Below, piece by piece: positions 1 to 64,000 of a stretch of DNA of 64,000 nucleotides (positions are counted from its first letter, which is position 1; the number at the start of each line of letters is the position of its first letter). This DNA is from a virus, in IMG/VR virus record IMGVR_UViG_3300045988_152178; one strand, written 5' to 3'. The notes beneath the pieces were generated by a model. That model made no database searches. It saw nothing but the letters and a program-made list of their open reading frames with translations, and had not been told where the DNA came from. Made by a program: the position numbers and the translations under genes.

Positions 1-2
1 TA

Positions 3-233
3 TACGAAAAAGCCGTTGAATTGCTAGTTAGTGACATTCAAGACAAAGCTCTCAAAGAGAAGATTGGTACTCTTGGCAAAAAGACAGAAATGGAAATCAA
101 CGAGCCTCCAAAAAACATCATCTTATATCCAAGCGAACACTTCAATGATGGTTTAATCGAGACTTCTATCCCTCTCACTAGAAGGGAAAGAAGAAAGTTG
201 AACTTAAAGAAGAATAGATATGAAAAAGTATGA
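3..233 (+). CDS. hypothetical phage protein, 5' end probably outside window
   Basis: Frame is open from base 3 with no upstream stop; track ORF 21..233 has only a TTG start; stop TGA 231-233; overlaps next gene by 14 nt. Confidence 0.4.
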   Translation, partial: YEKAVELLVSDIQDKALKEKIGTLGKKTEMEINEPPKNIILYPSEHFNDGLIETSIPLTRRERRKLNLKKNRYEKV

Positions 234-444
234 ATATGAGTATATGGTAACTTCTATAGTTATCAAGAAAGCTGACGAGATAGCTCAGGTTTTATCTAAT
301 AGATTCAACCAAGAAGGCTATGAAGGTTGGGAGTTAGTGCAATGGAACATCATGCCACCTGCTGCACTTTTAACGGCTTCTACGACACCTTGCTGTGGCT
401 CAATATATATTCTTGCAACATTTAAGAAGAAGTTGAGAGTGTAA
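220..444 (+). CDS. small hypothetical protein (DUF4177-like pattern)
   Basis: 74 aa, ATG start; MKKYEYEY...EGYEGWELVQW resembles the short DUF4177 signature (recalled, not searched). Confidence 0.45.
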   Translation: MKKYEYEYMVTSIVIKKADEIAQVLSNRFNQEGYEGWELVQWNIMPPAALLTASTTPCCGSIYILATFKKKLRV

Positions 445-620
445 TGGTAAGCAATGATACTGAGCTTAGAATGATAGCTGCGCAGATAACTACGAAGACT
501 TCTATTGGAACAGAAGACTTGTATAGCCGTTATAGTAGTGTATCACGTATGTTAGGTAATATGTTTAATGATGTGTATTACATTCTTCAAGATGTAAGAT
601 ACAGATATAAATACAAGTAG
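444..620 (+). CDS. small hypothetical protein (58 aa, below track cutoff)
   Basis: ATG 444-446 overlaps preceding stop as TAATG; open to TAG 618-620, which is followed by CGT-ATG of the next gene. Confidence 0.45.
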   Translation: MVSNDTELRMIAAQITTKTSIGTEDLYSRYSSVSRMLGNMFNDVYYILQDVRYRYKYK

Positions 621-623
621 CGT

Positions 624-845
624 ATGAGCAAGGAAACATTTGACTTCTCGGAGGCTCTGAGAAGAATGAAGGAAGGGAAGAAAGTGAGAAGAAAAATTTG
701 GACAGAAGGTCTATATGTTTTCATTAAAAACAAAGCCCTTATGTATCAAAGTCATATAACTCATGGAATTGTAGCGAATCCTTATGGTAAATTTAAGGGT
801 ACGAGAGATAAATCAGCAACTGACTGGGAGGAGGTGGAAGAATGA
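624..845 (+). CDS. DUF2829-like small protein (Tad2-family candidate)
   Basis: 73 aa; N-terminal FDFSEALRRMKEGKKVRRKIW and C-terminal ATDWEEVEE fit the remembered DUF2829 layout. Confidence 0.55.
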   Translation: MSKETFDFSEALRRMKEGKKVRRKIWTEGLYVFIKNKALMYQSHITHGIVANPYGKFKGTRDKSATDWEEVEE

Positions 846-1018
846 AGAAGTATAGTTTCGCAAACGCCAAGCCTGTCAACCTAAGAAAGATTGACTATTG
901 GTTTCGTGTCGGTCAGTGTGGTTGCCATAAGACGGACTTCAAGCCTACTCTCAGAGAAATTCGAGGTAGAGTTGCTGAGAAGAAGAAATCGTCTAAGGAA
1001 TTAAGTAAAGCGTTTTGA
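842..1018 (+). CDS. small basic hypothetical protein (58 aa, below track cutoff)
   Basis: ATG 842-844 overlaps previous stop (ATGA); open to TGA 1016-1018. Confidence 0.45.
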   Translation: MKKYSFANAKPVNLRKIDYWFRVGQCGCHKTDFKPTLREIRGRVAEKKKSSKELSKAF

Positions 1019-1020
1019 GT

Positions 1021-1341
1021 ATGGAAAATCTAGAAGATATTAAGGTAGGAGACAAGGTTATCCTATACCGCAGATTTCAAGATAGAACTGTCTGCAAGGT
1101 AGAGAGACTGACTAAGAACTTCATCATAGTTGAAGGCCGCAAGTATCGCAAGAAGGATGGCTTTGAAGCTGGAGACTGCGGAATTTATGTCAGCTCTATT
1201 TTGAGAGCTACAGAACAGATGATTGCCGAGATAGAGGAGGAACATAAGCGTGATGTCATCATCAGCTATATAAGAAATTGCCGTCTTAGCACGCTACCAA
1301 CAGATGTGCTAGAGAAAGTGTATGAACTAATTAAAAAGTAA
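1021..1341 (+). CDS. hypothetical protein
   Basis: Track ORF 1015..1341 starts at TTG; first ATG at 1021 (MENLEDIK), 2 nt after previous stop. Confidence 0.55.
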   Translation: MENLEDIKVGDKVILYRRFQDRTVCKVERLTKNFIIVEGRKYRKKDGFEAGDCGIYVSSILRATEQMIAEIEEEHKRDVIISYIRNCRLSTLPTDVLEKVYELIKK

Positions 1342-1346
1342 ACTAT

Positions 1347-1781
1347 ATGGCAGAAAAGAAAGTATTAACTATTCATCTTACTGATGAGTGGTACCAGAAA
1401 ATAGCTAGCGGAGAGAAGACAGAGGAGTATCGGGAATGCTCTGTATTCTGGACGATTCGTCTGTTAAGAAAGGATATACCGAATAGGTCAGCCGTGATAG
1501 CTGGCGTAGCCAAATATCATCGTGCTTCCGATAGAGGTCTTTTCGTGCAAGGCTACCTTACCGGAGGACTCAAGCACACTTCGGACAGTCCGGTAGATAG
1601 AACTTACCGCAAGGAGGTATTAGAGCCTTTCACTCATGTTCATTTCCTCCTCGGTTATCCGAAAGATAACCAACCGTATATCGAGAAGGAAATCGACGAG
1701 ATAACGGTAGATAAGCCCAAAAAGGGCATGTGCCCTGATGCGTGGTTAAAAAAGAATATGTTCGTAATCAGATTCAAATAG
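1347..1781 (+). CDS. ASCH/PUA-like domain protein, paralog A
   Basis: 144 aa; LTIHLTDEWYQKIASGEKTEEYRE fits the ASCH-type N-terminal signature; highly similar over full length to 6456..6878. Confidence 0.55.
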   Translation: MAEKKVLTIHLTDEWYQKIASGEKTEEYRECSVFWTIRLLRKDIPNRSAVIAGVAKYHRASDRGLFVQGYLTGGLKHTSDSPVDRTYRKEVLEPFTHVHFLLGYPKDNQPYIEKEIDEITVDKPKKGMCPDAWLKKNMFVIRFK

Positions 1782-1789
1782 ATAATCGC

Positions 1790-1927
1790 ATGGCTAAGAA
1801 AGAAGAGAAATGTTGTGGCAACTGCTTCTGGTTTGATAACGAAGATGCCTACGGTCAAGGCTGGTGCATCGATTCGCAAGGCGAAACGTCATGTGATTTG
1901 GTTTGTGATAATCATTTAAACAGATAA
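1790..1927 (+). CDS. small Cys-rich zinc-ribbon-like protein, paralog A
   Basis: ATG at 1790 inside track ORF 1742..1927; MAKKEEKCCGNCFWFD..WC..SC..VC..H pattern shared with 7640..7795. Confidence 0.5.
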   Translation: MAKKEEKCCGNCFWFDNEDAYGQGWCIDSQGETSCDLVCDNHLNR

Positions 1928-1931
1928 GCGT

Positions 1932-2063
1932 ATGGAAATAAATTATAGAGATTATCCTCTGAGTATTTATAAGCATCCGGAGCTAATGGAAATGATGATT
2001 CCTACTCCAAAAGACTTCGGGCAGTATCTGTATAATAAACGTAATAGGAGAAGAAAGAAATGA
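1932..2063 (+). CDS. small hypothetical protein (43 aa)
   Basis: ATG 1932 follows TAAGCGT junction; stop TGA 2061-2063 overlaps next ATG (ATGA). Confidence 0.35.
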   Translation: MEINYRDYPLSIYKHPELMEMMIPTPKDFGQYLYNKRNRRRKK

Positions 2064-2317
2064 CGTTAGAGTTATCGATGGAAGAAAAGATAATCGTAAC
2101 CGTTCTCTGGGCATTCACGATATTCTTTCTGTTGTTGGTTTCCGGAATATTTGAAGGTAGGCATGAGCCTATAAAACCGCCAGATATTCCACCACCACCG
2201 CCGCTATCTCGCCCCCATCCTCTGCTATTCCGTCGCAGATCAAGATTAAGAACTAATAAACGAAAAAGATATGTTATACGAAGCAAAACAAGGAACAAAG
2301 GCTTACGAATACATTAA
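2060..2317 (+). CDS. small membrane protein with Pro-rich and basic tail
   Basis: 85 aa; hydrophobic IIVTVLWAFTIFFLLLVSGIF, then PPDIPPPPPL and Arg/Lys tail; overlaps next gene by 47 nt. Confidence 0.4.
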   Translation: MTLELSMEEKIIVTVLWAFTIFFLLLVSGIFEGRHEPIKPPDIPPPPPLSRPHPLLFRRRSRLRTNKRKRYVIRSKTRNKGLRIH

Positions 2318-2819
2318 GGGTATTCTCGATGCTGAAGAAAAAGAGTATCAAGCCTATATAGAAAGGGTGAAGAAGGCTGTAGGCTTCGAGTTTAATAAGT
2401 ATCGAGGTTATCAGCCTAACAGTAGTTTGCTGCGAGAGTACGAAGTAACCGCTATCTGGGTACCATCCGAGCGATATGAAACGCTGGATAAGAAGATATG
2501 GAGAAAATTTGATGGTGTAAAACTGGAGGATGGCTATTATATAGCCGTAGCACCTAATAAGAGATACAAGCAGGGCAAGGCTATCGCTGCCGTGCTTGCC
2601 TCTTACCATGCTGTTACTGATCATTTCAAGATATTGAAGGAACTGGACATAGAACTTCCTCAAGCTGCCTCTTTTTCCATCACTCAGCTTCTCCGTTGCT
2701 ATGATCGTTACTTTGTATTCTTCGATGATAGCATTCGAGCCGAGAAATCCAATCCTGATTTCAAGGAAATCACGATAGGAGAGTATGAGGATCTTATTAA
2801 TAGTGATAATGAAAAGTAG
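2271..2819 (+). CDS. hypothetical protein
   Basis: 182 aa, ATG start, same-strand packed block; no motif recognised. Confidence 0.6.
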   Translation: MLYEAKQGTKAYEYIKGILDAEEKEYQAYIERVKKAVGFEFNKYRGYQPNSSLLREYEVTAIWVPSERYETLDKKIWRKFDGVKLEDGYYIAVAPNKRYKQGKAIAAVLASYHAVTDHFKILKELDIELPQAASFSITQLLRCYDRYFVFFDDSIRAEKSNPDFKEITIGEYEDLINSDNEK

Positions 2820-2822
2820 CGT

Positions 2823-3284
2823 ATGGAGATAAATATAGAACAGGTAAAGGAGAAGATTGCAGGCTTTATTTTTGACCTTATTATAGAGTCGGGTAGTAAG
2901 TCTAAGTTCTTCCGTAAGTACACCAACCATCGCTTCCGCAAGCAGTATGAACGGGTGGTAGATAGTTGCAATTATTATTGGATTTGCAGACGTAATTACG
3001 ATTTGGAAAAAATGAATGGCAGGCTGCATGAGGAGATCGACGACTTACATTGCAGACTTCGTTTTATTCATGAAAGGGTGAAAGTCGTAGCTACGGAGTA
3101 TCCCAAGAACATTTCTTGTCCTCACGGAGAAAAGGATGAAGAGAGCCACTGCCCTGTTAGAACAGATTCAACCGATTGCTGGTGCTGCCCAGGGTTCGTG
3201 TGTAGAGTACCCGAAAAAGGTACCATTATCTGTTGGAATAAGAACTTTGAACAGAGTGAGGATTTAGAAAATAAAGAAAAATAG
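2823..3284 (+). CDS. hypothetical protein with Cys-rich C-terminus
   Basis: 153 aa; TAGCGTATG junction with upstream gene; C-terminal CPHGEKDEESHCPVRTDSTDCWCCPGFVC. Confidence 0.6.
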   Translation: MEINIEQVKEKIAGFIFDLIIESGSKSKFFRKYTNHRFRKQYERVVDSCNYYWICRRNYDLEKMNGRLHEEIDDLHCRLRFIHERVKVVATEYPKNISCPHGEKDEESHCPVRTDSTDCWCCPGFVCRVPEKGTIICWNKNFEQSEDLENKEK

Positions 3285-3287
3285 CGT

Positions 3288-4286
3288 ATGGAAACAGAAA
3301 CGAAAGAAACTCCTGTAAAGGGAGCATTGATTTACCAGCCGCGGGGTGCGGCTGGTGAATATGCTAAGTGGGCAATCAATCTATACCATGGTTGCTCTAA
3401 TGGCTGCACATATTGTTATAACCGCAGAGGGGTATTGAGCCACGTTTTTGGTGATAAGCCGGAACTGGCAGCACCTATCGTCAAGTCGCGCGACAGACAA
3501 ATTAATTATTTCTTGGAACGCAAAAAACTCACTGCGCACGATCCGATACCATACGGAGTTATCGAGAATTGCACCAATGTAGCTATTCTTTCTTTGATAT
3601 ACAATGATACAAGAATGATTGGTATCTTTCGTCTGATAGAAGACGGAGGCGTATTCATGTCGTTTACATGTGACCCGCTCGATACTGACGAGAATGCGCA
3701 GCATTATACATTTGTCGCGGCAAAAAAACTTCTCGGATATGGCATTCCTGTAACGCTGTTGACTAAGAATGTAGCGTGGTTAAAGGAAGATAGCTGGAAG
3801 CTCCTTCTTGAAGAATATCCAAAACTTATCTGTTGTCAAAATCATCATGCACTCCTCACCATCGGTTTCACTATCACCGGTAAAGATGAGCTGGAGCCTA
3901 ATGCTCCTTCTACAGAGAAGCGCATCGAAGCTTTACGCAAGTTGCACGATGAATACAAGATTAAGACCTTTGTATCTCTAGAGCCGATAACAAGTATTCA
4001 TACTGCATCGGAAGTAATCAAGAAAACATACGAGACTGCGGACGAGATACGTATCGGTGCTCAATCTCCTATCAAGAAAGATAGATATGATCCCAACGAG
4101 TTTGTCGGTTTTATTGTTGCGGTTAAAACCCTGGCACGCGTTTTTGATTGCCGTTTTATGGTAAAGGACAGCATGTATAAACAGGCAGAAACTTTTGAAG
4201 GTGTTTATCGAGATTTGTGTGTCAGAAATCTTGATGAAATAAAAAAGATTTATAATTCAAAACAAAAAGAAAATGATGAAAAGTAA
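3288..4286 (+). CDS. radical SAM protein (SplB / DNA-photolyase-like class)
   Basis: 332 aa; INLYHGCSNGCTYCYNR gives CxxxCxxC at Cys36/40/43 in the context typical of SPL-like radical SAM enzymes. Confidence 0.75.
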   Translation: METETKETPVKGALIYQPRGAAGEYAKWAINLYHGCSNGCTYCYNRRGVLSHVFGDKPELAAPIVKSRDRQINYFLERKKLTAHDPIPYGVIENCTNVAILSLIYNDTRMIGIFRLIEDGGVFMSFTCDPLDTDENAQHYTFVAAKKLLGYGIPVTLLTKNVAWLKEDSWKLLLEEYPKLICCQNHHALLTIGFTITGKDELEPNAPSTEKRIEALRKLHDEYKIKTFVSLEPITSIHTASEVIKKTYETADEIRIGAQSPIKKDRYDPNEFVGFIVAVKTLARVFDCRFMVKDSMYKQAETFEGVYRDLCVRNLDEIKKIYNSKQKENDEK

Positions 4287-4929
4287 ATTGAAGTATTACG
4301 CTCAGGTTATCGGTGTTAACCTGTTGGCGGCACTGGTACCTATCCTTGCCGTTGTCCTTATTTATGGTTTCGGCAAGCTGAAGAACATCTGTTCCCACCC
4401 TTGCGTTTTATCGCAGGAGATATACGATTGCTGCCTGGAGGCAATCATCGTGGTGCTGGCTGGTTTCTCCGTTGGTCTTTTGCTCCTTGGCTGGGCTGAT
4501 AACTGGAGAAAGGCAAAGCTCAGAGTTCTAAAAAGTAGAAAAGAGCGTGAGGAATTAGAATTGCGTGTCAAGTTAGAGGTAGAGCCTATCGAGGAGAGAA
4601 CGGAGCAGAAGAATACGCCTGCGCTTGGCGATTCCGAGTTTGAGGATATTTCCGGTTTGACAGTTAAGGAGATTTACCACCTTTATCATGGCCGTGAAGT
4701 TCTGATTATGGCAGGTAGTGCGAAAAGAAATTTTCTCGGCCGTCTTGCTGGCTATGACAATGAAGGTTCTATCCTTTACATAGGTTTCACTCAATCCTGC
4801 CTTGGTCCTTATTCCCTAGAGGAAATAAACGATATACGTCGTAATCAGGATCCAGAAGTTAGCTACGTAGAGCCAGTACATAAAAGTTACGATTTCTGCA
4901 TCTCTAGTCTTATCCGTATTTATAAGTAA
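4273..4929 (+). CDS. membrane protein
   Basis: 218 aa; two hydrophobic segments (VIGVNLLAALVPILAVVLIYGF, IIVVLAGFSVGLLLLGW); 14-nt overlap with upstream gene. Confidence 0.6.
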   Translation: MMKSKLKYYAQVIGVNLLAALVPILAVVLIYGFGKLKNICSHPCVLSQEIYDCCLEAIIVVLAGFSVGLLLLGWADNWRKAKLRVLKSRKEREELELRVKLEVEPIEERTEQKNTPALGDSEFEDISGLTVKEIYHLYHGREVLIMAGSAKRNFLGRLAGYDNEGSILYIGFTQSCLGPYSLEEINDIRRNQDPEVSYVEPVHKSYDFCISSLIRIYK

Positions 4930-4938
4930 AAAATAGTT

Positions 4939-5520
4939 ATGAAGAAAAATTATTTATTTGATGTTGATGGCTTGCTGCAGGTGCTGCAAGCCATCAAGGA
5001 GGGGAAGCCGGTGGAATATCGCTTATTGGAGGAACCTGATTGGCGAGATTTCGACCCAGAGGATTGCGATATTGATACAGAGAACTGTAAGTATCGCGTT
5101 AAGCCTTGTGAGTATGGAGAGAATATTGGTACTATAGTTATTCGTCCGGAAGACTTGCAGGAAGGTATGATTTACCTCTTGACACACGGAGAGTACAACA
5201 CGAAGGATAAAGATTTTATCTGTGTAAAGAGTAATCTATGGCGTGAGAACAGGATTGTTACCTTTCACTTCTCATTGCAGAGTGCTGACGTTTGCGATAC
5301 GCTTCAAGTGGGCGATGATAATGTAGATGCCGCGCATAGCGAGCAGTCAAAAGGCTTTGCCAACATTATCGCTCCCTGTCTCGTTTCTAATAACTTTGAT
5401 GGTGTAGAAATCCGCCTGGCATCCCTGGCTCAAGTCAAGATGCTGGAATCTAAACTGCGTGAAATCGGTTATGAGTTCAAGGACGGACAAATGAAAAAGA
5501 TAGATGGGAACAAAGAGTAA
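4939..5520 (+). CDS. hypothetical protein
   Basis: 193 aa, ATG start 9 nt after previous stop; no motif recognised. Confidence 0.6.
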   Translation: MKKNYLFDVDGLLQVLQAIKEGKPVEYRLLEEPDWRDFDPEDCDIDTENCKYRVKPCEYGENIGTIVIRPEDLQEGMIYLLTHGEYNTKDKDFICVKSNLWRENRIVTFHFSLQSADVCDTLQVGDDNVDAAHSEQSKGFANIIAPCLVSNNFDGVEIRLASLAQVKMLESKLREIGYEFKDGQMKKIDGNKE

Positions 5521-5719
5521 ACAAGCACCGCTCCTTACTAAGGAGCAGGTATCAGAGCTGCTTCTTCAGCAGTATTTGCGCGGCTGGAAATCGAACCCTA
5601 CGTATATCGTAGAAAACCTTTACGTGTTCGACTGGGAGAGTGATATGCTCATCAAGACTCGAAGCGGATATTGGTATGAGGGGGAAGCCGTTGCTGGTTT
5701 CAAGAAATTTAAAAAGTAA
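5504..5719 (+). CDS. small hypothetical protein
   Basis: 71 aa, ATG start, 17-nt overlap with upstream gene. Confidence 0.45.
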   Translation: MGTKSKQAPLLTKEQVSELLLQQYLRGWKSNPTYIVENLYVFDWESDMLIKTRSGYWYEGEAVAGFKKFKK

Positions 5720-5731
5720 ATTGATAGCAAT

Positions 5732-6292
5732 ATGGATGATTACACAAAACGTAAGAATACAGAATCTGAGGAGAACTATACGCTTTACGCTGGACTTGGT
5801 TCAGAAGTTTTTATTGTTCCCCGAGAGCACCTTCTTAACGAAAGTGATGGTTCTATAAAAGATGGTTGGGAGAAATATGCAGTTTGTCTTGACGTTTCAG
5901 ATAAAAAGGATGCCGTAACGAGCTATTCAATATTCGAGAATGACGGAACCGCTGCACTCAAGATGAAATTTCATTTTTCATTTGATGCAGAATTAATAGA
6001 TCTTCTTCGTGATGCTTGCGAGTTGACAAAATGCGTATTGCCATATCGCAGCCCTATTCCGTTTGCCGTGCGATATACGTACCCTTCATACAGAATCCCC
6101 GATGCCATGAAGCTGAAAAAGCCTTGGTGTCATTATCATCTGCCGGAGATACAAGCTCATTTTATAACTTATAGTAGCGGGGAAGTCCTGGTGTGCTTTA
6201 TAATGGAAAGCGGAGATATTGGAGCAATGTCATACCAGGAATACCGAAACTGTCTTAGTTACGAAAATGGGAAGAGGATAGCATTCCTGTAA
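5732..6292 (+). CDS. hypothetical protein
   Basis: 186 aa, ATG start 12 nt after previous stop. Confidence 0.6.
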   Translation: MDDYTKRKNTESEENYTLYAGLGSEVFIVPREHLLNESDGSIKDGWEKYAVCLDVSDKKDAVTSYSIFENDGTAALKMKFHFSFDAELIDLLRDACELTKCVLPYRSPIPFAVRYTYPSYRIPDAMKLKKPWCHYHLPEIQAHFITYSSGEVLVCFIMESGDIGAMSYQEYRNCLSYENGKRIAFL

Positions 6293-6455
6293 ATTCCAGC
6301 AGGTATCGCATTCCTTACCCTAACATAGCAGCGCAAATGCGGAAAATAGGTAAAGCCTTTGAAGCTGATACTCCTTGTTCCGTAGGAATGCAGATGCAAA
6401 TTTTCCTCGATAATTATCATAAATCACATAAAATTATAGGCAGTATAGGTAAATT

Positions 6456-6878
6456 ATGGAAAAGAAAATATTGACCTTTCATCTTGCCGATGAGTGGTAT
6501 CAGAAGATAGTTAGCGGCGAAAAGACAGAGGAGTATAGGGAGTGTTCTGTTTACTGGGTAATGCGTCTGATAGCAAAAGATGCACCCAATAGAATAAAAT
6601 TGATATACAACATCAATATTGCTCGTGAGAAGGGAGCATTCATGTACGGCTACGTCTGTCAAGGCGGTACCCATGCTTCCGATAGTCCGGAAGATAGAGC
6701 ATATCGTCAGAAGGTATTGCAGCCCTATACTCATGTCCATTTCGTTTCCGGTTATCCAAAAGATAATCAGCCGTATATCGAGCGAGAGATTGATGAAATT
6801 ACTGTAGGCAAGCCTAAAAAAGGCATGTGCCCTGAAGAGTGGCTTGATAAGTATATGTTCGTAATTAGATTTAAATAG
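6456..6878 (+). CDS. ASCH/PUA-like domain protein, paralog B
   Basis: 140 aa; LTFHLADEWYQKIVSGEKTEEYRE and C-terminal GYPKDNQPYIEREIDEITVGKPKKGMCPEEW nearly identical to paralog A. Confidence 0.6.
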   Translation: MEKKILTFHLADEWYQKIVSGEKTEEYRECSVYWVMRLIAKDAPNRIKLIYNINIAREKGAFMYGYVCQGGTHASDSPEDRAYRQKVLQPYTHVHFVSGYPKDNQPYIEREIDEITVGKPKKGMCPEEWLDKYMFVIRFK

Positions 6879-6886
6879 ATAAGCGT

Positions 6887-7222
6887 ATGATACTTGCACA
6901 ATGTTTAAATTTACAGATCGTACTTTTAGCGATATTCGTTATATCCCTTATCGTGTTGATGGAGCAGATAGCTGAGTATTTTTACTTTAGAAATGAAAAG
7001 CGGATTAAGGTACGGTTTGATGTGGTTCGTCAGCCCAGATATTTCAACGGTGAAAAGCTTCCGCATTTTTGTGACGATATTGAATACTTCGTCAAGTATA
7101 AGAAGTTTTGGTGGCAGAAATATAAGTACATAACGGACAGTTGTGGTCGTCCGATAAAGTTTGCCAGTGTAGATGCAGCCAAAGAGTGTCTTAAAAAGGA
7201 AGGGTATAAATTATGGAAATAG
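6887..7222 (+). CDS. small membrane protein
   Basis: 111 aa; N-terminal hydrophobic LQIVLLAIFVISLIVLM; TAGATAAGCGTATG junction. Confidence 0.5.
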   Translation: MILAQCLNLQIVLLAIFVISLIVLMEQIAEYFYFRNEKRIKVRFDVVRQPRYFNGEKLPHFCDDIEYFVKYKKFWWQKYKYITDSCGRPIKFASVDAAKECLKKEGYKLWK

Positions 7223-7635
7223 GAAACATAAAGTTTAAGGCTAAGCGTCTTGACAACGGAGAATGGGTAAAAGGCGACTTGGTACATAGCACAAGTTATG
7301 TTGGCATAAGTTACCCAAGTGATGAATTTTCTGATGTACCAATAGTGCATAGAGTTGACCCTTCTACCGTCTGCCAGTTTACAGGACTGAAAGACTGTGA
7401 AGGCAAAGAAATTTGGGAAGGCGATATTCTCGAACATACACAAAGCCACGCCCGATTTACGGTGATGTTCGACCGCGGTGCGTTCTTCATTCGGAGAAAT
7501 GGCACAGAGAACACAGATTTATATCTGTTCGAGCTTTCAGAAAAAGATAGCTGCCTCCAGCTTTTTGAGGTTGTTGGCAACAAGTTCGATACAGGCAATA
7601 GTCTAGAAAGTATTTATAAATCAAAGAAGCAATAG
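7213..7635 (+). CDS. YopX-like protein
   Basis: 140 aa; KFKAKRLDNGEWVKG, CQFTGLKDCEGKEIWEGDIL and FEVVGNKFD match the remembered YopX family pattern. Confidence 0.6.
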   Translation: MEIGNIKFKAKRLDNGEWVKGDLVHSTSYVGISYPSDEFSDVPIVHRVDPSTVCQFTGLKDCEGKEIWEGDILEHTQSHARFTVMFDRGAFFIRRNGTENTDLYLFELSEKDSCLQLFEVVGNKFDTGNSLESIYKSKKQ

Positions 7636-7639
7636 TCGT

Positions 7640-7795
7640 ATGTACGGTGAAGTATATCAGTTCTGTGGTAATTGTTATTGGTACGATGTTGACGATGACC
7701 ATCGTGCCTCTGCATGGTGTGTTAAACATAAGGAAAAAACATCATGTTTTGATGTTTGTATGGATCATAAATTTATATGGAAGGAAAAGAGATGA
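7640..7795 (+). CDS. small Cys-rich zinc-ribbon-like protein, paralog B (51 aa, below track cutoff)
   Basis: ATG 7640 after TAGTCGT junction; MYGEVYQFCGNCYWYD..WC..SC..VC..H aligns with 1790..1927; stop TGA 7793-7795. Confidence 0.5.
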   Translation: MYGEVYQFCGNCYWYDVDDDHRASAWCVKHKEKTSCFDVCMDHKFIWKEKR

Positions 7796-8325
7796 TAAAA
7801 CTTACTCATGAGCAGATACAGAAGATAGCGGAAGGTATCAATGTTATTTGCTTCAAGCGCAACCCCAAGGAGTCGGATGAATATGTGCTTTTGGAATATC
7901 CAAGAGTAGATGTTTTTCATCAGTCTTGCATTTGGAAAGACCCGTCTTTTGATTATGATCATCAGAAGGAAGTAAAGCAAACGTTCCTTTCTTTCGAGGC
8001 AGAACATGCCTATGGCGCAAAGGAATTGTTCAAGCCCAGTCTTGCCGAAGTTATTCAGGCAATGCCTCTTGATTTAATAGGAAAGGTGAATGCTTTTACT
8101 ATCAAATATGATGGTTTTACAGAGGACTATTCCAAGCATAAGAGCGTTGTGACTCCTTATCTTATTGGAAAGAAGCAAAAAGTTTCTATCCCTCATCTCA
8201 GCAAGGAAGAGGATAAGAAGCTGCACCCTTCATCATTGAGGATAGGCGACCTTGTGGGCACCGTCATTGATAAGTTCTGTCAGGTAAGTATTGACAACAT
8301 CATTCCAGATACTCTCAACCTTTAG
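7777..8325 (+). CDS. hypothetical protein
   Basis: 182 aa from ATG 7777; alternative start ATG 7792 would give an ATGA overlap with the stop of 7640..7795. Confidence 0.55.
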   Translation: MEGKEMIKLTHEQIQKIAEGINVICFKRNPKESDEYVLLEYPRVDVFHQSCIWKDPSFDYDHQKEVKQTFLSFEAEHAYGAKELFKPSLAEVIQAMPLDLIGKVNAFTIKYDGFTEDYSKHKSVVTPYLIGKKQKVSIPHLSKEEDKKLHPSSLRIGDLVGTVIDKFCQVSIDNIIPDTLNL

Positions 8326-8459
8326 TCCGTGTACGAGGGTCCGATAGGTGACGCTCTCGCGATATGCCTGAATGCGCATTTCCGCCCGATAGAGATTGTC
8401 GCGGATTATGAGGATAGGATACATTTAATCGTTAACTAAGCATTCTAAAGCAATAGACC

Positions 8460-9056
8460 ATGTTTGAAATATACGTTAAAATGAAGAAGAAAAAGTGCTG
8501 GAAGCTTGCTATAGAGGTTCCAAACGCTTGGGGTGGAATGCCTCACCTTTGGATGTATTTGGAAAAGAAATACCTTCCATCTTACGTACCGGTAGGAGCT
8601 GATGGGAAACCGCTGGATTTGGAATGGGTGAAGGAAAAACAGGCAAAAGGTGAATATGCAAGTCGATGGTTCTATGCTTCATCCAGAAAGGAGATCGAGG
8701 ACCTACAGAAAGATTTCCGCTTAACTTATGAGGAAATGATGGTATTTAGATCTACCTTTGATTTTGCAAAGGTTTTAGGCGAGGATATACCAGTTTACCT
8801 TGAATGCTTAAAGGTTGTCGCTGATGAGTGTGGAGGTATATATCCACAACAATACAAAAAACTGAGTGCCTTTATTAAGGCTCACAGCATAAATGATATA
8901 GAGGTGATCGCTTTCAACCAGACAAGCGTAAACTGCGCCTGTGATTTCTTTGGCAACAGATACAATGAGCCAGCAGATAACTTCTGGGACTGTATGTGTC
9001 CAAAGGATTTTTATGACAATCTTAGAAAAGATTGTGATACTAAAGACGCATTTTAA
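8460..9056 (+). CDS. hypothetical protein
   Basis: 198 aa, ATG start; no motif recognised. Confidence 0.6.
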   Translation: MFEIYVKMKKKKCWKLAIEVPNAWGGMPHLWMYLEKKYLPSYVPVGADGKPLDLEWVKEKQAKGEYASRWFYASSRKEIEDLQKDFRLTYEEMMVFRSTFDFAKVLGEDIPVYLECLKVVADECGGIYPQQYKKLSAFIKAHSINDIEVIAFNQTSVNCACDFFGNRYNEPADNFWDCMCPKDFYDNLRKDCDTKDAF

Positions 9057-9080
9057 TGATTTTAAATAGATATAAAATTT

Positions 9081-10295
9081 ATGAGTTTATACACAAAAGA
9101 AGAAAAGAAAAAATCCCTTTGGCATCCTATTACCGATGAGGATTTCAACATTGATTTCAGTAAGCCGTTTGTCGTTTGCGCGGAAGATATGTCTCTCTTT
9201 ATCGTAGATGGTTTGCAGGATTTGTATGAGAACTACATGGACCAAGAACAATTCTTCGATTTCAAGGCGCAAACCTTGTCTGAAGAAGGAAAAGAATATT
9301 TCCGAGATAATTACTTCGGCTATATGTATCTCGATGAAGATTTCTACAAGGCAATAGAATGGGCAAAGGGAAAGTACCTCGAAGACGTAAAAGGTGAACA
9401 AGAGAGACCAGTATTGTTCGCTATGGATAAATATGGACCAAAGGTGTTTGATCATTTCGGTTTCGAGATGAATGGTATTCCCTTATACGAAGGAACTCCT
9501 GAGATGAGCAGAGAGTTTGCTGCAAGTCATCCTGGGTTATATGATGTAGAGTATATCGTTAACTTAAATCGGGTTCCTGCAACCTCCCTCTATGCCCTAT
9601 TTGTGGCTCCTCTTGATGAGCCTAAAATCGCTTATGTGGTAACATCGGGTAAGTATAGCGATTACCACGTCGATGGAGTGTTTTCTGATAAACAGAAAGC
9701 AAATTCGTTTGTTAACAAAGCCTATGATAGGGCTATTGAACGATATAATATTGATGACGAGGAGCAGCTTCGAGAGGAAAACTGGTACGGAATTGATGTT
9801 TTTATAAGTAAATCCTCAAAAGTCAAGAGCGTTCTTGTTAACGATTTATGCAAGTCTGATAGGTATTTCGATGCGGTAAGTTTTACGCTTAGAGAAGGTG
9901 CAGGTGATTGTTTTTCATTTTATCTGAAAGCTCTCAATCGCGACAAGGCAAAAGCAATAGCTTTAGAGCGTTTCCATGCTCTCTTGGCAGTAGAATCTTC
10001 TCATTTCCATATGTTAAGATGGACGCGTGTTAGAACACCTTATTGCAGTTCTGATGGTTTCCAGGAAGGTCTCGTATTTGGGTATTTCGATTATAAGGCT
10101 TATCTAAGTAAGAGGACGGAGCGAGTACAAGACCTGTTTATGAAGATCAAAGATTCCTTACCTATTCCATTAACTGACGAGGACGAGGATCATATCGACT
10201 GGCAAAATCTTACAGAGTCCGTTTGTCTGCAGCTTATGGATAGTCATGGCTTAAAGGTAGAAATGAAAGAAGATTTGCCTATGGTGTTTATGTGA
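9081..10295 (+). CDS. hypothetical protein
   Basis: 404 aa, ATG start; no motif recognised. Confidence 0.65.
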   Translation: MSLYTKEEKKKSLWHPITDEDFNIDFSKPFVVCAEDMSLFIVDGLQDLYENYMDQEQFFDFKAQTLSEEGKEYFRDNYFGYMYLDEDFYKAIEWAKGKYLEDVKGEQERPVLFAMDKYGPKVFDHFGFEMNGIPLYEGTPEMSREFAASHPGLYDVEYIVNLNRVPATSLYALFVAPLDEPKIAYVVTSGKYSDYHVDGVFSDKQKANSFVNKAYDRAIERYNIDDEEQLREENWYGIDVFISKSSKVKSVLVNDLCKSDRYFDAVSFTLREGAGDCFSFYLKALNRDKAKAIALERFHALLAVESSHFHMLRWTRVRTPYCSSDGFQEGLVFGYFDYKAYLSKRTERVQDLFMKIKDSLPIPLTDEDEDHIDWQNLTESVCLQLMDSHGLKVEMKEDLPMVFM

Positions 10296-10329
10296 TTAGC
10301 AAGTAGTCTCTATAATTTATAGAAAAGAT

Positions 10330-10692
10330 ATGATGATACAAATTCAAAATTGGGAGTCATCCCAAAAGATTATTATCGTGGATGAAATCAACCATGGTAC
10401 CGTACAGGTGGAGATACCAAAGCCTGGACCATACAAGGATGAGTATTACCAGTATGCCGATTGCGCTATCTACAACCTTTGGGTAGATGAAAAATACCGC
10501 AAGCGGGGAACGGCTTGCCTCCTGATGGAGACCGCAGAGCGGGAAGCCAAGAAACTTGGCTGCAAATTAGTGCAACTGGAGTGGAACGATAAAGATACCG
10601 AGGTTTTCGTTCTCGAATGGTATAAACGCCTTGGCTATCATGTAAAGGCATTGAACGAAAACGATCGGCTGTTGCTGGTAAAGGAAATTTAA
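10330..10692 (+). CDS. GNAT-family N-acetyltransferase
   Basis: 120 aa; LWVDEKYRKRGTACLLMETAEREAKKLG (acetyl-CoA binding R-x-x-G-x-A motif) and EWYKRLGY. Confidence 0.65.
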   Translation: MMIQIQNWESSQKIIIVDEINHGTVQVEIPKPGPYKDEYYQYADCAIYNLWVDEKYRKRGTACLLMETAEREAKKLGCKLVQLEWNDKDTEVFVLEWYKRLGYHVKALNENDRLLLVKEI

Positions 10693-10752
10693 AATCCTTT
10701 GTCCTCACCATTTAATATTAAATTATTAACTTTGCAAACAGAAAATAAGAAT

Positions 10753-11295
10753 ATGAATGAAACAGAAAAGCAGATGATGCTGCAACTGATGAATGAGTTT
10801 TACTCGTTTATGGAAGGCTCTGCCGGTAAAATGAACTTTGAAAATAATACCCTATGGGAAGAGATTGTAAACCTCGACCAGGAATGTGGTAATTATCGAG
10901 AAGTTGTAGTGGAAATCTATTTCACTGATGGAAGGTATATTCAACTGCATAACCACAGTTTTGAGTCACTTATCAATAATAGATATTGTGGTGACGATAT
11001 TCAGCTAATTCCAGACGAGAATGGACAACGTTTCCTTTCGATGGGAGGATTGGGAACATGTACTTATGAAGTTTATGTTCCGATGGTTAGCGTCAGTTAT
11101 GATGATCCTGAAATGGGGCAAACGTTAACCAGTTTCCCTATCTCCTCCGTTTATCGCATATCCCACAGTACCAAAAAGGTGAAGTGGTGCGAGAAGTGGA
11201 GAAAGTTAAGTCCGGAAGATATGAAGTTGCATGAGACTATCTTTCGGAACTTTCGGGAAAAGTATCTCAGTGAGCAGGCTGAAAAGAAGAAATAG
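10753..11295 (+). CDS. hypothetical protein
   Basis: Track ORF 10699..11295 has a non-ATG start; first ATG at 10753 (MNETEKQ). Confidence 0.55.
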   Translation: MNETEKQMMLQLMNEFYSFMEGSAGKMNFENNTLWEEIVNLDQECGNYREVVVEIYFTDGRYIQLHNHSFESLINNRYCGDDIQLIPDENGQRFLSMGGLGTCTYEVYVPMVSVSYDDPEMGQTLTSFPISSVYRISHSTKKVKWCEKWRKLSPEDMKLHETIFRNFREKYLSEQAEKKK

Positions 11296-11476
11296 TCTTG
11301 TAGTGTTTTCTCAATATCTACTTAATGTTTTTATTTATAGTAGTTTTAATTTTATGGTTAAACAGAATTTAAGGAACTCCTTCGTTGTGAAACGCGGGAA
11401 TCTTTGTTTTTCTTCATAAGTTCTCATGTATTGAAATATACAGATAGATAATACCAATTTCATTACTGTTGAGGAA

Positions 11477-11517
11477 GAGGGGCGGGTGTCGCGATGACAC
11501 CCGCCCCTCGTTTTTTA
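11477..11517 (+). terminator. rho-independent terminator closing the early + strand block
   Basis: Perfect 14-bp GC-rich stem GAGGGGCGGGTGTC / GACACCCGCCCCTC (11477-11490, 11496-11509) followed by G-TTTTTT; lies between convergent gene blocks. Confidence 0.75.
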
Positions 11518-11540
11518 CCTTTTTACTTTTTAACCCTTTA

Positions 11541-13541
11541 TTACACGTTCCTTCCGTCCGGCAGTACGAACCAACCGATATTGCCTCGCCAGAATTTGCA
11601 TCCTAAATATAGAGAGTCAAAGGCATCGGTAAAGTCAGTTCTTTGCTGCAATGGCAGATTTTCTTCCGTTTCCGGCTTTTTCTCCTGACTCTTATCCTTT
11701 CGGAATCCCTGATAGCCGATACTTACCTCACAAAGCTGCATGGCAATAATCAGGTCGGGATTGTTAAGCTGATTGATGCGGATGGCGGGATATTCTATGC
11801 CGGCAAGACCATTATTGATGATGCGGTGCTTCACCTCATGCTTCTCTGGCACACCCATATCTATCGCCGTCACATTCCAACCATTGCGCTCCAGTTCTTT
11901 GATAACTGCCTGATAGAATCGCTCATCTGTCAGCGCATACGAGGCACCCTGTTTTGCCGTAGCGTCATAGAAGTAAACCACATCACGGTTTACGGCTCTC
12001 TTTGGCGCATAATAGCGAGAAAAATCATCTATCAACTCCCTCAGCTTGCGCTCGTTCTTCACATAGAAGCTCTTGATAACATTGACTGCCTCCACTCCGT
12101 CACGTTGATATACCTGACCTACCACCAACGTATTGATGTTGGCGTTATAGTCAAATGCGAGATAGAGAGGAAGGTCGTTCACGCAGTCAGCATCCATACG
12201 GCAGTCGTTTCTTTCGGATAGCTCCTTCAAGTCCGGCTGATAGCTTTCTGAAGTAATCTTCTTGCCACCGATAATGCCCGTAGCCTTTTCTGTGCGGAAA
12301 TTAGCCTGAGATAGCGGGTCAATCTCATCGGGGATATAACCATGCACATGATCTATATCCAGGTTAGAATAGAAGCCATCGTTCGATTTCTTAATTTTTA
12401 CGTTCAATATCGAGACCATGAACGTATAGGGTGGAAGATCACGCTTCATCTGTCGGATATACTCCTCACCCAGAACGTCCACATTCGAAAGGGTAGATGC
12501 TCTTCTTACCACGAAAGCGGAGCGCCTTAACTCTCTCAGATACCCGTCCTGAAACTTTTTGGAACGCAGGAACATCTGCATCTCAAAATCTTCCTCCGGC
12601 GTAATCAGATATTCGTAATCATAGATGAGTTCGGCATCCTCGGCAGTAACTAACTTGTAGTTCACTGCCATATCCACCATGTTTTTGGTGATTTTCTTAC
12701 CATGGTTAGGCAGAATACGGAACATACCTTCATGCTTCAGCATTTTCAGCGCCACGGCACGGATCATTGTCTTTACCTCTGCTGGTACTACGTGAGGCGT
12801 GTGCCTCGTCTTCTTGGCATTATAGAGCAGGTCGTTATATCTGATTACCTTGTCGGCATAGTCTTCCAGCTCGCCCTGCACCCATCGGTAGGTCTTGCCC
12901 TTAAACTTACCCGTCTCTATTTCCAAGTCTAACTTTTCGTCCTCACGCTCCAGCCATGAGCCTTTTGCCGTGAGCGAGGCATCACTCACGAAACGGGTAG
13001 AGCGATAGAGAGGGTTGTAGTCAGAAAAGTTGATGTCGCCCAGCGGGTGTGTCTGTCCTGATAATGCCGGCATCAACTCCTCATCCACCTTCTTTTTCGG
13101 GAAGAACCTGCACTCATCCCCCACACATGCACTAAAAGTGTAACTGTTGGCACTTGCCGTCTGTGAGAGAGAAATCAATGCCCATTGTGCGCCATTGGCA
13201 AACCAGATGATGTTTTCATAGCTTTTCGGTTTGAAGATAGAAGGGCGCACATGCTTGGGTGGTCGCCCCCAACCCATGTGAATGCCTATCTGAAAACCGA
13301 ACATTCGCTCCATTGCCGCCATGGTACCCGGTATGGTTTTCGAGAAGCCCTGTTGTCGTGATACGGCTACCCATGCGCCCAGCATACCCGGCATGGAGTT
13401 GCTGGTCATCCATACGTAGGGTGCTACAAGACCATCGGTCTTTCCTGTGCGTCGAGCTGCAATATCTCTCTCGTCTCGCGCACCCATATATAGCGATTGT
13501 TGCTGAAATCGTGTTAAGTAAATCTGATGTGGTTGCTGCAT
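11541..13541 (-). CDS. terL: terminase large subunit
   Basis: Walker A-like AARRTGKTDG and Walker B-like ACVGDECRF near the N-terminus, about 670 aa. ATG at 13541 is preferred over the TTG at 13622, which would overlap the upstream methyltransferase. Confidence 0.75.
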   Translation of the reverse strand: MQQPHQIYLTRFQQQSLYMGARDERDIAARRTGKTDGLVAPYVWMTSNSMPGMLGAWVAVSRQQGFSKTIPGTMAAMERMFGFQIGIHMGWGRPPKHVRPSIFKPKSYENIIWFANGAQWALISLSQTASANSYTFSACVGDECRFFPKKKVDEELMPALSGQTHPLGDINFSDYNPLYRSTRFVSDASLTAKGSWLEREDEKLDLEIETGKFKGKTYRWVQGELEDYADKVIRYNDLLYNAKKTRHTPHVVPAEVKTMIRAVALKMLKHEGMFRILPNHGKKITKNMVDMAVNYKLVTAEDAELIYDYEYLITPEEDFEMQMFLRSKKFQDGYLRELRRSAFVVRRASTLSNVDVLGEEYIRQMKRDLPPYTFMVSILNVKIKKSNDGFYSNLDIDHVHGYIPDEIDPLSQANFRTEKATGIIGGKKITSESYQPDLKELSERNDCRMDADCVNDLPLYLAFDYNANINTLVVGQVYQRDGVEAVNVIKSFYVKNERKLRELIDDFSRYYAPKRAVNRDVVYFYDATAKQGASYALTDERFYQAVIKELERNGWNVTAIDMGVPEKHEVKHRIINNGLAGIEYPAIRINQLNNPDLIIAMQLCEVSIGYQGFRKDKSQEKKPETEENLPLQQRTDFTDAFDSLYLGCKFWRGNIGWFVLPDGRNV

Positions 13542-13576
13542 AATAGTAAAATTGTTATCCTGAATGTATGTTGATT

Positions 13577-14344
13577 TCAAAACAGAGAAGGCTGCGCCAT
13601 TTCGAGCTGAATGCGTTTGCAAGCCTTGTCGTAATATTCTTTGTTCAGTTCAAAGCCGATAAAGTTGCGTTTTTCACGGATTGCTGCGATGGCAGTAGTG
13701 CCGCTGCCCATGCAGTTGTCTAAGATAGTGTCGCCCTCGTTGGAGTATGTACGGATAAGATACTGGATAAGGGCGACTGGCTTTTGGGTGGGGTGCATAT
13801 CGAGATGTTTTTCTTTCTCGAAATAAAGCACCGAGATGGGATATTTTTCGGTTGTTACTTCTTTTGAATAAGTCTCAATACTATAGCTGCCATAGCAAGT
13901 ATTACCTTTCACCTTTCCATGTTTGCGGCCTCTTGAATGAGAAGGAAATCCTTGTCGCATTTGAGGATTATATGTAGGCAAAGCCCGATAGAAGACTGCA
14001 ATATCCTCATGACTTCTCATAGGCATCTTCTTTGCGTTCAGAAACCCCGTAGGTCGGTCTTTCTGCCAAATCAGATTATACCGCCAATTTTTAGGCTCTG
14101 CCATCATCAGTTGAGCCGTAAACATTCCTTGACAGAAAAGGATGATGGGAGCGTTAACTTTCGCTATACGCCAATACTCTTTGAAAAGAGGTTCGATAGG
14201 AATAATATTATCCCATTGAGCTTTTTCATTACCTCGGTTCAGAACCTCATAAGGCAAATCGCAGATAATGCAATCCACGCTTGCGTCCGGAATCTTTTTC
14301 ATTCCTATCAGGCAATCCTCATTATAAATCTTATTTAACTCCAT
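13577..14344 (-). CDS. DNA methyltransferase, N6/N4 beta class
   Basis: 255 aa; motif IV variant IICDLPYE near N-terminus and motif I NCMGSGTTAIAA near C-terminus (PF01555-type order). Confidence 0.8.
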   Translation of the reverse strand: MELNKIYNEDCLIGMKKIPDASVDCIICDLPYEVLNRGNEKAQWDNIIPIEPLFKEYWRIAKVNAPIILFCQGMFTAQLMMAEPKNWRYNLIWQKDRPTGFLNAKKMPMRSHEDIAVFYRALPTYNPQMRQGFPSHSRGRKHGKVKGNTCYGSYSIETYSKEVTTEKYPISVLYFEKEKHLDMHPTQKPVALIQYLIRTYSNEGDTILDNCMGSGTTAIAAIREKRNFIGFELNKEYYDKACKRIQLEMAQPSLF

Positions 14345-14364
14345 CCTCTATAACTCTATTTTTA

Positions 14365-14961
14365 TCAATTAAACCATTTTAGAATAGTTTCTCCTTTATA
14401 TCCTTTTTCCCAGATAAACCAGGCATAAGCTGCTGCGCTACTAGCCATTGCATTGAAATCGCCATTGGCAGCACATTTCAGTCGTGAACTGCTTACCCAT
14501 ACCCTGCATGGTGGCTGCGTTTGAAATAACCTGCGTCTTCCTTTCCCTTCAAGAAAAGTAAGTTTCAGGAACATAGCAACCTTTCTTCCTTCCGGAATAA
14601 TCTGCAAAGCCTTTTCCACGAAATCCAAGGCATATCGGTAGGGTGGATTGGTGACAATATCTCCGTTCCATTCTAAGTTGTCGATAGATAGAAAATCGGC
14701 TACCTCGCCATAACCTCTATCTATCAAATCACGACTGACTACATCGTAGCCGTGAGCTTTCAACACTTCGCTAATATGCCCTTCGCCACAAGAGGGTTCC
14801 AAAATTACCCCCCCGGTAAACTGTTCTATCTTGCATAGCCATTCCGTAGCAGCAGGTTCCGTGGCATAGTAGTCTTCTTTTTGGCGCTCACCATTTTTGT
14901 GATTGCTTGCACCCAATGTCTTAAATACGGCAGCATTGCCGCCTACCCAGTCTTTTGCCAT
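14365..14961 (-). CDS. DNA N6-adenine methyltransferase (NPPY type)
   Basis: 198 aa; SAM-binding ILEPSCGEGHI followed by IVTNPPYRY. Confidence 0.75.
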   Translation of the reverse strand: MAKDWVGGNAAVFKTLGASNHKNGERQKEDYYATEPAATEWLCKIEQFTGGVILEPSCGEGHISEVLKAHGYDVVSRDLIDRGYGEVADFLSIDNLEWNGDIVTNPPYRYALDFVEKALQIIPEGRKVAMFLKLTFLEGKGRRRLFQTQPPCRVWVSSSRLKCAANGDFNAMASSAAAYAWFIWEKGYKGETILKWFN

Positions 14962-14984
14962 ATTTTGATATAATTTCTAATTTC

Positions 14985-15221
14985 TCATTTCTCCTTTACC
15001 CTCCCCACATGCCATTTCTGGCAAGTCTTGCACTGATACGCTACATACCCTTGCGCCTTCAGTTCTGGTTTTTGGTTCAGAAACTCCCAGGCGGCATCTT
15101 CTGTTTCGTATGTCACCTTCGCCTTCCAGGTATGCTGCTTTCGGGTGTAATGTTCTGGGTCCGGAGTAAAGGGAGGAACCTTGTTGTGGTAGTGATGATC
15201 ACCATTGCGCTTACTCATCAT
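14985..15221 (-). CDS. small hypothetical protein (78 aa)
   Basis: Internal ATG of track ORF 14985..15431; start overlaps stop of upstream gene as ATGATGAGTAA; ends ...YQCKTCQKWHVGRVKEK. Confidence 0.45.
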   Translation of the reverse strand: MMSKRNGDHHYHNKVPPFTPDPEHYTRKQHTWKAKVTYETEDAAWEFLNQKPELKAQGYVAYQCKTCQKWHVGRVKEK

Positions 15222-16023
15222 CGCCTCCTTCCTTTTCGGTATCACCTTCTTCTTCCGGAATTTCCATTTCACCTTCCTTCTTCTCAGCACGATCATCCAG
15301 CACCTCTTCCATATACTCCATATAGTCAGGTACCTTTTCATTATGCTCCTGCAGACTTTCCTCTTCGGCAATATCCTGCATATCTTTTGCGGTAAGACCA
15401 TACTTGCGAGCCATCTTCTTCTTGTACTCATCGGTATAGTTCACCCTATCACGCTTCACGATGCTCACATCTTGCGTAATGGCAATGCGGCTCATATCCG
15501 GCATTTCCTCAGTAGCATCCTTCTCTTCCAGGAAGTTGCCATAAACGTTAGCCAATGCCTGCATACCCTTATCCACCGCACGGTCGTTGTTCTGCTGCTT
15601 GCCTGTACGGATAAGCCACTCAGCAGAGTTCAGATACATCGCCTTGTGACGAGGGCTTTCATCGGTCATAAAGAAGCGGATGATGTGGTTGCAGACTGCC
15701 ACATCATTTGTCAGCTCGGTAATGGTACGAGGTCTGATATTGCCTTCTTCGTCAATATCAATATGCAGCGCCATTACCATTTCTTGTGCTTCCTTCACAC
15801 CTCTGCCTGCCTGCTCCATAAACAGCGCATAGTCGCGCCTTGCTATGTTGCGGCAGGTAGTCTTGGGGTCTATATCGTTGTTCTGTACCCAGCGTTTATA
15901 GAACTCGTAGCAGAGCTGCATCCGATACTTCTGTTCCAGTTTCGGAAACATCGTGTCGATGCTCAGCCCATTTGATAGCCACTTGTCTATTCTTTGCAGG
16001 GTATTCTGCGTAAGTTGACTCAT
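15211..16023 (-). CDS. hypothetical protein with acidic C-terminal tail (possible small terminase; unproven)
   Basis: 270 aa, ATG start, in the operon upstream of methyltransferases and terL; no motif recognised. Confidence 0.55.
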   Translation of the reverse strand: MSQLTQNTLQRIDKWLSNGLSIDTMFPKLEQKYRMQLCYEFYKRWVQNNDIDPKTTCRNIARRDYALFMEQAGRGVKEAQEMVMALHIDIDEEGNIRPRTITELTNDVAVCNHIIRFFMTDESPRHKAMYLNSAEWLIRTGKQQNNDRAVDKGMQALANVYGNFLEEKDATEEMPDMSRIAITQDVSIVKRDRVNYTDEYKKKMARKYGLTAKDMQDIAEEESLQEHNEKVPDYMEYMEEVLDDRAEKKEGEMEIPEEEGDTEKEGGDDE

Positions 16024-16041
16024 TATCTAAAATGTTATGTG

Positions 16042-16892
16042 TTACAATGTTAAATCAATACCAAACTGACCTTCTAGGAACTTCTTGAAATCCGGTTTAC
16101 CGAATAGCGTGCCGTTCGCCTTTTCCCAATCTTTATTGTTGGCATAGAATACATCACGCGTAAACCATTCGTAAATGTTATCGTATCTGCTTATTGCTGG
16201 CGAGTCAGGATGTGTATCTAAAAATTTCTGTCCGGCACGCAGATAAGCCTTGGCTATGCGGGGATGCTTCTGAAACTCGATAAGGCGTTTGTGTCTTGAA
16301 GCCAGCGGGCAGCACATACAGCCGAGTCTTCGGGTAACGTCGATTTGCCCCCCGTATCATAATATACTGGTGCCAGCTTCAATCCTCTGTCGAGAATGAA
16401 ATCCCTTACGTCTTCATTAGTCCACTCTAAGATAGGGTAAATCTGCTCCACATGGTTCTCTTCTTTCTTTGCACCAAAATATCGGCACTCGGTAGGCTCA
16501 TTATATCTTTCCTTTCTTGCTCTGCTTTCTTCTTTGCGCACACCGATAACGGTTTTATCGAGGATTTTATATTCCTTCAGAACCTCACAGCAGAAACGAC
16601 TGAAGCGATTAGGGAACCCTTTCTTTGCGACAAGCTGAAAGAAATTCTCTTTAGGTCTGATAATTTCCACACCCATCTCCTTCACGTGGGCGATAGTGCC
16701 CGGTGGGTCGATGGTGGTGTTCTTGTATATCGCCCGATACTTGATACCGGCTTCCTTAGCGAGTTGAAGAATCACATCACTATCTTTACCGCCCGAATAA
16801 GCCAGTTCTATATCTCCATCGTACCTTTTCTGTACGCTTTGCAGGAGACGGATAGACTGCTCTATCTTTTTCTGTAATTGCTCGTTTATCAT
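16042..16892 (-). pseudogene. PAPS reductase-like PP-loop protein, split by a frameshift at a homopolymer
   Basis: N-terminal ORF 16254..16892 carries LAYSGGKDSDV (PP-loop). The C-terminal part RRLGCMCCPLASR... continues in the -1 frame (ORF 16042..16317) directly after a run of six C at 16348-16353 (G6 in the mRNA sense). Confidence 0.7.
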
Positions 16893-16923
16893 TTTGCGCC
16901 TTTTTATTTATTTTATCTGCCCA

Positions 16924-16960
16924 CAAAATTACGAAATCGCCCCTAAATGGTTGGGACAAA
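16924..16960 (-). promoter_or_regulatory. phage promoter-like motif P1 (minus strand)
   Basis: Reverse complement reads TTTGTCCCAA-N19-TAATTTTG; 31 nt upstream of the ATG at 16892. Confidence 0.5.
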
Positions 16961-16965
16961 AGTTT

Positions 16966-17002
16966 TTTGTCCCCATCGTAGGGCAAAAATATTCTACCTT
17001 TG
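16966..17002 (+). promoter_or_regulatory. phage promoter-like motif P2
   Basis: TTTGTCCCCA-N19-TACCTTTG; back-to-back with P1 so the two upstream boxes form the palindrome GGGACAAAAG TTTTTTGTCCC; 44 nt upstream of ATG 17047. Confidence 0.5.
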
Positions 17003-17046
17003 CATAGTATTAAAAAACATAGGATAACATTAAAAAGAAAAAAGAA

Positions 17047-17667
17047 ATGCAAAGTTTAATTCCAACCCTTACCAGGTTTCTTGCAGCCATTATCGGCTTA
17101 GTGTGGTGCACACTGGAACCATCTCTTAACTACATTGCCGTATGCTTCTTCGCTCTTGTCTGCGACTGCTACACGGCATGGCGCTGCAACTGCCGCATCT
17201 ATTCTCGCTATCGTGAGGCTATCAAGAAAGACCCTCGATGCAAAATTGACGGGAAACTGAAATCTAAGAAAATGGCAAAGATGGTGAAGGATTTCTCCGT
17301 CCTCATCCTTGCGATATTCTTAGCTACGATGGTAGATACCGTGATACTCGATTTCCAAAATCCTCTCCATCTCGCTAATTATCTTGCCGCCATCTATTGT
17401 GGTGTGCAGCTCGTAAGTATTCTCGAAAACGAGAGTACCTGTAATGGGGCACCCTGGGCAAGAGTGATGCAGAAGATTGTAGCCGATAAAACCGAAAGGC
17501 ACTTCAATGTAAAGCTGAAAGACTTGATGAAGGAAGAAGAGGAGGAAACTCCATCGGCTGAGAAGAAAGATGAAGTAGAGGCAACTCCGGAAGATGACAA
17601 GAAGAAAGAAAATGATAATGACGATTGGATTCCGCAGAAACCTGCAGACCCGGTAATGGGCATGTAA
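17047..17667 (+). CDS. holin-like membrane protein (holin family 4_1 / TcdE-like pattern)
   Basis: 206 aa; three hydrophobic segments, conserved-looking KSKKMAKMVKDF and VQLVSILENES, charged Lys/Glu/Asp tail. Confidence 0.5.
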   Translation: MQSLIPTLTRFLAAIIGLVWCTLEPSLNYIAVCFFALVCDCYTAWRCNCRIYSRYREAIKKDPRCKIDGKLKSKKMAKMVKDFSVLILAIFLATMVDTVILDFQNPLHLANYLAAIYCGVQLVSILENESTCNGAPWARVMQKIVADKTERHFNVKLKDLMKEEEEETPSAEKKDEVEATPEDDKKKENDNDDWIPQKPADPVMGM

Positions 17668-17731
17668 TGTGCCAATATCTCTTAATTTCTGTACGCTATC
17701 AGTTAATAATGTGTTAAAATCTCTTTGAATT

Positions 17732-18334
17732 ATGACAATATCAAATGTTTTGGAACATTGGGCAACGATATATAAGCCCTTATCCCATAACCCGACAAGC
17801 AAGAAACTGGAAGACCAGAGTTTCTTCCGCATCCGTGATATTGATGAGGAAAATATCTTTTCTCGCAACGCCAATATCATTCACTCTCCCTGTATGCTCT
17901 ATCGTGTGGTTAACTCCGGAGAGCTGAAATCGGATAAGCAAGCCCTGATTACCTATCAGGTCTGTTTCCTAACCCGACTGAAAGACTCTTCTGCCACATT
18001 GGGCAGATACGATGGTGGCAAATTGCAGGCTGCATCGGATGATCTGATGGAGTATTGCGAAGACCTTGCATCCTATCTCACTCAGCTTCGACGCACGGGT
18101 ATCTGTCCTATCACGGGCAGAAACTTCAAGACGGAAGAGCCTAAGTTGGGCATAGAATTGTCATCCGTCGATATAGAGAGTTTTGCCTATGGTGTAAACC
18201 CTCTTTTCCGTGGTCCGAGCTGGCTCCTTGCTGATTGCTATTGGCAGACTATCCGTCCGCTATATAACTTCCAATGCGGGAAGGAGCAGAAATATATCAT
18301 TCCTGCATCAACAGAAGACGGAAAGGAGGGATAA
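17732..18334 (+). CDS. hypothetical virion-associated protein
   Basis: 200 aa, ATG start, upstream of tape measure gene. Confidence 0.6.
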   Translation: MTISNVLEHWATIYKPLSHNPTSKKLEDQSFFRIRDIDEENIFSRNANIIHSPCMLYRVVNSGELKSDKQALITYQVCFLTRLKDSSATLGRYDGGKLQAASDDLMEYCEDLASYLTQLRRTGICPITGRNFKTEEPKLGIELSSVDIESFAYGVNPLFRGPSWLLADCYWQTIRPLYNFQCGKEQKYIIPASTEDGKEG

Positions 18335-18337
18335 GCT

Positions 18338-18892
18338 ATGCCTATCAGAACCCAACCCATCAAGTCGCCTTTTGCACCCCTGAAAGAGGTGGCAGGCGTA
18401 TATCTGAAACAAGCCCTTCTCGATATAGAAGTCAACTTCAATACCCAGAAGATTTATCCGGTAGAAGTATATCGTGGCTACGAAAAAGTGAACAAATACC
18501 GCGAGGAACACGGCATGTGGTACTCCACGGGTGAAGGTAAGAAATCCTTTGAAGGTACGGTATATCAAGCCGACGAAAAGACGGGTAATCTGATGGTAGG
18601 AATCCGCTATAACGATTATCTCCGCTATGTGGATATTGGTGTAGGTTTGACGGGTGATCCTCGTGACCCTGCAGCCCATATCACTGCCGATAAGGTGGAC
18701 CGCTCGAAAAAAGCCAAGTTCAAAACCCGATATATCGGCAAGTGGGATAGAAGAGCAGGTAAATCTCACCGTCCTGCTATCATGCGAACGGTGAGAAGAC
18801 TGAAAACGAGATATGAAAACCATCTTGCCGATTACTACGGCTATCAAGGTTTGTTGCAGATAATGAATGCCCTGGAAGGCAAAGACGATTAA
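18338..18892 (+). CDS. hypothetical virion-associated protein
   Basis: 184 aa; ATG 3 nt after previous stop; immediately upstream of tape measure gene. Confidence 0.6.
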   Translation: MPIRTQPIKSPFAPLKEVAGVYLKQALLDIEVNFNTQKIYPVEVYRGYEKVNKYREEHGMWYSTGEGKKSFEGTVYQADEKTGNLMVGIRYNDYLRYVDIGVGLTGDPRDPAAHITADKVDRSKKAKFKTRYIGKWDRRAGKSHRPAIMRTVRRLKTRYENHLADYYGYQGLLQIMNALEGKDD

Positions 18893-18901
18893 CCCCTCTC
18901 A

Positions 18902-18931
18902 CCTCCGTTCCCGGCGATTCCTTCGTCGGTC
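18902..18931 (+). repeat. hairpin repeat copy 1 (degenerate)
   Basis: CCTCCGTTCCCGGCGATTCCTTCGTCGGTC, 9 nt after stop; stem position 3 changed from A-T to G-C on both arms (compensatory). Confidence 0.6.
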
Positions 18932-18970
18932 TCATATCCCCCAAAAATAAACATTAAAAATAAAAAAGCA

Positions 18971-21900
18971 ATGGCAAAGAATAAAACAGAGGCTATCATC
19001 ACGCTCAACGGCCAGCAACCGCTCCAGGTATTGAAGCAGTTGCAGGAGGCAGCAGCGGGTATATCCGACCAGTTAGATGCGGCTCAGGCGAAGCTGAAAA
19101 CCCTGAAGCCGAACACTGACCCATATAAAGCCCTCGTTGCAACCATCAATGATTTGAAGAAGCAGTATGATTTGCTGGCTTCTGCACAGATTAAGGATAT
19201 TTCTGCCAATGAGCGTTTACAGAGCGTGGTGGACCAGCTCAGTAATACTTCGCTCCGTCAACTTCGCCGTGCATTGGGCGACGGCAAGCGTCAGCTCGAA
19301 GGCTTGTCGGAGGCAGAGCTGGAGCAGGCTAATTCCATCCGTGCGATGATGAAGACAGTAGGCGACCAGATACGTCTGCTGGAAGGAAAGTATGTAAAGA
19401 TACGTGAGGGATTGGCAAGCATCGGTACGCAAAGCGACCAATGGCTCAGTAAGGCTATTGCACAGCAGAAAGACCTTATGGACTATACCCGACGCGGTAC
19501 GAAGGAGTATAAAGAGCAGGAGCAGGTGATGCAGATGCTTACCGCCGAGCAGAATAAGCGCAATGCCGCCGTTTCTGCCGAAGCTGCTGCCAAGCGTCAG
19601 GCTCAGTTCAAGCAGCAGGTAGCATCGTCAAGACAGATGCTTTCATCTACCGACACGATGAAGAACCATTCGCAGACTGAAATCCAGACTGCCATCAATA
19701 CCCTGAAACAGGCACAGGGTCAGAGTAATATCGGTGGCAACGAGTGGAAGCAGTATGCTGATGAGATAGCCAAGGCAGAGGAGCGGCTTGCATCGCTTGC
19801 CGGTAAGGTAAAGGAAGTGAAGCAGGTAATGTCCGAAAAGGATGCCAAGGACACTATTACCTTTATGGATAGTCATACCGAAGGTGAGGTTCGTGAGGCT
19901 ATCAATACCCTCAGACTTCTTCAGGCGCAGACGCATATCGGTAGCGAGGAATGGAAAAAATACGCTATCTCTATTGCCGATGCAGAGGAGAGTCTGGCTA
20001 AACTCACGGGTAAGGCGAAGGAGGTAAAGGAAGAGCTTTCTCTTACTGAAACGAATGAGCGATTGAAAACTTTAGGCGAGCAGTCTGAGCAGAGTTTGCA
20101 GGATATGCTCAGAGTTCTTCAGGAGGCTAAAGTTTCGATGAAGCCGTTCTCTAAGGAATGGGAAGACCTGGCTGCGAAAATCGACAGCGTGAAGACCCGA
20201 ATGGCAGATGTTGCCAGCAACTCGCCTTTCGAGCGTAACTATGATACCGCTCAGAAGATGGCTCGACAGGATGGATTGTTGGATAAAGAGGGTTCCCTTC
20301 GCAATCCGACTAAAAATGACCTGGAATGGTCTAAAAGCTATCTCCAGAAGGAATTGGGCAATACTTCTCCTTTTGAAACTGTCAAGATAGCGGAAATAAA
20401 GGAAGCTCTTGGTATGTTGGACGAACGCCTCAGTGCGTTCAAGGATAATGCCGATAAGTCTGCCATGTCTGCTGAGAAACTGAATGAGGTTCTTAGTAAT
20501 ATGAAGACCGCCTCTCTTGATGATCTGAAAGCCGCGTCTGCCGAACTGAATAAGCAACTTGGCAAGCTGGCTCCATCTTCCGATGCAGCCAAGCAGGTAA
20601 AACAGCAGTTGCAAGCCCTGGATAAGGAAATCAAGCAGGTGGAGGATGATGTGGTAGATGTAAATGATGTCATCGCCCGCAGCAAAAAAGGCAAGGCTTC
20701 TATCGAGGAACTTAAAAAAGCCTATCAGCAGTTACAAGCCGAGTTGAATAAAATCAATACCGGCGACGAGGAATTTAAGAATAAGCAGAAGGCTCTAAAA
20801 GATCTGAAAAAGGAGATTGATAATGTGACCGGTGCAGCACAGAAACAAGGTGGTGCTTGGCATACGGCTTTAAAGAACCTTACGGCATACGTGGGTCTCT
20901 TCCAGGCATTTAACGCTATTAAAGATACTGTTACTTCCGCTATCAAGAAGAACTTTGAATACTCTTCTTCTTTGACGGATATTCGTAAGGTGTCCGGACT
21001 CACGATGCAGGATGTCAATAAGCTGTCTGAGGAATTGGCTAAGATAGATACTCGTACTTCTGTTGATGGTTTGGCTGAACTTGCTTACCAGGGTGCAAAA
21101 CTCGGTATGGGTAAGTATGGCGTGGAAGGTATGGCTCAGTTCGTAAAAGCTGCCGACCAGATCAATGTAGCCATCGGCGAGGAGATGGGCGAGGAAGCGC
21201 TGCCGGCTCTTTCTAAGATGGTGGAGACGATGGGCCTTATCCCGAAGATGGGTATCGAGAAAGCGATGCTTGCTACGGGTTCGGCTATGTTTAAGTTGGC
21301 TTCTACCTCTACCGCCACATCTGGCAATATCGTAGAGTTTGCCAAGCGATTAACCGGTGTGAGCCGTACAGCAGGTATTACTACCGACCAGTTGTTGGCA
21401 CTCGGTTCTGCATCTGATTCTCTCTTCCTGATGCCGGAAGTGAGTGCTACGGCTATGTCTAAGTTTATCGTAGCCTTGCAGAAGAACCATAACCTTATCG
21501 AGAAGGATTTGGGCATTCAGCAGGGTACCATCAAGAATATGTATGCTGCTGGTAACGCCATGGATGCTATTGTTCTTGTATTAGAGAAGATGCGTGACAA
21601 GGGCAATATGAATGCTTTGGGCAGTATCTTTAAAGACCTTGGCTCCGATGGCCAGCGACTCGTTACCGCTATGGTAACTATGTCTAAGAACGTAGATGTG
21701 CTGAAAGACCATCTTTACGAATCTCAGGAGGCATTCGAGGAGGCGACGGCTGTAACCAGTGAGTACACGATGCAGCAGCAGTCAGCAGCAGGTATATTGG
21801 ATAGAGCCAATAACCTTTGGGAAAAGGCATTTGTCAACCCTGATGGCGTGGAAAGTGTGAAGGCTATGGCGCAGGCTTGGTACGATATGTCGCAGATGAT

Positions 21901-24900
21901 ACTTCAGAGTCCTATTTTTAAAGGTACTCTGCAAGGTGCTCTCTCAATGGTTATCACCTCCTGCAAGATATTCGTTACCCTTTTGCCGCTCATCATGAAT
22001 TATCTGGTTGGTCTGGGTATTTGGAAAGCGGCTGCATTTATGTGGGACTTCGGCAAGGCTATCTGGGCAGCAGCAAAGGCGCAGGCAGGCTTTAACACTG
22101 TTACGAAATTAAATCCATACGTAGCATTGGCAAGCGTTCTTGTTACGATTGTCGGTGTATTCTATTCTTATGCCAATGCCGCAAGCGAGGCAGCAGCAGC
22201 TGAAGCTGAGGCAAAGCGTAAGGCTGGCGAATGGAAGAATAAATTAGGCGAAGCTGAGAAGCAGACGGATGATTTGACCCGAAAACTGCATTCTTATAAG
22301 GTAGCTCTCGAAGCTGTCAATCTTTCGCAGAAAGACCGCAATACTCAGATTGCTCGATTTAACAAGGATTTCCGTCAGTACATTAACAAACTTGGTATTG
22401 AAATCAAGAGTGTGGATGATCTGCGTAAGCATTATAGTGCTCTTTCTTTGGAAATTCAGCGTGCCACTTACTACCGACTCCGTGAGGAGGCAAAGCAGGA
22501 CGCTCTTCCTGGTTATCAGAAAGACAGACTTGCTGCTGCTAACATGGTTAAGAAATATATCAGTGAGAACGATTTTAAGTATGGTGGTTTCACGGTAAAG
22601 GATATTATTCGATGGTTCCAAAAAGGTGCAGATGCTAATGCAGCATACTCTTACTTGATAAAAGGCTCCTTAAAAAATACTTATGTCAATGGAAAGCTGG
22701 GTGGAGCAAATAAGGATATTAAGTTCAATTTTAAAACGGGTGAATATTCTTATGACCGCAAAAATAAAAATGGAGCTACACGTGACAGTGATTACGAGTT
22801 GTTATCTCGTCTTCGTTATCTTTATAATGCAACAAATAGGGAGCAGAATAAAGAGGATGAAATTAACGATTATTTCAGTCCGTTCGTTCCGAAAGACTAT
22901 GTTCCTTGGGAAGAGGATACTCCTGGTACACTTGAAAATGATGCACCTGATAAAGATGCGATCAGTGCTGCGAAGCGGGAGGCACGTGAACATAAACAGG
23001 CATTGCGCGAGCAGCAGCGTTCCTGGCGTGATGAGTTGAAGCAGAAGCAGGACGAGGCAAGCGCTATCATGGATAACGTGCGCAACTTCTATGAGCGTCA
23101 GATTAATGAAAAGCTATCCCAGGCGGTAAGCCTCGGAAGGGATGAGACAGAGCAGAAATTCTACATAGAACCGATAAAGAGACGTATGAACGAAGCTCTT
23201 GCTCAAGTACGCCTTGCTATCGCTGGTCAGGCTAACACCTGGGAGGAGTTCAAGAAGACGATGGATAATGATCTTGTTGAGAAGACCGATGAGACTGGCG
23301 TGAATCTTTCTCAAAATCTCCTCGCTTCCATCCAAAAGAATAACGTCGATGCCCTGCGTGAGAAGATGGCTCAGTTGGGTAATAGTCTGAACCGCCCGAT
23401 GAACTCCATCACGTCTGAAATCTTTGCCAAGGCTACCAAGAATCAGCAGAATAATATAACGTTGGAGGCTCAACAGGCAGAAGCCCGACGGAAGATAGCC
23501 CGAGAGCACAACTATACGGGAGCTGTGCAGCAGAATATGTACGATGATTTCAATCAGATGGGCTTTGCCAATCCAACCGATTTTGAGTTGGCAGATGAAG
23601 AGTCTGCAGAAAGACGTAAGAAGCATATCATCGCCATGTATGAGCAGGCAAGAAAGCAAATCGCCAACCTTTATACAGTTGATGTCAATGATAAAAAGGG
23701 CAGGGGATTGCTGATGCAGATGCTCTTTGGCGATGATCCTTATGTACTGGGTGCCCGCGTTCAGAGCGTGCTGGGTGATAATGCGGAAGACTGGCGTGTG
23801 TTCTACAACAAGCTCATTCAGTATTCCGATGAATATACTGAGGCGCAGAAAAAGACCTACGACCAGGCAAAAAAGATTGCCGAGCAGATGTGGAAGGTCA
23901 ACCAGCGCAATCTTGCCAACCAGGAAGCCCTTCGCAAGATGCAGCAGGAAAGTGCGCTCTTTGGCAAGCGAACCAATATGTGGTCGAACCTCGGTCTCGG
24001 CGACCTTACCGCTGACCCAGAGGTGGAGCTGATGAAGATGAAGATGCAGATGGCAGAAGATTATTATGCTTTCGTTTTCAAAAACTCACGTAACAAGCAG
24101 CTCCTCGACGAAGCAGACAAGGCTCGGCAGGAGGCAGAACTTGCCTACGTCAACCAAATGGCAACGGCGATGAAGAACCGACTCTCGCAGATGCAGCAGC
24201 TCGTGCAGCCTATCGAAACCTTCGGTTCGGAAGTAGGCAAGGCATTTGCTGAAATGCGCAACGATGTAAGCAGCGCACAGGAGAGTATCAAGAACGCTCT
24301 GAAGTCTATGCTTGAGTCATGGGCTAATATGGCGCTCAACGACGTGAATACGCAGATGTGGAAGGCAATCAACGATGCAGGTGCCAAGCGAGCTAAGAAG
24401 AAAGCGCAGCCTGATATTGATAAAGCAAGAGCCAATGCTGATGCCAATGCCGTGAAGGAAGATTTCTCAAATCTCGGCACAAAGGCGAACCCGATGTACG
24501 TGCGACTGGTAGATGAGGGTGCAGCTTACCTTACTCCGCAGCCGCAGTCTAACTTTGAGAAGATGACTCTACAGCAGCCTTCTCTCGGTTGGAATCCTGA
24601 TGGTTCGCCTATCAATAACAGTCCGGCGATTGTGCCTCCTTATGCGCCTCCTGCTACTCCTGAGCAGCCGAATACGCAATCACAGGGCAGTGGTGCGCCT
24701 CGTGCATGGGAGCATCGCAACAGAGACAATGCTAATGCGTTCTACAATGATGCAGCAACACAAACTGGTGCAGCAGCCGCCGATGCTATCGCAGGTGGCG
24801 GTTCCTTCGCTGATGCCGCAGCCGGTATCACTGGTTCCTTCATCGGCGGTGTGATGAATACCGAGTTTAAGAAGGGTGGTAAATCCAAGGAAGACAAGGA

Positions 24901-25900
24901 GAAAGCCGACCAGTTGAAGAAGGAGAAGAAGCACCAAAAGGAACTGAGTAAAGAGGTCAAGAAGGGCAATAAGGATCGTGAGAAGGTTACCACGCAGGGT
25001 GTTCAAAACATCACGAATGTGACGGATGCCGGAAACAAGGAGCAGACCGAGGGCACAAAGATAGCTTTGAATACAGGCATGGCTATGACGGAAACGGCAC
25101 TCACTACCAACCTCGCCAATACTCAGGCTAACAATGAGGCAATCACCCAATCGGATGCAGCCCGCACGCAAGCGGGAATGACCTTCTCTATCGCTGGTGC
25201 CATCGGTAAGTGCTTCGACTTCCTGGGTCCTATCGCGGGTCCTATTGCAGCCGCAGGTGTGATGGCTACCCTCATGGGCTTGCTCCAGTGGGCACTCAAT
25301 TCTGCATTCAGCGGCAGCAAGAAGAAGAGTAATACCAATACTACCAACACCAAGCTTGTAACCGGTATGCTTACCTACGATTCCGGAAACGTTCAAGACT
25401 TGAAGCCATTTGTGGCTGATAATGGCGAGGTGTATTGGGCAAAGGAGGATGATGGCAAGCAGATGCAGGGCGTGAAGATGCTTACGTCTCCAACCGCCAC
25501 TACCGTGAACGGGCAGCCGTCTCTCGTAGCCGAGAGAGGACCAGAAATCGTGATTGGTAGGGAAACCACCCACGCCATGATGATGAATAATCCTGGCTTG
25601 CTGAAAGCCCTCGTAAACTACGATCGCAACTATTCCGGAAGAAACTCAGCAAGAAGGGCATTTGATAATGGCAATGTGGGTGATGTCCTTGCAGCAGGCA
25701 ATGGTAATCTTTCGTCTGGCGCGTCAGCGGCAGACGGACTATTAGCAGCCAATGCAGCAAGCAATGCGGCGCTCCTACAAGCCGTGAATGCGCTCATTCA
25801 GCGCCTGAATCAGCCTATCAACGCCAAGGTTAACATGTATGGTCGTGACGGACTGTATGACAGTCTGGATAAGGCTAACCAGTTTATGAAGAATAAATAG
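18971..25900 (+). CDS. tail tape measure protein
   Basis: 2309 aa; long coiled-coil N-terminus, TP901-type core (ELAYQGAKLGMGKYGVEGMAQFVKAADQINVAIGEEMGEEALPAL...), hydrophobic segments, Gly/Ala-rich C-terminal part. Confidence 0.85.
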   Translation: MAKNKTEAIITLNGQQPLQVLKQLQEAAAGISDQLDAAQAKLKTLKPNTDPYKALVATINDLKKQYDLLASAQIKDISANERLQSVVDQLSNTSLRQLRRALGDGKRQLEGLSEAELEQANSIRAMMKTVGDQIRLLEGKYVKIREGLASIGTQSDQWLSKAIAQQKDLMDYTRRGTKEYKEQEQVMQMLTAEQNKRNAAVSAEAAAKRQAQFKQQVASSRQMLSSTDTMKNHSQTEIQTAINTLKQAQGQSNIGGNEWKQYADEIAKAEERLASLAGKVKEVKQVMSEKDAKDTITFMDSHTEGEVREAINTLRLLQAQTHIGSEEWKKYAISIADAEESLAKLTGKAKEVKEELSLTETNERLKTLGEQSEQSLQDMLRVLQEAKVSMKPFSKEWEDLAAKIDSVKTRMADVASNSPFERNYDTAQKMARQDGLLDKEGSLRNPTKNDLEWSKSYLQKELGNTSPFETVKIAEIKEALGMLDERLSAFKDNADKSAMSAEKLNEVLSNMKTASLDDLKAASAELNKQLGKLAPSSDAAKQVKQQLQALDKEIKQVEDDVVDVNDVIARSKKGKASIEELKKAYQQLQAELNKINTGDEEFKNKQKALKDLKKEIDNVTGAAQKQGGAWHTALKNLTAYVGLFQAFNAIKDTVTSAIKKNFEYSSSLTDIRKVSGLTMQDVNKLSEELAKIDTRTSVDGLAELAYQGAKLGMGKYGVEGMAQFVKAADQINVAIGEEMGEEALPALSKMVETMGLIPKMGIEKAMLATGSAMFKLASTSTATSGNIVEFAKRLTGVSRTAGITTDQLLALGSASDSLFLMPEVSATAMSKFIVALQKNHNLIEKDLGIQQGTIKNMYAAGNAMDAIVLVLEKMRDKGNMNALGSIFKDLGSDGQRLVTAMVTMSKNVDVLKDHLYESQEAFEEATAVTSEYTMQQQSAAGILDRANNLWEKAFVNPDGVESVKAMAQAWYDMSQMILQSPIFKGTLQGALSMVITSCKIFVTLLPLIMNYLVGLGIWKAAAFMWDFGKAIWAAAKAQAGFNTVTKLNPYVALASVLVTIVGVFYSYANAASEAAAAEAEAKRKAGEWKNKLGEAEKQTDDLTRKLHSYKVALEAVNLSQKDRNTQIARFNKDFRQYINKLGIEIKSVDDLRKHYSALSLEIQRATYYRLREEAKQDALPGYQKDRLAAANMVKKYISENDFKYGGFTVKDIIRWFQKGADANAAYSYLIKGSLKNTYVNGKLGGANKDIKFNFKTGEYSYDRKNKNGATRDSDYELLSRLRYLYNATNREQNKEDEINDYFSPFVPKDYVPWEEDTPGTLENDAPDKDAISAAKREAREHKQALREQQRSWRDELKQKQDEASAIMDNVRNFYERQINEKLSQAVSLGRDETEQKFYIEPIKRRMNEALAQVRLAIAGQANTWEEFKKTMDNDLVEKTDETGVNLSQNLLASIQKNNVDALREKMAQLGNSLNRPMNSITSEIFAKATKNQQNNITLEAQQAEARRKIAREHNYTGAVQQNMYDDFNQMGFANPTDFELADEESAERRKKHIIAMYEQARKQIANLYTVDVNDKKGRGLLMQMLFGDDPYVLGARVQSVLGDNAEDWRVFYNKLIQYSDEYTEAQKKTYDQAKKIAEQMWKVNQRNLANQEALRKMQQESALFGKRTNMWSNLGLGDLTADPEVELMKMKMQMAEDYYAFVFKNSRNKQLLDEADKARQEAELAYVNQMATAMKNRLSQMQQLVQPIETFGSEVGKAFAEMRNDVSSAQESIKNALKSMLESWANMALNDVNTQMWKAINDAGAKRAKKKAQPDIDKARANADANAVKEDFSNLGTKANPMYVRLVDEGAAYLTPQPQSNFEKMTLQQPSLGWNPDGSPINNSPAIVPPYAPPATPEQPNTQSQGSGAPRAWEHRNRDNANAFYNDAATQTGAAAADAIAGGGSFADAAAGITGSFIGGVMNTEFKKGGKSKEDKEKADQLKKEKKHQKELSKEVKKGNKDREKVTTQGVQNITNVTDAGNKEQTEGTKIALNTGMAMTETALTTNLANTQANNEAITQSDAARTQAGMTFSIAGAIGKCFDFLGPIAGPIAAAGVMATLMGLLQWALNSAFSGSKKKSNTNTTNTKLVTGMLTYDSGNVQDLKPFVADNGEVYWAKEDDGKQMQGVKMLTSPTATTVNGQPSLVAERGPEIVIGRETTHAMMMNNPGLLKALVNYDRNYSGRNSARRAFDNGNVGDVLAAGNGNLSSGASAADGLLAANAASNAALLQAVNALIQRLNQPINAKVNMYGRDGLYDSLDKANQFMKNK

Positions 25901-25965
25901 AAGAAGGTTTTGTTGATTGTTAGTTGTTAAGTTTTTTAAGTTTATTATTATTATGTTTTTCAAGA

Positions 25966-25998
25966 CTGTTTCGCTGTGAAGCGAGGCAGCCTTTTTTC
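25966..25998 (+). terminator. terminator after tape measure gene
   Basis: CTGTTTCGCT-GTGA-AGCGAGGCAG (two G-U pairs) followed by CCTTTTTTC. Confidence 0.6.
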
Positions 25999-26009
25999 TT
26001 TAAATTTCT

Positions 26010-26572
26010 TTTTGGTCCCATTTTGCGGCCAACCTCATATTTTAGTGGGCTTTTGATAACTCGCTGATTTTGTGGGCTTTTTAATCTCAAAAACATATCT
26101 TGGTCTCATTTTTCGCCGAAATTCACTACTATATATAAAATTTCCCGTGTATTTTTTCTTTTCCCTAAAATCAAAAACCCCTAACCTCAAATTAGAAGTT
26201 AGTAGCATTAACGGCTTTGCCGTAAACATCAGATAATAAGGTAGTTATGTGGATAAGTGGGAGTGGCAACTAGCGAGAGAAATGCAGGATTTTTTACATA
26301 TATTCTATATATTTCTGAAATATTTTGTTTCTTCTGCGTACATTAGTTTATAGAAAATGAGATAAAAATGAGACCAAGATAAAGCAAATCGCTGAAAAAC
26401 AAGCAGATAACTGAAAAAGAATAGGGGACCAAGATGGGGACAGCAGTGGGTCAGCAGTGGGACAAAATACGCCATTTTAGCAATTAGGGGACTTTAACAA
26501 TTCGCCCTTCAAAATAAAAATGAGACCAAAATCGGCAAAATGGGACCAAAAATCGAATTTTGGTCCCATTTT
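26010..26572. repeat. iteron / inverted-repeat cluster, putative replication origin or operator region
   Basis: Motif AAAATG(G/A)GACCAA or its complement at 26010-26024, 26100-26113, 26365-26378, 26516-26531, 26537-26551 and 26558-26572. The last two form a perfect 15-bp palindrome with a 6-nt spacer. Also TGTGGGCTTTT x2 (26041-26084) and CAGCAGTGGG x2 (26441-26461). Confidence 0.6.
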
Positions 26573-26591
26573 TGAAAAAACATCCTCCTCG

Positions 26592-26621
26592 CCCCCGTTC
26601 CCAGCGATTCCATCGCTGGTT
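26592..26621 (+). repeat. hairpin repeat copy 2
   Basis: CCCCCGTTCCCAGCGATTCCATCGCTGGTT, intergenic, 128 nt upstream of ATG 26750. Confidence 0.8.
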
Positions 26622-26749
26622 CCCCCTCTCAACCTATATTAAATGTTAAAAATATAACTTATTTCAAATATTATATAGCTTACATATACTCTTTTCGATT
26701 TATTTTTGTATTTTTGCAGCAGATTTTATATAAATAATATATGTAAGGT

Positions 26750-27826
26750 ATGTTTGAGGAGATATGTTCCATCTATCGGGATGCGAAAGATGCACTTGGA
26801 AGATACGTCGATATGGAGACGGGCGAGTGCATCCAGCAGATGTCTATCCGTGAGTTCTGTCTGACGGACAGATGGAAGCCGTATGTAGAAAAACTTCGAG
26901 CCATGCGGCAGGAATTTGGCAGCAAGGCTAAGAAGATGCCGGAATACGTAGATACCAAGAAGATGCTTCCTGGTGCCACACTGAGCGGTCTCTTCGCTAC
27001 CTACGAGGACGATAGCCTTACCCATCCAGGCCAACGTGTGATGGTTTCCCGAAGAGAAAGCCATCTGCAGCAGCATACCGGATGGCTCACCATCGACATC
27101 GACCTTCAGGACAACCAGCAGCTTACCAGCTTTGAGAATATCCGCATGGTGTCTCGCTTTCGTCCAGAAATCGGTTTGCTGATGCGTTCTTGTTCGGGTA
27201 CCGGATATTTCGGATTGGTTCGCCTGGCTTATCCCGACAGGCATAAGGAGCAGTTCAAGGCTATCCTCAAGGAATATTCCGCCCTGGGTATCGTGCTCGA
27301 TAAGCAGTGTGGCAATATCGGACGTGTGCGCTTCGCCTCATGGGATGATGCAGACCACATCTATATTAATACTCATGTGCAGCCTTATCAAGGTTTGGCG
27401 ACAGATGAACCGCAGGTGATACCACAAGCAAGACCGATGTATCGGCAACCGCAGAGTAACGCCTCCAGCGCTTACGGTAATGGCTACGACAATAAAGCCT
27501 TCTGGAATGATCCTCGCACGCAAGACCGCATCATCGAACTCATCGTAAAAGCACTGGTGAGCCGACGTATCAACATCACGGAAAGTTACGATGAGTGGAC
27601 CAAGGCAGGTTGGGCATTGAAGGCGCATCCCTACGGCGAGCGTCTGTTTCACGAGCTTTCGGCATGCAGCCGGAAGTACAACGCTGCCCAGGTATCACAG
27701 AAGTGGCGGCAGCTAGGCAGCAGCCATACCATAAGCTATCATTACCTTATCCATGCCTGCAAGGTGAATTTAGGCGAAGGAGAATATCACTCTATCCTGC
27801 AGCAAGTATGGAGAGAAAGAGGCTAA
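26750..27826 (+). CDS. primase / replication-initiation-like protein (VirE_N/BT4734-like plus PriCT-2-like regions)
   Basis: 358 aa; LPGATLSGLF...HTGWLTIDIDLQDN and C-terminal ESYDEWTKAGWALKAHPYGERLFHELS...KWRQLG resemble these domains (recalled); adjacent to iteron cluster; TATTTTTG -7-like box at 26709-26716. Confidence 0.55.
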   Translation: MFEEICSIYRDAKDALGRYVDMETGECIQQMSIREFCLTDRWKPYVEKLRAMRQEFGSKAKKMPEYVDTKKMLPGATLSGLFATYEDDSLTHPGQRVMVSRRESHLQQHTGWLTIDIDLQDNQQLTSFENIRMVSRFRPEIGLLMRSCSGTGYFGLVRLAYPDRHKEQFKAILKEYSALGIVLDKQCGNIGRVRFASWDDADHIYINTHVQPYQGLATDEPQVIPQARPMYRQPQSNASSAYGNGYDNKAFWNDPRTQDRIIELIVKALVSRRINITESYDEWTKAGWALKAHPYGERLFHELSACSRKYNAAQVSQKWRQLGSSHTISYHYLIHACKVNLGEGEYHSILQQVWRERG

Positions 27827-27863
27827 TAAGAAAAGTTTTTTTATACAATAAAGATTAAAGATT

Positions 27864-28147
27864 ATGGCAAAAAGAAAAGTAGAAATCCCGAAGGGGGCAT
27901 GGCTCGACAAGAAAGGTCAGCGATGGATGAAAGTAATGTTTGATGTGATGTCCGGTTTCGGGGGGGTGAGAAGTTCATCCGTCAGATCAATTTGGACTTC
28001 CCCTGCGACTTCGATTTCGGGCTGAAAAGATATGTAGTTAATATGGGTGATTATGGTAATCTGCGAAACGTTGTGTTGCAGAATTACCCATCGCTGGCAA
28101 GGTATGGAGCCTTTCGACTGGTGATGACAACTCATCAAGTAAAATGA
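27864..28147 (+). CDS. small hypothetical gene needing a -1 shift at a G7 run
   Basis: ATTATGGCAAAA start. The zero frame stops at 28023-28025 (53 aa). The -1 frame is open from the G7 run (27960-27966) to TGA 28145-28147 and reads EKFIRQINLDFPCDFDFGLKRYVVNMGDYGNL..., ending 7 nt before the next ATG. Confidence 0.4.
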
Positions 28148-28154
28148 TAAGATT

Positions 28155-28688
28155 ATGAAATTGATAACGATTATTGGCCCCTCTGGGGCTGGCAAGGACA
28201 CGGTGGCACTCATGTTGTCTGTCATCCTAGGCTATGATGTGCTCTGTTCCTACACCACCCGTCCGATGCGGGAAGGCGAAGTTGACGGCAAGGAGCATCA
28301 TTTTGTCAAGGAATGCAACGTTCCCAAAAGCGAAATGCTTGCTTATACCCGATACGGAAACTATGAGTATTGGACGGAGAAGAAGCAGGTAGATGGTGCA
28401 GCCATTTACGTCATCGACGAGAAAGGACTGATGGAGCTGATGGAGCGTTACCCGAAGGTTAAGATCATCACCGTTTATGTTTCGGCAAAGCCGGAAACTC
28501 TGAAGAAACGTGGTATCTCCGAGGAACGTACCGACAGAGATCAGTATCGTGTTCAGATTGATGTCAACAGCTACGATTATGTGATACCGAACAACCGCAC
28601 GATGTTCCATCTTTGGGACTACGTTTCTTTCGTAGCCAAGAAGATTAGGGAGCAGGAATTGGGTATACCTAATCATGCTGTAAAGTAA
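28155..28688 (+). CDS. guanylate kinase-like nucleoside monophosphate kinase
   Basis: 177 aa; P-loop GPSGAGKDT and YTTRPMREGEVDGKEHHFV as in guanylate kinases. Confidence 0.7.
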   Translation: MKLITIIGPSGAGKDTVALMLSVILGYDVLCSYTTRPMREGEVDGKEHHFVKECNVPKSEMLAYTRYGNYEYWTEKKQVDGAAIYVIDEKGLMELMERYPKVKIITVYVSAKPETLKKRGISEERTDRDQYRVQIDVNSYDYVIPNNRTMFHLWDYVSFVAKKIREQELGIPNHAVK

Positions 28689-28902
28689 GTTCAAAGTGAA
28701 TATCCAGTACCGTTACAATACAGACTGAGTACAGACTGAGTACAGACTGGGCACAGATAAAATAATGGCAAAAATAACTACCCATTCACCCATCGCGGGT
28801 ATATCAGGCAAGCTGCATAAGATAGGTAACATCTTTGCCTTTGTCTCCAATCGGTATGGCGTGATAGATTTTTAATATATAAAACATCAAATAAGAAACA
28901 AT

Positions 28903-29802
28903 ATGAAAATGATAATTCCTGGTGTTGAGTGGTGGCCTCAGAAGACCGCCGCACAACAGATTGCCCGAGTAGGCAGAATTTGCTACAAGAGCAAAGGTAA
29001 GCAGCCTGATGAGAATCTTTCTGAAGACAAGAAAGGAGCGTTTCTGGAAGAACAGGCAGTAAAGTTGGCCAACCGTTTCTGGGAGAGCGGTCATCGTTCC
29101 ATGTACCGCCATGGCACCCTCTATTTCTTCGTCAAGAACGACAGTAAGCTGCCCAAGCATCTTTGGTCTTTCCTTGTTGCATCGCCTTACATCAATTATG
29201 CAGTGCAGGGAAAAAAAGTCTGGATCAGCAGCAATATGCAGTTCCTATGCGAGCATGGCAACATACTCGAAATGCTGTCCCCATTCAATGTGAAGGAAGC
29301 CGAGTTTATCGAGAAGGCGCTGAAATATGATTTCAAGGAAGCACTCAATCTCCTCCGTATGACGCTTGTCGTTACTACGCAGATCAGTACTAGCCGTGAG
29401 CTGAACCGAACATCGCCTAATTGCATCAGCGAGCAGAGCACACGCTATGTGAACCTGGAGAAGAAAGGTGGCGTTCAGATTGCCCGTCCGCACTGGCTGC
29501 ACGAGGGCACGAAATGGCAGAAGTTCCTCTATCTCACCGGCTGTAAGATTTCCGACTGGCTCTATCGCCGATTACTGAAATCGGGCATGAAGCCGCAGGA
29601 TGCCCGCGGCATTCTCCCTCTCGATACCTATACGGTGGTAGCCTATACTTACACCATCACCGAGTGGCAGCATATCTTAGACCTTCGCTTCCGTGAAACC
29701 ACCGGCAAGGCGCATCCTAATGCCAAGGAGATAGGTTTCGAGATCAACCGCATCATCACGGAGAGATTAATGTTCGAGGCTCAAAAGAAATCTTTTAGAT
29801 AA
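28903..29802 (+). CDS. divergent ThyX-like (flavin-dependent thymidylate synthase family) protein
   Basis: 299 aa; ESGHRSMYRHGTLYFFV, RELNRTSPNCISEQSTRYV (ThyX RHRxxSxxxxSxRY motif with RHR replaced by RTS) and EWQHILDLRFRE. Confidence 0.5.
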   Translation: MKMIIPGVEWWPQKTAAQQIARVGRICYKSKGKQPDENLSEDKKGAFLEEQAVKLANRFWESGHRSMYRHGTLYFFVKNDSKLPKHLWSFLVASPYINYAVQGKKVWISSNMQFLCEHGNILEMLSPFNVKEAEFIEKALKYDFKEALNLLRMTLVVTTQISTSRELNRTSPNCISEQSTRYVNLEKKGGVQIARPHWLHEGTKWQKFLYLTGCKISDWLYRRLLKSGMKPQDARGILPLDTYTVVAYTYTITEWQHILDLRFRETTGKAHPNAKEIGFEINRIITERLMFEAQKKSFR

Positions 29803-29803
29803 G

Positions 29804-29833
29804 CCTCCGTTCCCAGCGATTCCATCGCTGGTC
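29804..29833 (+). repeat. hairpin repeat copy 3
   Basis: CCTCCGTTCCCAGCGATTCCATCGCTGGTC, 1 nt after stop of ThyX-like gene. Confidence 0.85.
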
Positions 29834-29859
29834 CAATAACAAATAAAGAAGAAAAAATT

Positions 29860-30249
29860 ATGGCAAAAATGACTTTAAACGAATATCAGCAGAAGGCAAT
29901 GACAACCTGCCTTCCTGAGAGTAATAACCTCTTTTATATGCTCGCCAACCTCTGTGGCGAAGTAGGCGAATTTGCAAGCAAGGCTGGCAAGCACATGCGC
30001 AAGGGCAAGCTCCATATCACCACCACCGAACGTGATGAGGATGGCAAAATCTGCCACACCCAAATCTGGAACGTAACCGATGAAGAGCGCAAGCTGATGC
30101 TTTCCGAAATCGGCGATATTCTTTGGCAGACCGCAGGACTTGCCCACGTGATGGGTGTAAGCCTCGAAGAAGTAGCCGAGGAGAACCTGGCAAAACTAGC
30201 AAGCCGCCAGCAGCGCCACGTGATAGCCGGTGATGGCGATGAGCGATAA
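29860..30249 (+). CDS. MazG-like nucleotide pyrophosphohydrolase
   Basis: 129 aa; LNEYQQKAMTT, LCGEVGEFASKAGK and EIGDILWQTAGLAHVMGVSLEEVAEENLAKL. Confidence 0.7.
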   Translation: MAKMTLNEYQQKAMTTCLPESNNLFYMLANLCGEVGEFASKAGKHMRKGKLHITTTERDEDGKICHTQIWNVTDEERKLMLSEIGDILWQTAGLAHVMGVSLEEVAEENLAKLASRQQRHVIAGDGDER

Positions 30250-30330
30250 GATAATTGCCCAATAAGGGTGATTATGATTAATAGAGTATTTTGCCAATCA
30301 ATGCTTGGCAATAAAAAGCAATAAAAAGCA

Positions 30331-31305
30331 ATGGGAACAAAAAACAAAAAACAACAGCAGCAAGTGATGGCCAAGCGTGAGGCGCAAATCAGAAACCTCC
30401 CTACCATCTATACCTTCAACTTCAAGGATGTGCCGTCAGAGAAATATGCCTCTGCCCTGGACCGCCTTTTCTCCAACCCCGATTTCGCTGAAGCCGTGCA
30501 AAACCGCAATGAACTGGTCCGTGCAGCCAGCCGCGTTCCGCAGAACTCACCACAGATGGCATCACTCATCCGTGCCATTCAGGAGAAAGATAAGAAGCTG
30601 GCGATGAATATGTACTCCCTACTCGTGCAGGTAAATGTGCGAAGTGATGAAAATTACGATTTCCTCAACTTCGGTCAGTTGCTCCGCTACTATGTAGATT
30701 ACAGCAAGCCTGGAATGCAGGAGACTGTTGACCAGCTTGCCCTTAATCTCGATAAGGTTACTTTCCTCACAGATACCCTGGAGAGTATCGTGGTAGATGT
30801 GAAGTCGTATATGACAACCATCTTTAATGGCAGTGTTGAGTTCAATCAGTTTGACGGTGTGCTGCAGGTATTGAAGCAGATGCAGGGTTTCTTCAATTTC
30901 GCAAGAACCAAGGATATTGACAGCAAGGATAATGACCTCTACTGTGAGTATGCCGACAGCATCAATGCCTATGTAGATAAGCGTATGAAGACCTATTCGA
31001 CCAAGCATCGCAAGCTGCACCCTCAGCTCCCTGGCTTCACCCAGGATCAGATGATAGAAGCCCTCAACCTCTTCTTCGGAGAAAACAAGATGTTTAACGA
31101 GTGCTTCATCGCCAAGACGGAATCAGGTGGCTGCTATATCGACGGCATGAAGCTCATCCCTAATCTCAGCGAGGAGCAGACTGCCAAGCTCGACAAGCTG
31201 GTACCACGCCCAAAGGAAGGCAACAGCATGCAGAAATACTTCCTCTACATTACCGATGCCATTATGCTCTATTATGCCCAGCAGAAAGGCATCGCCTTAA
31301 AATAG
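30331..31305 (+). CDS. hypothetical protein
   Basis: 324 aa, ATG start; no motif recognised. Confidence 0.65.
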   Translation: MGTKNKKQQQQVMAKREAQIRNLPTIYTFNFKDVPSEKYASALDRLFSNPDFAEAVQNRNELVRAASRVPQNSPQMASLIRAIQEKDKKLAMNMYSLLVQVNVRSDENYDFLNFGQLLRYYVDYSKPGMQETVDQLALNLDKVTFLTDTLESIVVDVKSYMTTIFNGSVEFNQFDGVLQVLKQMQGFFNFARTKDIDSKDNDLYCEYADSINAYVDKRMKTYSTKHRKLHPQLPGFTQDQMIEALNLFFGENKMFNECFIAKTESGGCYIDGMKLIPNLSEEQTAKLDKLVPRPKEGNSMQKYFLYITDAIMLYYAQQKGIALK

Positions 31306-31311
31306 CAAAAA

Positions 31312-32043
31312 ATGCCAAATATCTATCTCCGTCTCCCCACCTCCCGCTGCCAGTTTTTCCGGCACCGCGACCCTAAGCTCACCCTTGCAAAGGATGAGCC
31401 GGTAGTGTTCAGTAACTATTCGCACGAGCATTTTATCATGCGCAACTCCCTCATCAACACCCCAGCCCGCAGCAGCCGTATCGACCTCGGCTGTTTCTCC
31501 CAGCAGCAATGGTGCAATATGCTCACGGGCAGGCACCCTTCCGGAGGCAAGGTAATGATGCGCCGTGATGCCGGAAGCTGGCTCACCTTTCAGGAGGTTC
31601 AGCAGCTCAATGGTCGCCTGACCGATGGCAAGGGAGCCAATGATGATTACCTCTGCATCCGACTGCCCAGCGAAGTAGAGATTGTCGATACCGTTTATTC
31701 CGTAAAGCCTACCTTTACACTCGATACGCACGGCATGCGTGCGCTGGCGGTATCACTCAACAACGATTTCAAGCGCAGTCTGGTGGAATGGGCACTATCT
31801 ACCTTCGATTTCTGCACGTCTAAAGGCAGAGTTATCGCCCGTTCTCATAACGCCATGCTGGAGCGGTACTTAATGCGCTACGGCATAGAAGTCAGCGAGG
31901 AAGAGAAAGACGTGTTGCGCCGCATCATCGGCAGGTGGTTCCGCACGGAGCACTGCTTTTTCAAGTCCTATTCCTGCGTGGATATGCAGTATAAAGATAG
32001 CCGTGATAAGTCCAATCGCATCGATGAAGTGCAGTGGTTATGA
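31312..32043 (+). CDS. hypothetical protein
   Basis: 243 aa, ATG 6 nt after previous stop; no motif recognised. Confidence 0.65.
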   Translation: MPNIYLRLPTSRCQFFRHRDPKLTLAKDEPVVFSNYSHEHFIMRNSLINTPARSSRIDLGCFSQQQWCNMLTGRHPSGGKVMMRRDAGSWLTFQEVQQLNGRLTDGKGANDDYLCIRLPSEVEIVDTVYSVKPTFTLDTHGMRALAVSLNNDFKRSLVEWALSTFDFCTSKGRVIARSHNAMLERYLMRYGIEVSEEEKDVLRRIIGRWFRTEHCFFKSYSCVDMQYKDSRDKSNRIDEVQWL

Positions 32044-32117
32044 TTTTACACCTTATATAATAGGTGTTAATTCGTAAGATAACAAATGTTAAATAATAGA
32101 TAAATCAAGGAAACGAT

Positions 32118-32606
32118 ATGAAATTACCCGATAATTGCAGAGAGTTATTTCTTGAGGGAGTAACCGATGCTTATTTTTATGCCGTATGGGACAGTTCCGT
32201 CTCTATTCCGTTCAGCATACCGCTGATATTGCAGATAAACGGATGCAAGTTTGCCGGCGAAGCACTCCATATTGCCACCAGCGAGGGCAATAATTATGTA
32301 ATATCTGATGGCATCACCGCCAAACAGGACTCCTCAGAAGGTGGCAATGGTACCGTCTTCAAGTTCGAGATTACCGCCAATATCCGTGACGGAAAGGAGA
32401 ATATACCCGAAATCATCAAGAATATGCACGGAAAGGACTATTATATAGTCTTGCGCAAGCAGGATGACTCGCTTTATCTCTGCCATACACTGCCTGGCAC
32501 CTTCAATATTACCGATTCCGTAACCAGTCAGAACGATGCAGAGACCCGTAGCATTACGGCTATCTGTCAGGCGATGTCTGAGTTTATTCCGATAACGATT
32601 GCTTAA
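32118..32606 (+). CDS. hypothetical protein
   Basis: 162 aa, ATG start; followed by a terminator-like hairpin. Confidence 0.6.
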   Translation: MKLPDNCRELFLEGVTDAYFYAVWDSSVSIPFSIPLILQINGCKFAGEALHIATSEGNNYVISDGITAKQDSSEGGNGTVFKFEITANIRDGKENIPEIIKNMHGKDYYIVLRKQDDSLYLCHTLPGTFNITDSVTSQNDAETRSITAICQAMSEFIPITIA

Positions 32607-32690
32607 TCAATCATATAAATTTCAGTACTTAATTAACTTCTAGTTTATTTTAGATTATTCATAAATATCTAATGTTAATTTTGTTTGCTG

Positions 32691-32722
32691 CCCTGCAGTC
32701 CGTGAGGAACGCAGGGTTTTTT
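32691..32722 (+). terminator. terminator-like hairpin
   Basis: CCCTGCAGTCC-GTGA-GGAACGCAGGG (imperfect) followed by TTTTTTG. Confidence 0.5.
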
Positions 32723-32763
32723 GTTTTCCCCTAAATCATAGCTATTTCGGCATATAGGCTTAT

Positions 32764-32800
32764 TTTGTCCCTATATGCCCACGCATTTCCATTACCTTTG
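32764..32800 (+). promoter_or_regulatory. phage promoter-like motif P3
   Basis: TTTGTCCCTA-N19-TACCTTTG followed by CCATCAGAA (same tail as P4); upstream of protease/capsid genes. Confidence 0.5.
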
Positions 32801-32904
32801 CCATCAGAAAATATCAATAGTCTTCTAGCATAACAACAAGGTAAGGAGATTTGTTTTCAGGATAACGATAACATACATTAATTTTTAAAATTCTATTACC
32901 CACA

Positions 32905-34557
32905 ATGAAAGGTCTATACGAAATTCTGACCGAGAAGAAGTGGATGATTTCGCCTGACTTTGTTCACGGAATCCGTAAGGCATTGGAGCAAAATCTGAAT
33001 GCGCATGCCATATACGAACGCCCTGCACCTACCTGCGGCTTCGTAACCATGAAGGCTGCCGATGGCTCAATCTTTTACCCCGAGGAATATCAGATTTCCG
33101 AGGATGGCAAAAAGGTTCGCGGCAACTGGATTGTAGATGATGAGGAGGCACAGGACTTTCCGTTTGTATCGGTACTTACCATCGACGGCCCGATTACCCG
33201 TAATGGTGGCGGTTGCTCCTATGGTTCGGTTGACCATCGCAACATGATGATCCGTGCAGCCAACAATTCATTCTGTCGAGGTCACATCTTCATCATCAAT
33301 ACTCCTGGCGGCTCGGCTTGGGCAAAGAACGATTACGAGCAGGCTATCAATTATGCCCGTTCATTAGGTCAGCCAGTCATTGCCTTTATCGACGGCATGT
33401 GTGCCTCGGCTGGTATGTATCTCGCTTCTCTCTGCGATGAGCGTTACTACATGCACCCGAAGGACGAAATCGGCTGCATCGGTGTGATGGCATCCTTCTA
33501 CACGCAGGCTGATGGCAGCAAAAACCAGTTTACTGATGAAACTTATCATGAGTTGTACGACCCTGAGAGTTTCGACAAGAACCGTGAGTTCCGTGATGTT
33601 GCCAATGATGGCGATAGCGAGAAGTTGGTAAAAGAACTTGCTGAGTTAGGTGTGGAGTTCAGAGCTGACGTTAAGAAAGCCTGTCCTAACGCAAAGGATG
33701 AGCATCTGCACGGCAAGGTATTCAATGCCGAAGACGTGAAGGGTATTCTGATGGATGATCAGAGTGACTTCCTCTCTTGCGTCAAGCGCTGCTTTGACCT
33801 TTATAATGGTGTAGCGCAGCCTATCAGCAGAGAGTCGTCTGATGAAGATGAAACTAAGAACAGTCTGAACGAACCATCCGACCATCCGGCACACGACCCT
33901 CAGTTGGAGCCAGACAAGGATTCTTCAGCAAAACAAGAGAATCATCAACATACTATTCATCAAAAATCAATCAATATGGCAAATTATCCAAAGATCAATG
34001 CCGCTTGCGGTATGCAGGATGGTCAGCAGATTGAGGTGAAGGAGGAAGGCGCATTCATGAATGCACCATTGCTCGATACCCTCGAAGCTCATCTTACATC
34101 GCAGGAGCAGGCTGTGGCTGATGCCGAGCAGAAAGCCACCACAGCAGAGCAGAGTCTTGCCAATCTCCAGGCAAAGCACGATGCACTTGCTGAGACCATC
34201 GCCAAGAAGGACGAGGAAATCAAGAATCTGAAAGAGGCAAAGGCTAAGGCAGATGAGGACATCAAAGCCCTCAACGACGCTAAGGCAAAGGCTGATGAGG
34301 AGAAGGCTAAGGTAGATGAGGAGTTGAAGACTGTCCAGGCTTCGCTCGCTACTGCCCAGCAGACCATCGCTGACAAGGACGCTCAGATTGCTGAGTTGAA
34401 CGAGAACCCAGGCGAGGAGCCAGCACAGGGTGCAGCACCTCAGAACAACGGTGAGGGTGCAAAGGCTCAGAACCTCCGTGAGTTCGACCCATCGAAGTAT
34501 AAGACCAATGCTGAGCGCAAGGCAGCTTTCGAGCGTTTCAAGCGAGGCGAGGAGTAA
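32905..34557 (+). CDS. prohead protease (S49/ClpP-type) fused to coiled-coil scaffold-like C-terminus
   Basis: 550 aa; IFIINTPGGSAWA, IAFIDGMCASAGMYLASLCD (S49 serine context); C-terminal Ala/Lys/Glu/Asp coiled coil (KAKADEDIKALNDAKAKADEEKAKVDEE). Confidence 0.75.
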   Translation: MKGLYEILTEKKWMISPDFVHGIRKALEQNLNAHAIYERPAPTCGFVTMKAADGSIFYPEEYQISEDGKKVRGNWIVDDEEAQDFPFVSVLTIDGPITRNGGGCSYGSVDHRNMMIRAANNSFCRGHIFIINTPGGSAWAKNDYEQAINYARSLGQPVIAFIDGMCASAGMYLASLCDERYYMHPKDEIGCIGVMASFYTQADGSKNQFTDETYHELYDPESFDKNREFRDVANDGDSEKLVKELAELGVEFRADVKKACPNAKDEHLHGKVFNAEDVKGILMDDQSDFLSCVKRCFDLYNGVAQPISRESSDEDETKNSLNEPSDHPAHDPQLEPDKDSSAKQENHQHTIHQKSINMANYPKINAACGMQDGQQIEVKEEGAFMNAPLLDTLEAHLTSQEQAVADAEQKATTAEQSLANLQAKHDALAETIAKKDEEIKNLKEAKAKADEDIKALNDAKAKADEEKAKVDEELKTVQASLATAQQTIADKDAQIAELNENPGEEPAQGAAPQNNGEGAKAQNLREFDPSKYKTNAERKAAFERFKRGEE

Positions 34558-34634
34558 GCCCTCCATCATCAGGATAACACTAAGTATTCAGGTTAAAACA
34601 TTCTTATTCATTTTTTAATTATTAGTTGAAAATT

Positions 34635-35930
34635 ATGGCAACACTTCCTAAAGATTTTATCGGCACTACTGCCCTGCAGCACGTAGCCGAGCAGGTAACT
34701 AAGGAAATCCTTATGGGTCCAGGTTACACCGATGCAGAGGAGATGGACCGCTTGGGTATCGACATCGTTTCCGGTGTTCAGTATAAGCGCACTATCCACA
34801 TTCTGCTCCGTAAGGGTGGTACCACCCGTCGTAAGGATGTTCACACTAAGGTGAACAGCGAGGTTGGTTTCTTGAAGGAGCGCACAATTACAGTGAAGCT
34901 CGCTTGGGACCATTACACTGATAACATCGACAAGTATTGTGAAACAGTATTCGGCACAGACGCACAGGGTCAGTACCCTCTCGCTACAGAGGCTGTTACC
35001 GCTATCCTTAGCAACTATGCCGACAACCTTACCGCTTGCTTGTGGAATGGTGACATCAGTCTTGACAAGGGCGACGAGAGTACTCCAGCTTCACAGCAGG
35101 CTATGGCGTTGTATGACGGCTACCATACCTGTGTCAAGCATGACATCGAGGACGGTCTTATCAGCGAGGCTAACGGCAACTTGATTCCTTGCGAGTCAAT
35201 CGCAGAGCCTTCTGACAACAACGACTCTACTCCATACGACAACTTCCTGACATGGCACCTGAAGTGGGATGCCCGTCTGCGCAAGCAGAACGTTCTCGTT
35301 TATATGAGCGAGTTGACAGCCCAGAACATCGCTGCAGGTTACGCTAACAAGTTCCACGGCAACTTCAAGGTTGAGTACGAGGACGGCGGTAACTTCAAGC
35401 TCCCAGGTCTCTCTCGTGTTACTCTCTGCCCTATTGCAGATTTCGGTGAGGGTGATCGCATGTACGTTACCATCCCTAAGAACTTCGTCTATGCAGTTGA
35501 TTCTGAGGGTAACAAGACTTACGTAGGCGTTAAGGTGGGCACCGATGATGATATGCGTGACGTGCAGTTCCAGATTCAGTCAATCCAGGGTGCAGGTATT
35601 CGCAATCCGTTCAAGTACGCCTTTGCGATGTCAGACGGCAACCTTTCAACAGCAGAGTATGTTGCTGGTGATTATATCAATTCTAACCTTGTGGTAACAA
35701 CCGCAATGGAGGATGGTTCTACTGTTACCGACGGTAAGGTGAAGGTAAACGGCGAGGAGTACACAAAGCCAGTAGCCACAACCATTAACCAGGTTATCAC
35801 CTTGGTAGCAGAGGATGGCACAACCGATAAATTTTCTCACTGGAGCAACGGCAGCAAGGAGAAGACTATTCAGACTACCGCTACCGGTATGAGCATGGGC
35901 TTCACCGCCTTCTTCAAGAAGAATGGTTAA
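34635..35930 (+). CDS. major capsid protein (probable) with extra C-terminal beta-rich domain
   Basis: Immediately follows protease-scaffold; ATTATGGCA start (track start 34626 is TTG); 431 aa; followed by hairpin repeat and a GC hairpin. Confidence 0.6.
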   Translation: MATLPKDFIGTTALQHVAEQVTKEILMGPGYTDAEEMDRLGIDIVSGVQYKRTIHILLRKGGTTRRKDVHTKVNSEVGFLKERTITVKLAWDHYTDNIDKYCETVFGTDAQGQYPLATEAVTAILSNYADNLTACLWNGDISLDKGDESTPASQQAMALYDGYHTCVKHDIEDGLISEANGNLIPCESIAEPSDNNDSTPYDNFLTWHLKWDARLRKQNVLVYMSELTAQNIAAGYANKFHGNFKVEYEDGGNFKLPGLSRVTLCPIADFGEGDRMYVTIPKNFVYAVDSEGNKTYVGVKVGTDDDMRDVQFQIQSIQGAGIRNPFKYAFAMSDGNLSTAEYVAGDYINSNLVVTTAMEDGSTVTDGKVKVNGEEYTKPVATTINQVITLVAEDGTTDKFSHWSNGSKEKTIQTTATGMSMGFTAFFKKNG

Positions 35931-35940
35931 TCCTCTCCTG

Positions 35941-35970
35941 CCTCCGTTCCCAGCGATTCCATCGCTGGTC
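35941..35970 (+). repeat. hairpin repeat copy 4
   Basis: CCTCCGTTCCCAGCGATTCCATCGCTGGTC, 10 nt after capsid gene stop. Confidence 0.85.
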
Positions 35971-36001
35971 CAACAGGCAAGGCAGGCCTCTATAAATCCT
36001 C

Positions 36002-36052
36002 GGCGGCGGTCGTCTGACTTGGCGGAATATGGCTTCCGCCGCCATTTCGTTT
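36002..36052 (+). terminator. GC-rich hairpin, possible attenuator after capsid gene
   Basis: GGCGGCGG (36002-36009) pairs with CCGCCGCC (36036-36043), 26-nt loop, then ATTTCGTTT. Confidence 0.35.
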
Positions 36053-36074
36053 AATCATCAAAAAAGATACAATT

Positions 36075-36653
36075 ATGGCAGAAAATGTAACATGCCCAGA
36101 GATCAAAGATATTCTTTCCGAGAACGATTGCTTGGAAAACTTCGGCGGTCTTGGCGTAAACGTATATGTCTTTATCAAGAGTGAGCTTGCTGCTCCTCTC
36201 TCACCAGAGGCAGGTAAGAACACCTATGCAGCGCTGACAGCTGCGTCCTTCAAGAAAGGTAAGGGTCTCTACAAGTTTGAGTGCCAGGATGGCGGTCAGG
36301 GTCACACCTGGGAGAACCTCGGTTTCCAGAAGGGTTTCAAGCAGACCTTGGACTACGTTCTTGAGAGCGTAAACGCCGATACTGCTTATGTGGCTCGTGG
36401 TCTCAATAACCTCAAGTGTGGTTACATCATCGAGGATGGTGATAAATCAATCATCGTTTATGACAAGCAGCACGACTTCAAGTATGATTCCGGTAACATC
36501 AAGGGTGATACAGGTAAGAAGCCAGAAGATGACCGTACAGTCACATTGAGCGGCACCCTTAGCCCTACAACGTATGGCCGCTACGAGATTGCTACCCCAG
36601 AGAGTGGCTGGGATTCTCTCTGTAATGGCGCAGGCACATCGGGGGAAGTGTAA
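36075..36653 (+). CDS. structural protein (possible major tail protein), with candidate -1 frameshift extension to 36766
   Basis: 192 aa, ATTATGGCA start, follows capsid gene. A G5 run at 36641-36645 sits 2 codons before the stop, and the -1 frame stays open to TAA 36764-36766. Confidence 0.6.
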   Translation: MAENVTCPEIKDILSENDCLENFGGLGVNVYVFIKSELAAPLSPEAGKNTYAALTAASFKKGKGLYKFECQDGGQGHTWENLGFQKGFKQTLDYVLESVNADTAYVARGLNNLKCGYIIEDGDKSIIVYDKQHDFKYDSGNIKGDTGKKPEDDRTVTLSGTLSPTTYGRYEIATPESGWDSLCNGAGTSGEV

Positions 36654-36813
36654 GCGGAACTGACAAGAGCGATACCAATTCCGCTTCCCGGCAGTCATCT
36701 AAGCGGAGCAAGCAGGTAGCATCTATCAATGATGAAACCTCTACGCTCGGCGAGAACGATGAATAATCGCTCCCCTATCCAATGCGTTCCATTGGCAATT
36801 TACTCTATAAATC

Positions 36814-36866
36814 AAAGCCTCGGTATTGAGTCTTAGTAAGATAAGGCAAGGTACCGGGGCTTTTTG
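36814..36866 (+). terminator. terminator closing the head gene block
   Basis: AAAGCCTCGGTA (36814-36825) pairs with TACCGGGGCTTT (36852-36863, one G-U), followed by TTG. Confidence 0.55.
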
Positions 36867-37016
36867 CATATAAACTGCATATACCTTTCATTTATCAAAT
36901 ATCTTATTCCATAATTAGATTATTTAATGCAAAATGCGTTTCCGTATAGAATATTTTTCTTATTTTTGCAGCATAAAATTTTAATATATATAGTGTAACT
37001 AAAAGAGTAAAAGATT

Positions 37017-37922
37017 ATGGAACTAAGACATTTACGTTCGTTCGCGTATGTGGCAGAGACGCTTTCTTTCAGTATCGCCGCCACCCGATGCTTTGTCACC
37101 CAATCTGCCATCAGTCAGCACATCAAGGCTCTGGAGGATGAACTGGGATGCAAGCTGCTGATACGCACATCGCACAGCATCATGCTCACCGAGAATGGGG
37201 AGGCACTTCTGCCACGTGCCAAGGAAATACTGAAGTTGACGGAAGACTGCAAGGAGCATATCAATGCAATCAACAACTGCATGACCGGAGAACTGCGCAT
37301 CGGTGTAGGTTCCTTTATCGCCCCCTATATCCGTGTGGCTGCACTTATATTCATGGAGCGATACCCTAACGTAAGAGTGAATGCCGAATTTACCAAGGCA
37401 ACGAGCCTGAACCGCCTGTTGCGAGACCACATGCTGGATCTTGCTTTTACGATGAACGAAGCCTATACCAACGAGGGTATCGAGAGCCAACCCTGCATCC
37501 CATTCAGTATTTGTGCTATTATGAGAAACACACACCCTCTTGCCAGGAAAGATAAGGTAATATACGATGACCTGCTGAAGCACGGCATCATCATGCCCGA
37601 TGTAGGCGAACGTATTTTCAACACCTTTCAGCAATACCTGCAGAACGATTTCGCCAAATTAAATGTAAAGTGTATCGTGAGCGATCCAAACGAAGACCTT
37701 GCCATCATAGAAGATACTCACCTGGTTACTTTTATGCCGAAGCTGTATCTGAAGAACCACCCTACCCTTATAGCTCGTCCTATCCAGTGCATAGGAGAAG
37801 AACTGATGAGCAATGCCCACTGGATGAAGGATGTACCTATGAAGCGTTCCGCACAACTCTTCCTCGACATTATCAGGGACGAAGCCATCCCGTATATCAA
37901 GGCTTTGGAAGAAACTATGTAG
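37017..37922 (+). CDS. LysR-family transcriptional regulator
   Basis: 301 aa; canonical N-terminal HTH MELRHLRSFAYVAETLSFSIAATRCFVTQSAISQHIKALEDELGCKLLIRT and LTTR-sized substrate-binding part; TATTTTTG -7-like box at 36961-36968. Confidence 0.85.
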   Translation: MELRHLRSFAYVAETLSFSIAATRCFVTQSAISQHIKALEDELGCKLLIRTSHSIMLTENGEALLPRAKEILKLTEDCKEHINAINNCMTGELRIGVGSFIAPYIRVAALIFMERYPNVRVNAEFTKATSLNRLLRDHMLDLAFTMNEAYTNEGIESQPCIPFSICAIMRNTHPLARKDKVIYDDLLKHGIIMPDVGERIFNTFQQYLQNDFAKLNVKCIVSDPNEDLAIIEDTHLVTFMPKLYLKNHPTLIARPIQCIGEELMSNAHWMKDVPMKRSAQLFLDIIRDEAIPYIKALEETM

Positions 37923-37932
37923 TTTAGTATCA

Positions 37933-37948
37933 AAGTACATTTGTACTT
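37933..37948. promoter_or_regulatory. perfect palindrome, candidate operator
   Basis: AAGTACA-TT-TGTACTT 10 nt after the LysR stop; half-site TTTGTACTT repeated at 37964-37972. Confidence 0.4.
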
Positions 37949-38061
37949 ATGCACTTCTGCACGTTTGTACTTTTTCTTATCCTTCTATTAGTGTTCCTGC
38001 TTCATGATTTATCAGCAAGAACATCTAATGAAAATCACTTTTCTGTTTACTTCATTCATGT

Positions 38062-38069
38062 TACCTTTG
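38062..38069 (+). promoter_or_regulatory. -7 box-like element
   Basis: TACCTTTG matches Bacteroides TAnnTTTG, 41 nt upstream of ATG 38111; no clear upstream TTTG box. Confidence 0.35.
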
Positions 38070-38110
38070 CATACGATTCCGATATTGGAAGAATTTAAAC
38101 ACAAAAAACT

Positions 38111-38623
38111 ATGCAGGTAAAAACGAATGATGGCAACTATGATGTTGCCAGCAAGGGATTGGGTAATACCGCCCTTGGACTTGGTATCGCAGGTTTGGCT
38201 ACCAGTTTGCTGGGTGGAGGCGCATCCTTGTTTAACCTCGGCAGAGGCAACAATGGTATGACTTCCAATCCGAGTGACCCGGATTCACGCTTCGTAACCA
38301 AGGGTGAGACCAACCTTATTCAGGAGAACTCTACATTGAAGACGGAACTTGCTATCCAGAAGAGCGAGAACTATGCCGACAAGAAAATGGTAGAGATAAC
38401 TCAGTATCTCGACGGTAAGATTCGCCAGCTCGAAAACAAAGTGGATGCCAACAAGGATGCACAGCAGGCGGTCAACGCACAGCAGATGGCATATAATGCC
38501 GCTGCCAACGCCAACATCGACGTGCTGAAATCGCAGGTGGCTTCACTTACGAGTGTTACCAAGCTGATGATTCCATCGGGCAATGTATGTCAGATGGGAT
38601 GCGGATGCGCTTGTAATCAGTAA
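38111..38623 (+). CDS. Gly-zipper membrane / coiled-coil protein with Cys-rich C-terminal tip
   Basis: 170 aa; GNTALGLGIAGLATSLLGGGASLF hydrophobic Gly-rich segment, heptad-like middle, ends CQMGCGCACNQ. Confidence 0.65.
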   Translation: MQVKTNDGNYDVASKGLGNTALGLGIAGLATSLLGGGASLFNLGRGNNGMTSNPSDPDSRFVTKGETNLIQENSTLKTELAIQKSENYADKKMVEITQYLDGKIRQLENKVDANKDAQQAVNAQQMAYNAAANANIDVLKSQVASLTSVTKLMIPSGNVCQMGCGCACNQ

Positions 38624-38652
38624 CCGTATTTTCGGATAAAAGGAAAAACGAT

Positions 38653-39075
38653 ATGGATTACAAGAACTCGCAAATCCTGGCAGCGGTGGTGTCCGAATGG
38701 GCACGCCCTGCCATCTCTCAGATAGCGGCTGGCAATCTGATGCGCTTGCCTATACTCCAGTCTCTTCAGGCTACCATCGGCAGCCTGGGTTTGGTAAGCG
38801 GCAGCTATTCTCTGCAAGCCGATGTAGAACCGATGATTCAGCCTGTGGTCAATGCGCTTGTCACTCCGATGCTTGCTAAGTATTTCGGGAACATTCCCGA
38901 AGAAAGCATTCCTCAGATGGCACACGACGTAGTAGATCAGCTTCGCTACAAAGGACCGCTCTCTATCCTGGAGGGTGTGATAACCTTTGACGAGGAGGAT
39001 CTTGACGAACTCGCCGACCTTCTTCAGAAGAACCTTCCGGTAGAGAATGCGCAGGGCTATCAGGTGAAACATTAA
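38653..39075 (+). CDS. hypothetical protein
   Basis: 140 aa, ATG start; no motif recognised. Confidence 0.6.
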   Translation: MDYKNSQILAAVVSEWARPAISQIAAGNLMRLPILQSLQATIGSLGLVSGSYSLQADVEPMIQPVVNALVTPMLAKYFGNIPEESIPQMAHDVVDQLRYKGPLSILEGVITFDEEDLDELADLLQKNLPVENAQGYQVKH

Positions 39076-39116
39076 TGCGGCGGTGAAGTCGTCGCTCTAT
39101 TAAAACAGAAAAGACT

Positions 39117-39539
39117 ATGAATAAAAGAACAATTCCAGCCTGCATCATGGCTACGCTTGCAGTAGGTGCAACCGCCACTGCTCCCTATTATGATGTAAAT
39201 ATCACGCAGCAGCTCTGTGCTCCATCATGTGTGGATGAGACTCCGGTTTTCAACCCTCAGTTCTCTGTAAAGAGTATTGCCAACGTGGGTACTTCGCAAT
39301 ATCTCATAACGATTCATGTAGAGGGTGTTATCAGTTACGTGCCTTGCAACTGCGGCTCCTGTTGCACCCGCTCGCAGGTAGTAAGTCAGGATTTCACCAT
39401 TCCTGTCTTCTCTGCTACGGCAATCACTAACGTTACCACATCTCTTGGCAGCGTGAAAAACCGTCTTGTCAAGGTAGCCTGCTGCTCCTGCAGCAAGACT
39501 TTCGTGTGCGATGCTCCTTTAACACTCGCCATCGCATGA
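39117..39539 (+). CDS. secreted Cys-rich protein
   Basis: 140 aa; signal-peptide-like MNKRTIPACIMATLAVGATATA; clusters CAPSC, PCNCGSCC, VACCSCSKTFVC. Confidence 0.65.
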   Translation: MNKRTIPACIMATLAVGATATAPYYDVNITQQLCAPSCVDETPVFNPQFSVKSIANVGTSQYLITIHVEGVISYVPCNCGSCCTRSQVVSQDFTIPVFSATAITNVTTSLGSVKNRLVKVACCSCSKTFVCDAPLTLAIA

Positions 39540-39571
39540 CTATCCACCAACAAAAGGAAAGGTAAGAAACG

Positions 39572-40072
39572 ATGAAGTATATTCAGTTGATAGACCAAGC
39601 CCGTGCTCACGGCGTGGCTACCGAGAAGAAGATGATGGAGGCGATGGAGCAGTTGAGCTGCGACCTCGCCTCCCTGGAGGAAACAAATCCGGAATTGTAC
39701 TGGTGCATCCTCCGTCATCAGCACGCAGTGTTCTATGATCGTCATTACAGTGAGAAAATGGCTAACCATGATGTCTGCCATCTTGTGTATAGCAAGAAAG
39801 GCGAGAATGGCGAGTTGGTAGGATCCGGGGCACATTGGACCAAATCGCAGATAGCGAATGCCACCAAGGGCATGAAGTTCCGTGAAAAGGTGAACGATTG
39901 GGATAAGTATGTTGCCTTCAATGCCATGTATGCTGACCTGTGTAGCGATATGACAGAAGATGAAATCATCAAGGCAGCTTATCTCTTTTATTTCCAGGAT
40001 GCAGACTGGCAACCCGAAGAAGACGATTGTACCAAGATATGGGACTATATGTCCGCTCACGCTACGATGTAG
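39572..40072 (+). CDS. hypothetical protein
   Basis: 166 aa, ATG start; no motif recognised. Confidence 0.65.
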   Translation: MKYIQLIDQARAHGVATEKKMMEAMEQLSCDLASLEETNPELYWCILRHQHAVFYDRHYSEKMANHDVCHLVYSKKGENGELVGSGAHWTKSQIANATKGMKFREKVNDWDKYVAFNAMYADLCSDMTEDEIIKAAYLFYFQDADWQPEEDDCTKIWDYMSAHATM

Positions 40073-40153
40073 TTTGTTTTGATATAGGTAATATGGATTT
40101 CACACTAGCGAGTGCAAGTATTTAAAGAAAAAAGATTGGGATAACATTTTTTG

Positions 40154-40196
40154 AAGCCTCTTTGCGACTACAAAAGCCGCAGGGAGGCTTTCTTTG
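40154..40196 (+). terminator. terminator after the LysR island
   Basis: AAGCCTCTTTGCG pairs with CGCAGGGAGGCTT (13 bp with two G-U), loop ACTACAAAAGC, then TCTTTG. Confidence 0.6.
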
Positions 40197-40229
40197 TCCC
40201 CATCATCTTTTTAGCATTTGCTATCTTTG
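40193..40229 (+). promoter_or_regulatory. phage promoter-like motif P4
   Basis: TTTGTCCCCA-N19-TATCTTTG followed by CCATCAGAA; 33 nt upstream of endolysin ATG. Confidence 0.5.
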
Positions 40230-40262
40230 CCATCAGAAGAAAAACGATAAAACGGAAAAGAT

Positions 40263-40817
40263 ATGGCAAAGATTCAACCTCTTGTAGATTTCATCCTCTC
40301 CTTTGAAGGAGGTTACGTGAACCATCCCAATGACAAGGGCGGTCCTACCAACATGGGCGTAACGCTGAAAACCTGGCAAATCCAAGGTTACGACAAAAAC
40401 CATGATGGCCGCATCGACGCAAAGGACGTGAAGCTTATCACCAAAGCCGATGCCATCTCCATCCTTCGCCGTTGCTACTGGAACCGATGGAAAGCCGATG
40501 GCATCAAAGACCAGAGCATCGCCAACATTCTGGTAGATTGGGTATGGAGCAGTGGCACCCCAGGCATCACCCTCGTACAGGCAATGCTAGGAGTAACCGC
40601 CGATGGTATCGTGGGCAGCAGAACCCTCAAGGCCATCAACGCCCAGAACCCTAAGCAGTTTTTCGAGCGTATCAAGTCACGCCGCAAGCAATACATCTCC
40701 GGCATCATCGCCAAGCACCCTAGTCAGAAGGTCTTCGAGGCAGGTTGGCTCCGTCGCCTCAATGCTATCAGCTACGGCAGTCTCATCGCCAATGGCGGCA
40801 AGAAAATAAGTTTTTAA
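40263..40817 (+). CDS. endolysin, GH108 lysozyme domain plus PG-binding-3-like C-terminus
   Basis: 184 aa; FILSFEGGYVNHPNDKGGPTNMGVT is the GH108 signature; C-terminal WL.RL region as in PG_binding_3. Confidence 0.8.
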   Translation: MAKIQPLVDFILSFEGGYVNHPNDKGGPTNMGVTLKTWQIQGYDKNHDGRIDAKDVKLITKADAISILRRCYWNRWKADGIKDQSIANILVDWVWSSGTPGITLVQAMLGVTADGIVGSRTLKAINAQNPKQFFERIKSRRKQYISGIIAKHPSQKVFEAGWLRRLNAISYGSLIANGGKKISF

Positions 40818-40838
40818 CAATAAATAGATAAAAGATTA

Positions 40839-41450
40839 ATGGCAAGTTACAATGGAAACGTTGACCTTTTGGCTCTGAATGGAGCCAAGGTCTTAGTAGG
40901 TATCGATGAGAAGAATGCAAAGCGTCCATATGTTTGCATTCCTCTCGATGTGAACGAAATTAGAGTAGAGGCATCTAAGAATGATGCAAGTAAAACTCAG
41001 GCTAAACTGAGAGTCAACATCTGGCCTTTCAATGAGGCATACAAGAACAAAATTCGCCAGACAGCAGCCGAGCGTGGCGATACCCAGGTGAGTGTACCAA
41101 CCCACGAAATGCAGCTCTCGTTCTCTGTCGAGTACATCAAGGCAGTAGCAAAGAATTTCCCTAAGCTCGTAGAGCAGGTAAAGGAAGCCAACAAGGACAA
41201 AGACCCTGACATCGTGAATCAGGATTCCGATGATGAGAACTCTCACCTCTTTAAGGCAATCCGCACCCGCATGAATAAGCGCATCGCCAGCCTCTATCAG
41301 CCACAGCCTACCGCCCAGCAGCAGACGTACCCACAGCAAGCCTACGGAGCCGTCGGCAATGCTACCGCCTATGTACCGCCAGCAGATGGAGGCAATGATT
41401 ACTCTTCAATGCCAGGTTACGATGATCCGAACAGCGACCTGCCATTCTAA
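40839..41450 (+). CDS. putative ssDNA-binding-like protein with SSB-type acidic C-terminal tip
   Basis: 203 aa; Gln/Pro/Tyr-rich linker and terminal DDPNSDLPF resembling the SSB D-D-D-I-P-F tip; N-terminal domain not canonical. Confidence 0.4.
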   Translation: MASYNGNVDLLALNGAKVLVGIDEKNAKRPYVCIPLDVNEIRVEASKNDASKTQAKLRVNIWPFNEAYKNKIRQTAAERGDTQVSVPTHEMQLSFSVEYIKAVAKNFPKLVEQVKEANKDKDPDIVNQDSDDENSHLFKAIRTRMNKRIASLYQPQPTAQQQTYPQQAYGAVGNATAYVPPADGGNDYSSMPGYDDPNSDLPF

Positions 41451-41480
41451 GAAAGGTAAAAGAGTAAAAAGGTAAAAAAG
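41451..41480 (+). repeat. A-rich GTAAAAA octamer motif cluster
   Basis: GAAAGGTAAAAGAGTAAAAAGGTAAAAAAG directly after stop, directly before hairpin copy 5. Confidence 0.6.
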
Positions 41481-41510
41481 CCTCCGTTCCCAGCGATTCT
41501 ATCGCTGGTT
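41481..41510 (+). repeat. hairpin repeat copy 5
   Basis: CCTCCGTTCCCAGCGATTCTATCGCTGGTT. Confidence 0.85.
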
Positions 41511-41524
41511 CTAAAGTCGAAGTT

Positions 41525-42625
41525 ATGAATGAACAGATAAACCTCACCATCCCCCGCGGCTGGAACCAATGCACTCCCTCCCAGTTGGAAGCCCTCGCTG
41601 CCATCATGCAGGAGCAGATAGCCAAGGTGGACCGCTACCATCCTTTCGATATGCAGAAGGTGAAGATAGCCGTCTTTTTCCTCTTTGCCGGGATAAGCAT
41701 CAATGCCTATCCCGACCCTCGCGACCCCATCAATGAGCAGCACTACTTGGTAAGCATAGAGCCGCAGAAGAAGCGCTTCCTGAAGAAGCTCCTCTCCCTC
41801 TGCACCCCCGTTCCCAGCGATTCCATCGCTGGTCCCCAGTCGGCTAGCAACTTTCCCCTCTATCTTTGGCAGATCAACTATTGGCTCTCCCCGAAAGCCA
41901 AGACCAACGATAAGACCGCCCCTGAGTACATCGCTCAGGGCGCAGGTCTTCTCGATTGGCTGGATGCAGATAGTGGCAATTTCCTCACCCGTTTCCCCTA
42001 TCCATCTATCCGGCAGAAATCCAAGTGGTATCGTCGTGCAAAAACCTTCCAAGGTCCGCACCCCGATCTCGATGGTTTCTCTTGGCAGCAGTACCGTTTT
42101 GCCAGCGACATGATGCAGACCTACACCAAGTTAAGCAACAACCTGGTAAAGATGAAGAAGATGGATAAATTCACCGAGGAACAACTCCAGACGCAAGCCC
42201 AGAGTGTAGCCAGTGCAAGAAACATGTTCCTTGCCACCATCTTCAACACCACCACCCAGTACGTCGATCCGACAACAGGCATCACGAAATACGATTTTCA
42301 CTACGAGTCGAAGCAGTTCACCGAGAACGCAGGTTATTTCGTCAAATACCCGGAAACCAATTGGCAGGTCATCCTCTTCTGGTGGAGCGGCATCATGCAC
42401 ACCCTAGCCCATCGCTACCCTCACGTGTTTAAGGTGCAGAAGTTAAGCAAAAGCAAGCCGCAAACCCCGATGGAAATCTACACCGCCACCACCGCCACGA
42501 TGCAGAAGTATGCCGGTCTAACGGAAGATCAGGTCAACACCCAATCCTATTCCCTCGTTCTCGAACACCTAGAAAGGTTGTCGAAAGAGAATGAGGAAAT
42601 GGAAAAGATGAGGAGAGGGAAATGA
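41525..42625 (+). CDS. hypothetical protein carrying an in-frame hairpin repeat copy
   Basis: 366 aa continuous ORF, ATG start; residues LSLCTPVPSDSIAGPQ are encoded by repeat copy 6. Confidence 0.6.
   Translation: MNEQINLTIPRGWNQCTPSQLEALAAIMQEQIAKVDRYHPFDMQKVKIAVFFLFAGISINAYPDPRDPINEQHYLVSIEPQKKRFLKKLLSLCTPVPSDSIAGPQSASNFPLYLWQINYWLSPKAKTNDKTAPEYIAQGAGLLDWLDADSGNFLTRFPYPSIRQKSKWYRRAKTFQGPHPDLDGFSWQQYRFASDMMQTYTKLSNNLVKMKKMDKFTEEQLQTQAQSVASARNMFLATIFNTTTQYVDPTTGITKYDFHYESKQFTENAGYFVKYPETNWQVILFWWSGIMHTLAHRYPHVFKVQKLSKSKPQTPMEIYTATTATMQKYAGLTEDQVNTQSYSLVLEHLERLSKENEEMEKMRRGK
41805..41834 (+). repeat. hairpin repeat copy 6 (inside CDS)
   Basis: CCCCCGTTCCCAGCGATTCCATCGCTGGTC with the usual CTCCCTCTGCA upstream extension. 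Confidence 0.85.
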
Positions 42626-42646
42626 GAAAGAAAAAAAAGAGTTGAT

Positions 42647-43675
42647 ATGAATATAGGTTTAATAGATGTAGATGGGCATCATAAAAAGAAAAAAATCGGC
42701 GCTACGGTTTACCCTAATCTCGCGTTAGGTAAACTAGCACGCTGGCATATAATGCAGGGCGATAATGTAGAGTGGGCGCAACCTATAAATCTTTTCGATC
42801 ATCAGCATTATGATATACTTTATGCTAGCAAGGTGTTCAATTTTTCGCCTGATGTTGATTTCTCTCAGTATTCCTACGATAAGTTGGTAAAAGGTGGAAC
42901 TGGATATGACATATATAGCAGTTTGCCGACCGAGGTAGATAGCCTGCAACCTTATTATGAGCTTTTTCCCGATATACCCAAGAATACGGCTTATGGCTTC
43001 CTTACAAGAGGCTGCCCTAACAAGTGTTCCTGGTGTGTGGTTCCTAAAAAAGAAGGTGTCATCCGTCCTTATATGGATATAGAAGAAATCGCCATCGATG
43101 GTAAGGATCATGTGGTATTGATGGATAATAACATTCTTGCTGCAGGAGATTATGCGAGGCTGCAGCTTCAGAAGATTATAGACCTTGGTTTGCGTATAGA
43201 TTTTAATCAGGCGATGGATGCACGATTAGTAACCCCTGAGTTTGCTTCCTTGTTGGGTAAGGTGAAGTGGATAAATAATCGCATCCGTTTCGGTTGTGAT
43301 ACTACACCACAGATAAAATCCTGCGAGCGGGCCATGCAGATGATAAATGATGCTGGCTTCAAGGGCGAATATTTCCTGTATACGATGGTAGGCGGTAAAA
43401 ACGATTTTAAAGAATGTTATAACCGCATTCATTATTGGTGGCAGCGGTTGCAAGACTTCCGTCGCGACCATATCGGCAGGGCAGTTTATGCTTATGCGCA
43501 GCCATATAGAGACCCCATGAACCCCAACAATGCAATACCGCAGTGGCAAAAGGACTTGGCGAGATGGTGCAACAAGCGAATGTTGTTCTGCAAGGTGGAT
43601 TTTAAAGATTTTTCTCCGAGAAAGAACTTCACGTGCCAGGAGTATCTTTTGAAGCTAAAAAAGCAGCAAGGATAA
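42647..43675 (+). CDS. radical SAM protein with N-terminal B12-binding-like region
   Basis: 342 aa; FLTRGCPNKCSWCVVPKKEG gives CxxxCxxC at Cys123/127/130. Confidence 0.75.
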   Translation: MNIGLIDVDGHHKKKKIGATVYPNLALGKLARWHIMQGDNVEWAQPINLFDHQHYDILYASKVFNFSPDVDFSQYSYDKLVKGGTGYDIYSSLPTEVDSLQPYYELFPDIPKNTAYGFLTRGCPNKCSWCVVPKKEGVIRPYMDIEEIAIDGKDHVVLMDNNILAAGDYARLQLQKIIDLGLRIDFNQAMDARLVTPEFASLLGKVKWINNRIRFGCDTTPQIKSCERAMQMINDAGFKGEYFLYTMVGGKNDFKECYNRIHYWWQRLQDFRRDHIGRAVYAYAQPYRDPMNPNNAIPQWQKDLARWCNKRMLFCKVDFKDFSPRKNFTCQEYLLKLKKQQG

Positions 43676-43698
43676 AAAGTAAAATCTTACCCCCCTCG

Positions 43699-43728
43699 CC
43701 TCCGTTCCCAGCGATTCTATCGCTGGTC
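43699..43728 (+). repeat. hairpin repeat copy 7
   Basis: CCTCCGTTCCCAGCGATTCTATCGCTGGTC, 23 nt after stop, 10 nt before P5. Confidence 0.85.
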
Positions 43729-43738
43729 CTTATCCCTC

Positions 43739-43775
43739 TTTGTCCCCACTAAAACTATAAAAACCCCTAACTTTA
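43739..43775 (+). promoter_or_regulatory. phage promoter-like motif P5
   Basis: TTTGTCCCCA-N19-TAACTTTA (one mismatch in the -7 box); upstream of portal gene. Confidence 0.4.
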
Positions 43776-43865
43776 CACTCAGAAACAAGAGAAATAGGTG
43801 TGCGTATATCGCCACCCTTCTCTCTTCCATCACATTCAGGATAACATAAAAAAGAAACGCAAAAA

Positions 43866-45683
43866 ATGACAAGCAAAAACAAAAACAGAGTAACCAACCT
43901 GCAGCAACTCCAAAATCGAAGTGAGGAGCTGAAAGATGCAGGCTATGTAGCCGTTCGCCCAGATGCCTTTACGTCGCCTAAGAACGGCGGCAATAAGGTC
44001 TTTTCCTGGAACGACTACGTTCACGGTATGCTCCTAACCACAGCCGGTATGTCGGCAAGCGGTGGCGACGCAGGCGGTTCTGTAGCACGACAGCAGGTTT
44101 CCACTATCTTTGCATCGAGCGGCGGCGAGAACCTGGGTAAACCGAAGGACGTAGGTACCGAAGGCTTAGGCTTTATGGAATGGGGTATGGCCAACCGACT
44201 GCCAAACCTTATCTGGATGCTCTCCCGTATGTCGCCTTTTACTGCAGCAGGAGTAGATTACATCAAGAAGATACTGGTAGGTCGTGGTCCCGCAGCCAAA
44301 TATCACTACACCCAGTACGTAGGTGGCAACATCACGGAGAAATATATCCACTACGAGAGCGCAGGGGTCTTGCTCCGTGGTCAGATAGCTGACCTCAAAG
44401 CCAGGGAAGAGGCAGCTGCCGAAGCCAAGCGCCAGAACGAACAGCAGAGCCAGAACGGGCAGTCTCAGCAGGAGGAGTCACCGTTCTCTGCGGTTCAATC
44501 GCAGGTCTTATCCTCCGATGAAGAGGATAGCGAGGAGATGAAATCTCTGAAAGAAGCTCTCCGCAAATGGGAAGAAACCAATGCCCAGCTTCGTGATTTC
44601 CTGAAAAACAACGACCTGATGCAGACCTTCCTCGACCTGGCAGGAGATATGGCTCTGATGTCTCAGTGCTTTGTAGAACTCCAGCTCAATCAACGTTCCC
44701 TTGACGAAAGCGGCAAAGCTGTTCCTACCGCCAAGTGGACCCCGAAGGTTATCGGTCTGAAGCATCGCAGCATCTTCACTACTCGCCTGGAGCGCATGGA
44801 CGAGAACTACCGCATCAACTATGCCTACGTCAGCAATCAGTGGCTCGACCCTACTCAAAACGTCGGCGTGCAGAAAGAGGAAGACCGCAAGATAGCGGCT
44901 ATCCCCTATCTCCCTACCACATCAGCCGTGAAGGATTTGCAGCGCAATATCCGTGAGGCACGTCAGAAGCAGGTAAGCCGCAAGAAACGTCCTACTCGCT
45001 TTATCATGTCACCAAGAGATTTCGGTGGTCCGTACTATGCCGATGCCCTTTGGCACTCTATCTTTGCCGGCAGCATTTTTGAATACGCCTTCACCATCGT
45101 AGATGACCGCCTCACCCGAAAGCGCAACAGCAATATCATCGGTAGAGTTATCTATATCCATCAGGACTATATCAGCAAGCTCTATCAGCAGCAGGGCAAG
45201 CAGAAGGAGAAGACCATCGGTGAGATTCAGGACGAAATCTTCACATCTATCAATACATGGCTCGCCAACCCCGATAATGCTGGTCAGGCGCTCATCTCCT
45301 CTGTCTTCACTGGCAGCGACGGAAAAGAGCACAAGGCTTGGGAAATCGTAGAAATCGAAACCAAGGCAAATGATCAGGCGAATGCCGACAAAACCGAGCT
45401 GCAGGAAATAAGCAGCATCATCTTCTTTGCCATGGGTCTTGATGCAAAGCTCATCGGTAACACCCCAGGCGATACGGCATCATCGGGCGGTACCGACCTG
45501 CGAGAGCGTTTCCTGGTAAAACAGATTCAGTTTGCCCCATTGCAGCAGTTGATGATACGCCCGCTGGAAGTTTTGAGCCGTTTCAACGACTGGGACGAGC
45601 ACCTGGTATGGCAGATAGACCGAGAGGTATTGACCACCCTCGACAACTCGAAGACCGGAGTGGCGAAACAGGAAGCCTCTTAA
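43866..45683 (+). CDS. portal protein (probable)
   Basis: 605 aa; size, virion-module position and a C-terminal region (IFFAMGLDAKLIGNTPGDTASSGGTDLRERF) reminiscent of portal families; not verified. Confidence 0.5.
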   Translation: MTSKNKNRVTNLQQLQNRSEELKDAGYVAVRPDAFTSPKNGGNKVFSWNDYVHGMLLTTAGMSASGGDAGGSVARQQVSTIFASSGGENLGKPKDVGTEGLGFMEWGMANRLPNLIWMLSRMSPFTAAGVDYIKKILVGRGPAAKYHYTQYVGGNITEKYIHYESAGVLLRGQIADLKAREEAAAEAKRQNEQQSQNGQSQQEESPFSAVQSQVLSSDEEDSEEMKSLKEALRKWEETNAQLRDFLKNNDLMQTFLDLAGDMALMSQCFVELQLNQRSLDESGKAVPTAKWTPKVIGLKHRSIFTTRLERMDENYRINYAYVSNQWLDPTQNVGVQKEEDRKIAAIPYLPTTSAVKDLQRNIREARQKQVSRKKRPTRFIMSPRDFGGPYYADALWHSIFAGSIFEYAFTIVDDRLTRKRNSNIIGRVIYIHQDYISKLYQQQGKQKEKTIGEIQDEIFTSINTWLANPDNAGQALISSVFTGSDGKEHKAWEIVEIETKANDQANADKTELQEISSIIFFAMGLDAKLIGNTPGDTASSGGTDLRERFLVKQIQFAPLQQLMIRPLEVLSRFNDWDEHLVWQIDREVLTTLDNSKTGVAKQEAS

Positions 45684-45722
45684 AAGTAAAAAGGTAAAAA
45701 AGTAAAAAGGTAAAAAATAAGG
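45682..45722 (+). repeat. A-rich GTAAAAA octamer motif cluster
   Basis: AAAAGTAAAAAGGTAAAAAAGTAAAAAGGTAAAAAATAAGG between portal stop and next ATG. Confidence 0.6.
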
Positions 45723-45724
45723 AT

Positions 45725-46888
45725 ATGATACTCTTCACGAATCAAGAACTCAGGCTCCACCTCCCCAGCAATGCCGTGGACGATGTAGCCAACCTGCAAG
45801 GTATGCTCGATAACAGCGAAAAGGACTTCTTGAAGCCTCGCCTGGGAGCATCCCTCTACGACCGTCTCTGCAAGCAGTATGCAAGCCTAGACCCTTTGGT
45901 CTTCTGCGAAGCTGTTGGTGATGGTACCTACGTCAACGATCCATGGAACGAACTTCTGCTTTATGCGCAGCGCATGATTGTGAATGATGCGATGGCGCAG
46001 AACATCGAGAAGCAAGCACTTTCTATGAATGGCTCCGGCATCAACGTAGCTTCCAGCAACGACTATGCCGTAGCCACCGACAAGCAGATAGCGCAGGGCA
46101 AGGAAAGCTATCGCCAGTCGGCAATGACCTCGCTCAATAACCTGCTTTCCCTCTTAGAGGGATGGGCAAAGGAAGTGAATACTCCTATGCCTATCGAGGC
46201 AGCGGGCGATGGTGCAGAAGGCGGTACCCCTTCTGATGGCAGCAACCAGGGTTCCTCATCCGAAGGAACCGATGGAGGAACCGATAGCGGTAATGATGAT
46301 GCAGCCGAAACCGAGAAGAAACGGCATGAGGCGATAGAGGAAATCCTAACCCTTTGGCAGGAGAGCAAGTACTATTACTACCATCGGGATCTGCTTTTCC
46401 CTACCTGCGAGTCTTTGCAGCCGTATCTCGATATTTACGGCAACAGAGACAAGTTTGTTCGTCTTATCCCCGATATGCTTTTCATTCAGAGTGAATATCT
46501 TGAAGAAGCCTTTGGCGAGGATTTCATTCCTCGTCTCCTGCAAGCCGATGAGAACGACAAGATGCTAAAGAAGGCACGTCAGCTTGTAGCCGCCTATCTC
46601 AAGGAACGTACATCAGTTATCAGTTTTGATAAGTTAACCCGCTCCACAGCGCACAATGATGCCATAACCGTAAGGGAAAGCATTCACCGGTTGCTGAAGA
46701 AAGAGGAAGCCGAGAAACAAGCCAAACTCGATGCAGCCAAAGCGGAAAACGCATCAGAAGACAGCACCCCTTCCTCATCTACGAGTAACGCCTCCAGTGC
46801 TTCATCATCGAACGACAATGGCGGCAGCGAAGGCTACCAGAACAACCAAAAAGGTTCTCGTATCTTCGTCACACCAATCTTGTGCTAA
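45725..46888 (+). CDS. hypothetical virion protein with acidic Gly/Ser-rich insert
   Basis: 387 aa, ATG start. Confidence 0.6.
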   Translation: MILFTNQELRLHLPSNAVDDVANLQGMLDNSEKDFLKPRLGASLYDRLCKQYASLDPLVFCEAVGDGTYVNDPWNELLLYAQRMIVNDAMAQNIEKQALSMNGSGINVASSNDYAVATDKQIAQGKESYRQSAMTSLNNLLSLLEGWAKEVNTPMPIEAAGDGAEGGTPSDGSNQGSSSEGTDGGTDSGNDDAAETEKKRHEAIEEILTLWQESKYYYYHRDLLFPTCESLQPYLDIYGNRDKFVRLIPDMLFIQSEYLEEAFGEDFIPRLLQADENDKMLKKARQLVAAYLKERTSVISFDKLTRSTAHNDAITVRESIHRLLKKEEAEKQAKLDAAKAENASEDSTPSSSTSNASSASSSNDNGGSEGYQNNQKGSRIFVTPILC

Positions 46889-47021
46889 AAAGGCTTATTT
46901 TCGGTTTTATGTCGTATCAAGCGTCTTCAAAACCGCTTAATTTGACGTTTGATCGGGAATCAAGCCTAAAACAGGCAAAAAATATTCTTAATTTTCAAAT
47001 AAACAACAAAAACAAGGATTT

Positions 47022-48137
47022 ATGGAAAATTTATCATTACAGGAAATCATCAGCATTTTGAAACCAGCTATCGGTGCAAGAATGCTTACCCAGGAGCAGA
47101 AAGATGCCTATGAGCAGGGATTGTCTATCCTGGAAGGTGCAAGTAACGCACGCTCATTTATCGACAACTCACGAAAGTTTAGGGACTATCATCGCCGTAC
47201 CCGACAAATGATAGCCTATCTTAATAGCTACAGCAACTCTCAAGTCAACGCTGCATCATCATCTGCTACCGACAAGCGACGTGTGGGCCGCCCTACCAAA
47301 GAGGAGCAGGCAGCCTATGCCGAACTTCAGAAGCAGAAAGCTATGGAAGAGGCGAAGCAGTCCCTCTTCCCTAATCTGAAACCGGACACCACCGTACAGC
47401 CGCTTACCTATAATGGTATCGTAGCCAATCCTAACGGCGAAAGTATCGCTGCCACCATGCCAAACCTGATGCAGTTGCGTCCGTACCTCTCTACCGCCCT
47501 TCAGGAGCAGGTGAACACCGTGCGTGACCTCCGTAGCGAAATGGCAAGCAAGGCAGAGCAGGCAAAGACGATGGCAGAAGCAAACGAGAAAGCTATCTCA
47601 CAAGGCAAGACTGCTATCTATACCGAGGATGAGATTGCCGAACTCGCCACAAGAGCCGTAAAGCTGGAAAGTGATATTCTTCCGGAGATCTTCAAGGCAG
47701 TAGATAGAGAGATGGGCGAGTGCTATCTGCGACTGAGCGAGAAGACCGGAGACCCTGAGTATATCGCCTATGTAAAGAAAACCTTTACCATCGACCCTCA
47801 GACCCTCCGTACCCAGTTTAAGCCTTTCTACGAGAAGGCGCAGTCTCGTGACCCTCGTTTTGCCGAGCAGGTAGCCGAGAAGATTGCCAACGACCGCCCT
47901 GAAGTAAAGGCAGCCCGCGATGCAGCCGCTAAGCACAAGGCAGAAGCCGATGCTCGCATCAAGTATATCCTTCGTAAGGATAAGCTATCTACCCAGACGA
48001 GAGTGAAAGGTATCAAGGAGCGCATAGACCAACTTCGCCAGGATTACTCTGACATCGTGACCGAAGAGGAGCTTTCGGGCTATGAAGCTATTCTCACCAA
48101 AACTATAGAAGAAGCCAAAGAGGATGCTGAAGCATAA
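47022..48137 (+). CDS. hypothetical coiled-coil protein
   Basis: 371 aa, ATG start. Confidence 0.6.
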   Translation: MENLSLQEIISILKPAIGARMLTQEQKDAYEQGLSILEGASNARSFIDNSRKFRDYHRRTRQMIAYLNSYSNSQVNAASSSATDKRRVGRPTKEEQAAYAELQKQKAMEEAKQSLFPNLKPDTTVQPLTYNGIVANPNGESIAATMPNLMQLRPYLSTALQEQVNTVRDLRSEMASKAEQAKTMAEANEKAISQGKTAIYTEDEIAELATRAVKLESDILPEIFKAVDREMGECYLRLSEKTGDPEYIAYVKKTFTIDPQTLRTQFKPFYEKAQSRDPRFAEQVAEKIANDRPEVKAARDAAAKHKAEADARIKYILRKDKLSTQTRVKGIKERIDQLRQDYSDIVTEEELSGYEAILTKTIEEAKEDAEA

Positions 48138-48142
48138 AAAAA

Positions 48143-48796
48143 ATGGCAAAGAATAAAGAAACCACAGAACAGCGCACGCAGCGTTTCAAGACCCTTTGCG
48201 TCAATATCCTCGCCCAGAGTGGCAACTGCCAGGAATCGCAGCATGCCTTCAAGAGCACGCAAAGCATTCCCGATATGTGCGAGGCATGGCGAAAGTATTG
48301 GCACGGCTTAATCACCGAGGTACCGCAGCAGGTAATCGATGCTTTCAGGGCAGTATATCCGGAGTTTAAGGCAGATATTAACCAGGGCGGCATTTTCTAT
48401 AATGAAGACTCGCCTACTGGTACCGTCCTCGTAGGCGATACAGACGAGGAAATCCATCTCTATTCCTCCCGAAAGATATACGTCTTAGGCAAGGCACACG
48501 TCATCCTCCATAATGCCGCTACCGCCCTCGTAATGAATGAAGGCTGCAAGGTAGAGCTATTGGATGGCAGCAAGGCAACCATCAAGGCAGGTTACGGCAT
48601 CGCCCGAAATTATGCCCACCTGGTAACATGCAACGAGGCTGAAAGCTACGACCAGAGTGTAGTCTTCATCACAGATGGCACCCTTCACGACCATGGGCAT
48701 CAGAAAATCAATGCCTTTGGTACGGCACTCATCGACACCTTCACCCGTCGCCTCATAGACTTATACGATAACGCAAAAATAGAAATCAGAATATGA
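48143..48796 (+). CDS. hypothetical virion protein
   Basis: 217 aa; ATGGCAAAG start; ATGA overlap with next gene. Confidence 0.6.
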   Translation: MAKNKETTEQRTQRFKTLCVNILAQSGNCQESQHAFKSTQSIPDMCEAWRKYWHGLITEVPQQVIDAFRAVYPEFKADINQGGIFYNEDSPTGTVLVGDTDEEIHLYSSRKIYVLGKAHVILHNAATALVMNEGCKVELLDGSKATIKAGYGIARNYAHLVTCNEAESYDQSVVFITDGTLHDHGHQKINAFGTALIDTFTRRLIDLYDNAKIEIRI

Positions 48797-51699
48797 ACTC
48801 ACATCTCTCTATATTAATCAATGATAAGCCGGTGGCACTCCCCGATGATTTCTCCATCGACATAGAGGATCAGAACCCCGTATTCAACGATACGGAAATG
48901 TTCTCCTATCCTTTCTCTATTCCGCTGGACGGCAACCGATGGCTGGTAAAGAACATCGAAGATATTCATGCCGCCATGAAAGCCGTGAATATGGAGCACC
49001 TGCCTACTCGCATTCATGCCGACGGACTGCCTTTCCGTAGCGGTACATTGGTCATGCAGGACGATGAGGAAATAACCGACTCACTCAGCATGAACATCGA
49101 TGCCAGCACCCAGAGCTTCAGCGAGCTTATCAGCGACCTGCAATGCCGTGATATTCCGGTAAAGGACCAGCTTATCATCGGCGAGAAAATTGGTAATGTG
49201 AGGGTGGATATTTGGAGTAACCCGGTAGTAAAAGTCAACCTCCATTCCGATGGTAAGAAAGGTGGAAAGAATACCACCGCCACCGTTACGACCGACCCAT
49301 TGAGAGCTAGTAAGGTGCTGGAACCCCAGGCACTCGGTTTCTCCTATCCCGCAAGCTGCAAGGAATATACCTCTACTGATACGGCACACTATATCGGCGA
49401 TGCCTACAACAAGAGTAAGAAATCTTATTCTTCTGGTGCGATAACAATCAATGTACCGCAAGAGACTGCCAACGGCAACTATATTAATACCTCGGCAGCC
49501 TATGACGAGACGGATGGCGCTGGCAGACCTGCTACCTACTGCAATGCCCGAATCTGTTACAAGCATCATGCCCTGGATGATGAAGGGAATACATCGAGTG
49601 ACCTCATCAAAATGGATAAGTGCTCATGGACGAATGAAGACCTCTATCCTTACTGGGTGTTGGATGCCAAACGTCCGCAATCGGGCATCTGCTTCTATGT
49701 ACTCTATTTCCTCGACTGCCTCTTTGCCTATTTGGGTGTCACCTTCGATAAACGTGCCCTGCTGGAAATTGAGGATTTGAAACATCTCTGTTTCTTTACT
49801 ACTGTCTGCGGTTATGATTCTCTCGAACACCCCCATCACGGCGATTATTACGAAGCAAAGGAAATTCAGGATGCCAAGGACATCATCAACAAGGATGGCT
49901 ACGTAAAAGGCAGCAATCCCGAAATGGAAATCGTGGCTGCTAAATCCGTAGGCGAAATCAAGACGGGCTTCTTTAAGGATCAGAAGCATATCAATTCCTG
50001 GTTGGAGAGCCGTGGCTGCGGCGGTCAGATTGAAATCACCAAGGCAGAAGATAAGGACGTGCAGGAACTCGACCTTACGCTGACTGAAAACGGTGTGGCT
50101 ACCACCCGCCATATCCAGGTGGGCGAGGTAGTTGCTTTTCCTCCTGGCAAGGGAATGAAAGTAACAGGTATCACCATCGAATCGAATATCAAGAAGTTTG
50201 AGGTGCAGGCAAACGTGCTCTATATGGTTGCCAACAGCGAGAATTTCCCTGACGAGAGCGTGAGCACTGTCATCTCTTCTCTAGAAAACGCATTCGGTAT
50301 CAAGTTCTCCTACGATTACGAGCAGAAGAAGGTAACGGCTTATCTCACTCGCGACGTGATGCGAAAGAGCGGCAGAAAGACAAGGGATTTCCACTGCGAA
50401 ATCCATTCGATGATTCCGGTGACCGAGAAGATTACCGGTGTGCGTATGCGCTACTCTGCCGAAGCTGATGCCAAGGAACAGAAGAGTTATATGCGAAACG
50501 CCAAGGGCGAATATCTCGATTCCAGTTACGATACCGATTATAACTATATCGACTACCCTCTACCTGATGGCGAATCCAGCAAGATGGGTAGAACCGTCAC
50601 CGATATGAAGTACATTGAGTTCTTCCATAACATCCATAACCCTAGTGATAAGAACTGCTACATCGACCGTAACACCGGTAATGCCTATCGTGTAAAGGTC
50701 AACAAGGAGGCAAAGACTTCCAACGAGTTAAAGCCAGTACTCTTTGAGGTAGGTCAGTTCAAGGGTGTGGAATATGGAGATTGCAGTGAGGAGAACGAAG
50801 ATTTTATTCACGATATTAGTATTGACTTTACGCCTGTACCTTTCAACGATGTGAATTACTTTAAGGAAGTAAAAGCTGCCTATGGTACCCATACCGCTGA
50901 TGTGACTGACTTTGAAGGCAAGCCTTTGCTAAAAAGTGTAGTGCAGATTACAGAGGCTCAACAACCTATCCTCTGCGCTTATGTAGATGAGGATATGGAG
51001 CATGAGTTTGTATTGCAGGAGATTAACCAGGTTATCTCTTCTTCTTTCTGTGATTTCTACATGAAACAGAAGTTAAAGCTCGTGGAAAGCTACGACCCTT
51101 CGGGCACGGATGATGGCAACTCACCCTTGCAGGATAAGTCACGATGGGGCTTTGCCGTGGCATTAATGCGTGGTGGCGGTAGTGATGCCACCCTGCAACC
51201 CTACGATTATAACTACGACCATTTCGGCACATCCAAATGGCGAACCAATGCCGGACAGTATGCCTTGGCTTGCGATTCACTGGATATGATGGGCAATGTG
51301 TTTGATTATAATGGTGTGCAGGAAGGTGTAGGCACCGGCGAACGTTTCTCGCTGAAGATACGAGCCTTTAAGGAACCATCGTGGCTGAAAGATCCGAAGT
51401 ATAAGGATTTGGTACTCTGCAATGCCGATGAAGTAGATAAAAACGGCAAGGTAGTGACTAAAATCCGCTCCCGTGGTCTATTCGATACCTTCATTCTCCC
51501 ATACGCCTACTTCCTTCTGAATAGGAAGAAGTTTATGGTAAGATGCACCACCACCGTAGCGCAAGTGGCAGATATACCCAATCACTGGCAGGATTGGTGG
51601 AATATAGGCGGTATGAAATGCCTCATTGACAAGGTGAATACCACCATCGATGCTAAGACGGGCATGGGCGAAGTAGAGTTAACGGTGTATGCCCTCTAA
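48793..51699 (+). CDS. large baseplate / distal tail protein (probable)
   Basis: 968 aa, translationally coupled to upstream gene, precedes fibre genes; no motif recognised. Confidence 0.6.
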   Translation: MNSHLSILINDKPVALPDDFSIDIEDQNPVFNDTEMFSYPFSIPLDGNRWLVKNIEDIHAAMKAVNMEHLPTRIHADGLPFRSGTLVMQDDEEITDSLSMNIDASTQSFSELISDLQCRDIPVKDQLIIGEKIGNVRVDIWSNPVVKVNLHSDGKKGGKNTTATVTTDPLRASKVLEPQALGFSYPASCKEYTSTDTAHYIGDAYNKSKKSYSSGAITINVPQETANGNYINTSAAYDETDGAGRPATYCNARICYKHHALDDEGNTSSDLIKMDKCSWTNEDLYPYWVLDAKRPQSGICFYVLYFLDCLFAYLGVTFDKRALLEIEDLKHLCFFTTVCGYDSLEHPHHGDYYEAKEIQDAKDIINKDGYVKGSNPEMEIVAAKSVGEIKTGFFKDQKHINSWLESRGCGGQIEITKAEDKDVQELDLTLTENGVATTRHIQVGEVVAFPPGKGMKVTGITIESNIKKFEVQANVLYMVANSENFPDESVSTVISSLENAFGIKFSYDYEQKKVTAYLTRDVMRKSGRKTRDFHCEIHSMIPVTEKITGVRMRYSAEADAKEQKSYMRNAKGEYLDSSYDTDYNYIDYPLPDGESSKMGRTVTDMKYIEFFHNIHNPSDKNCYIDRNTGNAYRVKVNKEAKTSNELKPVLFEVGQFKGVEYGDCSEENEDFIHDISIDFTPVPFNDVNYFKEVKAAYGTHTADVTDFEGKPLLKSVVQITEAQQPILCAYVDEDMEHEFVLQEINQVISSSFCDFYMKQKLKLVESYDPSGTDDGNSPLQDKSRWGFAVALMRGGGSDATLQPYDYNYDHFGTSKWRTNAGQYALACDSLDMMGNVFDYNGVQEGVGTGERFSLKIRAFKEPSWLKDPKYKDLVLCNADEVDKNGKVVTKIRSRGLFDTFILPYAYFLLNRKKFMVRCTTTVAQVADIPNHWQDWWNIGGMKCLIDKVNTTIDAKTGMGEVELTVYAL

Positions 51700-51709
51700 C
51701 TCCCTCTCG

Positions 51710-51739
51710 CCCCCGTTCCCAGCGATTCTATCGCTGGTC
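51710..51739 (+). repeat. hairpin repeat copy 8
   Basis: CCCCCGTTCCCAGCGATTCTATCGCTGGTC, 10 nt after stop. Confidence 0.85.
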
Positions 51740-51771
51740 TCACAATAAGAAACATAAAAAACGAAATAAAA

Positions 51772-52980
51772 ATGAATAAAGAAATTTTGATTACCGGAAC
51801 CGGTATTCATTCTGCCCTAGGCAGAAGTACCAGAGAAGTAGCCATGAACCTTTATAAGGGTAAATGCGGATTACATCACGACGAATGCCGTGATAAATAC
51901 AATTCCGATTTATGCGGCAATGTGCCTGTCTGGATAGAAGAATATAACGAAATTCTCACTCGTGCGCAGAGAGCATGCCTTCCCCTTCATGGCTTTTATG
52001 TACTCGATGCAGTATTTGAAGCCTTAAAGAAAGCCAAGGTAAGTAAGGATTTTCTCGAAAATCATAACGTGTCTATTATCGTAAGTAATGATTCTGAATG
52101 CTACGAAAGTCGGTCGGTGGTGCATCATATAGGTCAGGAAGTACATAACAGAACATTGTCTGTAGAAACATTGTTTCGCTCGCTCAATTCTACTATCAGC
52201 ATGAACCTTGCATCTATCCTTCATATTCATGGCTTATCACTTACCGTGAGCGCAGCCTGTGCAGGAGGTGGCCACGCCATCGGACTTGCCAAGATGTTGC
52301 TCGATAGCAAGCAGACGGAAATGGTAATTGTGATTGGCGCGCAGGAATGCGGATCTCAATATTGCATGGAAGCTTTTGATGCCCTCGGTGTTTTCTCACC
52401 CGATAACGTACAGCCGTTCGGCAAAGGCAGAAATGGACTGGCACCATCGGGTGGCGCAGCCTGCATCATTCTCGAACCATCGGATAGTCTTCGTCTGAAA
52501 GAAGAGAAGGTGCATTCCTTCGCTTCTCTTTCCGGTTATGGCTTCTCTACCAATGGAAAAGCTGTCACTACCCCTGATAGCTATCAGGAAGAAGTATCTA
52601 TGCTGAATGCTATCGAGAACGCTGGTCTGGACGAAGGTATGATAGACGTAGTACTTGCTCATGCTACCGGTACCCCGATGGGCGATGAAGCCGAGGCAAA
52701 GGCAATAGAGAGAATTTTCCCTATCTGTCCGAACGTAGTGGCAACAAAGGGCATGACAGGTCACGAATGTTGGATGGCAGGTGTATCGCAAGCCGTACAA
52801 GCCGTAATCATGTTCACTTATGGCCGTCTGTTCCATGCAGCCACCACCGAGGAGAACGCCTTCCCGAAACTTAACCTGGTGATGCGCCCTAAGTATTACG
52901 ATCCTCATCATATCCTCTGTAATGCCTTCGGCTTTGGGGGTACAAACTCATCATTTGTCATTTCAAAAGTAAAAAAGTAA
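51772..52980 (+). CDS. beta-ketoacyl-ACP synthase, KAS I/II (FabB/FabF-like)
   Basis: 402 aa; TVSAACAGGGHA (Cys163), VLAHATGTPMGDEAE (His297), ATKGMTGHECWMAG (Lys326, His331), NAFGFGGTNSS. Confidence 0.85.
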   Translation: MNKEILITGTGIHSALGRSTREVAMNLYKGKCGLHHDECRDKYNSDLCGNVPVWIEEYNEILTRAQRACLPLHGFYVLDAVFEALKKAKVSKDFLENHNVSIIVSNDSECYESRSVVHHIGQEVHNRTLSVETLFRSLNSTISMNLASILHIHGLSLTVSAACAGGGHAIGLAKMLLDSKQTEMVIVIGAQECGSQYCMEAFDALGVFSPDNVQPFGKGRNGLAPSGGAACIILEPSDSLRLKEEKVHSFASLSGYGFSTNGKAVTTPDSYQEEVSMLNAIENAGLDEGMIDVVLAHATGTPMGDEAEAKAIERIFPICPNVVATKGMTGHECWMAGVSQAVQAVIMFTYGRLFHAATTEENAFPKLNLVMRPKYYDPHHILCNAFGFGGTNSSFVISKVKK

Positions 52981-52998
52981 AAAGGTAAAAAAGGTAAC
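52965..52998 (+). repeat. A-rich GTAAAAA octamer motif cluster
   Basis: AAAAGTAAAAAAGTAAAAAGGTAAAAAAGGTAAC spanning the KS stop and the leader of the ACP gene. Confidence 0.6.
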
Positions 52999-53250
52999 AT
53001 GAAAAAAGAAAAAATAAGCTCTCGCATTATCACCATCGTGAACAGCCTGAAAACATCGTGGGTAAAACACGAAGTAACCCTTGCCTCTAATCTCCGTGAC
53101 GAGGTAGGGCTGGAATCTATTGATTTCCTCGATATGATCCAGCAGGTGGAAATGATGTTCCACATCAAGATTACCCCGGAAGAGGCGAAAGATTGCAAGC
53201 TCGTTTCCGATGTAGTGAATCTCGTAATTTTAAAAGTGGTAAAAAGGTGA
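52999..53250 (+). CDS. acyl carrier protein
   Basis: 83 aa; LRDEVGLESIDFLDMIQQVEMMF with Ser40 in the position of the phosphopantetheine-attachment DS(L/I)D motif. Confidence 0.75.
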   Translation: MKKEKISSRIITIVNSLKTSWVKHEVTLASNLRDEVGLESIDFLDMIQQVEMMFHIKITPEEAKDCKLVSDVVNLVILKVVKR

Positions 53251-53258
53251 AAAACAAG
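53231..53258 (+). repeat. A-rich GTAAAAA-like motif cluster
   Basis: TAAAAGTGGTAAAAAGGTGAAAAACAAG spanning the ACP stop. Confidence 0.5.
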
Positions 53259-53262
53259 AAAT

Positions 53263-54324
53263 ATGGCACAGAAAATCAATCTCACATCGGGTTCCGTCTT
53301 TGCCGGAAACCCGATAACCTTTACCATCACCCCCTCCGTGGCTACGAATCCATCCTTCCATCGGGTCATCGTGGAAGTGCATTTCGATGATGGTACGGGC
53401 AGTTACGAAACCAATAAGCTCACCATCCCCGTTACTACCGAGGGAAGAGATGTATCGCTCGATATATCCTCTGCTCTCCGCATTACGCTGGATAGCTACA
53501 AGTATACCGCTACTCCATCCACCTACCCCGTGGTAAGCTGGTACATTAAAGCCTACGATGAGTATATGGATAATAACGGCGAGGTGCATACCAATACGGG
53601 CGAAGTCTATTATCCTGCCGATGGCTCGAAGAATAAAGGTGAAACCAACCTCCGCTGTATAGCCGGAGCCTTTAGCGATATAGAGCGCCTGAAGTCGGGC
53701 GTAACTAAGGCTGTCACCCTTCTCTCCTGCAAGCCGACAGCTACCTACGAAATAGCCGTTGTAGGCGAGAGCTTTGTTTACCCGGTATCATATAGCGCAG
53801 GTCAGAACCTAGCCACCAGCAGCTCATTGACCGCCCCTGCATCCGAGGAACAGGCAATCACGAAAGAAGGTGCGCAGAGCATTCATGGACACCTTGTCTA
53901 TGCCCTACCCTCTTCTGAAGCTGAAGACCGAACCACCTTCCGCTTCATTAACCGCTTCGGTTGTCTGGAGAGCATCAGTGTTCCGAAATCCTATTCTCAG
54001 AAGTTGAACGTAACAACTACAGAGTATACGGAAGCAGTACAGGAAACCTTCAATGAGTTCTCACGCTCGGCTATAGATAAGCAGAACGACAAAGAAGGCT
54101 GGCTTTACCAAAGCGACCCTTTAACCGAAAAATGGCTGCGATGGTATTATCACGAGTTCCTGATGAGCAAGCATGTATGGTTAAAGGTAAACGACATCTG
54201 GCTCCCTTGTACTATCGCCCTGAATGATGAGATCACTATCAAGGATAAAACCAACAAGGTTATGCACTCAGTTTCCTTTACCGCAAAGCTCGGTATCAAT
54301 GGCAACCCTTTCACTTCCATCTAA
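53263..54324 (+). CDS. hypothetical tail / baseplate-associated protein
   Basis: 353 aa, ATATGGCACAG start, beta-rich composition. Confidence 0.6.
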   Translation: MAQKINLTSGSVFAGNPITFTITPSVATNPSFHRVIVEVHFDDGTGSYETNKLTIPVTTEGRDVSLDISSALRITLDSYKYTATPSTYPVVSWYIKAYDEYMDNNGEVHTNTGEVYYPADGSKNKGETNLRCIAGAFSDIERLKSGVTKAVTLLSCKPTATYEIAVVGESFVYPVSYSAGQNLATSSSLTAPASEEQAITKEGAQSIHGHLVYALPSSEAEDRTTFRFINRFGCLESISVPKSYSQKLNVTTTEYTEAVQETFNEFSRSAIDKQNDKEGWLYQSDPLTEKWLRWYYHEFLMSKHVWLKVNDIWLPCTIALNDEITIKDKTNKVMHSVSFTAKLGINGNPFTSI

Positions 54325-54353
54325 CCCCCCGCGAGCTGCGTATCTCCCTCTCG

Positions 54354-54383
54354 CCTCCGTACCCAGCGATTCTATCGCTGGGT
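54354..54383 (+). repeat. hairpin repeat copy 9
   Basis: CCTCCGTACCCAGCGATTCTATCGCTGGGT; stem extended to 10 bp by paired changes on both arms; 5 nt before P6. Confidence 0.85.
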
Positions 54384-54388
54384 TCTTT

Positions 54389-54425
54389 TTTGTCCCCACT
54401 AAAAAAGCGAAAACCTTTATCTTTG
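54389..54425 (+). promoter_or_regulatory. phage promoter-like motif P6
   Basis: TTTGTCCCCA-N19-TATCTTTG, 27 nt upstream of ATG 54453. Confidence 0.5.
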
Positions 54426-54452
54426 CATTATAAATAAAAATCCAAACAAAAA

Positions 54453-56588
54453 ATGGCAACAGAAGCAAAAAGTACGAACTATTGGATTTCGAGCACCGCA
54501 CTCTATATCCAGCTCAATGCGATGGGAGAGCCTGACTACATCCAGTGTAGTGTAGTATCGGGTGCCTCTGTCCTCTGCTATATGAGCAATGTGCCCGGCT
54601 TGGGCTATGATGCCGGCCACAACTATCAGCGCTGGACGCTTGCTGCCTACCCTTCTATCTTTCCTGATAGCGAACGGAAATATGTGTATATCGCTATTCC
54701 TCGACAGCCTACCATGGATAACAACCAGGCTACCGTCGTGTTTCCTGGTGAGAAGATAGATATTTATGGTAAGACTATTCCATCTTCCGGAACTGAAGGT
54801 GTGCAGATAGGCAACGAGGCCTACTATTATATCTTTACAGGCGGTATCATATCTGCCGTAAAGACCGATGCCGACAATACCAGAAAGCGAGAATGGGAAC
54901 AGCATTTTGACTGCGGTAAACTGGCTACCGACGAGGCGATAGCCAGCGGCGGTGAAGGCGCATGGTGGCGGTATAATTCCGTATCAGATACCATCACCTT
55001 TCTCAAGGAAATTCTGAAGGCAACCTTTAATGAATTATCGGCGAAGGTGGCACATATTACCAGTCTTTTCTTAGGTGGGCATGAACTGAAGGGCGTTGCT
55101 GACAGTAACGACACCCTGGAAACAAGCAATGATACCGTAGTTACCCCTCAGTATCTCGGTCAGTTTGGCGTAAAGCATTTCCTTGCCAAGGATAAGGATG
55201 ATGTGGCTGCAGGCTTAATCACCTTTCTGAAAGGCTTGCGTTTAGGCAAATCGACTAAATACTACATAGATGGAAACGGAAACGCTATCCTGTCTGATGT
55301 GAATGTGAAGCTTTTGAAGTCGTTCGATTTCAGGGAATCAGAGCAAACGGGCTTTGCAATCAAGCAAAGAAGTGATGGCAAGTATCAGATGTTGCTCACA
55401 GACTTCATTGTATGGGGAAAAGCTGTCTTTAATGAGCTGGAGACAAGGAAGGTTTCTTACGCTGGAGGTAATATTAACCTCTCCGGTGCTGGCAGTAAAC
55501 TAGTAAAGGTTGTACCAGTTGTCTATAATAGAGAGGTTGATGAATACATCACATCTACAGACGAAGAGTGCGATGGTTGGAAATGTTACTTCCTCGCAGA
55601 CGATGGCACAACGGCTACACAGAACTGGTGGATGGTCGGCGACCAGGCAAGATGTCAGACCTTTAACATTAAGCCTGGAGTTTACGACAACGTATCTAAC
55701 AAGGAATACTGGAGGTGTGTTGTCGCGATTTCTTCCGAGAGCGAGTATATTGTAGATAATAATGGAGAAAGCCTTTATGGCGACAAGAAATTCGACTGGG
55801 TTATTCTTTCTAGGACTAATTGCTTAGTGAATAGCGATATTCCAGCTTCGGGGGATGCTATTGTCCTCGATGGTCATCAGGTAAAAACGGGAGAAGAGAG
55901 CAGTATCAGCAGGACTAATGTTCTCATGCTTGAATCAGCCGGTGCAGACACCCCTCGCATCGTTGGATATAAAGGCATTACTGACTTTACTCACAAAGAC
56001 AAGGAGGTATTCATTATTTCACCAAGCAATGTGACAATATCATCATCCGTGTTCAAATTCAAGAGTGCGAGCGGACAAGATATTACTATCATTAATGACA
56101 GAGGTGCTTATGATGCGGCGACCGACTATTATTATTATGACAGGGTAAGCTACGATAATGCCTATTGGACTTTTATCTATAACGGAGATAAGCAGCCTGT
56201 TAAGGGTATTACTCCTACAGAGAAAGCGGTTAATGGTACTGTATATTGGCGAAAGGATCTGTCTGGTGGTATCAAAGGCGACGACGGTGTGGCTTATCAG
56301 GTGATGATAACGAGCGATACTGGCACGGTGATGATTAACGGCTCGGGGAAAATGACGCTCAACGCTACGCTGCTGCGCAATGGCGAAGACATAAGTGACA
56401 CTATCAGCAACAGTTCGTGGTCATGGTGGCGACAGTCGGCTGACGCTGAAGACGATGCTGTATGGAACACGCTGCATGAGGGCGTGGGGCGCTCGTGTCT
56501 TATCACACGTGACGACGTGAGCAGACAGGCACAATTCGGATGTCGTGTGTATATATCAGAAGTGAAGACTATAGATAGCAACATATAA
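54453..56588 (+). CDS. tail fibre / receptor-binding protein 1 with C-terminal Ig-like domain
   Basis: 711 aa; beta-rich; last ~100 aa (AYQVMITSDTG...FGCRVYI) look like an Ig-type domain and change composition. Confidence 0.55.
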   Translation: MATEAKSTNYWISSTALYIQLNAMGEPDYIQCSVVSGASVLCYMSNVPGLGYDAGHNYQRWTLAAYPSIFPDSERKYVYIAIPRQPTMDNNQATVVFPGEKIDIYGKTIPSSGTEGVQIGNEAYYYIFTGGIISAVKTDADNTRKREWEQHFDCGKLATDEAIASGGEGAWWRYNSVSDTITFLKEILKATFNELSAKVAHITSLFLGGHELKGVADSNDTLETSNDTVVTPQYLGQFGVKHFLAKDKDDVAAGLITFLKGLRLGKSTKYYIDGNGNAILSDVNVKLLKSFDFRESEQTGFAIKQRSDGKYQMLLTDFIVWGKAVFNELETRKVSYAGGNINLSGAGSKLVKVVPVVYNREVDEYITSTDEECDGWKCYFLADDGTTATQNWWMVGDQARCQTFNIKPGVYDNVSNKEYWRCVVAISSESEYIVDNNGESLYGDKKFDWVILSRTNCLVNSDIPASGDAIVLDGHQVKTGEESSISRTNVLMLESAGADTPRIVGYKGITDFTHKDKEVFIISPSNVTISSSVFKFKSASGQDITIINDRGAYDAATDYYYYDRVSYDNAYWTFIYNGDKQPVKGITPTEKAVNGTVYWRKDLSGGIKGDDGVAYQVMITSDTGTVMINGSGKMTLNATLLRNGEDISDTISNSSWSWWRQSADAEDDAVWNTLHEGVGRSCLITRDDVSRQAQFGCRVYISEVKTIDSNI

Positions 56589-56614
56589 CAATATAAAAAC
56601 AACAAATAACGATT

Positions 56615-57658
56615 ATGGCAAAAGTATTGGCTAATGGTCAGATTACTATCGTTGACCTCAATGACGGCAAGGCCGTGCAGTGTTTCACACAATGCTCTAA
56701 GGGCGAGACTCAGATTTACACCCCCGACACGGGTGTGTACACTCCGAACTACTCGTCGAGTGAGCCAAACGTGATAACAGCCCGCGTATATGTGACGGGC
56801 AGTGCTACAGACCAGGCTCCGACCGCAGCCTGCAGCGGATGGTTGTGGAAGGTAGATGGTGTGGTAGCTACGCCCGTGAGTGGCAAGTCGTATCAGTTGA
56901 ACCTCGCTAACAACATCGACAAGAACGGCAGCGTGAAGAACATTGAGTGGTCGTGTAAATACACCGACCCTGAGACTAAGGCTACGACTACGTGTATTGG
57001 CTACAAGACCATTTCGCTGGCGAAGAGCGGCGGTGCGCTCCAGACGGTGCAGATAGAGACTCCCGACGGCAACACGTTCGACTCGACCAACAACAGCAAG
57101 ACGCTGCGTGCCGTGGCGAAGTTCTTCCGTGGCAACGTGCAGGACACTTCTCTGACTTCTATGACTTGGGAGGTGCTGAATATCAGTGCAGGAACCTGGA
57201 GCGCTGTGGCATCGGGCAACGTGAGCACTTCGGGCGGCGTGAGCACTCTGAATGTGAGTGCCAATGACGTGCTTAACTTCCAGACGTTCCGCTGTACGGT
57301 GAAGGACGGTACTGATTTTGCAAGTGCCATCATCACGTTCTTCGATGCGAGCGACCCGTATGTAGTGGAGGTGTACTCGCTGACGGGCGACAAGATCGTG
57401 AACGGTGCCCAGTCGACCGAGCTTTTCGCTCGTGTGTGGAAGGACGGCAAGGTGGTAGAGGATGGTGCTGCGGTAAAGGCTGACAGCAGCCATGCTTCAA
57501 GCTTCACGTACAAGTGGACAAAGTACAATGCGAGCGGTGTGGCTACCAACTGGAACGGTACGTCAAGTGCGGTAAACGCTTCGACCAAGCCTTACGTCAC
57601 GGTGGCTGCCACTGACGTGAGCGGCAGAGGTACATTTACTTGTGAGGTGTCAAAATAA
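56615..57658 (+). CDS. tail fibre-associated protein made of three Ig-like repeats
   Basis: 347 aa; N-terminal MAKVLANGQITIVDLNDGK; three ~100-aa units each ending in a F/Y-x-C-x-V type strand (WSCKY, FRCTV, FTCEV). Confidence 0.6.
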   Translation: MAKVLANGQITIVDLNDGKAVQCFTQCSKGETQIYTPDTGVYTPNYSSSEPNVITARVYVTGSATDQAPTAACSGWLWKVDGVVATPVSGKSYQLNLANNIDKNGSVKNIEWSCKYTDPETKATTTCIGYKTISLAKSGGALQTVQIETPDGNTFDSTNNSKTLRAVAKFFRGNVQDTSLTSMTWEVLNISAGTWSAVASGNVSTSGGVSTLNVSANDVLNFQTFRCTVKDGTDFASAIITFFDASDPYVVEVYSLTGDKIVNGAQSTELFARVWKDGKVVEDGAAVKADSSHASSFTYKWTKYNASGVATNWNGTSSAVNASTKPYVTVAATDVSGRGTFTCEVSK

Positions 57659-57704
57659 GGCACCTCACCCTTATTTTTTTCTGTAAACTAAAAGATGAAA
57701 GTGT

Positions 57705-60700
57705 ATGGCAACATTATTGGCGAGGGGTCAGATAACGATAGCGGCGATAAAGGACGGTAAGGATGGTGCAGACGGCAAGGATGCCGTTATCTACACCCTT
57801 GAGGCGTCCCCGAGCTATATCAGGCTTAATTCTGACGGAAGTATCGACTACACGAATGGATATATCGACAAGGGCGATGAATATGAGAGCGACAAATATC
57901 TTGTAGTTAGAGGCTATAAGGTGGTGAAAGGTGTGAGAGACAATCGCTTTTCAACGGAATCGAGTCCAGTTACCTTACGACTCACCATTAATGACGGAAG
58001 TGCGTATAGCGAATATACTCCATCTGACGGCGATTCTGTTTCCATCGACTTCGAGCCTAAGTGCGAGGATAGCTATTACAGCATGTTGCAAGAGATAAGT
58101 AATTCGGGGCTAAATTCGGTAAGAGTTGATATGTGCGAGGGAAGCGAATATAATACAAACAAAATTCTCGCTACCTGTGACATACCTATCATTCGGAACG
58201 GTAAGGATGGACAGAAGGGTGACCAAGGCGACAAGGGAGAAGATGGAGTTGACGGAACTGACGGTAAAGATGCAGTCTCAGTCCTTGTCGAGAACGCTCC
58301 GCTTGTCTTTGACACAAATGATGATGGAATCGTGTCTCCTGACATAGCAAAGATTGCGAAGGTAAAGATAATGAGGGGAAACAGGAATGTTTCAGACGAG
58401 TGCAGCGATGTGTATTCGAGGGATGATATGTGCGTAAATTGTAAATGTGGTGTTATGCAGGAGAATGGATACATCAGCGTATCTATATCAAGCAACAATA
58501 TCACAAAGAACGACGTGATTGTTGACGGCGTAAGCCAAGGTAAGGTTTCTGCAACATCAGGATATGCGGTTGCGCAGGCTACTTACGGTGGGGTTACTTA
58601 TTTTGCACAGGTTCCTTTCTCTGTTAACGTTGCTAAGTTTACTGGTGTCGTAGCATTCGACAATAATGGTTATAAGTCGCAGTTTAAAGAGGTGACAAAT
58701 AGACTTAATGATACTGCAACCAAGGATGATCTGAAAAAGGCTGAGTCGGATTTCAAACAAACGGCAAGAGAAATCTCCCTCACCGTGAGCGAGAAGGCGA
58801 TGGGCAGACGGAACATGCTGCCAGGAAGTGCGTTGAGGAGGAAAGTGGGCGAAGGAGTATGTTTTGAAGGAAATGGTTACGTATCGTTATCCGACAATTA
58901 TCTTGGCACTAACTCATACGTGGGCACGTCTAAAGCAAAAGAGACTTCTATTGGATTGCACTGGATAGGCGCTTCGGACTCTCAAAGTGTACGAGTTCAA
59001 AAAGGACACACATACACCCTATCATGTTGGATTAAGGCTGATTCTACATCCATTCCTTTTACGATGGAGGCGGTATGGCAAGCATCGGCATCTGACTACA
59101 CACGCCCTGCTGGATATGCTGGACCAGGAAATGATGGTAGTGGTTTTCAAATAAGAGAAAGCGTGAATAAGGTCAACATATGGCAGCTTATAACTACCAC
59201 GTTTACAATTCCTAGTGATGCAAGCTACGAGTATCTAGAGATATACCTTTTCTTCCGTTCTAACGACGATGGTATATATACTGTATCTATGAGCCGTCCG
59301 ATGATGGAAGAGGGCAACAAATACAGTGGAATTTGGTCGTTGTCCGAGAAGGATTTTGATTATATCGGGGGAAACTTGCTAGATAATACGGCGACATTTG
59401 CGAATGATGACAATGATAATGTGAATTTTGTCAATAAGGTAATCGAAAATGGCTACGAAGGAAAGTATAATGTCGCCTACGCAAAGAACGAGAAGAAAGA
59501 TACACACACAGAAATCGCAATGTGGGGAACACAGAGTGGAAATCTCTCGCTTACCTCTGGCACAGATTATGTTTTCTCGTTCCTTGCCAAGGGTACAGGT
59601 CGCATCACCTGTTATATGTTCAAAGACGGCACACCAATTATCTATACAGACAACAAAGAAACGAATGGTAGCTATATATCGAATGGTCATATAGATTTTG
59701 CTTTAGAGCCAACATGGAGGAAATTTTACGTACATTGGAGAGTTGCAGGCTCAAATCTCCCGACCGACGTTTTAATACGTGCAGCTGATATTACCGAGGC
59801 ATGGATAGCCCAACCTAAGCTTGAAGTCGGCTGCACCATGACCGACTGGACGGAGAAGCGAACCGACATGGTGGACAGGCAAGCCTTGCTCGCCACAGGC
59901 ATCGACATCACAAATGGCAAAATCACCATCACCGCCAACAACACCATCTTCCGCGACAACAATGGCACCACCATCGCCCTCTTCGCTAACGGAAAGATTA
60001 ACGCCTCACTCATTGACGCTGACCAAATCGAGGTGAAGCATCTTTGGGCGAAGAGTAATGACGGGGCGAACAAGGTGGGCTACTTTGGCAACACTGAGGA
60101 AGAGGCCTGCAAGATTGACGATACATACGCTCCGTTGTTCGTTGGAGCCGATACGGCGAAAAACTCTCCGTTCTATGTAACGAATAAAGGTCACATGGTG
60201 TCTAAAAGTGCTACGCTTGGAAGCTTTTCGCTTAACGAATCCAGTCTCCGATACCTCACAGGTTACGATGACGAAGAGCCGGGGTTTGCTCTTTACAACC
60301 AATACATGGTATTCCGTGAGTACAAAAGAACTTTTTCGCCCCAAACAAAAAAGTGGACATCGGAAAGGAACAGGCTAATCTGGGTGGGTCGTAACGATTG
60401 GGTTTACTCAGTGCCTTCATTGATGAGCAATATACTTGTGCAAGATTCTTTCCCTATGACTACTGGTGATACCGCCAAAATAGGATTGTGTATATCCGTA
60501 ACAGGATGCGATGACAAATATCAGTATGAGGACGTCAATTATAACGGAGCCATGGGCAGTAATGTGTATGGTAATTTTGCGATATATGCAGAGAATGGAA
60601 TGTATGCGGGATTCAGACCGATGACCAGAATGGCGAATTACAGTATGAAGTTAACGGAATTGGATTGCGTGATATATGTTTCTGTTACGGGCATCACGCT

Positions 60701-60914
60701 CACCCTCCCTGACAATCCTCAGAGAGGACAATGCTACAAGTTCATACAAGGTGCTGGAAGTTTTCATATCAAATCATCGAGCAAGAATATATATAGCATG
60801 CATGTTGGTCAAACGGACAATTTTCCGAGTGACTCATATAACCAGATAACGGAGATTATCTGGATAGGCGACCACTGGAGAATAAATTGGTTTAGGGAAT
60901 CCGTCGGTAAATAA
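57705..60914 (+). CDS. tail fibre protein with collagen-like Gly-X-Y repeats
   Basis: 1069 aa; N-terminal MATLLARGQITIAAIKDGKDGADGKDA; GKDGQKGDQGDKGEDGVDGTDGKDA at nt 58200-58272. Confidence 0.7.
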   Translation: MATLLARGQITIAAIKDGKDGADGKDAVIYTLEASPSYIRLNSDGSIDYTNGYIDKGDEYESDKYLVVRGYKVVKGVRDNRFSTESSPVTLRLTINDGSAYSEYTPSDGDSVSIDFEPKCEDSYYSMLQEISNSGLNSVRVDMCEGSEYNTNKILATCDIPIIRNGKDGQKGDQGDKGEDGVDGTDGKDAVSVLVENAPLVFDTNDDGIVSPDIAKIAKVKIMRGNRNVSDECSDVYSRDDMCVNCKCGVMQENGYISVSISSNNITKNDVIVDGVSQGKVSATSGYAVAQATYGGVTYFAQVPFSVNVAKFTGVVAFDNNGYKSQFKEVTNRLNDTATKDDLKKAESDFKQTAREISLTVSEKAMGRRNMLPGSALRRKVGEGVCFEGNGYVSLSDNYLGTNSYVGTSKAKETSIGLHWIGASDSQSVRVQKGHTYTLSCWIKADSTSIPFTMEAVWQASASDYTRPAGYAGPGNDGSGFQIRESVNKVNIWQLITTTFTIPSDASYEYLEIYLFFRSNDDGIYTVSMSRPMMEEGNKYSGIWSLSEKDFDYIGGNLLDNTATFANDDNDNVNFVNKVIENGYEGKYNVAYAKNEKKDTHTEIAMWGTQSGNLSLTSGTDYVFSFLAKGTGRITCYMFKDGTPIIYTDNKETNGSYISNGHIDFALEPTWRKFYVHWRVAGSNLPTDVLIRAADITEAWIAQPKLEVGCTMTDWTEKRTDMVDRQALLATGIDITNGKITITANNTIFRDNNGTTIALFANGKINASLIDADQIEVKHLWAKSNDGANKVGYFGNTEEEACKIDDTYAPLFVGADTAKNSPFYVTNKGHMVSKSATLGSFSLNESSLRYLTGYDDEEPGFALYNQYMVFREYKRTFSPQTKKWTSERNRLIWVGRNDWVYSVPSLMSNILVQDSFPMTTGDTAKIGLCISVTGCDDKYQYEDVNYNGAMGSNVYGNFAIYAENGMYAGFRPMTRMANYSMKLTELDCVIYVSVTGITLTLPDNPQRGQCYKFIQGAGSFHIKSSSKNIYSMHVGQTDNFPSDSYNQITEIIWIGDHWRINWFRESVGK

Positions 60915-60939
60915 CGTTTTTAAAAATATATAATAGATT

Positions 60940-61224
60940 ATGAAACTGCAATTAGACAACGTAATGGTGCGCCTCTCCTTGGATAGCGAGCAGCGCACGC
61001 AGATGGAACTGAGAAAGGAAATCGCCAACGCCATCTACAAGACTGGCAGAAGGGGCTTGGCGGACGTGGCACTCTCCACGAAGATGTGGAACGGCAGCAA
61101 TGATACCGACTACACCGATGAGGAGGTATCCGCCATCAAGGAGTTCGTGGAGAAGAACTTCATCCCTGCCGTCATCGTGGCGGTGAATGAAGTAATAGAA
61201 AAAGCCACGATACCCCAAAGTTGA
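60940..61224 (+). CDS. small protein downstream of fibre gene (possible fibre chaperone)
   Basis: 94 aa, ATG 25 nt after fibre stop. Confidence 0.5.
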   Translation: MKLQLDNVMVRLSLDSEQRTQMELRKEIANAIYKTGRRGLADVALSTKMWNGSNDTDYTDEEVSAIKEFVEKNFIPAVIVAVNEVIEKATIPQS

Positions 61225-61366
61225 AATATCTAGTAAGTAATTTGGTAGCCACCACTCAATGTAAGGGGGGTATAAAACTCCCCCATAGAGTAAAAGTAAA
61301 AAGAAAGCGATTATAATGCAATTCCAAAGCCATTATAACCGCTTTCTTTTATCCCTAGAGGGAACT

Positions 61367-61456
61367 AAAAACATATACGTTTCGTTTTGCAAAAATCAGA
61401 CAACAGAATTAATATATGGTAGTAATTGGAATGTAAATTGGTTTAGAGAATCATGA
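61367..61456 (+). pseudogene. relic of a second tail-fibre gene 3' end
   Basis: Reads KNIYVSFCKNQTTELIYGSNWNVNWFRES-stop, matching the fibre C-terminus KNIYSMHVGQ...ITEIIWIGDHWRINWFRES; 19-nt identity block TAAATTGGTTTAG(G/A)GAATC at 60883-60901 and 61434-61452. Confidence 0.5.
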
Positions 61457-61469
61457 AAGCAAAATAAAT

Positions 61470-61796
61470 ATGAAAAAGAATTTCAATGTACCTTTCAAGA
61501 ACTGGAAGGGTGAGGTGATAGTAACACCAGTAAAGAACGAGAATGGAGAGGAACCCTACAAGCCACAGATTATGGGCGATATTGTAGGCAAGGTACTCTT
61601 CGAGGTGATAGACAATCAGAGTATTCAGCTATCGGGCGAAGAAAAGCTGCGTGCTTATCGGGTAGCTTGCAAGATAGGAAAGGATGCCGATAACGTGGAC
61701 CTTGAAGCTGAGGACATTATCCTTATCAAGAAGATACTCTGCCCTGTCATGGCTGTAGGTGGTTATGGTCAGATAGTCGATTTGCTTGAAGGGTAA
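61470..61796 (+). CDS. small protein downstream of fibre relic
   Basis: 108 aa, ATG 13 nt after relic stop. Confidence 0.55.
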   Translation: MKKNFNVPFKNWKGEVIVTPVKNENGEEPYKPQIMGDIVGKVLFEVIDNQSIQLSGEEKLRAYRVACKIGKDADNVDLEAEDIILIKKILCPVMAVGGYGQIVDLLEG

Positions 61797-61802
61797 TCTC
61801 TT

Positions 61803-61824
61803 AAAGGTAAAAAGGTAAAAAAAG
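61803..61824 (+). repeat. A-rich GTAAAAA octamer motif cluster
   Basis: AAAGGTAAAAAGGTAAAAAAAG right after stop and right before a terminator hairpin. Confidence 0.6.
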
Positions 61825-61866
61825 CCCTGCTATCCATCGCGGACGGCAGGGCTGCATCGTTTTTTA
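61823..61866. terminator. bidirectional rho-independent terminator
   Basis: AGCCCTGC (61823-61830) pairs with GCAGGGCT (61846-61853); A-run upstream and TTTTTT downstream (61860-61865). Confidence 0.7.
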
Positions 61867-62052
61867 ATACTTTTTTAAAGATTATAACACCGCAACCCTT
61901 GCGAGGCAGCGGATTTTCGGGTGCAAAGATACGAAGAAAAAACGAGATACGTAGAGAAAATCGGAGAAAAATAGAGAAATCATCTGTAAATCTTCGGTCA
62001 TATCCGCAAGAATTGTCCAGTTTTTTCACAGTAAAGCACCCGTCCCGCCAGG

Positions 62053-62111
62053 CTCTTTTACCTTTTTACCTTTAAAAGTTCTTGTTACTCTTTTACCTTT
62101 AAAAGTCCTTT
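62053..62111 (-). repeat. A-rich GTAAAAA motif cluster in minus orientation
   Basis: Reverse complement reads AAAAGGACTTTTAAAGGTAAAAGAGTAACAAGAACTTTTAAAGGTAAAAAGGTAAAAGAG, directly after the stop of the minus-strand lipoprotein gene. Confidence 0.6.
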
Positions 62112-62118
62112 TCATCAG

Positions 62119-62964
62119 CTATTGGTATGCTTCATCTCTGTTCTTTCTCCATATAGATGAAAGATACCCGTTTTCGCAGCTATACAGTTTGATGAGCGAA
62201 CCGTAGAGGTTCATATAATAGAATGTAGCCACATGATCCTTTACCAGATAACCATTGATCGTAACCTTTCCGTTCCTGGTGGTATAGGTAGTAGTGAAAT
62301 CCTCATTACCCTCTATCACCATGCGCATGGTGCCGTCCTCATTAAACGTCATGGATCCCATACGCTGTTCCTTCTTTCCGTCCTTGGTAATGGTAATGAC
62401 GCAATACCAGGTACCCCTCAGCGCAGCGTCGTGGTCCGTCTCATCGGATATATCATTCAGCGAACTGCCGCATCTCATCTGGCATTCATTGCCGTTGGCG
62501 AAGGTACCCACAATCATTGGGCGCATATCGATGCTCACCGATACCCTGCTACCCGTAAGCTTGTTGCTCTCCTGCAGATGCACGCCCGAGATAGTCTCAT
62601 TCAGCAGATTGCCGATATTGAAGCCTTTCGGAGTGCCCACCTCGAAGTGGGTAGTAAGCTTGTCGCCCTCCATCTGCCAGTAACCGAAGGCAGTGTTAGG
62701 CTCGATAACATAACCGCCTGGAGTCAGATCGCCACCATCCTCATAATAAACCATGTGGTTCTTGTAATAAGAATAAGTACTGTTGGTGCTGTTGATGGTC
62801 CATTCGTTGCCGGTAAGATATTCTTTCACCTTTGCCGCATTCTTCTCGCTCTCATCCTCGCTGCTGCTGCAAGCCGTGAGCGCTGCCGTAATCATTCCCA
62901 TGGCCACCATTGTGAAGACGGCCATCATGGAATGTTTCATCATAGCTAAAAAGTTCTGTTTCAT
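62119..62964 (-). CDS. lipoprotein, probably surface exposed
   Basis: 281 aa; signal peptide with lipobox AALTAC followed by SSSEDESE (acidic post-Cys stretch as in the Bacteroidetes lipoprotein export signal). Confidence 0.75.
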   Translation of the reverse strand: MKQNFLAMMKHSMMAVFTMVAMGMITAALTACSSSEDESEKNAAKVKEYLTGNEWTINSTNSTYSYYKNHMVYYEDGGDLTPGGYVIEPNTAFGYWQMEGDKLTTHFEVGTPKGFNIGNLLNETISGVHLQESNKLTGSRVSVSIDMRPMIVGTFANGNECQMRCGSSLNDISDETDHDAALRGTWYCVITITKDGKKEQRMGSMTFNEDGTMRMVIEGNEDFTTTYTTRNGKVTINGYLVKDHVATFYYMNLYGSLIKLYSCENGYLSSIWRKNRDEAYQ

Positions 62965-63005
62965 TTTTCAATCCTGTTTAAATTGTTATACTTTTTTTTT
63001 AGTTA

Positions 63006-63410
63006 TTAATTATCTAATAGTACCACTCCCACCCTTACTTTCTTGCCGCAGTGAGGGCAGAAGGTGGAAGTCTGAATCATCTGCTGCTGCTGGTTTTCTG
63101 ATACCAGTCCGTTTTCGTGAACCGGATAGGCTGGCTCATTTTCTGCTACATCCTCGTTTTCTTTCTTGTCAGCATTCGAGAAAAGATCATCCTTTTCGTT
63201 TGTCGGGAAGAACATATCACGAGGGTCTATATCCAAAGCCATAGCTATGCGATAGATAGTGTTTGTCGTTAATGACTTGTTGCGGAGGAACTGCGACATT
63301 GATTGCGATGACATGCCGCATTTCTCAGCGAACGCATTGGTACCCAAACCTAACTTTTGCATCAGTTTGCGAAGATTGATTTCCGATTTTGGCTTAATAT
63401 TTTCTTTCAT
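63006..63410 (-). CDS. XRE-family HTH regulator (repressor-like) with C-terminal CxxC
   Basis: Start taken at MKENIKPKS (ATG 63410), because the track start 63452 lies within the -7 box (63450-63457). HTH LRKLMQKLGLGTNAFAEKCGMSSQSMSQFLRN; ends FCPHCGKKVRVG. Confidence 0.75.
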   Translation of the reverse strand: MKENIKPKSEINLRKLMQKLGLGTNAFAEKCGMSSQSMSQFLRNKSLTTNTIYRIAMALDIDPRDMFFPTNEKDDLFSNADKKENEDVAENEPAYPVHENGLVSENQQQQMIQTSTFCPHCGKKVRVGVVLLDN

Positions 63411-63449
63411 AATTTCTTTATTTATATATATGTTCTTTAAATTTCGGTG

Positions 63450-63481
63450 CAAAGGTAATATGTTTATTTGGTTTTTGCAAA
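63450..63481 (-). promoter_or_regulatory. canonical Bacteroides-type promoter
   Basis: Minus strand reads TTTG-N20-TACCTTTG (TTTG at 63478-63481, -7 box at 63450-63457), 39 nt upstream of ATG 63410. Confidence 0.55.
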
Positions 63482-63818
63482 TATTCCTAGTTAAAAGTTA
63501 TATATTTATTTGTTTTTCTATATATTTTTTTTGATTATGTAGCGTATATTTTAGGTATTTTTATCTAAGATTTCAGATAGCGTGAATTATTTTAGAATAA
63601 TTTTAAATCCCCTCTAAACTATTGGTATTTAAGGTTTTACGAGAGATAACCTTTTGTTTTTACCGCCCGAGAGGAGAAGATAAATAATTGATAATTAGAG
63701 AAATCCAAACCTTGAGAAAAACCCGAGAACCTTCATTCAGCCGCGAGACCCCCGCCGCCCTGAAACGACTCCCGCCTGCCCGCCTGCCTGGGATCGGCTG
63801 GCAATATGAGGCCGCCCC

Positions 63819-64000
63819 CACCACCCAACAGGAGGAGCACCACCCCACCAGGAGGAGCACCACCCCACTAGGAGGAGCACCACCCCACCAGGAGGAGCAC
63901 CACCCCACTAGGAGGAGCACCACCCCACCAGCCACCAGGATGCAGCACCACCCAACAGGAGGAGCACCACCCCACCAGGAGGAGCACCACCCCACTAGGA
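63819..64000. repeat. 20-bp tandem repeat, truncated by window end
   Basis: GGAGGAGCACCACCCCAC(C/T)A: five contiguous units at 63831-63930 alternating CCA/CTA, a 27-nt interruption, then at least two more units (63958-63997). The unit length is not a multiple of 3. Confidence 0.85.

Follow-up and report, generated by a model that had tools for sequence, protein, structure and literature searches.

A stand-alone beta-ketoacyl synthase (KS) and an acyl carrier protein (ACP) are encoded side by side among the late genes of a ~100-kb human-gut phage. We favour, with modest confidence, the reading that they form an accessory, late-expressed and host-dependent condensing module of such phages, made up of a competent KS and its own ACP, both of old Bacteroidota origin. 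The features that bear on this reading are listed in Table 1, with positions counted within the window, i.e. the whole stretch of 64,000 nucleotides that was analysed.

Table 1. The KS-ACP pair, its flanking genes and the neighbouring repeat copies.
Feature	Position	Strand	Remarks
g968, 968-aa core virion-module protein	48793..51699	+	left flank of the insertion, outside the cassette
Intergenic repeat element CTCCCTCTCGCCnCCGTnCCCAGCGATTCTATCGCTGG	51700..51737	+	hairpin 51719-51737, between the g968 stop codon and KS; no T-run after it
Stand-alone beta-ketoacyl synthase (KS), 402 aa	51772..52980	+	Cys163, His297, Lys326, His331; C-terminal FGFGGTN
Dedicated acyl carrier protein (ACP), 83 aa	52999..53250	+	putative phosphopantetheine-attachment Ser40 within LESID
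g353, 353-aa beta-rich core structural protein	53263..54324	+	right flank of the insertion, outside the cassette
Second repeat copy	54344..54393	+	past the g353 stop codon; hairpin 54361-54383, then TCTTTTTTGT

The ketosynthase and its carrier protein

Both reading frames have the positions and lengths given in the initial annotation, with the ACP starting 18 nt past the end of KS (codons for Cys163 and Ser40 at 52258-52260 and 53116-53118, respectively). The KS contains both Pfam ketoacyl-synt domains, N (87.1 bits, E 1.9e-24) and C (66 bits, E 3.9e-18), and the ACP contains a PP-binding domain (29.2 bits); all three exceed the Pfam gathering score of 20.8. In a phmmer comparison with the PDB, the whole length of the KS aligned with FabB (4xox, E 1.2e-37), placing C163, H297, K326 and H331 opposite FabB C163, H298, K328 and H333, with the FGFGGTN motif (the Phe gate) also in register. 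Across 64 phage homologues, none of the catalytic residues varies. Judged by these domains and by the alignment of its catalytic residues, the KS is, as had been proposed, a complete Cys-His-His elongating-type condensing enzyme (thiolase superfamily, KAS I/II type). We infer its thiolase fold from the full-length PDB sequence alignment; an AF2 model built from a shallow alignment of sequences at least 90% identical had a pLDDT of 33.

The thiolase-superfamily assignment, the catalytic triad with its lysine and Phe-gate motif, and a carrier with a conserved serine are common to this pair and the housekeeping FabB/FabF and AcpP. In contrast to those proteins, the phage KS is only 28% identical to E. 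coli FabB and 24% to FabF, falls far under the NCBIfam equivalog cut-offs (161.6 vs 493.75 for TIGR03150 fabF; 161.4 vs 630 for NF005935 FabB) and comes with a non-acidic carrier. The label "FabF-like" that it had first been given was abandoned, as the protein lies on the FabB/ApeR side and is nearest to KS of flexirubin clusters. No PHROG family matched the KS.

In an alignment with ACPs of solved structure, Ser40 of the ACP falls on their D-S-L serine, where helix II begins, and it is invariant in 64 ACP homologues, so that, together with the PP-binding domain, the earlier description of a KS with a dedicated ACP stands. The window ACP has a net charge of +1, the least acidic of its clade (pI range across the clade 4.38-7.88), and is not strongly acidic like type II ACPs; median net charges are -4 for the ACPs of this clade versus -11 for those of bacterial flexirubin clusters. 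A carrier with this charge may dock less well to host FabD, AcpS or FabG. The ACP also matched phrog_5934 "acyl carrier protein" (8.4e-08), a likeness to auxiliary-metabolic ACPs of phages. ACP modules have been noted in Flavobacterium jumbo phages, with their function unexplained (PMC13573597). The ACP described here differs from those and from the PHROG 5934 proteins in having a complete KS as its partner and in belonging to a pair that an entire phage family has conserved.

Genomic context and spread among phages

The placing of the pair in a genuine late, structural region of a phage was borne out on both sides: a 605-aa gene four genes upstream of KS is the portal, and downstream a 347-aa reading frame matches phrog_3267 "tail protein" (8.8e-61) and a 711-aa one matches tail-fibre PHROGs. 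More than 60 independent viral contigs of ~100 kb, drawn from different studies, carry KS and ACP together, as do ENA assemblies; KS alone makes up more than 120 protein clusters at at least 90% identity. With portal, tail and fibre genes on its flanks, the pair is within a bona fide phage genome, reproducibly across assemblies. KS and ACP have diverged along with the phage, to about 60% identity, and both are under strong purifying selection (dN/dS of 0.12 for KS and 0.15 for ACP; the portal and the virion genes nearby have 0.06-0.10). The family consists of ~100-kb human-gut phages that are common and abundant in gut metagenomes; they are probably siphovirus-like in appearance, with Bacteroidota as probable hosts.

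The window had no DNA match in INPHARED, its putative capsid protein gave no tblastn match, and distant matches were found for the portal only. Neither KS, ACP nor six other window proteins, including both flanking genes, matched PADLOC-DB, and a tRNA search of the window returned none. For one KS copy (P0019), listed on contigs of up to 151 kb, the contig retrieved was a 105-kb phage one with no host flank. In an annotated-phage collection, most KS matches came not from recognisable phage genomes but from records that are unannotated, unverified or non-phage, and the two closest matches examined there look cellular (locus L001, and E. coli fabB in the record of a prophage). It is rare for a genuine phage genome to carry a complete ketosynthase. 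As the initial annotation had supposed, no published description of, or role for, a KS-ACP pair in these phages was found in the literature searched.

The two flanking genes belong to the phage core. g968 had been called baseplate-like; it proved to be a conserved core virion-module protein, and Pfam, PHROG and the PDB offered nothing similar to it by which the word "baseplate" could be justified. An AF2 model of g353 (pLDDT 64) gave weak Ig/FN3 and tail-tube/Dit-like fold matches. With these weak structural-type matches and no matches in sequence, g353 was dropped as a candidate hidden enzyme and treated as structural. On about 50 contigs of a sister lineage, KS and ACP are missing and g968 is next to g353, which begins 12-40 nt past the g968 stop codon (the g968 beside g353 in these phages is 42-49% identical). 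Neither KS scan of the viral collection picked up these contigs, and the phages keep homologous g968, g353 and fibre N-termini. The KS-ACP module is thus accessory and dispensable, related phages being without it at the same locus, and the idea that KS, ACP and the 353-aa gene form one discrete unit had to be given up.

That idea had also drawn on the hairpin repeats that bracket the three genes. The hairpin CCAGCGATTCTATCGCTGG stands at 51719-51737 and at 54363-54381, and the window holds eight copies of it versus 0.02 expected by chance. Across 61 related loci, a copy is found on the g968 side in 4 and on the g353 side in 19. These hairpins are mobile repeats, and because their positions vary among relatives they are not the boundaries of a cassette. 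The hairpin on the g353 side with its TCTTTTTTGT looks like an intrinsic terminator. The lack of a T-run after g968, together with this terminator-like copy after g353, fits co-transcription of the pair with the late genes.

The position next to the fibres is constant within one clade only. In all of the about 60 genomes of the window clade, structural genes enclose the pair, and the fibre genes follow a short way downstream. In a deep clade, the ACP precedes KS with a 16-nt overlap, beside a giant protein and primase/ThyX genes; at one deep-clade locus, L150, g353 comes after the portal. A functional tie of the pair to the tail fibres had been suggested, and it found no support: the deep clade has its pair near replication genes, and the KS-less sisters keep the structural genes. 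The association of the pair with the tail is a weak one. On the reading favoured here, virions can be built without the module, and its place beside the fibres is an insertion site rather than a functional coupling.

Cellular relatives and origin

The best cellular relatives of the KS are 38-41% identical over their full length, and each is the stand-alone KS of a Bacteroidota flexirubin/aryl-polyene (APE) cluster, with an ACP next in order. The best 80 bacterial loci all have the flexirubin arrangement, TAL-(x)-KR-KS-ACP-LpxL-like acyltransferase, and the ACP neighbouring the flexirubin KS is 32-37% identical to the phage ACP. Such flexirubin-type clusters occur in Bacteroidales MAGs and on a human-faecal contig (loci L100, L134, L135, L145 and L001). 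Neither a species-level genome scan nor an exhaustive HMMER search of 1.84 billion representatives found any cellular protein more than 41% identical to the KS. With this ceiling, a recent capture from the host, on which the initial annotation had asked for a phylogeny, does not hold.

In a neighbour-joining (NJ) tree, the phage KS clades have the flexirubin KS as their neighbour and are separate from both FabF and the APE elongation KS/CLF, with 100% support for the window KS clade, 98% for the deep phage clade and 87% for both together. By BLAST, the window KS is equally close to flexirubin KS (39-41%) and to deep-clade phage KS (36-43%), so that two separate acquisitions by phages are possible; the monophyly of the two phage clades would rest on the 87% of the NJ tree. 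By its relatives, the KS appears to belong to a specialised, secondary-metabolism lineage and not to a housekeeping one.

The order KS then ACP and the motifs MTGHECW and FGFGGTN are common to the phage pair and the ApeR-like KS and ACP of the Bacteroidota flexirubin/APE clusters. Initiation in APE systems is the task of ApeR, the KS whose gene follows that for KR (PMC8253772). From this gene order and the literature, the bacterial kin of the phage KS may be called ApeR-like. Unlike the flexirubin/APE clusters, the phage lacks TAL, KR, DH, CLF/KS, LpxL-like acyltransferase and DarA/B, and the divergence is deep. The pair would thus have arisen by an old acquisition of a KS-ACP pair of Bacteroidota aryl-polyene/flexirubin type (ApeR-like KS, FabB side), and the phage family would since have passed it on by descent, with changes of place and, in some lineages, loss.

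A further parallel is NodE/NodF of rhizobia, a two-gene set of a KS and a dedicated ACP that borrows housekeeping FAS II enzymes for a special acyl chain. The phage pair may be alike in principle, as a specialised KS with its own ACP. NodFE differs in being bacterial and symbiosis-specific and in passing its products to a dedicated acyltransferase encoded nearby, NodA, whereas the phage has no such partner.

Proposed mechanism and alternative explanations

The absence of partner enzymes claimed for the window holds there at Pfam sensitivity and, via a close relative, for the rest of the genome. No PPTase, malonyl transferase (FabD), KR, DH, ER, TE or ACP-dependent acyltransferase was found at this sensitivity in the ~104-kb genome, as read from the window and from the remaining ~34 kb of the relative, in which many phage reading frames are without annotation. 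The window and these ~34 kb likewise yielded none of the flexirubin-cluster partners (TAL/adenylating starter enzyme, KR, DH, KS/CLF, LpxL-like acyltransferase). With no FAS or PKS enzyme besides these two encoded by the phage, the pair has to depend on those of the host.

Several phage genes were considered as partners and set aside. The reading frame at 41525-42625, a neighbour of KS at some loci of the deep clade, matched nothing in Pfam or the PDB and is present in KS-less sisters. A radical SAM protein (42647-43675) is found in few of the KS-bearing relatives, and in KS-less phages too. A GNAT (10330-10692), considered for acyl transfer, has a counterpart in the KS-less clade, and a LysR-type regulator, considered as a co-varying sensor, is conserved whether or not KS is present.

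The module would then work by a route that we infer, at every step, from the sequence features described above. The phage apo-ACP would be converted to holo-ACP by a host phosphopantetheinyl transferase, and malonyl units would come from host FabD or by self-loading. An acyl or aryl starter would be loaded onto Cys163 of the phage KS, where His297, His331 and Lys326 would support decarboxylative Claisen condensation, leaving a beta-ketoacyl thioester on the phage ACP. Any reduction, dehydration and hand-off of the product would fall to host enzymes. The net effect would be a diversion, late in infection, of host acyl/malonyl flux into a phage-specific acyl-ACP pool, which would most plausibly feed an envelope-lipid or small-molecule product.

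Among more specific explanations, the nearest relatives speak for one in which the phage pair replaces or competes with the host's ApeR-like initiation module in an outer-membrane lipid pathway of aryl-polyene/flexirubin-like type: they are exactly such a KS-ACP pair, followed in bacteria by the LpxL-like acyltransferase, and homologous clusters exist in the Bacteroidales MAGs and the human-faecal contig. APE products are moreover anchored in the outer membrane (PMC8253772). The identity of only ~40% implies that the split is old, however, and the acyltransferase is not encoded by the phage; we consider this explanation unlikely. A change of surface lipids of this kind could, e.g., block superinfection, alter envelope properties or prepare lysis; a lysogenic-conversion role is disfavoured by the apparent late co-transcription. 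Just as unlikely in our estimate is sabotage or takeover of host FAS II, in which an excess of the two phage proteins would tie up malonyl-ACP, FabD or AcpS, or would upset elongation in some other way. The late operon context and the lack of partner enzymes agree with it, and over-production of a KS is toxic to FAS II in E. coli. Against it, the catalytic set and the ACP serine are strictly conserved, which suggests that the formation of a real product is under selection; a non-acidic ACP would be a poor competitor for host enzymes, and the KS is of a specialised, secondary-metabolism lineage rather than a housekeeping one. The outcome of such sabotage would be a late stop of host membrane-lipid synthesis, perhaps aiding lysis.

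The remaining explanations are less probable. That the pair makes an acyl chain which is put on a tail-fibre or other virion protein accords with its constant place in the window clade and with the apparent co-transcription with late genes. It is at odds with the sisters that have homologous virion genes without KS or ACP, with the deep clade, in which ACP and KS lie beside replication genes, and with the failure to find a protein acyltransferase, the GNAT being present in KS-less phages as well; virion decoration is improbable and the least likely of the three roles proposed in the initial annotation. A diffusible acyl or ketide signal made by the phage and sensed by its own LysR-type regulator is very unlikely. 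This regulator (37017-37922) has a ligand-binding domain and is a core gene, 94-97% identical across the clade. Because it is equally conserved in the KS-less sister clade (74-79%), LysR and KS do not co-vary, and no release enzyme is encoded. Finally, we regard an artefact as refuted and give it practically no weight, whether as a chimeric assembly of phage and host DNA or as a host fabF that was captured very recently. All that speaks for it is that cells are the usual carriers of these gene families; the same arrangement and junctions recur in the more than 60 contigs with phage genes on both sides, and the divergence of the pair within the phages and the low identity to cellular proteins also speak against it.

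The accessory, host-dependent module that we favour comes with natural controls: lineages with KS, sisters without it that have the same structural genes, and a deep clade with a relocated pair. The role of acyl-carrier chemistry for the phage is therefore directly testable by comparison and simple biochemistry, and the possible yield is a new way in which gut phages manipulate the lipids or surface chemistry of Bacteroidota. A more novel reading, to which we assign the same low probability as to FAS II sabotage, has the phage run its own minimal polyketide or lipid synthesis, in which KS would prime an unusual starter, aryl or short-acyl, on the phage ACP. The result would be a phage-specific envelope lipid by which the Bacteroidota outer membrane is remodelled late in infection, or an acyl-ACP that serves as an assembly cofactor. 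Either outcome, if true, would be virus-encoded acyl-carrier chemistry without a described counterpart in tailed phages. The cofactor role would be structural or allosteric, modelled on mitochondrial ACP and the LYR-motif proteins.

The KS-ACP pair and its active sites

The two open reading frames of the initial annotation, a β-ketoacyl synthase (KS) and an acyl carrier protein (ACP), were recovered at exactly the positions first assigned to them (see table). Both ketoacyl-synthase domains of the KS (87.1 and 66 bits) and the PP-binding domain of the ACP (29.2 bits) scored above the Pfam gathering score of 20.8. The KS aligned end to end with FabB enzymes among solved structures (top match 4xox, E 1.2e-37); its Cys163, His297, Lys326 and His331, the Thr-x-Thr/Gly-Asp segment and FGFGGTN matched their catalytic positions, which upholds the complete condensing-enzyme signature noticed earlier. 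Ser40 of the ACP aligned with the phosphopantetheine serine of solved ACPs. These alignments show that the condensing active site is complete and that the carrier protein has the serine for attachment.

Features of the window, with positions and strand
Feature	Position	Strand	Remarks
KS	51772-52980	+	402 aa; both Pfam ketoacyl-synthase domains
ACP	52999-53250	+	83 aa; 18 nt 3' of KS; Pfam PP-binding
Portal (g605)	43866-45683	+	
Giant protein	18971-25900	+	2309 aa; weak tape-measure PHROG matches
Perfect hairpins, 19 nt, CCAGCGATnnnATCGCTGG	26601, 29813, 35950, 41490, 41814, 43708, 51719, 54363	+	8 copies; 0.02 expected by chance
LysR-type transcription regulator	37017-37922	+	HTH_1 and LysR substrate-binding domain; among head and lysis genes
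Radical-SAM-like gene 1	3288-4286	+	CxxxCxxC near N-terminus; conserved into deep clade
Radical-SAM-like gene 2 (phrog_9298)	42647-43675	+	in few close relatives only; DNA methylase at this position in relatives
Tail protein	56615-57658	+	347 aa; 92% identical to L049, L050, L052 and L055 lineages
Duplicated early gene	1347-1781, 6456-6878	+	144 and 140 aa; 66% identical to each other
Minus-strand block, right end	62119-62964, 63006-63452	-	conserved protein with lipoprotein-type signal (LTAC SSS); Cro/C1-type HTH protein

Locus and conservation across phage genomes

Although unrecognised by Pfam or PHROGs, g605 (genes are named by length in amino acids) was assigned as the portal because tblastn linked it, at a distance, to proteins annotated as such in Polaribacter phage Leef_1 and a Microcystis phage. 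The ORFs downstream of the pair match tail and fibre PHROGs, and the region is therefore a late virion module. A scan of IMG/VR yielded 62 loci; every locus spanning the region, including lineages with KS only 59-64% identical, has the order portal-g387-g371-g217-g968-KS-ACP-g353-fibre, and four independent ENA assemblies have the identical gene order. The assembly chimera considered at the outset is contradicted by these matching orders. In public metagenomes, KS proteins fall into over 120 clusters at ≥90% identity, many of them from contigs of 100-107 kb. The KS triad, Lys326 and ACP Ser40 are unchanged across 64 aligned genomes. Pairwise dN/dS (Nei-Gojobori) came to 0.12 (KS) and 0.15 (ACP), next to 0.06-0.07 for the portal, g217 and g968 and 0.14 for g353; by this codon-level measure, both genes are shown to be under purifying selection. 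The pair is a real phage gene pair and not an artefact.

A large sister lineage of gut phages (about 50 viral contigs, 85-106 kb) has homologues of g387, g371 (66-67% identity), g217, g968 (42-49%), g353 (45-50%) and the fibre N-terminus, with g353 starting 12-40 nt after the g968 stop codon. About 100 loci of these phages contained no KS or ACP, and neither KS pattern scan of the viral collection returned their contigs, although the motif FGFGGTN used in scanning is invariant in phage KS. The direct g968-g353 junction thus identifies the pair and its upstream spacer as a ~1.55-kb insertion/deletion between core structural genes. Judged from these junctions, g353 is outside the cassette, and the unit of KS, ACP and g353 proposed earlier does not hold. 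The KS and ACP are thereby shown to be dispensable for virion construction, and the sister phages serve as natural "knock-outs" for the cassette. With this KS-less lineage, and with a second phage clade carrying the pair beside replication-type genes (primase, ThyX), the suggested tie to the tail/fibre module is weak; the appearance of an enzyme inside a tail module is largely an accident of the insertion site. The sister-lineage genome is rearranged, with the LysR, lysin and head genes placed differently relative to one another.

The hairpins were also thought to bracket the cassette. Of 61 relatives, 4 have a copy upstream of the KS, 19 have one after g353 and 10 have one between KS and ACP, a variation in position at odds with that role. 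Positions vary between close genomes and the exact motif was not found in five sister-clade loci checked, so the hairpin behaves as a putative mobile intergenic repeat, REP/MITE-like. Three window copies share a longer 5' arm (43689, 51700 and 54344). A T-run follows the copy after g353 and gives it the look of a terminator; no other copy overlaps a site reported as promoter- or terminator-like. The T-run is missing from the copy before the KS, a pattern that fits read-through from g968 and late co-transcription.

Origin of the pair and its relatives

In the second, deep clade (L152-L160 and L150, contigs of ~100 kb), the ACP precedes the KS with a 16-nt overlap, and the two genes follow a homologue of the giant protein (31-38% identical) directly or after one gene and precede the primase and ThyX genes. 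A 160-kb viral contig (L214) encodes a KS of 33% identity, followed by an ACP; two further representatives (P0258 and P0312) group with it.

In BLAST comparisons, the window KS shares 39-41% identity with flexirubin KS (the stand-alone KS of Bacteroidota flexirubin/aryl-polyene (APE) clusters), 36-43% with deep-clade KS, 28% with E. coli FabB and 24% with FabF. In a neighbor-joining tree (100 bootstraps), the phage KS lie beside flexirubin KS on the FabB side, apart from FabF and the cluster's elongation KS/CLF, with support of 100% for the window clade, 98% for the deep clade and 87% for both together. The label "FabF-like" was imprecise, since the protein is closer to flexirubin KS, deep-clade KS and FabB than to FabF. 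With an NCBIfam score of 161 bits, below the cut-offs of 494 (fabF) and 630 (FabB), it does not qualify as an equivalog of either FabF or FabB, and it is distant from every named family. Public records call it "hypothetical protein [Bacteriophage sp.]" in one case and "3-oxoacyl-ACP synthase-1" in another.

No PHROG family matches the KS, and annotated phages hold no close relative; the top match (37%) is a faecal fragment of bacterial appearance. One such contig in a phage collection, the human-faecal MT837464.1 (filed as "Bacteriophage sp."), encodes a flexirubin-type KS, an SDR/FabG-like reductase and several proteins whose signal sequences resemble those of lipoproteins; a further protein, KOW-like at its C-terminus, is by visual inspection a putative UpxY/NusG-like antiterminator. 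The contig is probably a misfiled Bacteroidales fragment. Scanning one genome per bacterial species gave no KS relative above 41% identity, and HMMER, run exhaustively over 1.84 billion representatives, brought up no closer cellular one, which speaks against the recent host capture that the initial annotation wished to check. The best 80 bacterial loci are all from Bacteroidota (Flavobacterium, Chryseobacterium and Bacteroidales MAGs), with TAL, KR, ACP and LpxL-like acyltransferase each around the KS in 77-80 of them. In Flavobacterium, the homologue sits in a flexirubin cluster: FlxA (tyrosine ammonia-lyase), x, FlxB (KR), KS, ACP, LpxL-like acyltransferase ... DarB, FabZ-like, DarH. The ACP adjoining flexirubin KS matches the phage ACP at 32-37%. 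In aryl-polyene systems, initiation falls to ApeR, the KS whose gene follows that of the KR, and elongation to ApeO:ApeC (PMC8253772); by gene order, we infer that the bacterial relatives correspond to ApeR. A single ancient acquisition of the pair by phages is likely on this sequence evidence.

Possible function and the rest of the genome

Pfam scans covered the pair's immediate neighbours, 52 further window ORFs and 40 ORFs over ~34 kb outside the window, taken from the relative contig IMGVR_UViG_3300045988_158849 tiled with L389 and L340. Neither the window nor the relative's ~34 kb gave a PPTase, malonyl transferase, KR, DH, ER, thioesterase or ACP-dependent acyltransferase, in agreement with the lack of partner enzymes noted at first for the window. 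The phage pair is outside the APE cluster class because the cluster partners are absent from the phage. It may work in the manner of NodE/NodF and of ApeR/ApeE-F in aryl-polyene synthesis, specialised KS+ACP pairs which draw on the housekeeping enzymes of FAS II. The phage ACP would be charged by host PPTase and FabD, the KS would carry out a decarboxylative Claisen condensation on a starter, and host enzymes would process or transfer the product. The benefit of such a module would be conditional, and the module for that reason accessory. The net charge of the ACP (+1 in the window, a median of -4 in the clade and -11 in bacterial flexirubin ACPs) bears on this borrowing: the non-acidic window ACP hints at a private KS-ACP partnership, not free exchange with host FAS II.

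Other products or targets may be considered beside this borrowing of host enzymes. The pair might perturb a host aryl-polyene or outer-membrane lipid pathway, or sabotage FAS II; it might acylate the virion, or make a small-molecule signal for which the conserved LysR is the sensor. PADLOC defence models gave no match to the pair. Chimera or recent capture is the sole alternative that is excluded.

The phage ACP matches phrog_5934, a family of phage ACPs, and phage ACPs have already been noted as auxiliary genes (PMC13573597). In the literature searched, we found no description of a KS+ACP pair for this or any gut phage family. The pair is a phage auxiliary gene module: real, abundant and unexplained, with natural plus and minus lineages that make it testable.

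Elsewhere, the genome encodes a small GNAT, two radical-SAM-like proteins, ThyX, methylases, a ParA-like ATPase, a beta-clamp and the LysR-type regulator. The latter keeps 94-97% identity within the clade and 74-82% across divergent and KS-less lineages, and ranks among the family's most conserved genes; a ligand-sensing regulator is an unusual core phage gene. In the close relative, the L389/L340 portion carries the ParA-like ATPase, the DNA polymerase III beta-clamp, an Rv2179c-like exonuclease and an N6 methylase, with no integrase or terminase recognised there by Pfam; the ParA-like gene may point to a plasmid-like or carrier-state way of life. The lineages that share the tail protein have a KS only 63% and a portal 74% identical to those of the window, identities that indicate putative recent recombination of fibre modules between lineages. 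At the right end of the window, a plus-strand block starts in relatives just beyond the minus-strand block, which suggests a divergent early or regulatory region.
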